Source: Malacoraja senta
Taxonomy: Eukaryota
DNA length: 64,000 bases
Assembly: GCA_038087875.1 (NCBI GenBank)
Contig: CM075995.1
Span: 4,466,001-4,530,000 of the forward strand
Direction of reading: 5' to 3'
Numbering within the stretch: the first letter of the stretch is position 1; the number at the start of each line of letters is the position of its first letter. The translations under genes were made by a program, and so were the position numbers. Under the pieces are notes generated by a model. The model saw nothing but the letters and a program-made list of their open reading frames with translations, was not told where the DNA came from and ran no database searches. This document shows, piece by piece, positions 1 to 64,000 of this stretch.

Positions 1-69
1 CAACACAGCACGGGAGCTGAAGGTGTTGATAGATGATTCTGAGAGCATCATTTTTATCAACTTGGACAG
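1..69 (+). CDS. MRS2: MRS2 internal coding exon, truncated by the window start
   Basis: Reads NTARELKVLIDDSESIIFINLD from base 2, then donor AG|GTTGGT at 69/70. Confidence 0.9.
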
Positions 70-3000
70 GTTGGTTAATGCCTGCATCCCTCCCCTCAAT
101 GAATCATGGTGTATTTGCTACATTATGTGCATCCCTTCCCCCGTATTTCAGTTTAGTTTATTGTCACGTGTACCGAGGTACAGTGAAAAGCTTTAAGGGC
201 CTGCCCCACTTGGGCGTCATTTGCGCGTCATTTACGCGACATCCTAAAAATTGGATGGCACGTCGCGACGCGCGCGTGGTGAGGCATGGTGGCGTATGCA
301 GTGACGCGAGGTAACGCGCGGCGCCCCAGGATTTTGCAGTGCTCAAAATCCTTGTGTATCCCTTGCGCACGCTGATGTACTGATGGCGTACGTGTAGCGC
401 GTGATGACGCATGGTTACACACGGTGACGCACGAACATTGCCTATGCTAATTTATTATGCGTAACCGTGCATCAACGTCCCTAACCATGCGCTGCCCGTA
501 CGCCGTTGGCGCGCCATTTGCTCGTCATTTGAGCGCCGCACCACTTGACCACCCGGGTATAAAGCGCGTGTAGTTTTGAAAAATTTTCACCATAGTATCT
601 TTGATTTTGACTGGGAAGATCCTTGTCAAGGAGATCGGACTAAGTACGAACGACATCGCAAATGGCTCCCAAAAGAATCAGGGCCCTCAAGAGCACTTGG
701 CGCGCGACTGTCGTACTGCTAGACGATTTTCGCACGACAGTCGCGCAACTGTCGCTCGTCAGTCACTACCGGCCTGTCGCGTAAATGACGCGCAAATGAC
801 GCCTAAGTGGGACAGGCCCTTTGGTTGTTTGCTAACCAGTCAGCGGAAAGACAATACATGATTACAATCGAGCCATTCACGGTGTATAAATACATGATAA
901 GGGAATGACGTTTAGTTGAAGGTAAAGCCAGCAAAGTACCTACACCAAGTTAAAAAATGGGCGGCACATGGCACTGCGGTAGAGTTGCTGCCTTACAGCG
1001 GCAGAGACCCAGGTTCGATCCTGACTACGGGTGCTGTCTGTACAGAGTTTGTACGTTCTCCCTGTGATGGCATGGGTTTTCTCTGGGTGCTCCAGATTCT
1101 TCCCACGCACCAAAGACGTACATGTTTGTAGGTTAATTGGCTTCTGTAAATTTTCCCTAGTATCTAGGTTACTGCTAGTGTACGGGGGTAATCGCTGGTC
1201 AGCGTGGACTCGTTGGGCTGAAGGGCCTATTTCCATGCTATATCTTAAGTCTAAAAAGTCATGAGAGTAGAATTAGGCCATTTCGCCCATCAAGTCTACT
1301 CCGCCATTCAATTATGGCTGATCTATCTTTCCCTCTCAACCCCATTCTCCTGTCTTCTCCCAGTAAACTTTGACGCCTTTAGTGATCTAGAAATCACATT
1401 TACTAATCCCATTTACCTGCATTAGGTCCATATTCTTATATGCCCTTGGCATTTAAATACTAGTTTGGACGCTTCTCAAAAATCATAAGAGTATCTGCCT
1501 CCACAGGCTCCACTGCCTTCAGGCAACATATTTCAGACTCCAACCACCGTGTGAAAAGAGTCCCCTTCTGATCTATTTTTTGGTTGTGTATATAACTTTG
1601 CCCTTGTCTCTCTTCCAACCCATTAATCTATATGTACTAAACGTTATTCCCTTCATCATGTATCTGGACACTGTGGGCGGCTTGATTGTGATCATGTAGT
1701 CATAGAGTGATACAGTGTGGATTCAGACCCTTTGGCCCAACTTGCCCACAGTGGCCAACATGTCCCATCTACACGAGTCCCACCTGCCCATGTTTGATCC
1801 ATATCCCTCCAAACCTGTCCTATCCACTATCTTGGCCATTAGACTATACTATGGACATCAAGATGAGTCCCAATCAATTGAACTGTCCCTCTCCGTTACA
1901 CAAATGGCAATCTAAATTCTCTCTGGTAGGATTGGAAGATGGTAATGGCACTACCTGTAGAAGACTACAAGAGATGTGTGTTGTGATCCACAGGTCATGC
2001 TTTTGTGCAACTCAAGATCTTCAATCCATTGATCAGGGTGGTGCAGCAGATGAGTTGAAGTGCCAGAGACCTGTGTTACGAGTGCTGTCTGTACAGAATT
2101 TGCACGCTCTCCCTGTGACCGCGTGGGTTTCCTCCAGGTGCTCCGGATTCCTCCCACATTCCAAGGACGTGCAGGTTTGGAGGTTAATTGGCTTAGGTAA
2201 AATTGTAAATTCTCCCGAGAGTGTAGGATGGTGCTAGTGCATGGGGTGATCGCTGGTCGACGCAGACTCAGTGGGCTGAAGGGCCTGTTTCCATGCTGTG
2301 TCGAAAGACCTTCTGAATTGTCAGGACTTTGTCTCGCATCTTGGGTTTGAGCTACCCTCTAGAAAATTGAGGGGATGACTTTGGTCTTTCCAGGACAGTG
2401 CTGCCATGACAGGTTGGAAGACGTCTGCTGATTTGGATAGCCTTGGAATAGTTTGTTAGTCACCACTGACATTGAGATTGGAGCAGGGTGTGATGACCAA
2501 ATCACATTGGCTGATGTCAACCAACAAAGTGGAAAGAAGCATCTTGCAAAATTAGCTGATGGCACAGCAGAAGTGAGATCTGTGAAGGCGGGTACAACAG
2601 GCAGTGAATAAAGCTAATGGCATGTTGGCATTCATTGCGAGAGGATTTGAGTTTGGGAGCAAGGAGGTCCCACTGCAGTTGTACAGGGCCCTGGTGAAAC
2701 AACACCTAGAGCAATTTTGGTCTCCTAATTTGAGAAAGGACATTATTGCTATTGAGGGCGTGCAGCGTTGGTTCACCAGGTTAATTCCCAGGATGGCAGG
2801 ACTGACGTATGATGAAAGAATGGATCGACTGGGCTTGTATTCGCTGGAATTTAGAATGAGAGGGGATGTTATAGAAACATATAAAATTCTTAGAGGATTG
2901 GACAGGGTAGATGCGGGAAATATGTTCCCGATGTTGGAGGAGTCCAGAACCAGGGGTCACAGTTTAAGAATAAGGGGTAGGCCATTTAGGACTGAAGTGA

Positions 3001-6000
3001 GGAAAACCATTTTCACCCAGAGAGTTGTGAATCTGTGGAATTCTCTGTCCCAGAAGGCAGTGGAGGCCAATTCACTGGATGTTTTCAAGAGAGAGTTAGA
3101 TTTAGCTCTTGGGGCTAAGGGAATCAAGGGATATGGGGGGAAAAGCTGGAACGGGGTACTGATTTTAGATCAGCAATGGTCATATTGAATGGCGGTGCTG
3201 GCTCAAAGGGCCAAATAGCCTACTCCTGCACCTATGTTTCTATGTATTGTCTTTCTGCTGACTGGTTAGCACTCAGCAAAAGGTTTTCACTGTGTAAGAG
3301 GAACTGCAGATGCTGGTTTAAACCGAAGATAGACACAAAAGGCTGGAGTAACTCAGCTGGACAGGCAGCATCTCTGGAGAGAAGGAATGGGTGACATTTC
3401 GGGTCGGGACCCTTCTTCAGAAAAGTCTAAAGAAGGGTCTCATCCCGAAACGTCTCCCATTCTTTCTCTCCAGAGATGCTACCTGGCCCGCTGAGGGACT
3501 CCAGCTTTTTATGTAAAGCTTTTCACTGTACCTTGGTACACGTGTCAACAAACTATATATATTTTTTAAATCTGTTATTTTCCACTCTTCTTTGACTGGT
3601 ATGGGTTCTCTTTTCATCCCTTTAGCTTCATCTCACCAACCGGGATGTATTTATATGGAACACTTGCTGTGAAACGTTTCCCCAGTTTTCCTTGTCTTGA
3701 AGTAAGCTTTTGCTCAACACCACCCATCCCAGCCAGTATCCACCCGCCACCTCACCTGCCAATCCTTGTCTCTTCTTTATGTAGAAAGAAACAGCAGATG
3801 CTGGTTTACACTGAAGATAGACAGAAAATGCTGGAGTAACTCAGTGGGTCAGGCAGCATCTCTGGAGAAAAGAAATAGGTGACCTTTTCTCCAGAGATGC
3901 CGCCTGACCCGTTTGAGTTACTCCAGCATTTTGTCTATTCATATCTCTTCTTTTCTCCTCTTGATAGTTTATTCCTTCCACTTCTGCGAAGTCCCTTGCA
4001 ACATAGGTGTTGGTTTTAAAAACAACCAATTGGGCACTAACGATGATTGCATAAAGCGCAAAGTTTAGCTTTAAAATATTGTACCATCAGACTGAAAATT
4101 GCTCCCGAAGACTTGATGTCATCGTGCATGTTTTGCTGTATAACTTGCTCCTTCCCTCTCACCCGGGCCACAAACTCTTTGAATCACTTCCATCTGGAAG
4201 GCGACTCCGGACTGTCAAAGCTGCCACAGCCAGATATAAAAACAGTTTTTATCCACGAGTAGTTGCTCTACTCAACAGCCAAAAATCTGTAGCCTCCCTT
4301 TGATTTCGTATTTTGTTGGTTCACATGCTTGATCAATGGTGTTTTATCATTTATGTTTTATTATTATTAATGTTTAGTGTTTTCTGAGTCATTCGTAACT
4401 GTCACAGTATGTCATGTTACTTGTGGGCGGAGCACCAAGGCAAATCCCTTGTATGTGAATACTTGGCCAATAAACTTACTTACTTCCAGGATCTGTGGAT
4501 GTGCACTGATTGATTTTGGTTTTCCGCAGCCATCGCAATGTGATGATGCGTTTGAACCTCCAGCTGACGATGGGAATGTTTTCCATTTCCCTCTTTGGAA
4601 TCCTTGGGGTTGCCTTTGGCATGAACTTGGAATCCTCCTTTGAAGAGGTGAGGTTGGTTTGACGTACGGTTTTGGTGATGAAGGTCACAGATGAAATACA
4701 GTGGGAGGGCTGAGCTGAGGCATGGTGCTATCTGAGGCCAGGTTGATTTTCGTTTGCCCTGACCCTGAAGAAAGAGCGGAGAGCTGGCTATAAAATGGGC
4801 AGTCTTTTCTCCCTGCAATTGATTGTCAGTGAGAATGTGCAGTAGATTTTAGTTTAGTTTTTAAGGTACAGCATGGAAATCATAAGGTTATAAGTGACTG
4901 GAATAGAATTAAGCCCATCAAGTCTACTCCGCCATTTAATCATGGCTGATCTATTCCTCCTAACCCCATTCTCCTGCCTTTTCCCCCATAACCTCTGACA
5001 CCTGTACTTATCAAAAATCTATATCTCTGCCTTAAAAACATCCACTGACGTGGCCTCCACAGCCTTCTGTGGAAACAGGCCCTTCAGCCCATGGAGTCCA
5101 CGCCAACCAACGATACCTCTACATTAGTTCTATCTTTATACTGGGGACAATTTACAGAAGTCAATTAACTTACAATCTCTTTGTTCTCTAACTTTTCATA
5201 CCTCTAGTTTACCTCTCCCCTGACAGTCTGAAGACGCGAAATGTCACCTATTCCTTTTCTCCAGAGATGTTGCCTGACCCGCCGAATTACTCAGCATTTT
5301 GTGTCTAACTTACAAACCTTTGGAGTGTGGCAGGAAACCAGAGCACCAGGAGATAACCTACTTGGTCACAGGGAGGACATGCAAATTCTGTACCGGCAGC
5401 TCCCATGGTCACGATCGAACCCAGGACTCTGGCGCTGTAAGACAGCAATTCTACCGCTGTGCCACAGTGCCAAAATGAAATGATGGAGCTGCAAAGTGAA
5501 TAGGTGGCATGAGGCAGAGTTGCTGCCTTACAGCGCCAGAGGCCCAGGTTCAATCCTGACTGCTGGTGCTGTCTGTATGGAGTTTGTACATTATCCCTGT
5601 GACCGCGTGGGTTTTCTTCGGGTGCTCTGGTTTCCTCCCACATTCCAAAGACATACTGGCTTCGGTAAAATTATAAATTGTCCCTAGTGCGTGGGATAGT
5701 GCTAGTGTATAGGGTGATCGCTGTTCGGCACGGACTCGCTGGGCCGAAGGGCCTGTTTCTGCGCTGTATCTCTAACGTCTAAAGTAAAGTCTTAAGTCAA
5801 ATAAAATTATGATTTTGTGTATCTATACACTGTAAATGGCTCGATTGTAATCATGTATTGTCTTTCTGCTGACTGGATAGCACGCGAAAAAAGATTCTCA
5901 CTGTACCTCGGTACACGTGACAATAAACTAAAACTAAACTGAAACTGACTGACTGTTGTTCATTTTCAGGACCCCAGGTTCTTCTGGTTGGTAACTGGAA

Positions 6001-7439
6001 TAATGTTTCTAGGGAGCGGACTAATGTGGCGACGCTTGCTATCGTTTCTTGGCCAGCACTTGGAACCGCCAGCACCCCCATCGGTATGTCTCAGTCCCAG
6101 AATTTCATTCTAAAAGGACAGAACGAGACCATTTTTCTCACTGACGCCATTCATCCTGTTTGAGAGTTAGCCAGTCATCCCAAACTTCGCTTTCTCCATA
6201 ACAGTACAAGTTCCTCACTTTCAGGTCCAATAATATTACCAATAATAAATCAATACCAATTTTCCTATTGGAGTCAATAATATTACAGAGGTGTATAAGA
6301 TCATGAAGGGCATAGATAGGGTAAAAGCACAAATTCTTCCAGGGTAAGAGAATTGTGAACTAGAGGGCATCGGTTTCAGGTAAGAAGTGAAAATTTAATA
6401 GGACCCTGAGGGGCAACTTTTTCACAGTGAAGGTGTTGGGTTTGTGAATCGAGCTGACAGAGACAGGTACAATAACAAAATTAAAAAGACATTTGGACAA
6501 GTACCCCGGTATATGTATGTGACGGATATGGGCCAAATGCAGGCAAATGATAAGACAAATTTATATAGGGCTTCTTGGATGGCATGGACGAGTTGGGCCG
6601 AATGGCTTATCTCTGTACTCTATGACTCTGACTCTACTGTGTTCTGTTACATAATTTAAAGACTGAAATGAACTGAAATTGTCAATTAGTATATTATAGT
6701 CTGTAATAATGTTTACAAAAGGATCTATTTAAGTGAGATATCGCATTCAAATTCACATGCATTCATGGATAATGAATATGTTGCACTTTTAGAAATGATA
6801 GCGTCCTTCTGTGGGGTTGTCTTTGTCATTCATTGTTGGGGAATGGGATCACTTGCAAGGTCAACATTTACTGGCCATCCCATCCTTGGCTGACCATGAG
6901 AATGAAGGGTTGAAGAAAGAACTGCAGATGCTGGAAAAATCAAAGGTAGACAAAAATGCTGGAGAAACTCAGCGGGTGAGGCAGCATTCATGGAGCGAAG
7001 GAATAGGTGACGTTTCGGGTCGAGACCCTTCTTCAGACGAATTTCTTCAGACGGATTTCAGACTGAGAATGAAGGGAGCCGCATTAGTGAATTCCTCCTT
7101 TTATAATGTCAATAGCTCGATTGTCTAAAGAAGGGTCTCGACCTGAAACTTCACCCATTCCTTCTCTCCTGAGATATTGCCCTGAGTTATTCCAGCATTT
7201 TGTGTCTATCTTCGGTTTAAACCAGCATCTGCAGTTCCTTCCTACACAGCTCGATTGTAATCATGTATTGTCTTTCTGCTGACTGGTTAGCACGCAACAA
7301 AAGCTTTTCACTGCTCCTCAGTACACGTGACAATAAACTAAACTAAACTCAACCTTTTTCTTTGTCCTAGATGCCCTCTATCTTGAAAAGATCACAGCTG
7401 CTGGGTGGAAGAGTCGACCTAAGGCACGGTTCAAAATGA
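1..7439 (+). CDS. MRS2: MRS2 mitochondrial Mg2+ channel (CorA/Mrs2 family), 3' part; coding exons <1-69, 4530-4647, 5970-6083, 7371-7439
   Basis: The spliced translation NTARELKVLIDDSESIIFINLDS|HRNVMMRLNLQLTMGMFSISLFGILGVAFGMNLESSFEE|DPRFFWLVTGIMFLGSGLMWRRLLSFLGQHLEPPAPPS|MPSILKRSQLLGGRVDLRHGSK* closely matches the vertebrate MRS2 C-terminus, including the GMN motif and two TM helices. All junctions are GT-AG. Confidence 0.95.
195..821. mobile_element. Non-autonomous PIF/Harbinger-like TIR element (MITE), CpG-rich
   Basis: About 45-bp terminal inverted repeats (AAGGGCCTGCCCCACTTGGGCGTCATTTGCGCGTCATTTACGCGACA and its near reverse complement at 774-821). It interrupts a common retroelement tail. 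Confidence 0.75.
959..1256 (+). mobile_element. tRNA-derived V-SINE (HE1-like); representative of at least 12 copies, others at about 2040, 5290(-), 5505, 7720, 20330(-), 29295(-), 42550, 52295, 55210, 61730(-) and 63640
   Basis: Head with pol III A box and B box (GGTTCGATCC), central GTTCTCCCCGTGAC...GGGTTTTCTC domain, and a tail GGGCCGAAGGGCCTGTTTCC shared with CR1-type LINE 3' ends in this window. Confidence 0.8.
2590..3247 (+). mobile_element. CR1-clade LINE (HER1-like), 5'-truncated 3' end
   Basis: ORF 2604-3188 is the ORF2 C-terminus ([14 protein letters not shown]...TRGHSLRI...VVNLWNSL), followed by the shared 3' UTR and a tandem tail. Confidence 0.9.
4530..4647 (+). CDS. MRS2: MRS2 exon with TM1 and the GMN selectivity motif
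   Basis: Acceptor ttttccgcag, 118 nt, HRNVMMRLNLQLTMG...AFGMNLESSFEE, donor GAG|gtgagg. Confidence 0.95.
5970..6083 (+). CDS. MRS2: MRS2 exon with TM2
   Basis: Acceptor cattttcag, 114 nt, DPRFFWLVTGIMFLGSGLMWRRLLSFLG..., donor TCG|gtatgt. Confidence 0.95.
7007..7038 (-). ncRNA. Minimal type-I hammerhead-ribozyme-like motif in a Penelope-derived repeat
   Basis: The minus strand reads GU-CUGAAGA-A-GGGU-CUCG-ACCC-GAAAC-GUC-AC: conserved core boxes, a 4-bp helix II and a palindromic ACGU helix III. Helix I is very short. Confidence 0.5.
7371..7439 (+). CDS. MRS2: MRS2 probable last coding exon
   Basis: Strong polypyrimidine acceptor ctttttctttgtcctag, phase 0, MPSILKRSQLLGGRVDLRHGSK then TGA; weak similarity to the human tail. 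Confidence 0.75.
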   Translation: MPSILKRSQLLGGRVDLRHGSK

Positions 7440-9309
7440 TAAAGATCCAAACGCGTCAATACGTTGATAATGGACTTTGAAGCTAAACCTGGTAGCACTG
7501 GATAGGAAGGATGATACAGGAGCAATATTTGTAGCACCATCTGCAAAGAGCAATTCAGTTCAGCAAATAAATTGCATTTGCATTTGGGATTGAAAGGGCA
7601 ATATTTCGGGTTGTTAAAAATCCGCAGCAATCCATAGGTTTTTATCATTTGTAACCCCGAGTTCACAAGTTGTTCTTTGTCTCTGCGCTTAAGTACACAG
7701 AGTGTTCTTTTCAAGGAGTGGCACAGGGGCGTCATAGTGGCTCACCTGTGGAGTGACTGCCTTACAGGTTCAATCCTGACTGCAGGTGTTATCCGTACGG
7801 AGTTTGTACGCTCTCCCCGTGATCACATGGGTGTTCTCCGGCTCCTCCGGTTTCCTTCCACACTCCAAGGACGTGCAGGTTTTAATAGGTTATGTGGCTT
7901 CAGTAAGTTGTAAAATTGTTCTTAGTGTGTGTAGGTCAGGGTATGGGGTGATCGCTAGTCGGTGTGAACTCGGTGGGCTGAAGGGCCTGTTTCTGCACTG
8001 TATCTGTATCTCTAAAGTGCAAAATTTCCAGTCTGTTTCCATCACTGTGTTACGGCAGGTTTTAGAAACCTTTGAAGATCAGACCCACGAGAGACAAAAA
8101 AAATTGAATTACACAGGGCATCTGCCCTTTCCAGGATAAAGTTTAGTGGGTTAATGCTTCCTGTAGTCATGCATTCCCCTTATTAAAACATAAAATTATG
8201 GCTATAGATTCTTATTTATTTTATCGTAATTACTTATGCATTAAAAGTCTTTGTAACTTACACAATCAGTGTTCTTTAGCTAAGAGTACTATTCAATTCA
8301 ATTCCTTTATTGTCATCTTGCAAGCAACAGTTGCGCAGTGCAAAACGAAAAGACGTTTCCCAGGGAATACCGGAGCATCGCACATGAAGTTTAAAACATT
8401 TCACACATAATAACAATACTAAAAACAATCCAGTCCCTGATGGAACAGTATAAAGTTAAAATAGATAAAAACAACGTTAAAATACAGTAAGACCAATCAT
8501 AAACATGTCCGGGGTGGCTGATTTGAGTGGCCAGTGCCAGTTATTGAAGTGGCCAGTGCCAGTTATTATAGTGTCCGTGCCAAGCCGCAGAATCAGGTGA
8601 CTGTGAGTACAGAGTGGCTGTTTAGCAGCCTCACAGCATATGGCAGGAATACTAGATAGATATTGCCAGTGAAATAGTGTTAACAGTTGGCTTTATGAGA
8701 TGTTAACACTCCCATCCCCACATGACAATTTAATTTAGGCAGCTTGTGTCATATCAGAGTATCTTTCTGCAGGTGAAATAAAATGTTCTGTCTCACATTT
8801 GGCACCTTTGTAGGTTGCTTCAATTTGATCCCTGTTGCTGATCCTTTGACTACTTCAAACAATTTCTTGAAAAGAATACATTTTATTAGCCAAGTATGTA
8901 GACATACCTGTACAAGGAATTTGCCTTGGTGCTTTGCTCGCAAGTAACAACACGACATACAGTAGATAATTAGAAATAAAACATTATAATTATATGATTA
9001 TAAATACATGTGAAGAATGAAATAAAATACCAGAGCAAAAGGAAGCTACAGACTTTTGGTTATTGAGTAGAGCTACTGCTCGTGGACAAAAGCTGTTTTT
9101 ATGTCTGGCTGTGGCAGCTTTGACAGTCCGGAATCGCCTTCAAGAGGGAAGTGATTCAAAGAGTTTGTGGCCAGGGTGAGAGGGGTCAGAGATGATCTTA
9201 CCCGCTCTCTTCCTGGCCCTTGCAGTGCACAGCTCGTCGATGGGGGAAAGGTTGCAGCCAACAACCTTCTCGGCTGATCGAACGATGCGCTGCAGCCTCC
9301 GGATGTCAT

Positions 9310-10512
9310 ACATAGATACATAGAAAATAGGTGCAGGAGTAGGCCATTTGGCCCTTCGAGCCTGCACTGCCATTCAATATGATCATGGCTGATCATCCAA
9401 CTCAGTATCCCGTACCTGCCTTCTCTCCATACCCCCTGATCCCTTTAGCCACAAGGGCCACATCTAACTCCCTCTTAAATATAGCCAATGAACTGGCCTC
9501 AACTACCTTCTGTGGCAGAGAGTTCCAGAGATTCACCACTCTCTGTGTGAAAAAGTTTTTCCTCATCTCGGTCTTAAAGGATTTCCCCCTTATCCTTAAG
9601 CTGTGACCCCTTGTCCTGGATTTCCCCAACATCGGGAACAATCTTCCTGCATCTAGTCTGTCCAACCCCATAAGAATTTTGTACGTTTCTATAAGATCCC
9701 CTCTCAATCTCCTAAATTCTAGCGAGTATAAGCCAAGTCTATCCAGTCTTTCTTCAAATGAAAGTCCTGACATCCCAGGAATCAGTCTGGTGAACCTTCT
9801 CTGCACTCCCTCTATCGCTATACTGTCCTTCCTCAGATTTGGAGACCAAAGCTGTACGCAATACTTCAGGTGTGGTCTCACCAAGACCCTGTGCAACTGC
9901 AGTAGAACCTCCCTGCTCCTATACTCAAATCCTCTTGCTATGAAGGCCAACATACCATTCGCTTTCTTCACTGCCTGCTGCACCTGCATGCCTACTTTCA
10001 ATGACTGGTGTACCATGACACCCAGGTCTCGCTGCATCTCCCCATTTCCTAATCGGCCACCATTTAGATAATAGTCTGCCTTCCCGTTTTTGCCACCAAA
10101 GTGGATAACCTCACATTTATCCACATTATACTGCATCTGCCAAACATTTGCCCACTCACCCAGCCTATCCGTCACCTTGCAGTCTCCTAGCATCCTCCTC
10201 ACAGCTAACACTGCCCCCCAGCTTAGTGTCATCCGCAAACTTGGAGATGTTGCTTTCAATTCCCTCGTCCAGATCATTAATATAAATTGTAAATAGCTGG
10301 GGTCCCAGCACTGAGCCTTGCGGTACCCCACTAGTCACTGCCTGCCATTGTGAAAAGGACCCGTTTACTCCTACTCTTTGCTTCCTGTTTGCCAGCCAGT
10401 TCTCTATCCACATCAATACTGAACCCCCAATACCGTGTGATTTAAGTTTGTATCCTAATCTCTTATGTGGTACCTTGTCGAAAGCCTTCTGAAAGTCCAG
10501 ATACAACACATC
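9310..10512 (-). mobile_element. CR1-clade LINE 3' fragment with RT domain (frameshifted)
   Basis: [22 protein letters not shown] and FADDTK motifs; flanked by the 7-bp duplication ATGTCAT (9303-9309 and 10513-10519). Confidence 0.9.
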
Positions 10513-10989
10513 ATGTCATGCTTGGTGGCTGAGCCAAACCAATCCATGATGGAGGTGAGGACAGACTCTATGATGGCAGTATAAAACTGGACCATCATTG
10601 CCTGTGGCAGATTGTGTTTTCTCAGCTGCCGCAGGAAGTACATCCTCTGTTGGGCCTTTTTGACTATGTAGTCAAAGGTGGCCTCCCAGTTAAGGACCCT
10701 GGAGATAATGGTTCCAAGGAACTTAAATGACTCCACAGATGTGATGGTAGTGTTGTTGATGGTGAGTGGAGGGAGGGGAGGGGGAGCTCTCCTAAAGTCT
10801 ACAATCAATTCCACTGTCTTAAGAGCATTGAGCTCCAGGTTGTTGCAATGGCACCAGGATACCAGCTGTCACTTCCTGTCTGAAGGCAGATTCTTCCCCA
10901 TCCTGGATCAGTCCAATCAGGGTTGTGTCGCCCGCAAACTTGAGAAGCTTGACAGAGGAATCTGTGGAGGTGCAGTCATTGGTGTAGAG

Positions 10990-11814
10990 CAGCGTTTCTC
11001 AACCGGGGTTCCGAGAGAAATAGTGATAAATAGGCTAATCATATGCAAATGCATTTGTCTCATTTTTGTGTTTAATTTCACACTCGTAATTTTATTATAC
11101 ACGTACGGCAGATTTAGCGATGTCTATTTAGCATATTTAGCGACATATTTAACGACGTCTATACGGCGCCAGTGTGAAACGGCAATATGGAGGTCGGGTC
11201 TTATTCCTAATATGGCGGAAGTGACGTTCCGTTGCGTTCCGTAGCGTACTACACGTCAGTCCATTGGATTTCGTAGGAGTGGTCTAGCTCCTCTAGTATC
11301 TTTGGTCCTGTCCATATCTTTGGTCCTGTCTGTGCTTCCTGACATGCAGGTAGTCCCTCATTCGCCCACGTTATTTAGTAATTTTTACCCATCATTTAGG
11401 AATGTTATATGAATTAAAAACATTTAAGTATGTTTATGTTTATTTTTGTTAGTTTATCAAGTTTATGTATGTTTTTGTTAATTTATGAAAAGTTTGTGTT
11501 CTCTCTCTCTCTCTCCCTCTCCCTTTCCCCCTCCCCCTCCCCCTCCACCTCCACCTCCCCCTCATCCAAGGTTCTGTTTGCCTTTATTTGCTTCCATTTT
11601 GAACAAGCAGTTTGATTTCATTTTTTTTGCATTGTCAATAATCTTGAGAAAAACGCATTATTTTTTTGCTTAAAGCAGTTATCAGAAAAATATTTGCCTT
11701 ATGAAAGAGAAAGAAAGAGATTAATAAAGATATATAATAATTTTTATATAGGTTCCCTGAGACATGAAAATTATTTCAAAGGTTCCGCAAGGATAAAAAG
11801 GTTGAGAAACGCTG
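10990..11814. mobile_element. Non-autonomous hAT (Charlie-like) DNA transposon
   Basis: Perfect 15-bp TIRs CAGCGTTTCTCAACC / GGTTGAGAAACGCTG; degenerate 8-bp TSD GTGTAGAG / GTTTAGCG. Confidence 0.85.
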
Positions 11815-12311
11815 GTTTAGCGAGAGTAAAGGAGAGGGGAGAGTACGCAGCCTTGCGGTGCTCGTGTTTTGTTTCACTGTACAAAAGCCATTAATAATTT
11901 TGAACAAAGATAGACACAAAATGCTGGAGTAACTCAGCGGGACAGGCAGCATCTCTGGAGAGAACGAATGGGTGACGTTTTGGATTGAGACCCTTCTTCA
12001 GACGTCTCGACCCGAAACGTCCCTATTCCTTCTCTCCAGAGATGCTGTCTGTCCCGCTGAGTTACTCCAGCAGTTTGTGTCTATCTTCGGTGTAAACCAG
12101 CTTCTTGCTCCCTTTCTTTGAACCCTTGCTCTACAATACCTCTACTCACTTGCTATCAATAACTCCTTAAAATATCCTTATCAGATCTATCTAAAAACTG
12201 TTTTAGAACTATTTGGCAGTAAAAACCTTTTTCCCAGGGTGGAAATGTCCTACACTAGAGGGCATAGCTACAGTATATGGTGAGAGGGGGACAGACTAAT
12301 GGAGGCGCAGG

Positions 12312-12385
12312 AGTCTAGGGCACCAGGTATTCCCAGACGGTTTCCCATCCTAGCCTGAGCTTGCTGAGCTTCCGAGATCAGACGA
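12312..12385 (-). pseudogene. 5S rRNA-derived fragment (pseudogene or SINE3-type remnant)
   Basis: The reverse complement TCGTCTGATCTCGGAAGCTCAGCA...GGATGGGAAACCGTCTGGGAATACCTGGTGC matches the 3' two-thirds of vertebrate 5S rRNA, with an internal deletion of about 10 nt. Confidence 0.85.
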
Positions 12386-14131
12386 ATAACCATATCCCTT
12401 GATTCCATTAGCCCTTAGAGCTAAATCTCATTCTCTCTTTTGATTAGCAATGCATGAAATTTTCAGATAAGGCGAATTTTGACTTCAGGGCATAAATCTC
12501 TATCATAAATTTTACCGTTACCTCGTCGTTTTTTCGAGAAGATGTGATCACACACAAACAAATAAATACACAAATCCACAAACAAGATCAGAGTTTTCTA
12601 GTTATAATAAGGATATGTGTGTGTGTATATTATACACTGAACTTTTTCTCTCGTTTATCATATTGTTTACAGTGTACTATGTTTACATATTCTGTTGTGC
12701 TGCAGCAAGTAAGAATTTCACTTTTCCATCTGGGACAAATGACAATAAAACACTCTTGACCCTTGGACCTACGCTATGTTCCCTCAATCGCAGAGGTACA
12801 GTATCAGACACAGATACAGAAATAGCTTTAGAGATATATTGTGGCGGTACCTGGTGGCTAGCCACGGGTAGCGAACCCTCGGCTCAGGAGGGAGGAGTTG
12901 AGCGTCTCGGAGTGGGAAGCGTTGGGTCATGGGGTCCGACCTGGGGTATTTAAGGTCGGGTCACGGGGTTGGAGTTGGAAGCAGTAATAAACACCATTTC
13001 GTTCACACAACTCGTTTTCGCCTCATACTTGGCTTGACTCCTGGAGTCCCCGCTACACTGGTGGCCCCGACGACCAGGAGTGGATTCCTGGACAAAGTTC
13101 ACGTAAAAATGTACAGTGCTCACCCCACCGCGGCCGCCTACGAGGCCGAGCTCAACGCTGCCTACCTTTTGGACCTCGCAGCTGGGGGTTTGGTTTCGTC
13201 AGGTGGAATCCCAGTTCCACGTCCGCGGCGTAACGGTCGACGAGACTCGGTATCATTACATGGTAGGGGCTCTCGACCAGGAAACAGCCGGTCGGGTCAT
13301 GCCTTACCTCAATAACCCGCCGGCGGAGGGTAAGTACGCAGGCCTCAAGGAGCTGCTACTCCGGATCTACGGGCCCGGAGTGGATGGATGAGCTGCCATG
13401 GGTGTTGTTGGGGATTCAGACTGCACCTAAGGAGGATTTGGCATCCTCAGCGGAGTTGGTGTATGGCGCTCCGCTCACCGTCCCAGGAGAGTTCATCCCG
13501 GCCGCTGATGGCTCCCGGGAACCGCCGTCCTCCATGCTGCTGCGCTTGAGGAAGAGAGTCGGCGCCCTGTCTCCCGTCCCAACTTCTTGGCATGGTATAG
13601 CCCCTTTCCATGTGCCACCGGCTCTGGCGGACTGCCCATACATTTTTTTGTGCCGCGACGCCCACCGGTCATCCTTGCAACGGCCCTATGAAGGTCAATT
13701 TCGGGTGCTGCGGCACGGGACAACAACATTTATACTGGACACGGGGGGGCGGCAAGAGACTGTGTCTGTGGCGCGCCTTAAGCCAGTCCATTTGGACTTG
13801 AGCGAGCCGGTTCGGGTGGCCCAGCCTCCTTGTCGTGGACGTTTGCGGTCGCGGGTTCCTGTATGTTCTTCCGGGCGGGTCAAGGACTCTGTTCGGGCGG
13901 ACGTGTTTACGCGGTCAGGCCGCCTTGTTCGGTGTCCCGTCCGTTTCAGTGCCTCTGGTTCTGGGGGGGGTCATGTGGCGGTACCTGGTGACTAGACACG
14001 GGTAGCGAACCCTCGGCTCAGGAGGGAGGAGTTGGGTCATGTGGTCCGACCTGGGGTATTTAAGGTCGGGTCACGCCCGGTCACGGGGTTGGAGTTGGAA
14101 GCATCACAGTGCAGTAATAAACACCATTACG

Positions 14132-16097
14132 TAGGTATGTTACAATACTTACCTTCAGCGGCGCTGCAATTCTGCCACTGGCCTTGTGCGCGATTTTGGT
14201 GCCTTTGAGGGGGGGGGCGGGGTTAAAACGTGGGTTTCTCCTACCTTGTCCTGGATTATATTTCGTTGGAGTGCAAGCTTTTGCTGAAGAATCGTTCCGA
14301 CGGGCGTTCTGTGTATTTTGTTTTAAAAATCCCCCGACAATTTCAGCGCTGGAGTTGTTTTAAAATCAGCTTCTAAAGCCGACAACAGGGACGGATTTCA
14401 CGCACAGGACAGGTAAACGAAAGCCGTTTATTTTATGTATAAAAGTGCTCCTTAAGATGCCTTTAATTCACATTTTATGTTGTGAAACGGTGATTTTTTT
14501 CCCCGTACGAACCGGCAGTATTTTTCATGCCGATACGGGTTTAAATTCACCGCAACTCCAAGTTTGCGGATGACACGAAGCTGGGGGGCAGTGTTAGCTG
14601 TGAGGAGGATGCTAGGAGGCTGCAAGGTGACTTGGATAGGCTGGGTGAGTGGGCAAATGCATGGCAGATGCAGTATAATGTGGATAAATGTGAGGATATC
14701 CACTTTGGTGGCAAAAACAGGAAAGTAGACTATTTAAATTGTGGCCGATTAGGAAAAGGGGAGATGCAATGAGACCTGGGTGTCATGGTACACCAGTCAT
14801 TGAAAGTAGGCATGCAGGTGCAGCAGGCAGTGAAGAAAGCGAATGGTATGTTAGCATTCATAGCAAAAGGATTTGAGTATAGGTGCAGGGAGGTTCTAAT
14901 GCAGTTGTACAGCGTCTTGGTGAGACCACACCTGGAGTATTGCGTACAGTTTTGGTCTCCAAATCTGAGGAAAGACATTCTTGCCATAGAGGGAGTACAG
15001 AGAAGGTTCACCAGATTGATTCCTGGGATGTCAGGACTTTCATATGAAGAAAGACTGGATAGACTCGGCTTGTACTCGCTAGAATTTAGAAGATTGAGGG
15101 GGGATCTTATAGAAACTTACAAAATTCTTAAGGGGTTGGACAGGCTAGATGCAGGAAGATTGTTCCCGATGTTGGGGAAGTCCAGGACAAGGGGTCACAG
15201 TTTAAGGATTAAGGGGAAATCCTTTAGGACCGAGATGAGAAAAACATTTTTCACACAGAGAGTGGTGAATCTCTGGAACTCTCTGCCACCGAAGGTAGTT
15301 GAGGCCAGTTCATTGGCTATATTTAAGAGGGAGTTGGATGTGGCCCTTGTGGCTAAAGGGATCAGGGGGTATGGAGAGAAGGCAGGTACAGGGTACTGAG
15401 TTGGATGATCAGCCATGATCATATTGAATGGTGGTGCAGGCTCGAAGGGCCGAATGGCCTACTCCTGCACCTATTTTCTATGTTTCTATGTTTCTATGTT
15501 CCAAATCATCGTGTTCCAGAAAAACCCACTCGCAATATGATTTAAATGGCCATTAATTTACAGGTATTAAACATTAAATTCCTTCCATTTGGCCTATAAA
15601 TCCATGACAATGAGATTTAAAAATTATGTTACATTGTGAATTCTTGTGTGAATGTTATTTGGACCATTAGCTTTTTTAAAATGTTAATCTATTCTTAAGA
15701 AATTGATAGATGTTTAGTTCTAGTAATTGAATTTTGTAATTAGCTACAATTGGGTAACTAACTAATTATATGCTTTAAATTCATGTCATCTAAGTAAGAT
15801 TTTCATATTTGTTTCAGAATGCTTCAATCTATAATAACTGAAAATTTCTTTCAGTTCTCTTAATATTTAAGAAAGTTATGGGCTTTTGACTGTCCTCGAT
15901 CACAGCTTTTGTGTTAAGTCAATGGAAAAGCAATAGGGAACAAGATGCTAATTTCCGAGTATGAAAATGGCCATAACTTTTTTAATACTGAAGATATGAA
16001 AGTGAATTAGGTGTCAAATTAAACTTCTTTTTATGCTTTATCTGATGGGATAAATTAGACTTGATTTTTAAAATCTCAAAATTTTGTAACATTGCTA
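14132..16097. mobile_element. Non-autonomous DNA transposon (hAT-like, superfamily uncertain) inserted in the Gypsy 3' LTR
   Basis: Imperfect TIRs TAGGTATGTTACAA / TTGTAACATTGCTA; the direct duplication CATTACG(T) occurs at both junctions and the LTR sequence resumes exactly afterwards. Confidence 0.7.
14553..15500 (+). mobile_element. CR1-clade LINE 3' fragment nested in the DNA transposon
   Basis: ORF 14785-15399 is nearly identical to the 9402-10331 copy; (CTATGTTT)n tail. Confidence 0.9.
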
Positions 16098-16176
16098 CAT
16101 TACGTTCACACAACTCGTTTTCGCCTCATTCTTGGCTGGTCTCCCGGAGTCCCCGCTCCAATATAATACTTACTTA

Positions 16177-18443
16177 AAGGTCTGTCTCACTGTGCGAGCT
16201 GACCCACGAGTGACCCCGAGTGAAAGACTCGTGGTTGCGTACGAGACTACAAGTTTATGATCCAGAGTTTAACCGAGTTCCCACGGGTATGTCTAAGTTT
16301 GCCGTTTACTTCTCATTTCTGCGATGTTCCAAGTTCGTCTCCCGAGTTTACCAAGTTCCTCTCCCGTTAATCTTGAGGCAACAATGTATATCGAAGTGTT
16401 GAAAAATCATCACACGTTAAAAAAATGATGTCATGCCAGCCAAAGAACGTAGAGACTATTGTGTTTGCTGCATGTGTTCTGCACAACCTGATCCGTATCA
16501 GAGGTGCAGCTTCAGGATCAGCGACAGCCATGCAGCACGGTGACTTAGTGGACAGTCAAACAGGGAGAATAACACTAGGTGCGTGGAGGAGTGGTACAAA
16601 CGACGAGACTTTGGTGCCACTGCAGTGTTTTCGAGGTAACACGGGGACCAACAGTGCAAAAGAGCAGAGAGACCATCATAAAACACAAAATAGAGGAAGG
16701 CAAAATATATTCACATCTTGATTCTCACAATCATTTGTGAGATTTAAGGACTCAGCTGCCTCATATGCTGTGCTTTTTAAATGTTTAAAATTGTCACCTC
16801 TCAGTAGATCAGAAAATAAGACAAAGTCTTATGTGAAACAAATGTCTTGAATGTGAAACAAAGTCTTTATTCTTGTTCAATATAAAAAACGCTTTTTTGC
16901 GCATATTGAGAAATATGCGTAATTTCCTGCAAACCCATATCACGGTGAAGCACCACAGCAAACAACGCAGTGGTCTGAAAAAGGGCTTCTCATACATGAA
17001 AATCAACAAATGAAGCACAAATAAAAGTATTTCCACTATATACTAATTCAGCTGAGAAATGCACTAGTCTAAATTCAGGCAATAAAAGACCATCTCTGCT
17101 CCTACTATAATTCAGAATTGGGCAGTGTGCCGTGGCAGGACAGCTTATTTTGAGCGGCTGCCGACCACAGGTACATCACTGCATGAGGAGAGCCCACATG
17201 CAGAAAAATCCAGTTAATTTCATGTTTAGTTTAAATCCTGCTGACTTTTCATTGTTTAACTTTAAGTGTGGATTTTATTTTTTATTGTGGTGTAAAAGTA
17301 ATTTCATTCCATCTGTCTTTCCTTTAAAACGTGGTTATCATGCATCTGCTTATCTGATTGTAGATCTCAAAACTTGTCATTTAGCGCATTGCATTGTATC
17401 TTTTATTGCCTGAATTTAGACTAGTGCATTTCTCAGCTGAATTAGTATATAGTGGAAATACTTTTATTTGTGCTTCATTTGTTGATTTTCATGTATGAGA
17501 AGCCCTTTTTCAGACCACTGCGTTGTTTGCTGTGGTGCTTCACCGTGATATGGGTTTGCAGGAAATTACGCATATTTCTCAATATGCGCAAAAAAGCGTT
17601 TTTTATATTGAACAAGAATAAAGACTTTGTTTCACATTCAAGACATTTGTTTCACATAAGACTTTGTCTTATTTTCTGATCTACTGAGAGGTGACAATTT
17701 TAAACATTTAAAAAGCACAGCATATGAGGCAGCCGAGTCCTTAAATCTCACAAATGATTGTGAGAATCAAGATGTGAATATATTTTGCCTTCCTCTATTT
17801 TGTGTTTTATGATGAAAGGAATATTACATTCAAGTCATGAGACTTTGTAGTGATATTAAAATGAAGACTTCCAGACATCAATTTGATCTTGATAGCAAAG
17901 AACTCTCTTTTATTGTGCAATGAAGTAAACAAACAGTGAGAATCAAACGGATCAGCTAAAAGCTTTTCAACACAACACAACACAACACAAATTTATATAT
18001 AAACTTCAAGCAATTTTTTCTTTTCAACCCACTCTGTCACCTTATCAATAACTTGCTTAACTTTGTTAAGCAGAATTTGTCTTTAAAAAGTCTAAGTAAC
18101 TGATATTTCTGTCCCTGATTATTGTTTCTAAAAAGAGTTCCCACGGTAGAATCACGAGTCACAAAGTTAAACGCACGGGCCACTACGTTCTTACAACGAG
18201 TTTAAAATGTTTCAAATTTTAACCACAAGAGTACATTTTACTCGTGGAAAAGTAGAAACATGTTTGAACTTTTGCAAGAGTTAACAAGTTTCACGTGTAC
18301 CTCCCGTTAGCGCCAAAAGTCGCTAAGTTGCGTCCACGAGTTCCGACGTTCCCGCTACGTTAATTGTACGTGATTACCACGAGTTAAATTTGTTTTAAAC
18401 TCGGGGTCACTCCTGGGTCAACTCGCACAGTGAGACAGCCCTT
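16177..18443 (+). mobile_element. PIF/Harbinger deletion derivative with a transposase C-terminal remnant and an internal long inverted repeat
   Basis: About 45-bp TIRs AAGG(T/G)CTGTCTCACTGTGCGAG(C/T)TGACCCA; flanking TTA/TTA; ORF 16425-16673 IVFAACVLHNLIR...AKEQRDH resembles the end of DDE_Tnp_4 (HARBI1-type) transposases. Confidence 0.85.
16674..17814. repeat. Long inverted repeat: arms 16674-17089 and 17399-17814 (416 bp each), 309-bp spacer
   Basis: The arms are reverse complements with one mismatch seen by eye. The ORF track shows identical 75-aa translations at 16809-17036(-) and 17452-17679(+). Confidence 0.95.
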
Positions 18444-18689
18444 TTACTTTTTATTACAGACTCAAGGTCCAGATAAATGACAAGACATTACATTGAGTAA
18501 ATTGCATACAAAAGCACTGTAAATTACTTACTATCATGTAAAGTTTATGATTAGCAAGTTTGCAGATGACACTGAAGTGGGTGGTGTTTGTAGGAAGCGA
18601 AGACGGTTGTGAAGAAGCGTTGTTGTAGGATCTTGTTGTCACCACCCTCTGGTCCAAAGACACTAGACCAGAGCCTCCCCTGGTATCTT

Positions 18690-19080
18690 TGCTCTGGTCT
18701 GGACTCCGCCTCAGCATCAGCTGCCGCTGCCGCTGCCGCCCACCAGAGGGAAGATGCTGCGGACACTGCGAGCGGCTGCCCGGCTGCAGCCCCGGTTCCA
18801 GCCCCCGGCCCCGGCCCCGGCCTACTCGAGCCTGGCGGCGGTGGCGGGGTCGCCGTTGCTGCGCTCCCGGGCCTACGTGGGTGGCCGCTGGGTGGAGGCG
18901 GAGGGCGAGGCGCGGTTCGCGGTGCAGGAGCCGGCCAGCGGGATGATGCTCGCCCGGGTGGCCGACTGCGGCGCTGAGGACGCCAGGGCGGCCGTGAGGG
19001 CGGCGTACCAGGGCCTGCCCGCCTGGAGGGCGGCCACCAGCAAGGTTAGAGGCACCCCTCTCCCCCGGGGGCAGTGTGGG
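18690..19080 (+). promoter_or_regulatory. CpG-island-like region covering the ALDH5A1 5' UTR and exon 1
   Basis: Very high GC and CpG density against an AT-rich background, coinciding with the first exon. Confidence 0.65.
18754..19044 (+). CDS. ALDH5A1: ALDH5A1 exon 1 (CpG-rich; mitochondrial targeting peptide)
   Basis: [15 protein letters not shown]...AYVGGRWV...VADCG...WRAATSK, donor AAG|gttaga. Confidence 0.92.
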
Positions 19081-22000
19081 GGGGATAGCGGGGGGGAGAA
19101 GGTGAGAGGGAGGTGGAGGGTAGGGTAGGGTAGGCGGGAAGGGCAGGGCAGGGCAGCCACCAGCAAGGAGTGAGGGGTAATGGGGGGCGGATAGTATGGG
19201 GGGGAGAGAGGGGCCTGGTGAGGGTATGTGGGCCGAACTGCAGCCGGGCCTTGGGGGTGGAGGGAGGTGGGGATTAGGGTGGGGGGAGGGGGGTACGAGG
19301 GCATAGGGATGGCTGGGTGGGTGGGGAGGGTATTGGGTGGGCGGGATAGGCGGTCAGGCAAGAGGCGTGGGGCAGGTGGTGGTGGGGGTAGGATGGGGCG
19401 GGGGTAAGGGGCCAGGGGATAGGGAAGGGTAGGGAGTCGAGAAGGGTTGGGGGTAAGGGACGAGGAGGTTGGGAAGGGTGCGAGCAGGAGGGATGGAGGA
19501 TATGGCGGGCTAGGGGCCTAGGGGTTGGGGAGAGGAGTAGGGAAGGGTGAGGGGGATAAAGGGGCGGTGGGGGGGTAGGTTGGGGGGACGAACGGCGGCC
19601 GTGTCCGAGGAGTGGACACATAGGTCTGGGCCAGGTGGGACGGGGATCAGAAGGACCTGCGGGGGGGGACGGTTCAGGGGGACTAGGGGTCGGAGAGGTG
19701 TGAGTGCCTTGGGATCAGGTGACCCTGGGGGGAATGGGCTTTCAGGATGTTTAGGGATGGTGGTTCAGGGTATCTGGGGGGACGAGGAGCGGGGTCTGGT
19801 GGAGGGTGCTCTGGGGTTGTTGGGCTCATGTGGTGTCTCGGTGCCAAGAGGAGCTCTTGGTATTCCAGGGGAAGAGAAGGATCTCTGGGTCAGATGGAGG
19901 AGGGTTTATGAGCTGTCGTCTCAGGTGATGACTTGGTTTGGGGTACGGAGTGTCACTGCCAAGGGGTGATCATTCTGGATATCTTGGTGTCAGGGGAGAG
20001 AGGTCTTGGGATCAGATGGAAGGCGTTCTCGGGATCGGGGAGTACTGGTTGAGTCAGGGTTGTGGGGAGTGCTGCTTTTGACAGGATGGCGGAGTTGTTG
20101 CTTGTTATGTTAGGGGGAGGTGATGGTGTCGTGGGGTTGGGGGAGTGCTGGGTGATTTGGGATTTGGGTTCGGGATCAGTTTCAGTTTAGTTTGTCATGT
20201 GTACATAGCGAAAAGCTTTTGTTGTGCGCTATCTGCTTGGGGTCGGTGAGTTCTGTGTGTCCTGAGGAGTCAGGTGGGGTTCTGGATGTGATCGACGGGT
20301 TTCTGGATGTCTCTGGGTCAGAGAGTTTAGTTTAGTTTAGAGATACAGCAGGGAAACAGGCCCTTCGGCATACTCACACTAAGGTCAATTCACACCTACA
20401 CCAAGCTAATTAACCTACAAACCTGTACGTCTTTGCAGTGTGGGAGGTAAACGAAGATCTCAGAGAAAGCCCATGCGGTCTCGGGGAGATCGTACAAACT
20501 CCATATAGACAACACCCGTAATCGGGATCGTACCGGGGTCTCTGGCGCTGTAAGGCAGCAACTCTACCGCTGCACCACTGTGCCACCCACAAACCCGGGA
20601 CTATCTAACTGGCTCTGTATTTATTGTCTTATCATTTTATTGAGTTGTATCCATCGTAAATGCCATTTCAAACCAATCACAAACAATTTGTGTTATAAGG
20701 TAAAGTGAAATTTCAAGGCCGAAGATAGACACAAAATGCTGGAGTAACGCGGCAGGTCAGGCAGCATCTCTGGAGTAAAAGCTGAACCCTTCTTCAAACG
20801 GGGTCTGAAGAAGGGTTCCGACCCGAAACATTACTTATTCATTCTCTCCAGAGATGCTGCCTGACCCGCTGAGTTACTCCAGCATTTTGTGTCTATCTCC
20901 GGTGTAAACCATCATCAGCCGTTCCTTCCTACACCTGAAATTTCAAGGCTTTGTTCTGTGTATGTAAGATATTTAAGAAAAGAGTTGTTGCATTGTTCAT
21001 TGCAATGTATAATCATCAGGAATATTTTGTGTGGTTGAGGAAAGTACTTTAATTCCATGAATGGAGCCAGGGAATTTAAATTCATTGACTTAAAGATTCC
21101 TGGAATAAAATCATAATATTAAGTAAAATTCCATTGCTTTTTGCACTGGGCAAGCTGGGCAAGCTCAGTTGTATCTGACTGCTACATCAAAACATAACGC
21201 AGAACTTGGCGTCAGAAGAACTGCTCGTTTTCATCACTGTCCTATGCGGAGAGAAGAGACGTGAATTATGAGGCCAGAGGATCAGGTAGACGGGGGAAGT
21301 GGAAAGGGGGCAGGATTGTAGGAGAAATGGGTGTACATTCAGGTGGGGCACAAGGAAAGAGGAAATCTGTTTCCCCTTCCACTTACATCTGCACCTCCAG
21401 ATTCTGGGAAAGTTTCTTCCCGGCTGTTATCAGGCAACTGAATCATCCTAACAACAACTAGAGAGCAGTCCTGAACTACTATCTACCTGATTGGTGACCC
21501 TTAGACCACCTTTGATCGGACATTACTGGCTTTACCTTACACTAAACGTTATTGCCTTATCATGTATCAATACAATTTTAATCATGCATTGTCTTTCCGC
21601 TGACTGGTTAGCACACAACAAAAGCTTTTCACTGTACCTCGGTATACGTGACAATAAACTAAACTGAAACTGTAGGAAGGAGCTGCAGTTGCTGGTTTAC
21701 ACCGAAGATAGACACAAATTGCTGGAGTAACTTAGCGGGTCAGGCAGCATCTATGGATAGAAGGAATGGGTGATGTTTCGGGTCGAGACCCTTCCTTCCT
21801 ACATTTTCATTACGCGTCCATTTCCCATGAAAATAAAGAACTAGAATCTCTATGGCGACATAGTTTGCATTTGCAATTCCTCGTGTCTGCAGTAGACTGT
21901 AATTTAAACTAGCCACAGGCATATAGATAGACTACAATCCTTTCTGACAAAGGAAAGGCTTGTATTGTTAGTCCAACGAAAGGCAAACTGGTCTTTTGAC

Positions 22001-25000
22001 GAATTTTGAACATCGCCCGGTCTAGCATATAAAATCATGAGAGGCGTAGATGCCCAGAGTGGGTGAATCGAGGACCAGAGGACATAGGTTTAAGGTGAAG
22101 AGGAAAAGATGTAATAGGAATCTGAGGAGTAACTTTTTCACACAAAGGGTGGTGGGTGAATGGAACAAGCTGCCAGAGGAGGTAGTTGAGGCAGGGACTG
22201 TCCCAACATTTAAGAAACAGACAAGTACATGGACAAGGTTTGGAGGGATGTGGACCAAACGCGGGCAGGTGGGACTAGTGTAGTTGGCACATGTTAGCTG
22301 GTGTGGGCAAGTTGGGCCGAAGGGACTGTTTCCACACTGTATCACTCTATAACTCTACTGACTCCAAGCAGTTGTGAAGTCGCTCAAGCAACTGCCCTGA
22401 CTAGCTATGTGCACTCCTCACCACTGGAGTTGCACTCTTCAGTCACTGCCTGTGTTGGCCAGTTGTCTGCCTTAGCAGACCATCAACTCTTTGGTTGTTC
22501 CAAAATGATAACCTTTCATAGACAGAATTGACCACAGGTTTATTTTCTCTAAAGTCAAGTCTGTACTCCTTTCAGTTAATTTGTTTTTTTAAATCTTTGT
22601 TTTCAGGAGCGAAGCAATCTATTAAGAAAATGGTACGACTTAATGATAAAAAACAAAGACGAGCTTGCAAAATTAATTACTGCAGAAAATGTGAGTAACC
22701 AAAAATGAATTATATTTTAATACGCTCCTTGGAGTTTGATTGCTTAAGAGTTATATTAAAAAGTAGTGAATATTAAATACCCCTGTGACTAAAATAAAAG
22801 CTTTCAAAGGCTAAAACAAAAGCACCCCAGGTCTTTTATACAGCAAGTCATATTTGAATACTGCTACTGTATAAGTGGAAGGAAGTGGCCTGAATTGGCC
22901 ACTTGTGCTTTACTGTTTTGAATAGTTCCATTATTCAAAGTTTCTTGTGATACAGCAAAGACATTTTAAGTCATCAATAATCCTGAGTTTTTAAACTATT
23001 TTATCTGAAAATGTTTTCAGTCAGGGTTTTATAGAGTTGTATGGCACAGAAACAGGCTCTTTGGTCCACTGAGCCCGTGCCAAACCTCATGCCTATATAC
23101 TAATTCCACTTGCCCACGTTAATTCCATATCACTGCACCCTTAGTCAAATATGTGCCAAGATGCCTGCAAGGTGTTGTTATTGCTTCTACCTCCTCTGGC
23201 AGTACATTCCAGATACTATTCCAAGTGTACTCCATATTTTCCAAAACCTTTCATTTTTCCTAATCTTTTGTAGAGAACTTTATCTAATTTCTCTCGGGTC
23301 TCTTTTTAGATACATTCTGTAGAAACTTCCTTATCCAACTTGCTAGAGATAGCAGAAAAAAATTCATTGCAATAGACCATGAAAAACTCAGCACAAATCT
23401 ATTTGCAAAATATTATAGTTGCACTTTGTGAGTCATTTTAAGTTTCAAGCATGCTGCCTTTCTAGGTCATTATTTCCCTACTGTGTGTACAAATATCTGT
23501 TGCTGTTCAGTGTTCAATTTATTTTCTTGGTATAGACAATAGATGCAGGAGTAGGCCATTCGGCCCTTCGAGCCAGCACCACCATTCAAAGAAACATAGA
23601 AAATAGGTGCAGGAGGAGGCCAATCGGCCCTTCCAGCCAGCACCGCCATTGTGATCATGGCTGATCGTCCCCAATCAATAACTCTGGCCTGCCTTCTCCA
23701 CATATCCCTTGATACCACTAGCCCCTAGAGCTCTATCTAACTCTCTCTTAAATCCATCAAGTGATTTGGCCTCCACTGCCCTCTGTGGCAGGGAATTCCA
23801 CAAATTCACAACTCTCTGGGTGAAAATGTTTTTTCTCACCTCAGTCTTAAACGGCCTCCCCTTTATTCTAAGACTGTGGCCCCTGGTTCTGGACTCGCCC
23901 AACATTGGGAACATTTTTCCTGCATCTAGCTTGTCCAGTCCTTTTATAATTTTATATTTTTCTATAAGATCACTGTAAGATCATGGCTGATCGTCCCCAA
24001 TCAATAACCTGTTCCTGTCTTCTCCCCATATCCCTTGACTCTGCTATCCTTAAGAGCTCTATCTAACTCTCTCTTGAAAGCATCCAGAGAATCGGCCTCC
24101 ACTGCCTACTGAGGCAGAGAATTCCACAGCTTCACAACTCTTTGGGTGAAAAAGTTTTTCCTCATCTCCGTTCTAAATGGCCTACCCCTTATTCTTAAAC
24201 TGTGGCCCCTGGTTCTGGACTCCCCCAACATCAGGATAATGTTTTCTGCCTCCAGCGTGTCCAATCACTTAATAATCTTATATGTTTCAATAAGATCCCT
24301 TCTCATCCTTCTAAATTCCAGTGTATACAAGCCCAGTCGCTCCATTCTTTCAACATATGACAGTCCCGCCATCCTGGGAATTAACCTCATGCTGCACTCC
24401 CTCAAAAGCAAGAATGTCCTTCCTCAAATTTGGAGACCAAAACTGCACACAATACTCCAGGTGTGGTCTCACCAGGGCCCTGTACAACTGCAGAAGGACC
24501 CCTTTGCTCCTATACTCAAATCCTCTTGTTATGAAGGCCAACATGCCATTTGCTTTCTTCACTGCCTGCTGTACCTGCATGCTTACTTTCAGTGACTGAT
24601 GTACAAGGACACCCAGATCTCGTTGTACTTTCCCTTTTCCTGATTTATAATCTAATTGGAATTGAATTTAGGAATTTATACTTTTGTAAAATGGTGCAGT
24701 TGAATACGACCATTGTTTAAAAATGTGAATAAAAAAGAGTGGATTGACTTGTGTTTTTAAAAGTAATGGATGTATTCATTATGTATGGATGTTTTTAAAA
24801 GTAATAGATATATTCGCACTCTTTATTTGGATAAGAAATAAAATAATTTTACCAAAAAATAACACATTTTGCTCTTGATTGCGTGGTGACCTCAGTTTCT
24901 GTCCATAGATAACATGCATTACATCTGTGCGTTATCTCCATGATGAATGAGTGATTGTCATTATGCCCGCGTCCACGCCGACCAGCAACCCACGCACACT

Positions 25001-28000
25001 TATCCATCCTACACACACTAGGGACAATATTACAATTAGCACCAGATGCATTTGAGGAAAATGTCAAATCTTTGTTCATAGAAACATGGAAAATAGATGC
25101 AGGAGTAGGCCATTTGGCCCTTCAAGCCAGTACCGCCATTCAATATGATCATGGCTGATCATCCAAAATCAGTACCCCGTTCCTGCTTTCTCCCCATATC
25201 CCTTGATCCCGTGAGCCCAAAGAGCTATATCTAACTCCCTCTTGAAAACATCCAGTGAATTGGCCTCCACTGCCTTCTGTGGCTGAGAATTCCATAGATT
25301 CACAACTCTCTGGGTGAAAATGTTTTCCTCATCTCAGTCCTAAATGGCCTACCACTTATTCTTAAACTATGACCCTTGGTTCTGGACTCCCCCAACATCG
25401 GGAACATTTTTCCTGCATCTAGCCTTTCCAATCCCTTAAGAATTGTATATGTCTCTATCAGATCCCCTCTCATCCTTCTAAATTCCAATGTATATAAGCC
25501 TAGTCGATCCATTCTTTCATCATATGTCAGTCCGCCATCCCAGGAATTAACCTGGTGAATTAACCTATGCAGTATATAATTGTATGACTGTGTGCTGGTT
25601 TAAGTTTGCAAGATGTAAATGCTCAGCATTTATCATGCTCAGATGAGGTCACACTTGGATTGACTTTTTAAAGTTTAATTGTTATTAACTGAACCCATGC
25701 TCAGTTAATTTTTTATTTGATCATGGAGCAGTGCAGATTTGAATTGGTGAGGATCAATTTGTAGCCTAAAAATACAGAAAAAGGCATAGCTCTTTGATGT
25801 TGAGATTAAAGAGATGCTTGTACCTTCAGTCCACAAAGTGTAGCATTTACAAGTCAAATGTACATTTGGTTAGACCTCCATAATTGGATTCACTTTTTCT
25901 ACCAGAATTCTACAGCAGCAATTGGTACATCCTGGGTATACATTGGGAAATACATATGTTTCAGAAACTAGCAAACTGTGTAAATCTTAAAAGAGATTCT
26001 GAACTAATACAACTACCAGAAGAACTTCATTTATGATGTCTGCCTTGAGACGTGCCAGCCTGGTTCAAAGAGGGAGGGAGGGGTGGAAAGAAGGGAGGGC
26101 AGGTAAAATTAGTAATGTCAAAATGCCAGCAGACTAATTGGCATCCACTTCATGTAGTGTCTGCTCCAGACTGCAGGAGTACGTGCTGTGGGACGCACTG
26201 ACACTTGGTGCAGCCAACACCAAGGCTCTGTGGGGGATGACCACTGTCTATGGTCATCCCGCTGCTGGAGACTGGGGGCCAGGGTGTGGTGGAGACGCTC
26301 CTCAAACTAAGGGAGAGATATCACCCCAGGGGACCACATGAGTGGCAAGGGTACCGGATATAATTATAGTTTTTGGGAACACTACCAAATATAACGCTAA
26401 CAAATGTAGCTATAGCCGTGGAGAATGTCGGAGGAACTATGCACAGTTCTTTTTGTACATAGTTTTTTTATCCTGAATAAAGTTTTATTTTGATTTTTTT
26501 TAATGTAGTGTCAGCAGGAAACAGTGTGAAATTAATCCCTGGCAGTCAACTCTTTTTCCCTCTTGGAATTAAAGTCTACATTTCTAGTCCAAATTTAGAA
26601 TGCAAAACCCAAATTACTTACCGTCAATTAAATTATGTTGTATTTGCACAAAGATATTGATTTCCATCATTTATAAAATATATTGTCTTAAGTATTGATG
26701 TGTCATTCTTAATATTATACATTTAGAGTAGTGTATCTTCAATTTCAATTGATTTTATGTTTATATAAGATCCCTGGAACAGCTTATAATGGTGCTTGGC
26801 AGCTGAACTCATAACCTGACGATGTTTCAATCCAATCTAATCACCACACTGCCTCTTAGCATTGGGACCTGCAGATGTCCTGAAATATGAACGCCAATGC
26901 TTTTATTTTATTTATATCTCTTCAGTAGCAACACTAACTCTTAGTAAATGATCCAATTCAGGGGAAACCACTCAAGGAAGCCTTGGGCGAAACACTATAT
27001 GCTGCGTCGTTCTTGGAATGGTTTTCAGAAGAAGCTCGTAGGGTGTATGGTGACATTGTTCCTACATCTTCGCCAAACCGTAGGATCCTGATCCTGAAGC
27101 AACCCATAGGAGTAGCATCTATTATAACTCCTGTAAGTAGCATCTTAGGAGTGATGTAGGAGGGCTTTACATGTTTGCATTTCATAATCTGTAGATTTAG
27201 AATAAGCATGTTGTAAGAGGTCACAGTGAGTATTCTGTAAACGTGTTAATCCCCAATCCATTTATGATTCTGAAATGTGCAATGATCGAGAGGCAAGATG
27301 ACTTGTTCCAAACCACTGGTCCGGTGACCAGTCAATAGTTTGACAAACATTAACAAATAACTTGTATGATGGGAAGTTTAGCACAAAATTATGTGATTTC
27401 GCCAAGTGCTTATTTGATACACTGGGGTAAATATCTCCCTACTGACTGAAAAGGTCTCGTACAAAGGTAACTTTAAAACTTTTTCCCATAAATAGTAGTG
27501 GTTATGGCTGTCTTTATTTTTGTCTTTAGCATGATGGGGTGTAACAAGTCACATCCTTTTATGCTAACATCTGTTGTGAAATTACAGATACTTCAGCTCA
27601 CTTCAATGGTCCAATAGATATTTATTGTTGCATATGCAATTAAACATTACACAATGATTGATGCCAGCCATGTTTATGATCAACCGTGATCATTCCACCG
27701 GAGCGGCTCCTGATCCCCTCCTTTGCTCAAGACCGGCTCAGACCACGAACTCTCATCTCTCTCTCTCTTCTCCTCACCTGCCATTTTTGCGTCCCGGAGG
27801 GGCAACCTCCTGCAGCCAACCTTAAAGGCACTGGAGGCGTTACCCCAGTTCAACCCACCAACTGGCCCTTTCTCTCCAAGCCTGACATCCCAAGCCACTC
27901 CATACCAGTATTCCACATCCAACGAGTCTCCAAACGAGTTTGGCCGCCCGGCAAAGCCTCTCTGCTGGTTTTGACTGACGGACAAAATCCCCCCCCCCGG

Positions 28001-31000
28001 CTACGTTCGGCCTTCTGACGCAGCCTCCGGCAGTTCTGCGACAAATGAATTCCGGGCAGGTTTGGCTGTCCGCCGAGCCTTCGAGGCCTTAAACATAAAC
28101 CGGCTTAGGGCAATTTGAAGAGTCCAGTGTTCATTCTTGGAGCTATCATCACATGTTATGTAAGTAACAAACCTACAAACATAGGAGCAAACCCTTTGGC
28201 TCACAGAGTCTATGCTGATCACGATACCGAAATAAATTGACTTAATCTGCCTGTACATAATCCATACCCCTCCATTCCCAGCATATCCATGTGCCTATCT
28301 AAAAGCCTCTTAAACACACTAGTGTGTCAGACTTAACCACCTCTGGCAGCGCATTACAGGCACCTTCTGTGTGTAAAAACAAACATATTGTCCCACACAT
28401 CTTTAAACATTGTCCTTCTCACCTTAAATTCATGCCCCCTAGTTTTTGACAATTCCACCCTGGGTAAGGCTCTGAAGATCTACCCTCTCATGCCTCTCAT
28501 AATTTTATATACTTCTATCAGGTCACCCCTCAGCCTCCAGTGTTCCAGAGAAAGAGATCCAAGTTTTGCCCAACTTCTTCTTTCAGTTAATACCTAATAA
28601 TCCTGGCAGCATTCAAGAAATGTCACAAATGAACCGAAGATTATGCTGTGTGAGCACAGTTCTTGTAATTTGTATGTCCAACAGTCTAAGGTACATCTCG
28701 GTGCGAATGTAATCTTTAACTTGTATTTGCTCCAAAGCCGTTCTACAATGTTGTTTTCCCCACAGTGGAATTTTCCCAGTGCCATGCTGACCAGAAAGGC
28801 TGGAGCTGCCTTGGCTGTAGGCTGCACGGTGGTGGTGAAACCTGCTGAAGATACTCCCCTATCTGCATTGGCACTGGCAGAGGTGAGCTGTAGAAACGAA
28901 AGAGAGCTCCGAGAAGCAAAATTACACTCGTACTTAGGCTTGTTTGTATGTCGTGGAAGATAAGTAACGATATACCTTTCAGCTAATCTCCCTTCCACAA
29001 AATATCTTCCCATTGCTTGTCTTCTGGGAACAAATTCTGGGAAACACAAAGCACCAATGACCAATTGAATAGTTCTCTCTTTTTTTTAAATCAAAAAATG
29101 TGTTCAATTTTTAAAAATAATATTTACAATACAATAAAACAAAACATAACACACCACCATAATACAAGACAAACAAATATACTAAATAAACTACTATACA
29201 ACTATGTTACAATGCTTGTCAAGGATGCATTCGACCCCCCCTCGGTGCCCAGAATAGTTCTCTCTTAGGTGGGGACAGGGGTGGGCGTAGGTTTGGTTTA
29301 GAGATACAGAGCGGAAACAGGCCCTTCAGCCCAGCGATCCCTGTTATACTAGCCCACACTATATACTAGGGACAATTTACAATTTTTACCAAAGCCAATT
29401 AACCTACAAACCTGTACATCTTTGGAGTGGGAGAAAACTGGAGCACCCGGACAAAACCCGCGTGGTCAAGGGGAGAAAGTACAAACTGTACGGACAGCAC
29501 CCGTAGTCAGGATCGAACCCGGGTCTCTGACGCTGTATGGCAGCAATTCTACCACTGTGCCGCCCTCTACAATTTGCCTAATTAGTTAAGACATCTAGGC
29601 TCCAACACTATGTTGTAGAATAATGGACTCATGCTTTCTATATCATTTTATTTACTATGTTCAGTTGGCATCTCCCACGTGCCCTGTTGGAAAATTGTGA
29701 AGGGTGCAAATACACTGTCCCTTACTCTCAATTTCTCCGCCACATATGCTCCCAAGATGATGCTTTCCATTCTAGGACAGCTGAGATGTCCTCTTTCTTT
29801 AGTAAAAGTGGTTTCCCCACTGCTGTCATAGACGCATCCCTCGCTCGTATCTCCTCTGTGTCCCGTAGTTCTGATCTCGCTCACCTTTCCCCAGACGGAA
29901 CAAGGGTAGAGTTCCCCTGGTCCTTTCACCCCACCAGCCTCCAAATCCAATACATTATTCTCTGGCATTTCAACGTGATCTCACCACCAGTCAGATCTTC
30001 CCATCCCCACCGCTTTGGCCTTCCGCAACTCCTTGGATCACTCATCCCTTCCCACCCAAGACACCCCCTCCCCAGGTACTTTCCCCTGTAACCGCAGGAA
30101 ATATAACATCTATCCTGTTGACATCCTTCTTAAAGCAGGGTGACCAAAACTGAGCACAATGATGCAAACGCGGCCTCGCCTATATCTTGTACACTGGATG
30201 TGGGAGGAAACCAGAGCATGCAGAGGAAACTCACGCAGGGAAACTCGCAGGGAGAACTTGCAAACTCCACACAGGCAGTACCTGAGGTCAGGATCGAATC
30301 CGGGTCTCTGGTCCTGTGGGGCAACAGCTCTACCAGTTACGCCACTGTACTGCCTTCTCTGGAATATTACTGAAGCCTTGTGGAAAACAGTTATTGTTGT
30401 GTATATATATACTCTTGTATAAATGAGGGTGCATATCCTCACTTTGTAACGCTATACTGTTAAATAAAACTTTGATTGATCATAAGTAAGCTTGCTCATG
30501 CTTGCTCTTTGGGTTTCCTCCTCCATGCTATTTTGTAGTTAAATGCAAGTATACTTGCATTTGCATTTGCATTTATACAAAAAATTCAAAGTGTGCACTT
30601 AATAAAATTCTGAATAAAATTTACTTCCAAATCTTTGTTCGGAGGAGAAAATAAAACTTAGATGTGTCACTCAGCGTAAATGGATGACTTATGAGATTTT
30701 CAAGCAACATAGCTTTTGTTTTATTTTGTACGAACTATAAACAACTTTTTTGTTAAATGTTAATGCAGTGTGTTAAAGTTAACTGTCTTGCAGCTTGCAG
30801 ATCAGGCTGGGATTCCTGCAGGGGTTTTCAATGTAATTCCCTCCTCCAAGTCCAACACACCTGCTGTAGGAGAAGTGCTTTGTACCGATCCTCTTGTTGC
30901 TGCCATCTCTTTTACTGGGTCTACAACAACTGGAAAGGTGAGTGCTTTGGTGCCTTATGGTAGAGGGACTTTTTCTGATGTATCTTCTCATGTTGACGGA

Positions 31001-34000
31001 TCAATATCTATATTACTAAAAGTCTGATCTTGACCACTTCCTGTTCTGTATATTGATTTTAGAAAAAACGTTGCCACTTACGGCTGTGATTTTTGGCCAT
31101 CTTACTCAGGGTTCCTCCGCTGTGCAGGACAAGAGGATTTTTCCCATCGATGAAAAATGAAAGAGTTATTAGTGTTTAAAAAATGTTGAGATTCTCTCTC
31201 CTGAAGGCCATGCCCCTTCAGGAGGGACTATAAAACCCGGACGTGTTGAGTGCTTCAGTCAGTCTCTGCAGGATGGGGGAACGAGAAGGTCACGTCTCTC
31301 AGTCTGAGCTGTAAATAACACTGAACACATGTCTACTAAACTGTGAGTGGTTTTACTGACCTGTCAGTGCCCTTAATGTGGTTTGAAAATATAGTTTGGA
31401 AATTCTAAAGCTGTGTTGCCTTTGGTTTGGAAATGCTAAAGCTGTGTTGCCTTTGGTTTGGAAATGCTAAAGCTGTGTTGCCTTTGGTTTGGAAATGCTA
31501 AAGCTGTGTTGCCTTTGGTTTGGAAATGCTAAAGTTGCCTTGCCTAATTAAAGTTGCCTTGCCTAATTTAAGTTGCCTTGCCTAATTAAAGTTGCCTTGC
31601 CTAATTAAAGTTGCCTTCTATATAATTAAAAGTCTAATCTTGACCACTTCCTGTTTGCACTTTATATTGATTTTTGAAAAAAAATGCTCCCACGTACGGC
31701 TGTGATTTTTGGCCATCTTACTCAGAGTCCCCATCCGCTCATCAGGTGCCGAGGATTTTTCCCATCGATGAAAAATAAAAGAGTTATTAGTGTTTTAAAA
31801 ATGTTGAGATTCTCTCTCCTGTCAGTCACGCCATGAAGGCCACGCCCCTTCTGGTGGGAGGGGGAGGGACTATAAAACCCAGAAGTGTGGGCGTGGCTCA
31901 GTCTCTGCAAGATGGAGGAGGGAGAGGTCACGACTCGCTGTCTTTGGTGGCCTTGCACCCTGCTTGAAGTGGTAAGAAACTGCACTTGAATTTGGTGGCC
32001 TTGCACCCTGCTTGAAATAGAATTTCAAGGAATAGCCGTGAGTCAACTGCCAGCCCACCAGCTGTGAGTGAGTGAGCTGCCAGCACAACAGGCTTGAGTG
32101 ACTGAGCCACCAGCCCAAGAATCCATTTGGCCCACAATGTCCATACTAGCCCTCTGGAAACCAGTCCCTTCAGCCCGCAACACCCATACTAGCGCTCCAG
32201 AAAGCCCCCACCCCCCCTGTCCACTGGCCACCAATATGGGAAGTGGTGGAGAGGTGGAATATTGCGTTGGGGGACCAGCCCTCCCGTGTGATGCTGGGAC
32301 CCAACTTAGTCTAGTAATTTTATACAGCCTGGGAGTTTTTTGAGGAAAGTTGGAAATGGTCAGTTGTGTTCCCATGTGAACCGTACCATGGTTTTTGTAT
32401 CAGCGTTGGAACTGGTTTCAAAAATACCCAATTAAAACACTGCAGTTTTTCAATATTTAAGAAGAAACTGCAGATGCTGGAACAATCGAAGGTAGACAAA
32501 AATGCTGGAGAAACTCAGCGGGTGAGGCAGCATCTATGGAGCGAAGGAATGGGTGACGAGAAGGGTCTCGACCCCATTTTTGTCTAGCTGCAGTTTTTCA
32601 ATAAGTCTTTGAACAACATATAAATGGATTACATAATGGATGACATTACATTTCCAGAGGACATTGGTTTAAGGTGAAGGGGGAAAGATTTATTTGGAAC
32701 CTGAGGGGCAACTTTTTCACACAAACGGTGGTAGGTGTATGGAACGAGCTGCCAGAGGCAGGTACAATGGCAACTTTTAAGAAACATTAGACCGGTACAT
32801 GGATAGGACAGGTTTAGAGGGATGTGGGCCAAATGCTGGCAGGTGGGACTAGTGTAGATGGGACATATTGGCTGCTGTGCGCGAAATTGGGCCAAAGGGC
32901 CTGTTTCCACGCTGTAAGACTCTATGACTGTACACTGCACTTGTTTTACACCAGTGAAATTAGAGTAAGAAACAGGACATTTGTAGCAATTCATTGGCCT
33001 GATCAATATGATGCACCAATACGAACAGACTGTGGTCTGTGAATGAGGAAGTCGAGGATCCAATTGAGGGATAGAGACCAGCGCCAGCTAGCTCCACGCA
33101 AAAAACGCTGAAAACGGGGAGAAAGAACGGGACTGACCTGCTGTTATCACACCGGCTGCTTCTAACGAGTGAGTGACGTCATCAGGCGCGCGACTCGGGT
33201 CTGTGCAACATACCCTCCCCTAGACGAGAAAGGCCGTTAAGCCCAGGCAACCGGCGGAAGAAGTAGGCCCGACTGAAGCCTCAGGCTCAGTTTTAATGTC
33301 GTCCCAGGAAGATGTGTCAAGGAAAACAAGGTAAAAAAAAAACAGAAATAGAAGAACTTCGAAGTTTTCTATCTCAAGAAATTACAAATATAAAGGAGCA
33401 ACTGAAATTTTTTAATGAAAAACTGAACTTTAAAGAAGATCTTAAAGATGAACTCCGATCTTTTAAAGAAGAATTTAAAGAAGAAATCACTGCCACTGTT
33501 CACGAAGTATTGGAAGCCTGGAAGAAAACAATGGAAGAAAATCTTACTCAACAGATTGAAGAGGTAAATGTTAAAATCAATGTGATGGAATCCAGCTTTA
33601 ACACTAGGTTGGATCCCATCATTGAGACATTAGATCAACAAAATACAGCAATAACTCAATTACAGGAAATTGCTGAGACAAGTGCTGCAACTACAAAAAA
33701 GCTTCTCCTCGAGAACAAGCGTTTATCAGACTTATTGAGTAAAATAACTGAAAAATGTATTGACTTGGAGGGACGTCAGAGACGCCAGAATTTATGAATT
33801 GTCGGCGTCCAAGAAGGAAGAGAGGGGAGCCGAGACCTCCGTGAATTTGCCGCAGACTTATTTAAAACAGTCTTAAATCTGGATCAAAAACCTTTACTGG
33901 GTCGAGCACATAGAGCACTGAGACGCCGCCCACGGGCAGACGCCCCCCCAAGACAACTGATAGTGAAGGTGCAATACGACCATATATTGGATGACATGAT

Positions 34001-37000
34001 GAAGAAAGTTGTCCGTAACAGAGATCTCATATTTGAAGGAGACAGGATCAGCATCTTTAGAGACTATCCTGTGGAGGTCTCCAGAAAGAGAGCGCTGTTT
34101 ACAGAGACAAGAATAATACTTAAGAACATACCAGATCTGAGATATGGCCTGATGTATCCTGCAACACTGAGAGTCACCTACAAGAGGAAGGAACATCTCT
34201 TCACTGACCATAAGGAAGCACTTGATTTCGCCCAGAACATTGATAATATGACCGATGACTGAACAATACTCATTAATTACCTGACATCACCGAACATCGT
34301 GACCTTGTAGAGAACTAATGGAACTTTACATTGTTATACTTAAGGATTAATGAAAATTGATAATGATATTTGAGCAAGTTTTTTCCTATTGATATATTAC
34401 ATTTATATTTTAGTATTATTCTTAATTATTGATTATTACTAATCATAATTACTTGTTATTACTAATTATTATTACTAATTATTACTAATTACCATTAATT
34501 GGATTACTTAGAATTAGTTAAAATATGAACTATAAGTAGGGTTTGATTTAGGCAATTTATTAATAAGGGTTTGGGGTTTTCTTTTTTATTTTTGATTAAA
34601 AAAAAAAAATTTAGCTATACATGAGATTAATATTGTATCTTGAGAATAATAACATTTTTATTAACGGATTATAAATACTTTGGATCTTAAAATGTTTTCC
34701 CCCTCCCCTATAAATTGTATTTATTGAAAAAAAAACTTTTTAAGGAAAGCATGGAGCTAGTATTTTTTTTATTTTCAAAGGCTATTTATGTCTTTAGTCT
34801 TTAGGTGGCTATCACTAACTACACCAAGTATAGATGTAGTTTTTTCCTTTCTTTTGCACTTTACTAACCATCTATTATATTACCCCCTTTACTTTACGCC
34901 TTATTATAATTTTAGGTTTGAATGGAATTATAGGTTTTACCTAAGGAGATATGAACGTTAGAAAAACCTACGAGATTTAAAATTCATCTATCTGATGTTC
35001 GGGTGTAATGTCGGGTTTAGTGTGTTGAGCCATCTGCTCTTTTATAGACCACCCTAAACATAAGATGCAAGACGTTAATATGAAAATTGGGGGTGAAGGA
35101 ATCACATTTTGTAGTTGGAATGTTAAGGGATTTAATGAACCAATCAAGAGAGGTAAAATATTAGCACATTTAAAATCACTTAAAACAGATATAATATTCC
35201 TCCAGAAAACTCACCTTAAAAAGGAAGCACAACATAGATTGAAAGCAAAATGGATTGCTAAAATGTAACATTCCTCATTCTCACATAAATCCAGAGGAGT
35301 TGCAATATTAATCCGTAAAGGGATACCTTTTAAACATACATTAACTATAACGGACATTGATGGTAGATATATTGTATTAATAGGTGAGCTATACGCAAAA
35401 AAAGTGATTCTTCTTAATGTTTATGGACCAAATTTTGATAGTCCCTTGTTTTTTAAGAAAACATTCAATACAATTCCGGAACTCACACAACACAACTTAA
35501 TAATTGGAGGAGACATCAATTGTACACTAGACCTTTATTTAGATAGATCATCAAGACAAAGAAAAGTAAAATCTCAGTCGTGAATTTCTAAACTCATATA
35601 TTAATACTACTAACATCAAGGACGTCTGGAGAATCGAAAACCCAACCGGACGAGAATACTCATTTTACTTACCGGTACATAAAACCTATTCAAGAATAGA
35701 CTATTTTGTAATAGACTCCAAGCTCATCCCATTTACCTACAACTCGAAATATCATAATATTATAATCTCGGACCACGCACCCTTAACATTTATGATTAAA
35801 CTAAATGGAATGGCCGAGAAACAGACACAATGGAGACTCAACCCCCAAATTTTAAATGAAAAAGTATGTCAGGAATATCTCACTAAACAGATTAATATGT
35901 TTTTTGAGACTAATGACCGCCCTGGAACGCCTGCCTCCCTTCTCTGGGAAACATTTAAAGCATTTGCTTGAGGAACATTAATCTCCTCCCAAGCATTTCA
36001 TAATAAAGAGAATCGGGCTAAGCAACAGATACTGGAAAGGGAAATAAGGCAATTAGACATAGAAAATGCGGCTGTGCCGCCTATAATAAAACACAATAAA
36101 ATTGCAGTACTGAAATATAAATTAAATTAAATATACTCAGACCAAGTTATAAAACTTTATCAGCATACTGAACAATTAAATTTTTAATTCGGTGACAAAC
36201 CACAAAAACTATTAGCACGTCAACTTTGAAAACTGGACGGGGAAAAAACAATCCACAAAATTAGATCATACATGGGAGAATTATTAACACTGCCCAAGGA
36301 TATCAATGAGAGATTTCTGCAATATTATCAAAACCTTTACTCAGCTAAAACGACAGAACACTCGGCAGGAATAGGAACAGAAATGTAATCTTAAAGGTTT
36401 AGATTTGAAAGGTAGAGAATTACTAGGTGCTGAAATAACAGTAAAAGATATTGAAGAGTCTATTAGATCTTTAAAGAACGCCCTGACGGTATAAGTTCTG
36501 AATTTTATAAAAAAATTCATGATCTGATCTCCCCACATTTACAAACACTGTATGAGTACACTTATATTCAACAGAAACTGCCAGAAACTTTAAACGAATC
36601 TATAATAACACTTATACCAAAAACAGATAAGGACCCTGAAGACCCAGGTTCATATAGAGCAATAGCTTTCTTAAATACTGATCAGAAAATATTAACTAAA
36701 ATCCTAGCACAAAGATTAAGTACAGTGATTAATAAATGAATACACCCTGACCAAACAGGTTTTATCCCAAAACGTTACTCATCTTATAATCTGAGACGAT
36801 TATTCAATATTATATACTCAAAGAAAATTACCAACGTAGACCTAGCAATTATTTCGTTAGATGCTGAGAAAGCATTTGATCAGGTAAAATGGCCCTATCT
36901 ATTTTTGGTGATGGAAAATTTTCAATTGGGCGAGAAGTTCTGCACATGGGTAAAACTTTTATATACTAACCCAACAGCTAGAATATTAACAAACCAAATG

Positions 37001-40000
37001 TTATCAACTAAATTTAACTTATCTAGAGGTTGTAGACAAGGATGCCCGCTATCTCCGTTATTATTCACACTCGCTATTGAACCACTAGCAGAAAGTGTTA
37101 GGGCCCATCCAGAAATACACGGGTATAATACTAAAGACACTGTGAATAAAATCTCTTTATATGCAGATGATGTATTAATTTACATTACAAACCCAGAAAT
37201 TAGTATTCCAAACCTATTAAATCTAATAACTCAATTTGGTTTGTTCTCGGGATACAGAATTAATTGGAATAAAAGCGAAATCATGCCAATAACGGAATTC
37301 AATTTCCATATACTACAACAATCCCCCTTTAAAATAATTAATGAAAAATTTAAATATCTAGGAATTTATGTAACTAAGACATATACTTCTTTATTTAAAT
37401 TAAACTTCCCTCCTTTACTGAATAAACTACACAAGAATATTCAGTATTAGAAAACACTCCCTATCTCAATGTTTGGTAGAATTAGTGCTATAAAAATGAT
37501 TTTCCTACTGCAATTATTGAAATATATCTTCCAATTTTTTTTTTTTTTTTAAGGTGGAACCCATCGTTACTAATTTTATTTGGGATTATAAGAATCATAG
37601 AATAAGCAAAAAACATTTATGTAAATCAAAGACAAATGGAGGTTTAGCTTTACTGAATTTCGTGTTTTATTTCTGGGCAGTTAATATTAAAAATATGAAC
37701 TTTTGGTTGGAAGAAATGGACCAGCAACCAGACTGGTTAAAGATGGAAAAGGAAGACCCTTTGAAATTGGTTCGATTCTGTTTGCTCCCACAAAATTGAA
37801 CAAAAAAACCTATAGTGAAAACCCTATAATATACAGTGGTATACGAATTTGGAAACAAGTAAAAAAGACTTTAAAATTGGATAATTTATCACTCTTTCTT
37901 CCCATTGTAAATAACCCTTCATTTAAACCTTCTATGTTGGATAAAGGTTTCACACAATGGAAAAATTATGGAATTAAAAAGATGGGACATCTCTATAGGA
38001 AAGGCATCTTTCTCTCATTTCAGGAGTTACAACAGACTTATGGACTCAAATGACTTTTTCAGATATTTACAACTTAGAGATTATGTTAAATCAAATACAC
38101 AAGACTATAGAACTAGAGATCCAGAAACTCTTTTTGCGAAATTATTTTTTTATTGGAGGTAGATACATATCATATTAAAATCGATACCAGTCTTACATTT
38201 TTAAATTACTAATATCGTCCATTATTATTACAATGTCTCCAATACTTTTTTTTTCTTTTTTTTAAAAAACTAAATAGAACTAAAAAGATATAGATGAAAT
38301 AAAGAAAGAAAGAGAAAAAAGAGAAGAAACAAGAAAGAAAAAAAAAAGGAAAAATAAACAACAACAAAAAAAGATAATAAAGAAGAATGGAATAATTTAC
38401 TACGATAAAAAACTTCATTCGAGATCCAGAAACTCTTGATGAATGTTTGAATAAACATCCTAATACAGATAAATTAATATCTCATATTTATAATATCCTA
38501 TTAGATAGTGAGGTACCACTGACGGAATTATATAGGCAAACATGGGAAAATGAACTAGGCCAACCAATAATGAAAGATATTTGGGACGAAAGTTTACAAC
38601 ATATACATCAATGCTCGTTAAATTCCAGACACTCTTTAATACAATTTAAAGTATTACATAGATTACATTACTCTAAAACAAAACTAAATAGAATCTTCCC
38701 ACATATCTCTCCTATTTGAGGCTAACTTAACTCATACATTTGTAAACTGTATAAAAATCAAAAATTTCTGGATGGATATTTTTAGAATAATTTCTGAAGT
38801 TGTCAACACCCAATTGGATCCTGACTCAAAACTAATAATACTAGGAATATCAGAACAAAGCCTAACACTTAAAACAAGCCAAATAAACTTTCTCGACTAT
38901 AGTATAATAACTGGGAAAAAATTAATATTAAAATTTTGGAAAGGTCCTATAACCCCCACAATTAAATTGGAGTATGGAAATGTCGGAGACCTTACATTTG
39001 GAAAGAATTAGACTTGTCTTAATGGACAAACAAGAACTTTTTGTCAGAATATGGTCTCCATTCATTGACTATTTGAAGGGGCAGATTGGTTCAACATGGG
39101 AACCTGACTGAAGCTCGAACTCAGGATTAGATGAAAAGATATACTTTATAATTTACGAACCTATCTCCAATGTTGTATTATTAGTAAATTATTCCATTCT
39201 TCTTTATCATGCTTTTTTTTCTTCTTTCTTATTCTCTATTAAAAAAAACTAGAAGCAGAGTCAATACACAGCTGATAATATTAGCAATGTATGACTGATA
39301 CACATGAAATGTTTTTATTATGATATGTACTTGCTTCTAATAAAAATATTTAAAAAAAAGAAAAAAAAAGTGAGAGGTTGAAAATGTCCGTAAAAACTCC
39401 AGCCAGTTGGTCCGCACAGGTTTTTAGAACACGACCAGGTATACTATCAGGTCCAGGCGCTTTTCGAAGGTTCACCCCTCTGAAGGATTTCCTGACATCG
39501 GCCTCTGTGACTGAGACTGAAATACCATCACAGCAAATGGGGGCTCCGGAAGTTCTCCTACTCCTACTCATTCCTGGGATCATTCTTGTAAACCTCTGGA
39601 CCCTCTCAAGAGCCAGCGCCCAGAATTGCTCACAATATTCCAAATGCGGCCTTACCAGCGCCTTAAATAGCCTCAGCATTACATCCCTGTTTTTAGACTA
39701 CATCCCCCTCAACAGTATCTACCTATCACTTGCATGGTTTTGTCCCCGTCCCCCCCCCCACTCCAAAAATAAAATCAATGTGACGAAGGGTCACGACCCA
39801 TAACGTCACCTATCCTTATTCTCCAGAGTTACTGTCTGACCTGCTGAGTTACCTCAGCACTTTGTCTTTTTCTGGGGTGAAAAGGTTTTGACTGTTGACC
39901 CACCTATGTCTCATAATTTTATACACTTCTTTATCGGGTCTCCCCTTGGCAGCTGATGGTCTGGAGAAAACAATTTAAGTTTGTCCTCTCCTTATAATTA

Positions 40001-43000
40001 ATACTCCCTAATCCAGGCATTGTTCGGGTAAATATATTTGGCATCCTCTCCAAAGCCTCCAAATTCTCCCTGTAATGGGGTGTCCAGAACAGTGCGCCGT
40101 CCTCCAAATGCAGACTAACCAAAGTCCTACAAACCTGCACTGTGACGTCCTGACAATTGCACTCAGCCTACTCAACCTCTCCTTAGAGCTCAAACCTTCT
40201 AGTGCTGGCAACATCATTCCTTGCAGCGTACGAGGATGAGGGGTAATCTTATAGAGATGCATACAGAGTGCCTACAGAGCAAATAGGTCCACTGAGGATG
40301 CCATCGCCACTGCTCTTCACACTGCACTGACCCACCTTGAACACCAGGGGAGCTATGTGAGGATGCTTTTCACGGACTTTAGCTCCGCCTTCAATACCAT
40401 CATCCCCAGCAGACTGGTCACCAAACTCATGGATTTAGGACTCTCCCAACCCATCTGCCTCTGGATCAAGGACTTTCTAACTGCCCCCAGACTGTCAGAC
40501 TGGGCCATCACCTCTCCACCCCCATCACACTCAGCACCGGATCCCCACAGGGCTGTGTGTTGAGCCCCCTCCTCTACGCCCTCTACACCCACGATTGTGC
40601 CCCCGCCCACTCCACTAACACCATCGTCAAGTTTGCGGACGACACGACTGTGGTTGGACGTATCTCAGGAGGAGATGAGACAGCCTACAGGGAGGAAGTC
40701 CAAAGACTGGCAGCGTGGTGTTCAGACAACAACCTCATCCTAAACACCACAAAAACAAAGGAAATTATCATAGACTTCCGTAAGAACAGTGCAGCCCCCA
40801 AACCCCTATTCATCAATGGGGACTGTGTGGAAAGGGTCTCAGACTTCAGATTCCTGGGCACACAAATTACGGAGGATCTCTCCTGGACTACAAACACCAC
40901 CACAGCAGTCAAGAAGGCCCAGCAGCGACTCTACTTTCTGAGGATCCTCAGGAAAAACAACCTGGAGGAGAAGCTGCTGGTGTCCTACCGCTGCTCCATC
41001 GAGAGTGTGCTGGCGTACTGTATAACCACATGGTATGCCAGCTGCTCTGCAGCGGACAGGAGAGCCCTTCAAAGGGTCATCAACACCGCACAAAAAATCA
41101 CTGGCTGCCCACTGCCCACTGCCCTCCCTGAAGGACATCTTCAGCTCTCGCTGCCTTGGCAGGGCAGCCAACATCCTGAAGGACCCTTCCCACCCGGGAC
41201 ACAACCTGTTCCACCTGCTGCCCTCTGGCAGACGGTACAGGTCTTTCAAAACTCGCACAAACAGACTCAGAGACAGCTTCTACCCCATAGCCATACGTGA
41301 ACTCAACAATGCAAAATAAGAAATAACACTCACATTCAACTGAATGGTTCTACATCAGCTGCTATTGTTATTTATCTGTAATCTTTTAATATATATATAT
41401 TTATTTTTTATTTTTTTATATGTATATATTTTTACCTTTTCTTATATATTTAAAATTGCTCTTGTGAATCGCACCGTGGGATTGACCTTTAAATTTCGTT
41501 GTACCATAGTGCAATGACAATAAAGAGATTACTTACTTACTTAAAATCATGAGAGGAATAGATCGCGTAGATGCACAGTCTCTTGCCCAGAGTACGTGAA
41601 TCGAGGACCAGAGGACATAGGTTTACGGTGAAGCGGAAAAGAATAAGAATCTGAGGGGTATCTTTTTCACACAAAGGGTGGTGTGTGTGTGTGTGGAACA
41701 AGCTGCCAGAAGAGGTCGTTGAGGCTGGGACTATCCCAACACTTAAGAAACAGTTAGACAGATACATGGATAGGACAGGTTTGGAGGGATATGGACCAAA
41801 TGTGGGCAGGTGGGACTAGGCCAGTGTGGGCAAGTTGGGCCGAAGGGCCTGTTTCCACACTATCATTCAATGGTTCAAAAGTGGTAGAAATCTCAGAACC
41901 AGTATTTTGGAAAGATTATGCATGAGCAATTTTGCATCCAGTTCTGGAAGGGAATTCCTTCTTACAGGTGACAGAATAGATCCAAAATCAAACAAAAAAT
42001 CGAATATAAGTGAATTTTGGTTAATAATGGCAAACTCGAGCTCTGTGACAGATCTTTGACAAGTTATCATTGAACCTTTCAGATCCTGCTCCGCCATGCA
42101 TGTGACACTGTGAAGAAAGCTTCTATGGAGCTGGGAGGGCTGGCTCCCTTCATTGTTTTTGAAAGTGCTGACTTGGATCAAGCTGTAGCTGGTGCCATGG
42201 CTTCCAAGTTCCGAAACTCTGGACAGGTGAGCAATGGGATGTAAAGGACAGAAACCTGGCATTAACGCTGGAAGGAGTGTACCAGCCACAAACCACTCTG
42301 CAGCCTGCATGGTCCAGCATTTCCTGCCCCATTTGTTAATGTCTGCAGTTCCCACGTTGAGCCTCAGTTACCTCAGAAACCATGGAGGGTGGATTTAATG
42401 GCGACAGCTGCAACGGGCCTTCAGCTGGGACTTTGAAAAGGGTGCAAAACCTGGCGACTCGTGCATATGGACTCAGTGAGCTGTTTCTATGCATTCATAA
42501 CTTAATTGGGGATTTAACTTATATATCGCAATAACCTTAATAATAAGGACGGCACATTAGCACAGCGGTAGAGTTGCTTCCTTACTGCACAAGAGACCCG
42601 GGTTCGATCCTGACAAAGCGTGGTGTCTGTATGGAATTTGTACATTCTCCCCGTGACCTGCGTGGGTTTTCTCTGGGACGTACAGGTTTGTAGGTTAATT
42701 GGCTTGGTAAAATTGTAAATTATCCCTAGTGTGTGGAATAGTGTTCGTATGGTCGCTGCGGACTCAGTGGGCCGAAGGGCCTGTTTCCGTGCTGTATTTC
42801 TAAACTAAACTAAATCTTACTGATCTGTGTGCAAAAAATAATAATTTCACTGTACCTTGGTATACGCCATAATAAAGAACCATTAAACCATTGGAAGTAA
42901 GGCATTCTTTAAATCTGACTAAGATGCATTTTAAGGTAAAACTATATAAACAAATGCAAGAAATAGGACTGAGGAATACACTAATAAATTTCAATGAAGT

Positions 43001-46000
43001 GGGGAATAAACAGCCTTTATGGAAAATAGACTGATGCATCTGTGTTGTAAATGTGATAAGATTTAGACTTTCAGGCAGTCACCCATTGCTTTTAATTGCC
43101 AGAACATAATATCATATATAATGAGCACTGAAAATGTAGAAACAGTGAACTGCAGCTGCTGGTTTATATTAAAACATGACCCAAAATATTGGAGAAGGCT
43201 GAGGCAGGGTCCTGACCCCAAACATCACCTATCTATGTCCTCCAAGGATGCTGCCTGAACAGATGAGTTATTCCAGCACTTTGTGTCTTTTTTTTGTTGT
43301 AAGCCAGCATCTGCAGTTCCTTTTTTCTACACAACTTCTATGGCCTTGCCCTCGTCAACGGTTATTTGTAATGAGCACTGAACCACTTCAGTTGGAGCCA
43401 CGCAGGTCACGGGGAGAATGTACAAATTCTGTACAGACACCATGTGTAGTCAGGATTGAACGCGGGTCTCTGATGCAGTAAGGAAGCAACTCTACCACAG
43501 TGCCAATGTGCCGCCCTTATTAAGATTATTGCCATAAATCAGTACAATCCCAGATTAAGTTATGAATGCGTAGAAAAAGTTCACTAAGTCCATATGCAGG
43601 AGTCCCCAGGTTTTGCAATATTTTCAAAGTCTCAGCTAACTGAGGTTCTGTTTATTTTATTTTTTCAATAACTTGTCTAGTCTACTTTTGCATCATTCAT
43701 TGCTGTCTGATATCTGATATGCGCAATGTGTTCATCAAGTATTTATGTTTTGCTGTTTTCAAATCCCGAATGTAGACTTGTGTGTGTACAAATCGGTTCC
43801 TGGTGCAGGAGGGAATCCACGATGCTTTTGTGGAGAAGATGGTGAAGGCAATGCACAGTGAGTTGCACGTTGGAAGTGGATTTGATGAACAGACCACACA
43901 GGGACCTCTAATCAATGAAAGAGCAGTGGAAAAGGTAACTCATAACATGCTTTCAAATAAGGCCTATGAGAGAGAAGCGAGTGTTACCAAACTTCTGAAT
44001 TCTCTGGGGTGGAACACTCTCCAAGACAGACGTGAAGCTCACCGTTTGACCTGTTTTTACAAAATGTTAAATGGTCAGCTCAACATAGATTACAAGACCT
44101 ACACCAAACCCAAACCAATTAGGAGCAGACGAGGACATTCGATCCAATTTGAGATTCCAGCTACCAAGACAGATGTGTACAGCAATTCATTCTTCCCCCG
44201 CACAATTAAAGCATGGAATAATCTTCACCCTACCATAGTTACCCAACCAGATGCAACTAAATTTAAGGTAGCTCTTTCTTCCCAAAAACCCTTTCTGGCT
44301 TAAGTCCTCCCTCCACCACCTCCAGTTTAAATTCCATTTGGAATATTTTGGAGGACCAAGAAACCAAGAACCAAGGCGTGATTCATTACATGCTTTCAAA
44401 TGGAAAAAAAAAGTAAAGCTTCTCAATCTCTGAAAAATTGGCAAAATACTTTTTGGGTTTATTATTTTAACGGAAACTCCGATCAAAAATGAGCAACTAA
44501 GGCATAAGGTACCATTCCTAAATTAAGCAACAACAAATTGTGTATTAAAGTGCATTTAATATAATAAAATGCCTGATGATAGTTCAGGAGAACATGTTAA
44601 AATGAGGTTTGGCCTTGAGTCAGAGAAGCAGGAGGAAACACAGATAGCCAAATGTTTGGTTAAACGCATTGCTTCAAAGAAGTATCAGAGAATAGGAGTT
44701 TACAATCGGGAAAGGTAAAGCATTTTAGTTACCGAGGAAGGGGAGTAAAGGGAATCTAGCATTAATCTCTAAGGAACTTCTTATCGAGTCCACCCCACAA
44801 GATTAGAAATTTTTCAGCCAGAGCTGAACACACTTCTCGGCATCTACATACAATGGCGTCTTGTGCTTCTGGTGCGTAGTGGTGGAAAGATTGGTGGAAG
44901 CAGGGCTGCAACGTGAACGCTCTTTCCTTGACTCCTCTAAGGAACTGAAACCCATCATCTACCTCTTTACACCCATCCCCAACCCCACAATGTTGAGCAG
45001 GAAATAACCAAAACTATAGTTGTGAAATACAAATCTAAGAGTCATAGAGCTGTGAGAAGTGACAATAAGACCATGACGAAACTTAAATGATTCAACATTT
45101 TAAATTTGCGTAATGGGCCTGTCCCACTGTACGAGCTAATTCAAGAGTTCTGAGTTTCCCCTAATCCGAACTCGGAGAATTACGGTAATAGCCGCTCGTA
45201 GGTACTCGGGGCTCTCGTGGACATTTTTCAACATGTTGAAAAATCTTCACGAGCTTACCGCGTTTCCCGAGTACCTGCGTTACGAGCCGCTAAGAGACGT
45301 CCCGAGCTCCGACGTACCCGCTACGTACATACCATGAGTTTGATTTTTTTTTAAACTCGGGAGAGCTCTTGAATTACCCCGTACAGTGGGACAGGCCCTT
45401 AAGCCTCTATCTTACTACTCTTGTTTCAGGTGGAGCATCAGATAAGTGATGCAGTGTCTCGTGGTGCCTGCATCGTGACAGGGGGAAAGAGACATAATCT
45501 TGGAGCGTCTTTCTTTGAACCAACTCTCCTTTCTAACGTCACCACAGACATGCTTTGCACACAGGAGGAAACATTTGGACCATTAGCACCTGTTCTCAAG
45601 TAAGAAAATATTAATATTGCTATTAAATATTACTATTACTATTCAGATATCTTTCCTTCAAATCTAATGAAAATCAAAACCTTTCAAAATATTCATTACT
45701 TGACCTTTTAGGTCAGGACCTTCTGAAGAAGAGTCCCGACCCAAACTGTTACCTATCTATGTCTTCCCGACATGCTACCTAATCCCGCTGAGTTACTCCA
45801 GCACTTTGTAACTGTAGATAGACACAAAATGCTGGAGAAACTCAGTGGGTCAGGCAGCATCTCATGAGAAAAGGAATAGGTGACATTTCGGGTCGAGACC
45901 CGAAATGTCACCGGGGACAGTTGGGTCGGAGCGCCGCATCTGGCCCCGCCTCACCCGTCCCGACATAGTGCAGCCTATGGAGTGCAGCAGCAGCTGTCTG

Positions 46001-49000
46001 ACCTTCAGACCTTCGCTTACCGCCGACACCACCACCCCTCCTCATGGCTGATCATCGGTTCATGAGTTGGATGGGGTGCCGGACTTTGCACATGACGTCG
46101 CGCTCAATGTCCAGCACCCGGGTCAAAACTCCTCAGCTGGCCTGCCGGGTGGGCTTTGTGTGCAGTCCAGCACCCGGGCCAGCTCATCATTCACCCAGCC
46201 ACGGCCGAGTCAGTCAACGAATTGCTGTCGGGAATTTTTCTCTTATTTAGACCATTTGAACCCTTATTTGGGAGTGAGAAAGTTGGCAACCCTAAACAGA
46301 CCCTACCCTAGAAACAAATGGGAAGATTAGCCTAAGACTCAATCATCTTGAATTATAGACTGGTGTTTTTTCTTGGCTTGCCTCAGCCTCCATTTTTTTA
46401 AATTCTCCTCAGTGTGTGACTGAGCTTCAGCAAGAGGCCATTAGGTGGCACTCACGTCTTAAACTATGACAACAGTGCTACATAAAGTGAAGTTGGAGTT
46501 GCCTGGAAATTCATTCTCAATTCTATATCAAATGAAGACTCTAGAAGCTCAGCCCGGCTCGTTTACAGATTCTAAATTAACTTAGCAAGTTTCAAAATTG
46601 GGATTGAAATAAATTCATAAATTATAGGAGCAGAATTAGGCCATTCGGCCCATCAAAATAACACTGCCATTCAATCATGTTTGATCTATCTTTTCCTCAA
46701 CCCCAGACTCCTGCCTTCTCCCCATAACCCCTGACACCCGTACTAATGAAATGTGCGAACAAAAATAAAATAATTTGACGATTATGAGGGGAGAAAGGAG
46801 AAAAATAGGACTATTGTCAGTAAATGTTTCATAGAGTCACCTCAGACAGGGTAAATGGCCACTTTCTGAGTTGTGGAAATTATTAAAGTTGTAAATCTAA
46901 ACTCTAACATGTTCCCTTTATACATCTTTCTGATGCTTTTTGAATTAAGGCAATACGTCGGAAGAAGGGTCTCGACCGGAAATGACACCCATTCCTTCTC
47001 TCCAGAGATGCTCCCCATCCCGCTGAGTTACTCCAGCTTTTTGTGTCTATGCATGGTATCTTCATGGGATTAAACTACTTGAAGTAATATTCTAAAAATA
47101 AATTCATTTACTTGTACAAAATATCTGTACACTTGGAAATTTAGAATATCTTTTTTTTCAACTACACAATACAAAATCAGTAACTCAATAAATCAAGTTA
47201 ACAGTAACCAGGTGAATTCTGTGCAGTTCTGGTTGCCCTGCTATGTGCATGATGTCATTAAACTGAAAAGGATGCAGCAAAGATTTGCCAGGACTTGAAT
47301 TATAAGGAGAGGCTGGATATACTGAGATTTTGTTTTCCTGGAGCAGAGGACACTGCCAGGTGCCCTTATAGAGTTATGCAAAATTGTGTTATACATATAT
47401 AAATGCCTTGGATATAAATGTAGATGAGTTGGTTAATACATTTGCAGATGACACTAAGATTGCTATAAATGCCGACTGAGAAAGGCTGTAAAGGTGTACA
47501 TTTTGTGTGGTGGAAGTGGAGAGGATGATGTATTTACAGTGTGTTTGTTTAAGCAGTAAAGAACAGTGTTTATAATGTAGTTGAAATCACTTTAATGATC
47601 TAGTGATTTTTTTTTCTCCTGGCATTGCTCCATTGTCCATGCGTTTTCCTCCTTGCGGTACAAGAGTCTGAAGATGGGTCTCGACTCAAAACGTCACCCA
47701 TTCCTCCTCTCCAGAGATGCTGCTTGTCCCGCTGAGTTACGCCAGCTTTTTGTGTCTTTTGCTCCTTGATATGCATATCATACACCAGCACTTCAATGTC
47801 TCTGAGAAACTTGGCCGTCACTTCTCCCCAGCAGCCTTAGTGTGTTTCAGCTGTCTGTTTGCAATGGAAAGTGTGCCGTAAAAGGCTGGTTTCACAATTT
47901 GATTGCTGCATTGCAAAATGGCAGCAGCTGTGATTAATCTTCCACAGATGCGCTGTAGAAAGCATTGTTTGGGATACATCACAGCTTGGTTTGGGAACAG
48001 CTCCATCCAAGACCGTAAGAAATTGCAGCGAATTGTGAACGCAGCCCAGACTATCACACAAACCAACTTCCATTGACTCCATTTATACCTCGCGCTGCCT
48101 CCGGCAAGGCCAGCAGCATAATCAAGGACGAGTCACACCCTGGCCACTCCCGCTTCTCCCCTCTCCCATCAGGTATAGAAATATAAAAACACACTCCAGA
48201 TCCAGGGGCAGTTTCTTCCCAGCTGTTATCAGGCAATTGAAACATCCTACCGCAACTAGAGAACAGTCCTGAGCTACTATCCATCTCATTGGAGACCCTA
48301 TAACTATTTTTGATCAAACTTTACTGGCTTTATCTTGCACTAAACATTATTCCCTTTATCATGGATCTGTACACTGTGAATGGTTCGATTGTAATCATGT
48401 ATTGTCTTTCCGCTGACTGGTTAGCACGCAACAAAAGCTTTTCACTTCAGTCTGAAAAAGGGTCTCGACCCTAAATGTCACCAATTCCTTCTCTCCAGAG
48501 ATGCTGCCTGTCCCGCTGAGTTACTCCAGCTTTTTGTGTCTATCTTTGATTTAAAGCAGTATCTGCAGTTCCTTCCTACTCATAAGTGAATCAGCTTGAT
48601 ATCTAAATCACAATCAGATTCATTCTCCCTGAAAATGTCAGGGAAGCAGATTACAAGATTGTAAGGAAAGAGTGGGCAAGTGTAACTAGTTTCTTAGCTC
48701 TCAACACACCACAGGACAAATAGCTTCCTCTTATGAGATTTAAGATCCTGTAAATTTTAAACTGCAGGTTTCGAACTGAGGAAGAAGCCATTGCCATCGC
48801 GAATGCTGCTAAAGTTGGTCTGGCTGGTGAGTACATTTCACTAAGGTCTGATGTTCACTGTAATTAAAAACCATGCAAAAAAACTATGAAAACGAATAAA
48901 ATGTAAAACCAAGAAAAAAAGCTGCTTACTTACAATTCCGACAATAAAATGTTTGCCAATTGGGAGGAATAGATCGGGTAGACACACAGAATCTCTTGCC

Positions 49001-49801
49001 CAGAGTCGGGAAATCGAGAAGGTGAGAGGAGGGAAAGATGTAATAGGAACCTGAGGGGTGACTTTTTCCACAAAGTGTGGTGGGTGTATGGAACGAGCTG
49101 CCAGAGGAGGTAGTTGAGGCAGGTATATCGCAACATTTAAGAAACATTTAGACAGGTACATGGATAGGACAGGTTTGGAGGGTTATGGGCCAAATGCAGG
49201 CAGGAGAGACTATCAAAATCATGATCAGACACATTCTCCCTGAAAATGTAAGTGATGCAGATTCTTTTACAGGATTGTAAGGAAAGAGTGGGCAAGTGTA
49301 ACTAGTTTCTTTGCTCTCAAAACACCACATGACAAATGGCTTCTAGACAATCTACTAGTATAGATGGGACATGTTGGCAAATTGGGCTGAAGGGTCTATT
49401 TCCATGCTGTGGGACTATGATTCTAATTACCAGCATGTTTAGTAGATCTGATGGGTTAACTGAAGGTTTTGATTTGTATGACTGAAATCCTGAGCTAAAA
49501 GCAGTGACAGTGTAGGATTTAATAGAAATTAGTTTCTCAAACATTTTTTTTCTCTCTGCGTTTCAAAGATTTTCATTGTTCTGCTTGTCTTCCAGGTTAT
49601 TTTTACTCTGGGGACATTGCTCAGATTTGGAGAGTGGCTGAACAGCTGGAAGTTGGCATGGTCGGAATTAATGAAGGGCTGTTGTCCACCCCTGAGGCAC
49701 CATTTGGTGGAGTTAAACAATCTGGACTTGGGAGAGAAGGCTCCAAATATGGGGTTGATGATTTCTTGGAAATCAAGTATGTGTGTTTTGGTGGTTTATA
49801 A
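18754..49801 (+). CDS. ALDH5A1: Succinate-semialdehyde dehydrogenase, mitochondrial; complete 10-exon CDS, 514 aa
   Basis: Exons of 291, 84, 171, 117, 144, 144, 159, 170, 59 and 206 nt join in frame (1545 nt) with GT-AG junctions. Motifs include an Arg-rich mitochondrial presequence, TPWNFP, FTGST, MELGG (catalytic Glu), GQTCVC (catalytic Cys and redox-switch Cys), [24 protein letters not shown] and the C-terminal GGL. Confidence 0.97.
22607..22690 (+). CDS. ALDH5A1: ALDH5A1 exon 2
   Basis: tttcag|[28 protein letters not shown]|gtgagt; 84 nt. Confidence 0.96.
23530..24640 (-). mobile_element. Cluster of three or more CR1-clade LINE 3' ends; another at 25075-25555
   Basis: Repeated TRGHSLRI / VVNLWNSL translations and shared 3' UTRs. 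Confidence 0.85.
26150..26500 (+). mobile_element. Tx1-like LINE 3' end
   Basis: [22 protein letters not shown] resembles Tx1-clade ORF2 C-termini; AATAAA at about 26476. Confidence 0.5.
26962..27132 (+). CDS. ALDH5A1: ALDH5A1 exon 3
   Basis: ttcag|[33 protein letters not shown]...[12 protein letters not shown]|gtaagt; 171 nt. Confidence 0.96.
28766..28882 (+). CDS. ALDH5A1: ALDH5A1 exon 4
   Basis: cacag|[39 protein letters not shown]|gtgagc; 117 nt. Confidence 0.96.
29645..30120 (+). mobile_element. Penelope-like retroelement ORF fragment; a longer copy lies at about 53770-54920(-)
   Basis: [33 protein letters not shown] is typical of the PLE RT thumb/linker region upstream of the GIY-YIG domain. 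Confidence 0.75.
30794..30937 (+). CDS. ALDH5A1: ALDH5A1 exon 5
   Basis: ttgcag|[15 protein letters not shown]...[11 protein letters not shown]|gtgagt; 144 nt. Confidence 0.96.
31007..32314 (+). mobile_element. Non-autonomous Helitron-like element with a duplicated 5' end and internal minisatellites
   Basis: Begins A|TCTATATTACTAAAAGTCT and ends CTAG|T with no TSD. A second 5' unit starts at about 31617. Confidence 0.7.
31407..31617 (+). repeat. Tandem minisatellites: 4 x 31 bp (AAAGCTGTGTTGCCTTTGGTTTGGAAATGCT), then about 4.5 x 19 bp (AAAGTTGCCTTGCCTAATT)
   Basis: Units read directly; no spacers. Confidence 0.95.
33068..39369 (+). mobile_element. Near full-length decayed L1 LINE in ALDH5A1 intron 5; ORF1 about 33312-34262, ORF2 about 35065-39110
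   Basis: ORF1 coiled coil with [11 protein letters not shown] and the C-terminal ISIFRDY...YPATLRV. ORF2 has the APE endonuclease (SWNVKG, SRIDYF, SDH) and RT ([22 protein letters not shown]), followed by AATAAA and an A-rich tail. Multiple stops and frameshifts. Confidence 0.93.
38133..38420 (-). mobile_element. 5'-truncated L1 3' UTR inserted antisense into the L1 ORF2
   Basis: 17-bp TSD GAGATCCAGAAACTCTT (38116-38132 and 38421-38437); shares AGTAAATTATTCCATTCTTCTTTAT with the host L1 3' UTR. Confidence 0.85.
40265..41542 (+). mobile_element. Rex1/Babar-like LINE, RT and C-terminus
   Basis: [28 protein letters not shown] and [11 protein letters not shown] motifs; AATAAA and a (TTAC)n tail. 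Confidence 0.88.
42083..42226 (+). CDS. ALDH5A1: ALDH5A1 exon 6
   Basis: tttcag|[48 protein letters not shown]|gtgagc; 144 nt. Confidence 0.96.
43776..43934 (+). CDS. ALDH5A1: ALDH5A1 exon 7 (catalytic Cys)
   Basis: tgtag|[19 protein letters not shown]...[12 protein letters not shown]|gtaact; 159 nt. Confidence 0.96.
43959..44377 (+). mobile_element. LINE 3' end (L2/Crack/Daphne-like) inserted next to the ALDH5A1 exon 7 donor
   Basis: [18 protein letters not shown]...FYKM...[14 protein letters not shown]; (CCAAGAA)n tail; flanking duplication TCAT(A/T)ACATGCTTTCAAAT. Confidence 0.8.
45114..45399. mobile_element. Harbinger-type MITE
   Basis: TIRs GGGCCTGTCCCACTGTACG / CGTACAGTGGGACAGGCCC with a TAA TSD on both sides. 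Confidence 0.88.
45430..45599 (+). CDS. ALDH5A1: ALDH5A1 exon 8
   Basis: tttcag|[13 protein letters not shown]...FFEPTLL...[11 protein letters not shown](K)|gtaaga; 170 nt. Confidence 0.96.
48768..48826 (+). CDS. ALDH5A1: ALDH5A1 exon 9
   Basis: ctgcag|[19 protein letters not shown]|gtgagt; 59 nt. Confidence 0.95.
49596..49801 (+). CDS. ALDH5A1: ALDH5A1 exon 10, coding part
   Basis: ttccag|(G)[27 protein letters not shown]...[22 protein letters not shown] then TAA. Confidence 0.96.
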
Positions 49802-51826
49802 AGTTAAGCATTTGGAGAAATGTGAATGGCGTTAATTTACTCAAACCTTACTACAGAAAATCCATCCATTGTTTGTAACACACTAGATTTATCAATAACA
49901 TGGCACTTTAGATTTTTAGATCATGTGGATGATTTGTGGGGGAAACTTTTGCATCTTAAATGTTTGTAATGTTTGAGTCGTTTAGTAACACCACTGTAAT
50001 TTATAATAATTGGTTAAATTAGCCATTAACTATTTGTATTGTTTAAGACCCAGTTCTGACATCTGTTCACTTTTACAAAAAAATGTGCAATGTGCTATAA
50101 TGCTTCTTATTTGTACATTGAATTCAAAATTCATAGCTGCCAAATAGCTAAATGTTTTAAAAGAATGGTCATTGTTACTTTATTGTTAAGTTAAATTAAC
50201 TGCAAATTAACTTTCTTATGAAAACTCATTGACCTTATTAAATTATGGTTGTATTTAAAACATTGAAGGGATTTTTGTCACTTGGCTGTGCTGTTTTAAA
50301 ATTTAATGTAAATAGCGTACTTTGTGCAAACATAAATCTGATTTTAGAACAGTAACTTTCTAGGGACATGATAAACGCTGGAATGCAGATCTCACAGTCT
50401 AGAAAGGTGGCCCACTACTGGATTAAACATAAAACAGGAGAGTAAAGGATAAAGAAACACCACTTTCTTGGCTGTGTTTGTTTCAGCAACTCGATGTATT
50501 GTGTCTGGCCATGATTTGGCAATAGGTGCTTTGTATTGATTTCGAGTTATTCCACAAATTGATGACTTTACAATGGAAAAACTCTTAAGAGCTAAATTCA
50601 CAGTGCAACTTTTCTGTCATATCAATCTTTCCCTAAAGTGGCAAACGTTAAAGGGTCTGAAGAAGGGTCTCGACCCAAAACATCACCTCTTCCTTTTCTC
50701 CAGAAATGACCCGCTGCTTTACTCCAGAATGTTGTGTCCATTGGAATAGTTATGTATGTAGTCCTTCCAAAGTAGCAGAAAAATATTACCATGGCACACG
50801 AGTTAAGTCTGAAGAACTTGTAAATTTATTCGCAGCTGTTTGTACAGAAGCAAAAGCAGGTTAGGTTTGAGACCAACGTGTTAATATTCACTGTAAATGA
50901 CATTATTTTCATCATCACATTACATTGAGGGTGGACATTTTTGTTCTGGAATCCTTTAATTGATGCTTACTACCATTGATCCAGGTTATCTGCTGGAAAT
51001 GAAGGACATTTTAAGCATGTTGTGCTAAATTTACCAAAGCTACAGACCTCTCCTTGGGATGGAACAGCACGGGAGCAGGCCTTTCAGCCCACAATGTCTG
51101 TGCCAAACATGATGCCAAACAAGACCCTCGATCCGAAACATCACCCATTCCTTCTATCCAGACCCCAGAGATGCTGCCTGTCCCGCTGAGTTACTCCAGC
51201 ATTTTGTGTCTATCTTTGGTTTAAACCAGCATCCGTAGTTCCTTCCTATTGCATCCCTTTTTTTTTGCAGCTGTTTCTTACTTCGCATGTGCACACGCTG
51301 CATTGACAAAAGATAGACACAAAATGCCGGAGTAACTCAGCCGGTCAGGCAGCATCTCTGGAGAAAAGGAATAGGTGACGTTTCGGGTCGAGACCTGGTC
51401 CCCTTCCCTGCCTCTTAATCCGATGAAGGGTCTCGACCCGAAACGTCAGCTATTCTTTTTCTCCAGTGATGCTGCCTGTCCCGCAGTTACTCCAGCATTT
51501 GGTGTCTATCTTCGATGTAAACCAGCATCTGCAGTTCATTCTCACACAGAATAAATAGAAGCTGCTTGGATCAAATCAACAGGAAGCTAAAATAATAGAC
51601 CCGTCATGGGGCTCTGCTGGCAAGCCCTTCTGCTGCAAGGATAGCTTCAGCAAGGAAGCACAATCTTTCCTTCAGACCTTTTCTTAGTCTCCAGGAGTAC
51701 ACCACGATTCTGCAATTTGAACAATGCTTCAAAATGTCTTTGGAATCATCCACTTGAGATTTTTTTTTAAACTTGTTTGCTCATCTGCATAAAACTTTCA
51801 CCAATAAGTCCTCTGCCTCAACAAAT

Positions 51827-52005
51827 TTATCTGTTTTTTGGATGATAATTGAAAGGGACTCCATTTTTCAGTGAGCCATTCATACCAGCTTTATAGTTCC
51901 CCTTCTCGATGGTTTCTTTGTTGAACAGTGTGTTCTGATCACTCTCAAACTCTGATTCAGATACCATTAGACTCGAATTGTGTTCTGTGCTTCTGTGTTT
52001 CACAC
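51827..52005 (-). CDS. KIAA0319: KIAA0319 last coding exon
   Basis: ctag|(G)VKHRSTEHNSSLMVSESEFESDQNTLFNKETIEKGNYKAGMNGSLKNGVPFNYHPKNR then TAA; 179 nt. Confidence 0.93.
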
Positions 52006-55000
52006 CTAGAGCAGAAAGTCAGAGCAAAGTCAATAGGCATTGTAGCTCATTTTTAGGAACTGGTGCGAACATTTGGACCAAACACATCTATCTCTCATTC
52101 TTATACATAACTCCATTCTCGCGGGGCAATGCCGAACACAGGAAACTACAAGACATCATGAATACACATTAAAACACATGAAAGCAGCTCATAACCATTG
52201 AAATATTGTCGTAGGGAGGTCACCGTTGTACTGCAGTAGCCAATTTGCATTGTTCTGCAGAAAATGTGACAGCCTGCAATATAATAATCGGTTGAGCAGC
52301 AGTAGAGTTGCCGCCTTACAGCGCCGGAGACCCGGGTTTGATCTTAATGACGGGTCCTGACAGTGTGGAGTTTGTATGTTCTCCCCGTGACCGCTTGTCT
52401 TTTCCCTGGGCACTCCGTTTCCTTACACACTCTAAAGATGTACAGGTTTGTAGGTTAATTGGCTTTGGTGCTAGTGCTAGTGTACAGGGTAGTGCTAGTG
52501 TACAGGGATCGCTGGTCGGTGTGGACTCGGTGGGCCAAAGGCCCTGTTTCTACACTATTTCTAAACTAAACTAAAACTAATAATAATTTTACGGTTTTTA
52601 GTAATATTAGTTGTAATAATATAGGCTGATGTAGGCTTGGGTTTAAATTTTTATCCAACACAATTTCCCAGCCAGTGCACCCATCATAGCTTTGGAGCAT
52701 CATTCTAAATGACATGCTCAAGTCCCTTGAATGCGACTTTGAGTTACATTGAGCCACTGCTGATACTTCAAGGCTGTCATATAGCAAGTGGCAAACAAAC
52801 TGAACGTCAATGGTCAAAGCATTTTATCATGATGCATCACAGCTTGGGTTGGGAACAGTTCCATCCAAGACCGCAAGAAATTACAGCGAACTGTGGATGC
52901 AGCCCAGACCATCACGCAAACCAACCTCCCTCCTATTGAAGATAGAAACAAAAAGCTGGAGTAACTCAGAGGGACAGGCAGCATCTCTGGCGAGAAGGAA
53001 TAGGTGACATTTCGGGTCGAAACCCTTCTTCACACTGGTTAGGGATAAGGGAAACGAGAGATATAGACGGTGATGTGGAGAGATCAAGAACAATGAATGA
53101 AAGATATGCAAAAAAAGTAACAATGATAAAGGAAACGGGCCATTGTTATCTATCTCCCCCCCACCCAAGTCACACCAGCCTCTCGTTTTCACCCAACGAA
53201 CAGCTAACAATGGCCTGTTTCCTTTATCGGTACTATTTTGCATATCTTTCATTCATTGTTCTTTATCTCTCTACATCATCGTCTATATCTCTCGTTTCCC
53301 TTTTCCCCCAACTAGTCTGAAGAAGGGTCTCGACCCAAAATGTCACCCATTCCTTCTCTCCAGAGATACTGCCTGTCCCGCTGAGTTACTCCAGTATTTA
53401 GTGTCTATGCATGTGTCCATTGTGTCCTCCACCAACAAAGCATAAACAGTGTTATAGTTAACTGGATCCCACTTCCACATTGTTCTTATTAATTAATCTT
53501 TAAACGATAACTACCAATAATCACATATCATCTGTAAAGCTCGTTGTATCTATACACTAAACCACTAACCATATTTAGGCCTCAATGCCACTCTTTCTTG
53601 ATCATCCATATCGTCCAAGATGGTGTATTTGGTTTTCTTCCTTACTTTCGTCCTCTTTCTGTTTAAAAACAACAATTCAAGTTCAGTTTATGTCCAGGAG
53701 CACGTGGACGTTAGAACAACGCGTTAGTTGTTTCTGTACGATTTCTACCAAAAGATATGCTAATTCTTTAGACGCAAGGAATTGCAGATGCTGGTTTACA
53801 ACAACAACAACAAAAACGCAAAGTGCTGGAGTAACTCAGCAGGTCAGGCAACAGGAGAACATGGATGGGTGACTTTTGGGGTCAGGATCCCTTAGACTGA
53901 TTGTGGTGGGGGGTTGGGAAGAAAGCTGGAAGAGAAGAGGGTCAAGACAAAGCCTGGCAAGTGATAGATGGATGCAGGGGGTTTTGATAGTTGGACAAAG
54001 GTCAGAAATGAAAAGACTAAAGGTGTGAGATAAGGATAGAAGAGGTGCAAGTAGGTCAAAGGGGAGAAATGGGTTCGAGTCCAGGTGGGGCTCAGGGAAA
54101 TAGGGGGGCGGGGGTCGCTTGTAGGTTACCTAAAATGACAGAATTCAATATTCATACAGTTGGGTTATAAGCTACCTATATAAAATATGAGGTGCTGTTC
54201 ATCCGGTTTGCTTGTGGCCTCACTCTGGCAATGGAGGAAACCCAGGACAGAAAGGTAAGTATTGGAAAGGGAGTTAAAATGGTTGGAAACTGGGAGATTC
54301 AGCAGGCCTTGGCAGACCAAGCGCGTGTTCAACGAAACAGTCGCTTAGTTTACACTTATTCTCGGCAATCTATAGGAGGCCACATCGTGAACACCAAATG
54401 CAGTCGAGGAGGTGCACGTGAACCTCTGTCTCACCTGGAAGGACTGTTGGAGTCCCTGGGTGGATGTGTGGAAGGCAGTAGAGGAAAGTACCAGAGGAGG
54501 GGTTGGTTTGGGTGGGAAGAGATGAGTGAAGCAAGGAGTTGCAGATAAAGCGGTCTCCGTGGAAGGCAGAAATGGGTGGGGATGGGAAGATGTGATTGGA
54601 GGTGGCAGAAGTGTTGGAGAATGAGATGTTGGATGCGGAGGCTGGTGGGGTGAGAGCCAAGGGCCAGGGGAACTCTATTCTTGTTCCATCTGGGGGGGGG
54701 GAACGGAGAGACAGAACACAACTAGGGGACACAGAGGAGACGCAGGTAAGGGATCTACTTTTGACAACGGGGTAGCTACGTTTACTAAAGAAACAAGAGA
54801 CATCGGATGTTTTAGACTGGAAACCCTCATCTGGGAGCAGAAATGCCGGAGACAGAAGAATTGAGAGTAGGTGCTAGCATCTTATCAAGAGGCAGGGTAG
54901 GAGGAGGTGTAGTCCAGGTGGGACTCAGATCAAGAAAGGGGTGAGGAGGTGTGTATTTACTCATACCTCTTGCAACAACAATTACAGATCCAGCAAATTC

Positions 55001-58000
55001 CTCCAATTATGACGATTGCTAGAAACACTGACAGAATCACGTATAAAATGTTCCACTCTGTGAACAAAATAACAAGGTTTACAACAGCATTTGAATTATA
55101 CATGTGACAATAAGCTAAACTGAACATATTCAGATGACACCACTCCCAACAATGCAGCCCCATTATTACTGCACTAGTGTGTTAGCTGAGATTCATCCTC
55201 AAATCTCTGGCGGCACAGCGCTAGAGTTGCTGCTTTACAGCGCTTGCAGTGCCGGAGACCTGGGGTTCGATCCCGACTACGGGTGCTGTCTGTACGGAGA
55301 TTGTACGTTCTCCCCGTGACCTGCGTGGGTTTTCTCCAAGATCTTCAGTTTCCTCCACACTCCAAAGGCGTCCACGTTTGTAGGTTAATGGGTTTGGTAT
55401 AAATGTAAATTGTCTCTAGTGTGTGTAGGATAGTGTTAATGTGCAGGGATCGCTGGTCAGTGCTGACCCGGTGGGCCGAAGGGCCTGTATCTCTACACTA
55501 AACTAAACTCTGGTGCTGCACGTGAACCTACATCTTACTGTTCAGAGACCACCTCGTCTCGAGGATAAATGATGTTCCTCTAGTTCTGTAGTGACTGATG
55601 AATGAGCATAGTGTGGATTTCACAGATGGGACAAATGCTTGAGAAGATAAAGGTGGCTAGTTTGTACGGAGGTGGACTTCTTTACATTGGTTTTGTATGT
55701 CACTTGGTGAATGGATTCAAGATTCACTCCAATTTAAATCAAGGGGCCTAAAGGCATTTACAGCAATGTTACCTCCAGCTGTGACTTGACAGTGCATTTA
55801 CCCAGTAATTTCCAATCTAGCGTTAGCTCATAGCTTAATTTTAGGCTGCAGAGAATGACGCTAAAAAAGGAAAGTGTTCATGCTAGCAGCATGAGCTCAC
55901 AGGGAAGATATTTAGTTTTATTACTGTTGCTAGAACAAGATGTGTGAACCAGCCCATCAGAACAATGGCCAGCCAGTGAGGATGAAAATCTACAACCCGT
56001 GTTCAGAAGCCAAAATCGAATACTTTATCTCGCTGGCTCATCATAGAAACACAGAGACATAGGTACAGGAGTAGGCCATTCGGCCCTTCGAGCCAGCACC
56101 GCCATTCAATATGATCATGGCTGATCATCCAGAATCAGTACCCCGTTCCTGCTTTCTCCCCATGCACCTTGATTCCGTTAGCACTAAGAGCTGTAACTCT
56201 CTCTTGAATACATCACACTGACTTTATTCCATCCAACACATTCTAAGCACAAAATTACTCACCGCAGTTGCTTTCTCCCTCGTACAAGTAATGCCATAAC
56301 GGATTCTCCGTCCAGAACGGGTAGCAGGCACAGCGCTTGGTGAATGGGTCACAGTGCCCATGGCCTGAGCACTGCAGGGAACAGACTGTAAAGACAGCAC
56401 ATAGCGAATAGTTTCGTTTATTGTCCCGTGGTAAAGTGAGAAGCTTTAGACGTGGTGGACAATTACACTGACCAACTATCATCAAATGTGATTTCAGAAG
56501 TTTATGCTGAAAAATTCACCAGGGTACGCAACACAAGCAGCTTAGCAATGTGCCACAACTGCCTTGGGCCCCAGGAGGGAGCGAGTGCAAGATAACCAGG
56601 GATATAGAGAATCAACTTGGAAATGGGCCCTCTGGCCCAACTTGCCCACGAAGACCAACATGCCCCATCTACACGTCCCACCTGCCCACGTCTGGCCCGT
56701 AACCCTTTAAACCTATCCTATCGATGTACCTGTCCAAATGTCTCTTAAAGGTTATGATAGTACCTGCCTGCCTTGCATTGTAGAGACTGGCCAAGTGCCT
56801 CCTGATCTCTATCAGCAAAGCCTTGTAAAAATGCCATCGGGCCATGTCTCTGAACAACACTAGTTATTGTGCTAACTGATTTCAATTTTTATTTCTTGCT
56901 ATATCACAATTTATCACTATAAACCAACCTGTGGATACGCACCATCAATTTTGGAAATGTATGTAATACAGAACAAATGCATTTGTACAGGCCATAAAAT
57001 ATTTAAAGTATGCAGGTATAATGAATACTTTAAAAAGGAGACTAAGTTATGGCATTAATTTAATATAAGTCTTTGCGATTGAAATTTGGTACAATTTCAG
57101 CCAAGAGCACCGGTTCAATGCCTTCATTGGCAGGAGGACAGGGTTATAATAATTTACACATTTTTTTACAAAGCAGCATTTCAACAATGGGCTTAACCAT
57201 CGGAATGCACCATTAAAAAATCTTAACCCGAACCTATGTACGGACACAAAATGCTGGAGCAACTCAGCGGGTCAGGCAGCATCTCCGGAGAATGGCTGAC
57301 GTTTCGGCTCAGAACCCTACTTCAGTCTGAAGGTAGACGGGACAGGGGGCATGTCCTATGTATGGGCATATGCAGGCTCACATGCATTCAGACATTCAAA
57401 TACTTATACTTAAAAAACCCACAAGATCATCAGGAAAATCCTCATCAAGGGCATATCTAAGTACAATCTGCGTTTATTAAAGCAAACTGCCAAGATCATG
57501 GCAATGCCATTCCTCAAGGAATTGTGCAAACCCTATCACTACATTCTCTGCCACAGAAGGCAGTGGAGACTAATTCACTGGATGTTTTCAAGAGAAGAGT
57601 TAGATTTAGCTCTTAGGGCTAACGAAATCAGGGGATATGGGGGGAAAAGCAGGAACGGGGTACTGATTCTGGATGATCAGCCATGATCAAATTGAATGGC
57701 GGTGCTGGTTCGAAGGGCCGAATGGCCTACTCTTGCACCCATTTTCCATGTTTCTAATATAAATTTGTCGGTGATTTGTACAAGACTTTGGACAAATCAA
57801 CACTCAAGCAAGACAACTTATTGACATTGTAACTCACCAACTGTATCTATTCTCATGGCCTTAAAAAGCAGGAAGTCCACCTTCTCCCTCATGAGCCGTT
57901 TCTGCAAACTCCCGACAACATCCGCCCCTTTATGTACACTGTCTGGCCATCTGCCCTGCACGTAGAAAGTTAACACTGTGCTGCAGGACAGAAGATACAA

Positions 58001-61000
58001 AAACCATCATTAAACAGCGGATAGACACAAAAAGCTGGAGTAACTCAGTCCAACAGGTAGCATCTCTGGAGAAGGAATGAGTGATGTTTCGGGTCGAGAA
58101 AGTCATGGGAAAGGGAAACGAGAGATATAGGCGATGTTGCGCATCCCTCCCCCAACCAAGTCGTACCAGCTTCTCTTTCTCACCCAGCAAACAGCTAACA
58201 ATGGCCTGTTTCCATTATCATCGTGGGCTGAAAGGCCTGTTCCTGTGCTGCACTGTTCTATGCAGACTCAATGGGCCGAATGGCTTAATGTTGCTCCAAT
58301 GTCTTATGTTGCGCTATGTAAATGTCTAAGTCACCTGTGGCAATTTTCTCTGCAGAGCAGGATCAATGGATGTTCCATCCAACCCATTAATGGGTTGTCA
58401 TTGGGAAGGAGATGGACCTCATACCACAATGACATAATCATAGAGCGATATAGCGTAGAAACAGGCCCTTCGGCTCAACTTGCCCACACCGGCCAACTAC
58501 ACTAGACCCACCTGCCCGCATTTGATCCATATCCCTCCAAACCTGTCCTACCCATGACTTCTCCTGTACTCTCACCACTGGGGCCCAACATCATTTGTGA
58601 AAAGTGTTTCACTTTGGCATTGTCTGCATTTTGGCAGTCAGCTACATTAATCACAATCAACCTGGGATTAGACTTCCATCCATAAACCGCTGGTATCTCC
58701 AATACAGAAAATCAGGTGCAAATATAAAAAGGCACGACTGGCCCAACTGCGGTGCCAAATACAAAGCTTATAAGTTATAGAGAATAAAAATACAATCATT
58801 GCTTGCAGCAAATAATAGTCTCTCTGCTTCATTTTGAAACAAAAATGCATTCAATAATCTAAAAAATAGACCAGCTGACAACCCACACTGCCTCAGAAAG
58901 GGAATGTACTGTATTTCCCGGCGTTGAAGAGGCTATTTTTTACACTAAAATAAGGCTAAAAAAAATTACCTGCATCTTGGAGGCCGGAGGTTAGGTTGTT
59001 CATAGGCCTATAGTTGCAGCAAGGAAGAATTTCATTGTTCCATTGCCGGGTGAGTGGGCTGGGGGCTTGGAGGCGCACTGGGGGGTTCCACGGTCAGCTG
59101 CGGGAGATCCTGGGGGGGGACGGGGGGGTGTTACACCCCCCCCCCCCCGTGTTTTGGGAAGTGGAGGACAATCCCCCCCATTTCTTGTGAAACATGTTGC
59201 AGCAAAACCGCCCGGGAGTGGCTGTAATGCCCAGGTGGACTCGCCTGCCCCGGGACTGGCTGCAGTTCCCAGGTCGCGAAAACTAATTGAAAAAAAAAAT
59301 ACGCCTGCGGGCCAGATGATTTTGGGTTATGGGCCGGATCTGGCCCGTGGGCCGTAGGTTGTCGACCCCTGTCCTAGATGTTAGGCCTCATTGTGTCCCC
59401 TCCCATGGCAAGGAAGCAGCACGTCGAAAGTCGAGGTGTTGGTGGAGTGGACTGCTGGAGGCCCCGCAGCAGCCTGGGGCTCTATTGGATCGGGCGCTGC
59501 TCCGAGGCCGAGCGCACGGATCGGATGTGGCCTGCAGCGGTACAAACAATACGCAATGCAAATGGCCGCCACCATGGCGAATGTTTTTTTTCCAAAATTT
59601 AGCAACTCAAAATGGGGGTGAGTCTTCGACGCAGGTGCATCTTTGTCACCGGGAAATACGGTACTTGATGAAATGTATTTTTAAAGCGGAGATTGGCAGA
59701 TTCTTGATAAGTCCGGGTGTCAAGGGTTATGGGGAGAAGGCAGGAGAAAGAGGTTGAGAGGGAGAGATAGATCATCCATGGTTGAATGGCGGAGTGGAAT
59801 TGATGGGCCAAATGGCCTAATTCTGCTGCTAGACCTTATGAACATGAAATAAAGTGCATCTCTTCCATGACAGATATTGTGCTCATGGTACCAGTACTCC
59901 AGTGCTAAATCACACTAGCATCTTTATAATCTGAATCCACTTTAAAAATGTTGAAAATACCATATTTCCATGATTCCATTCATTAGGGGACGATTGCAAG
60001 TATAAGAGTTAACTTTTCTGGTTAAAACTAAAATCTTTTGTTCTCCGTTCACCAAATATAATGTGGGTCACAAAGTAAAGTAGGAAGAAAACTTGGTGTC
60101 TACCTACACTTGCTTCTGTACCATTACATTATCAAGACAAATTCAATTTCCCACTAAGTTGACCATCAACCCAGGACAACGGGAACAAGTCTGAAGAGGA
60201 GTCTCGACCCGAAACGTTACCTATTCCTTTGCTCCAGAGATGCTGCCTGACCCGCTGAATTATTCTAGCATTTTGCATCTATCAACAGAAACAAATACCA
60301 GGTACACAAAAATGCTGGAGAAACTCAGCGGGTGCAGCAGCATCTATGGAGCGAAGGAAATAGGCAACGTTTTCGGGCCGAAACCCTTCTTCAGACTGAT
60401 AGGGGGTGGGGAGAAGAAAGGAAAAAAGGAAAAAAGGCGGAGGAGGAGCCCGAGGGCTGGGGGATGGGAGGAGACAACCAGAGGGCTGATGAAGGGGAGG
60501 GGACAGCAAGGGCTAGCAGAGTTGGGAGAACTCAATGTTCATGCCCCCAGGATGTAGACTGCCCAAGCGGAATATGAGGTGCATTTCCTCCAATTTCCGG
60601 TGTTGCTCGCTGTGGCCATGGAGGAGACCCAGGACAGAGAGGTTAGATACGGAATGGGAGGGGGAGTTGAAGTGCTGAGCCACCGGGAAGTCAGGTAGGT
60701 TATTGCGGACCGACCGGAGGTGTTCGGCGAAACGATCGTCAAGCCTCCGCTTGGTCTCACCGATGTAGATCAGCTGACATCTAGAGCAGCGGATGCAATA
60801 GATGAGGTTGGAGGAGATGCAGGTGAACCACTGTCGTAAACAAATACCAGCTCTGCCAGTATGCCCACACTCTGGAACTAAAGAATGAAACTTCTACCAA
60901 GTAATCGCTCGAGATGTTTTCAGAAACTTTCAGTCAACTCCCAAAGGCCTGGTTCACCGACCTGGAATCAGAATGCGCCTGGATCTTCTGGACTTTGATA

Positions 61001-61121
61001 TCTTCATCTCGGACGCCCAGTATCACGGCCAGTTGCTGCACAAGGGTTTCCTTCTGTTGCTCAGTCAGTCTGCTCACCTCGACATGAAGAACCAACTCCA
61101 CCAAGTCATCCTTCCTAGAGT
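51827..61121 (-). CDS. KIAA0319: KIAA0319 dyslexia-associated type I membrane protein, last six coding exons; upstream exons lie beyond the window
   Basis: Exons 61121-60962, 57980-57838, 56385-56263, 55057-54967, 53658-53570 and 52005-51827 join in frame. They encode the Cys-rich CSGHGHCDPFTKRC segment, a TM helix ending CCCKR, the YTIL endocytosis motif and STEHNSSLMVSESEF. The gene is convergent with ALDH5A1, as in human. Confidence 0.93.
53570..53658 (-). CDS. KIAA0319: KIAA0319 cytoplasmic exon
   Basis: aaacag|KRTKVRKKTKYTILDDMDDQERVALRPKY|gttagt; 89 nt. Confidence 0.92.
54967..55057 (-). CDS. KIAA0319: KIAA0319 transmembrane exon
   Basis: cacag|(E)WNILYVILSVFLAIVIIGGICWICNCCCK(R)|gtatga; 91 nt. 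Confidence 0.94.
56263..56385 (-). CDS. KIAA0319: KIAA0319 Cys-rich juxtamembrane exon
   Basis: tacag|CSLQCSGHGHCDPFTKRCACYPFWTENPLWHYLYEGESNC|gtgagt; 123 nt. Confidence 0.94.
57838..57980 (-). CDS. KIAA0319: KIAA0319 exon
   Basis: ctgcag|TVLTFYVQGRWPDSVHKGADVVGSLQKRLMREKVDFLLFKAMRIDTV|gtgagt; 143 nt. Confidence 0.92.
59045..59371. mobile_element. hAT-like DNA transposon terminal fragment
   Basis: Ends GGCCCGTGGGCCGTAGGTTGTCGACCCCTG|TCCTAGAT, a Charlie-type terminus and target; the other end was not found. Confidence 0.5.
60302..60837 (-). mobile_element. Young Penelope-like insertion (GIY-YIG end plus pseudo-LTR)
   Basis: 13-bp TSD AAACAAATACCAG (60289-60301 and 60838-60850); the first ~300 bp are near-identical to 61367-61656. 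Confidence 0.8.
60962..61121 (-). CDS. KIAA0319: KIAA0319 exon
   Basis: tgtag|(D)SRKDDLVELVLHVEVSRLTEQQKETLVQQLAVILGVRDEDIKVQKIQAHSDS|gtcggt; 160 nt. Confidence 0.9.
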
Positions 61122-61366
61122 CTACAGATCAGACACCAGGTTTAGCTTCCATACAATGGATCTAGAGGTCAAAATGTAGAGACACAAGGAACTGCATATG
61201 CTGAAACCTTGAGCAAAACACAAATCACTGGAGGTGTTCAGCGGGTCAGGCAGCATCTGGGGAGGGAATGGACAGGCGATGGTTTGTTTCGGGTCGGGAC
61301 CCTTCTGGCTGACCCGCTGAGTTCCTCCAGCACTTTGTGTTTTGTTCAACAGGTCAAAATGTGTTG

Positions 61367-61687
61367 GTACACAAAAATGCTGGAGAAACTCAGCGGGTGC
61401 AGCAGCATCTATGGAGCGAAGGAAATAGGTAACGTTTCGGGCCGAAACCCTTCTTCAGACTGATAGGGGGTGGGGAGAAGAAAGGAAAAAAGGAAAAGGC
61501 GGAGGAGGAGCCCGAGGGCTGGGGGAGGGGAGGAGACAACCAGATGGCTGATGAAGGGGAGGGGACAGCAAGGGCTAGCAGAATTGGGAGAATTCAATGT
61601 TCAGGCCACCAGGATGTAGACTGCCCAAGCGGAATATGAGGTGCATTTCCTCCAATTGTGGAAATTGGAAATTGGCTGATGAAGGGG
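61367..61687 (-). mobile_element. Second young Penelope-like insertion of the same subfamily
   Basis: 16-bp TSD AGGTCAAAATGTGTTG (61351-61366 and 61688-61703). Confidence 0.8.
61429..61460 (-). ncRNA. Minimal hammerhead-ribozyme-like motif, sense to KIAA0319 pre-mRNA
   Basis: The minus strand reads GU-CUGAAGA-A-GGGU-UUCG-GCCC-GAAAC-GUU-AC. Confidence 0.45.
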
Positions 61688-64000
61688 AGGTCAAAATGTG
61701 TTGTTCACCACGAAACATGACAGTTTATTTAGACTTTAGAGATACAGCGTGGAAATAGGCCCTTCAGCCCACTGAGCCTCCGCCAATCAGTGATCACCCC
61801 CGTACACTAACACTCGTCCTACACACTAGGGACAATTTACAATTTTAACAAAGCTAATTAACGTACAAACCTGTACACCTTTGGAGTGTGGTAGGAAACC
61901 GGAGCACCCAGATTTAGAATTAATTCGAATTAACAGAATTAAGTATTCTTTAAACTTATCTGTAGAATATATTCACTCTTCAACCTTATACTTTTCCCTG
62001 CAACATTTCAGAACTTTGTTCAAATCAAATTCAACCTCATATTATTCAGTATTTTTGATGAATTACCAATATTTCCCACTTGCCAAAGATCGTTCTCAGG
62101 ATATTAACACATTCTCAAACTAACACCGCCTCAGTCGGCCCACCCAAAGAGCGATACGATACGATAGAACTTTATTTATCCCAGGAGGGAAATTGATCTG
62201 CCAACAGTCACTCAGATTCACTGCTCATGAGTCCATCTGCAGACCATCTTTGGCTTGACTTGACTTGACAAGGAATTCAGGTGAATTTGAAAATTCCTCT
62301 CTGCACTGAATCTTTTAAATTTGGAAGTATAACCTATACATTTAATAAATAGGTGGGATGCAATGGCAAATTTATTCAGTGTTTCTAAAGCATAACACAA
62401 AACACATGAAATATACATTTCACTGTAGAAAAATAGTGTGATCTATTTCCACACTTTCACGGTAATTGTAATTGATTTTATTAGCTCAGTATTTTATTAG
62501 CCAAGTCCAGAACCAGGGGCCACAGTCTTAGAATAAAGGGGAGGCCATTTAAGACTGAGGTGAGAAAAAACGTTTTCACCCAGAGTTGTGAATTTGTGGA
62601 ATTCCCTGCCACATAGAGCAGTGGAGGTCAAATCACTGGATGGATTTAAGAGAGAGTTAGATAGAGCTCTAGGGGCTAGTGGAATCAAGGGATATGGGGA
62701 GAAGGCAGGCACGGGTTATTGATTGGGGACGATCAGCCATGATCACAATGAAGAGCCGAATGGCCTCCTCCTGCACCTATTTTCTATGTTTCTAAAACAG
62801 AACAAGTATGTAAATGATATGGGGAATTTGATTTGCCATACAGTTATACCATAAAAGCAACAAAACACGCAACCACATAAAAATTTAACGTGAACATCCA
62901 TCACAGCGCCCTCCACATTCCTCACTGTGATGGAAGCCAATAAAGTCTTATCTTCTTTCCTCCTTTTTCTCCCGCGGTCAGGGGAGTCGAACCATTCGCA
63001 GTCGGGGCGATTGAAGCTCCCGTCGCCGACGATCGAAGCTCCCATGATCGGGGCGGTCGAAGCTCCTGCAGCTTGGAGCTCCCGAAGCCGGTCCCTAACC
63101 AGGAACAGCGAACCCCACGATGTTAAAGTCAGCAGGCTCTCGCGGTTGGAGCTTCCGAGGTCGATCCCTGGCAAAGGGACCGCCAGCTCGGAGATGTTAA
63201 ATCCGCAGGCTCCCGCGGTTGGAGCGCCCAAGGTCGATCCCCAGCAAGAGGCCGGATGTTAGGCCGCAGTGCAGACGGGGATCCGATAAGGAAAAAGTCG
63301 CATCTCCGTCAAGGAAAGAGATTTTTTTAAAGTTTCCCTCCACCCCCCACATAATGCAAAACTAAAGATCCACTAAAACAACATTTAACTACAGACTAAA
63401 CAAAAACAAAATTGAGAAAGGGCCGAGACAGACTGTTGGCGAGGCAGCCATTATACGGCGCCACCCACATGGAAATAGATCACCTTAGCAGGAGAACACT
63501 CAGAGATTTATTTGAATTTTTAAATATATATTTTCCAATGGAAGCAGTTCCACAAAGTTTATTCTAAATGGCCCGGTTTTCATGTTACAGACGGCATCAT
63601 TATGTCATTTCTTTGTCTAAAACCCCATAACTTTAGACTGCACGGTGGTGTAGTAATAGAGTTGCTGCTTACAGCACCAGAGTTCTGGGTTCGATCCTGA
63701 CTACAGGTGCTGTCTGTACGGAGTTTGTATGTTCTCCCCGTGACCACGTGGGATTTCCCCGAGAGCTCCGTTTTCCTCCCACACTTCAAAGACATACAGG
63801 GTTGTAGGTTAATTGGGTTCGGTAAAGACTGTAAATTGTCCCTATTGTAGCATAGTGCGGGGATCGCTGGTCAGCGCGGAATTAGTGGGCTGAAGGGCCT
63901 GTTTCCGCAATGTATCTCTAAACTAAACTAAACTTAATTTTCTTGCAAAGCATTTAATAGGTGTCACTGGATAGTGGCCTGAGAGAATACGGATTAACTA

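Follow-up and report, generated by a model that had tools for sequence, protein, structure and literature searches.

Introduction

Why does a conserved vertebrate gene block in Malacoraja senta lack GPLD1, and how old and how widespread is the absence? A plasma enzyme produced in the liver, GPLD1 releases GPI-anchored proteins by cleavage and is discussed as a mediator of the benefits of exercise (PMC12568357). Two further sources give its position: human coordinates place GPLD1 between MRS2 and ALDH5A1 (PMC5702371), and on duck chr2 the same four genes are grouped as MRS2-GPLD1-ALDH5A1-KIAA0319 (PMC11269910). Here we analyse a stretch of 64 kb (the window) in which MRS2 and ALDH5A1 are direct neighbours, together with the distribution of GPLD1 among vertebrates and their outgroups.

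Flanking genes and gene order

The last three coding exons of MRS2 lie on the plus strand at 4530-4647, 5970-6083 and 7371-7439; they have AG/GT ends, a single stop falls at 7437-7439, and the exon at 4531-4647 matched human MRS2 in the PDB (E 1e-16). ALDH5A1, also on the plus strand, has ten coding exons between 18754 and 49801 (1545 nt, 514 codons plus stop) with canonical splice sites and no internal stop; the best match of its last exon was human SSADH (succinate-semialdehyde dehydrogenase; E 3e-34). Minus-strand 3' coding exons of a KIAA0319-family gene occupy 51897..61130, the gene extending past the window edge, and two of the four exons submitted matched Pfam PF23620 (KIAA0319 C-terminal domain). 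We take this gene to be KIAA0319 rather than KIAA0319L, judging by its position.

MRS2(+), ALDH5A1(+) and KIAA0319(-) are collinear and in the human order, and 11,314 bp separate the MRS2 stop from the ALDH5A1 ATG in a window that contains no N. An earlier reading of this DNA from sequence alone (the sequence-only reading) had described three flanking genes in human order and orientation with a gap of 11.3 kb; the exon models and the PDB and Pfam matches agree on the order, the measured distance agrees on the gap, and the orientation agrees with the strands that we presume for the human 6p22 block. The order of these three genes is thus common to the window, human 6p22 and duck chr2, whereas the window differs from both blocks in lacking GPLD1 and in having MRS2 and ALDH5A1 11.3 kb apart. 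In hagfish the block is not intact, MRS2 and TDP2 being located on chr10 and ALDH5A1 on chr17 (PMC10972751 file 5).

Search for GPLD1 in the window

The GPLD1 family architecture was defined as PF00882 Zn_dep_PLPC plus FG-GAP repeats. Reference proteins were reached through a prokaryote motif scan, which gave 7 GPLD1-like loci among 120 and led to a caecilian GPLD1 and from there to 120 listed tetrapod clusters. With tblastn against the whole 64 kb, the caecilian protein found nothing (best E 1.0), and neither did the turtle, coelacanth and two amphioxus GPLD1 proteins (best E 0.4-3.3). A tetrapod GPLD1 profile run on 4049 six-frame segments of the window reached a top score of 2.6 bits, and a broader GPLD1 profile, run on 4260 windows of the 64 kb with stops read as X, reached 3.0 bits. 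No exons for the N-terminal Zn_dep_PLPC domain were found in the interval by tblastn and profiles, none for the FG-GAP propeller by the profile searches, and Pfam returned neither an FG-GAP nor a PLPC match for 25 interval ORFs. The claim that the interval holds no GPLD1-like exon is therefore upheld by tblastn and two profiles (best E 0.4, 3 bits), and the tBLASTn check with vertebrate GPLD1 that had been proposed along with it gave no match in the window.

The power of these searches was controlled with 72 coelacanth and 72 amphioxus GPLD1 pieces of 33 residues each, i.e. exon-sized, a piece being counted as recovered at E<0.05. Recovery was 69/72 for coelacanth and 57/72 for amphioxus; it was 43/72 and 29/72, respectively, after 35% extra random substitution and 13/72 and 7/72 after 50%. 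At this power the searches would have revealed a GPLD1 gene anywhere in the window, and also a pseudogene in a moderate state of decay; the window contains no GPLD1 sequence. Since no remnant was found despite this sensitivity to decayed exons, the loss of GPLD1 was not recent. A recent loss specific to this species finds no sign either in decaying GPLD1 exons within the window or in a cartilaginous-fish copy among the protein matches listed below. The entire window having been searched, a pseudogene hidden within an intron of ALDH5A1 or on the opposite strand was ruled out.

Composition of the MRS2-ALDH5A1 interval

With boundaries set by hand, transposons make up about 89% of the interval (10,039 of 11,314 bp); the earlier claim was that nearly all of it is MRS2 3' UTR plus identifiable elements. 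Self-similarity inside the window alone accounts for 39%. Depth of the contigs from public sequencing runs is high across the 7250-12839 bins, one bin excepted. Pfam support for the interval elements is limited to RVT_1, PF09004 and DUF7041, and family names are otherwise putative. The SINE and LINE families would fit a skate-like cartilaginous fish.

The MRS2 3' flank (7440..8881, plus strand), which probably includes the UTR, has single-copy stretches at about 7440-7720, 8040-8285 and 8635-8880 and polyA-like hexamers at 7566, 8182, 8240 and 8777, with a SINE and a LINE fragment interposed. The SINE (7720..8039, plus strand) is tRNA-derived, has many copies in the window (14 self matches) and is presumably V-SINE/HE1-like. 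The LINE fragment lies at 8285-8635, and contigs of two related organisms (B and C) diverge from the window at about 8286-8289; its seeming absence from both suggests a recent insertion.

A LINE remnant with a PF09004 match follows on the minus strand (8882..11872), broken by two later insertions with joints at 9302-10513 and 10986-11822. The first is a minus-strand CR1-like LINE fragment (9303..10519) with an RVT_1 match and a 7-bp target-site duplication, ATGTCAT; the second is an unstranded non-autonomous DNA element (10990..11815), which we take to be hAT-like, with short terminal inverted repeats and an imperfect 8-bp duplication. Further along, a plus-strand, internally deleted LTR retrotransposon (12840..16160), presumably gypsy-like, retains two LTRs, a DUF7041 match and a 4-bp duplication, ATAT. 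Its 3' LTR is broken in turn by a DNA element (about 14130-16100), inside which lies another CR1-like fragment, the second of the interval, at 14553-15491.

The remnant of a DNA transposon, again unstranded, occupies 16177..18443; it is presumably Harbinger-like. Its terminal inverted repeats pair at 83% over 65 nt, and it has neither a Pfam match nor a clean duplication. Within it lies an inverted repeat of 416 bp with 1 mismatch (arms 16674-17089 and 17399-17814, spacer 309 bp); this is either an inverted duplication of very recent date or an artefact of the local assembly. Non-autonomous DNA elements with similar terminal repeats also occur at 200-820 and 45117-45400 of the window. The last 310 bp before the ALDH5A1 ATG (18444..18753, plus strand) hold a short CR1-like scrap and are GC-rich and CpG-rich from about 18600. 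Elsewhere in the window, ALDH5A1 intron 5 contains a near full-length AT-rich LINE (about 33000-39360), presumably of the L1/Tx1-like class, in which two reading frames are broken and which ends in poly(A).

The insertions in the interval are young and nested: the two CR1-like copies (9303..10519 and 14553-15491) are 94% alike over 761 nt, nested insertions retain intact target-site duplications, and close relatives differ by only 4-5% at MRS2. The sequence-only reading had the gap filled by transposons, which holds for most of its length; they did not replace the gene, however, and as a cause of its loss they were rejected, being too young.

Contiguity of the interval

Could a segment bearing GPLD1 have been collapsed between repeats by an assembly mis-join? 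The interval is rich in repeats, and the contigs from four public sequencing runs that were compared over 7250-12839 are short, and none bridges even that part. Against this, paired ends are preserved over most of the gap, namely the ATGTCAT and ATAT duplications, the LTRs, the terminal repeats and the host LINE, which is in register on both sides of its insertions, and the contigs show both nested-insertion joints inside the LINE remnant at 8882..11872. Runs of organism A, possibly the source sample, agree letter for letter with the window over four single-copy pieces (7444-7616, 7984-8319, 8620-8907 and 12265-12416), and organisms B and C show 95-96% identity at the MRS2 end. Insertion ends that match across most of the gap support contiguity, the window is free of N, and the wider absence of GPLD1 described below makes a hidden copy unnecessary; we regard a mis-join as very improbable.

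Distribution of GPLD1 in protein clusters

Two protein-cluster searches together listed 155 distinct vertebrate GPLD1 clusters, 154 from tetrapods and 1 from coelacanth; two of the tetrapod clusters were unnamed and were grouped with mammals by lookup and tree. None of the 155 came from a cartilaginous, ray-finned or jawless fish, in a collection that may or may not cover shark and ray proteomes. The first search started from the caecilian GPLD1 and listed 120 of 472 matches, all tetrapod, with coelacanth ranking below that listing. The second used a starfish catalytic-domain query, which favours no vertebrate class and was preferred over a full-length hemichordate query on the basis of a word-sharing simulation; 120 of its 345 matches were listed, comprising 104 vertebrate clusters (0 cartilaginous) and 16 invertebrate ones. 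Of the 120 tetrapods already known, only 69 passed its cut-off, and coelacanth passed it barely; a shark GPLD1 could rank below both listing cut-offs.

In a library clustered at 50% identity, one frog protein stands for full-length vertebrate GPLD1. Among 28 of the 150 listed clusters that were looked up there was no fish, the entries being five partial or fused tetrapod models, invertebrates, protists and four without a taxon. Any fish protein with more than 50% identity to the frog one would be concealed behind it, as happened with coelacanth, and the result thus informs mainly on divergent teleosts. Outside the vertebrates, GPLD1 was found in amphioxus, hemichordates, echinoderms, molluscs, a sponge and Capsaspora; coelacanth and B. 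floridae both carry the gene.

Distribution of GPLD1 in orthology and gene tables

In Tan et al. 2021 (PMC8455134), GPLD1 corresponds to OG0010978, whose 20 proteins come from 19 of the 37 taxa, against 35 taxa for ALDH5A1 and 36 for MRS2. The set comprises 18 lobe-finned species, 11 ray-finned (gar and ten teleosts), 5 cartilaginous, lamprey, Ciona and amphioxus. The 19 taxa equal exactly the sum of the 18 lobe-finned species and amphioxus, a match by count and not by member list, and such a figure already implies a patchy distribution of GPLD1 among vertebrates. By count only, GPLD1 therefore seems to be missing from that table's five cartilaginous and eleven ray-finned fishes (gar and ten teleosts) as well as from lamprey. 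The study's set contains no batoid, neither skate nor ray, it gives no synteny, and its text passages, as far as available, leave GPLD1 unmentioned.

The same count bears on a narrower loss, confined to skates or to batoids, with chimaera or some sharks retaining the gene. At a miss rate of 4%, the likelihood of observing 19 taxa is 0.46 with 19 carriers and 0.37 with 20, and one or two extra carriers are thus allowed if some tetrapod models were missed, although general presence in ray-finned fishes is excluded by the count in that table. A narrower loss also has room in the two cluster searches, whose listings give 120 of 472 and 120 of 345 matches. All five cartilaginous fishes as additional carriers would be unlikely, with a likelihood of 0.002-0.03 at miss rates of 4-8% (0.002 at 4%), even if at 12% the counts of 19 and 24 carriers become inseparable (0.09 versus 0.09); cartilaginous fishes moreover account for 0 of the 104 vertebrate clusters listed with the starfish query. 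We consider a narrower loss distinctly unlikely.

A gene table for hagfish with 28,470 rows (PMC10972751 file 5) has neither GPLD1 nor PF00882; its FG-GAP genes are integrins in 14 of 14 cases, and MRS2 and ALDH5A1 are present. GPLD1 thus seems to be absent from hagfish as well. The supplements of the elephant shark (PMC3964593) and little skate (PMC10115646) papers, as far as available, lack both GPLD1 and the control ALDH5A1 and are hence uninformative, and the nurse shark plasma proteome, whose main text as available does not mention GPLD1, was not counted.

Searches of the source genome for GPLD1 were confined to the 64-kb window, which leaves room for an intact, relocated copy elsewhere. 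No cartilaginous-fish GPLD1 appears, however, among the matches listed or the clusters looked up, and the OG0010978 count argues in the same direction; relocation is improbable, and we infer absence from the rest of the genome as well.

Origin of the gap

We favour, at a probability of about 0.55, an old deletion that removed GPLD1 from the MRS2-ALDH5A1 interval, probably at or close to the ancestor of cartilaginous fishes, with no other copy in the genome. Under this reading, early vertebrates would have inherited GPLD1, the gene would have been deleted from the interval in or near that ancestor, and MRS2 and ALDH5A1 would then have closed up. The spacer would later have gathered young nested transposons, like other non-coding DNA of the window. 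Ray-finned fishes and cyclostomes would have lost GPLD1 separately, so that, among sampled vertebrates, coelacanth and tetrapods keep the gene. The breadth and date of the loss are inferred from the distribution described above, and only parsimony would place GPLD1 at this position in the jawed-vertebrate ancestor. Against this reading, no outgroup was seen with GPLD1 next to MRS2 or ALDH5A1, and hagfish has the latter two on different chromosomes. The absence looks like one shared by sharks, rays and most fishes rather than a new loss in one species. Lineage-specific loss, one of the causes named by the sequence-only reading, accordingly survives as the likeliest cause, but the listed clusters, the OG0010978 count and the hagfish table point to a far older and wider loss than that wording conveys.

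Alternatively, GPLD1 may be absent from the genome and yet never have stood here, the MRS2-ALDH5A1 adjacency being ancestral for jawed vertebrates and the gene having been inserted on the lobe-finned stem. The window holds no remnant whatsoever, and among the matches listed the vertebrates with GPLD1 are all lobe-finned. Old deletions would be equally traceless, however, and this history requires the same losses and a translocation besides; deletion in place is favoured because it needs no extra gene move, and we consider the alternative unlikely. The related earlier suggestion, that GPLD1 entered this position only in bony vertebrates, would have to be restricted to lobe-finned fishes, and the gene itself predates vertebrates, given its presence in amphioxus, echinoderms, molluscs and a sponge.

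A single loss on the vertebrate stem (or the tunicate plus vertebrate stem), followed by horizontal regain on the lobe-finned stem with the gene landing head-to-head with ALDH5A1, would need one loss and one gain instead of three or four losses; the window would in that case preserve the ancestral arrangement from before the insertion. In quick trees, in which coelacanth and tetrapods group with a support of 100, the lobe-finned clade does not group with amphioxus, and chordate monophyly has a p-AU of 0.02 under LG+G4. The better, mixture model nevertheless rejects neither chordate (p 0.057) nor deuterostome (p 0.215) monophyly, and vertical descent is therefore not rejected; in addition, no donor adjoins the vertebrate clade in the trees. 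Repeated loss of dispensable enzymes is common, which also speaks against a regain, and we judge it highly improbable. That GPLD1 is restricted to lobe-finned fishes among vertebrates through at least three independent losses has about an even chance of being correct, and is far likelier than the regain.

Significance and related observations

Should GPLD1 be missing from sharks and rays and likewise from ray-finned fishes and cyclostomes, most vertebrates are natural knockouts. Fish models could then not represent the GPLD1 pathway, and the shedding of GPI-anchored proteins in those vertebrates must depend on another enzyme. A likeness is found in the shortwave opsin losses of cartilaginous fishes (PMC12361510), where a conserved block has likewise lost a gene in sharks as well as in rays and skates; GPLD1 differs in that ray-finned fishes and cyclostomes seem to lack it too, and nothing here shows a link to adaptation or to a mechanism. 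Mechanistically the locus offers nothing new, and public orthology tables already contain the pattern in latent form. A full-text search of openly available literature found no report on the absence of GPLD1 in fishes. The case is one of genuine gene loss, probably old and of a well-known type, which public tables show and which has apparently gone unremarked.

A metagenome scan with coelacanth GPLD1 gave 18 loci, all FG-GAP-type matches at 25-34%, and no animal GPLD1. The prokaryote motif scan yielded full-length bacterial homologues of GPLD1 at L008:2434-5514, L016:2647-5352, L046:2653-5652 and L052:2611-5388, and further homologues at L011, L023 and L026. They combine PLPC and FG-GAP domains with signal-peptide-like starts, several come from deltaproteobacterial MAGs, and their catalytic domains share about 44% identity with that of caecilian GPLD1.
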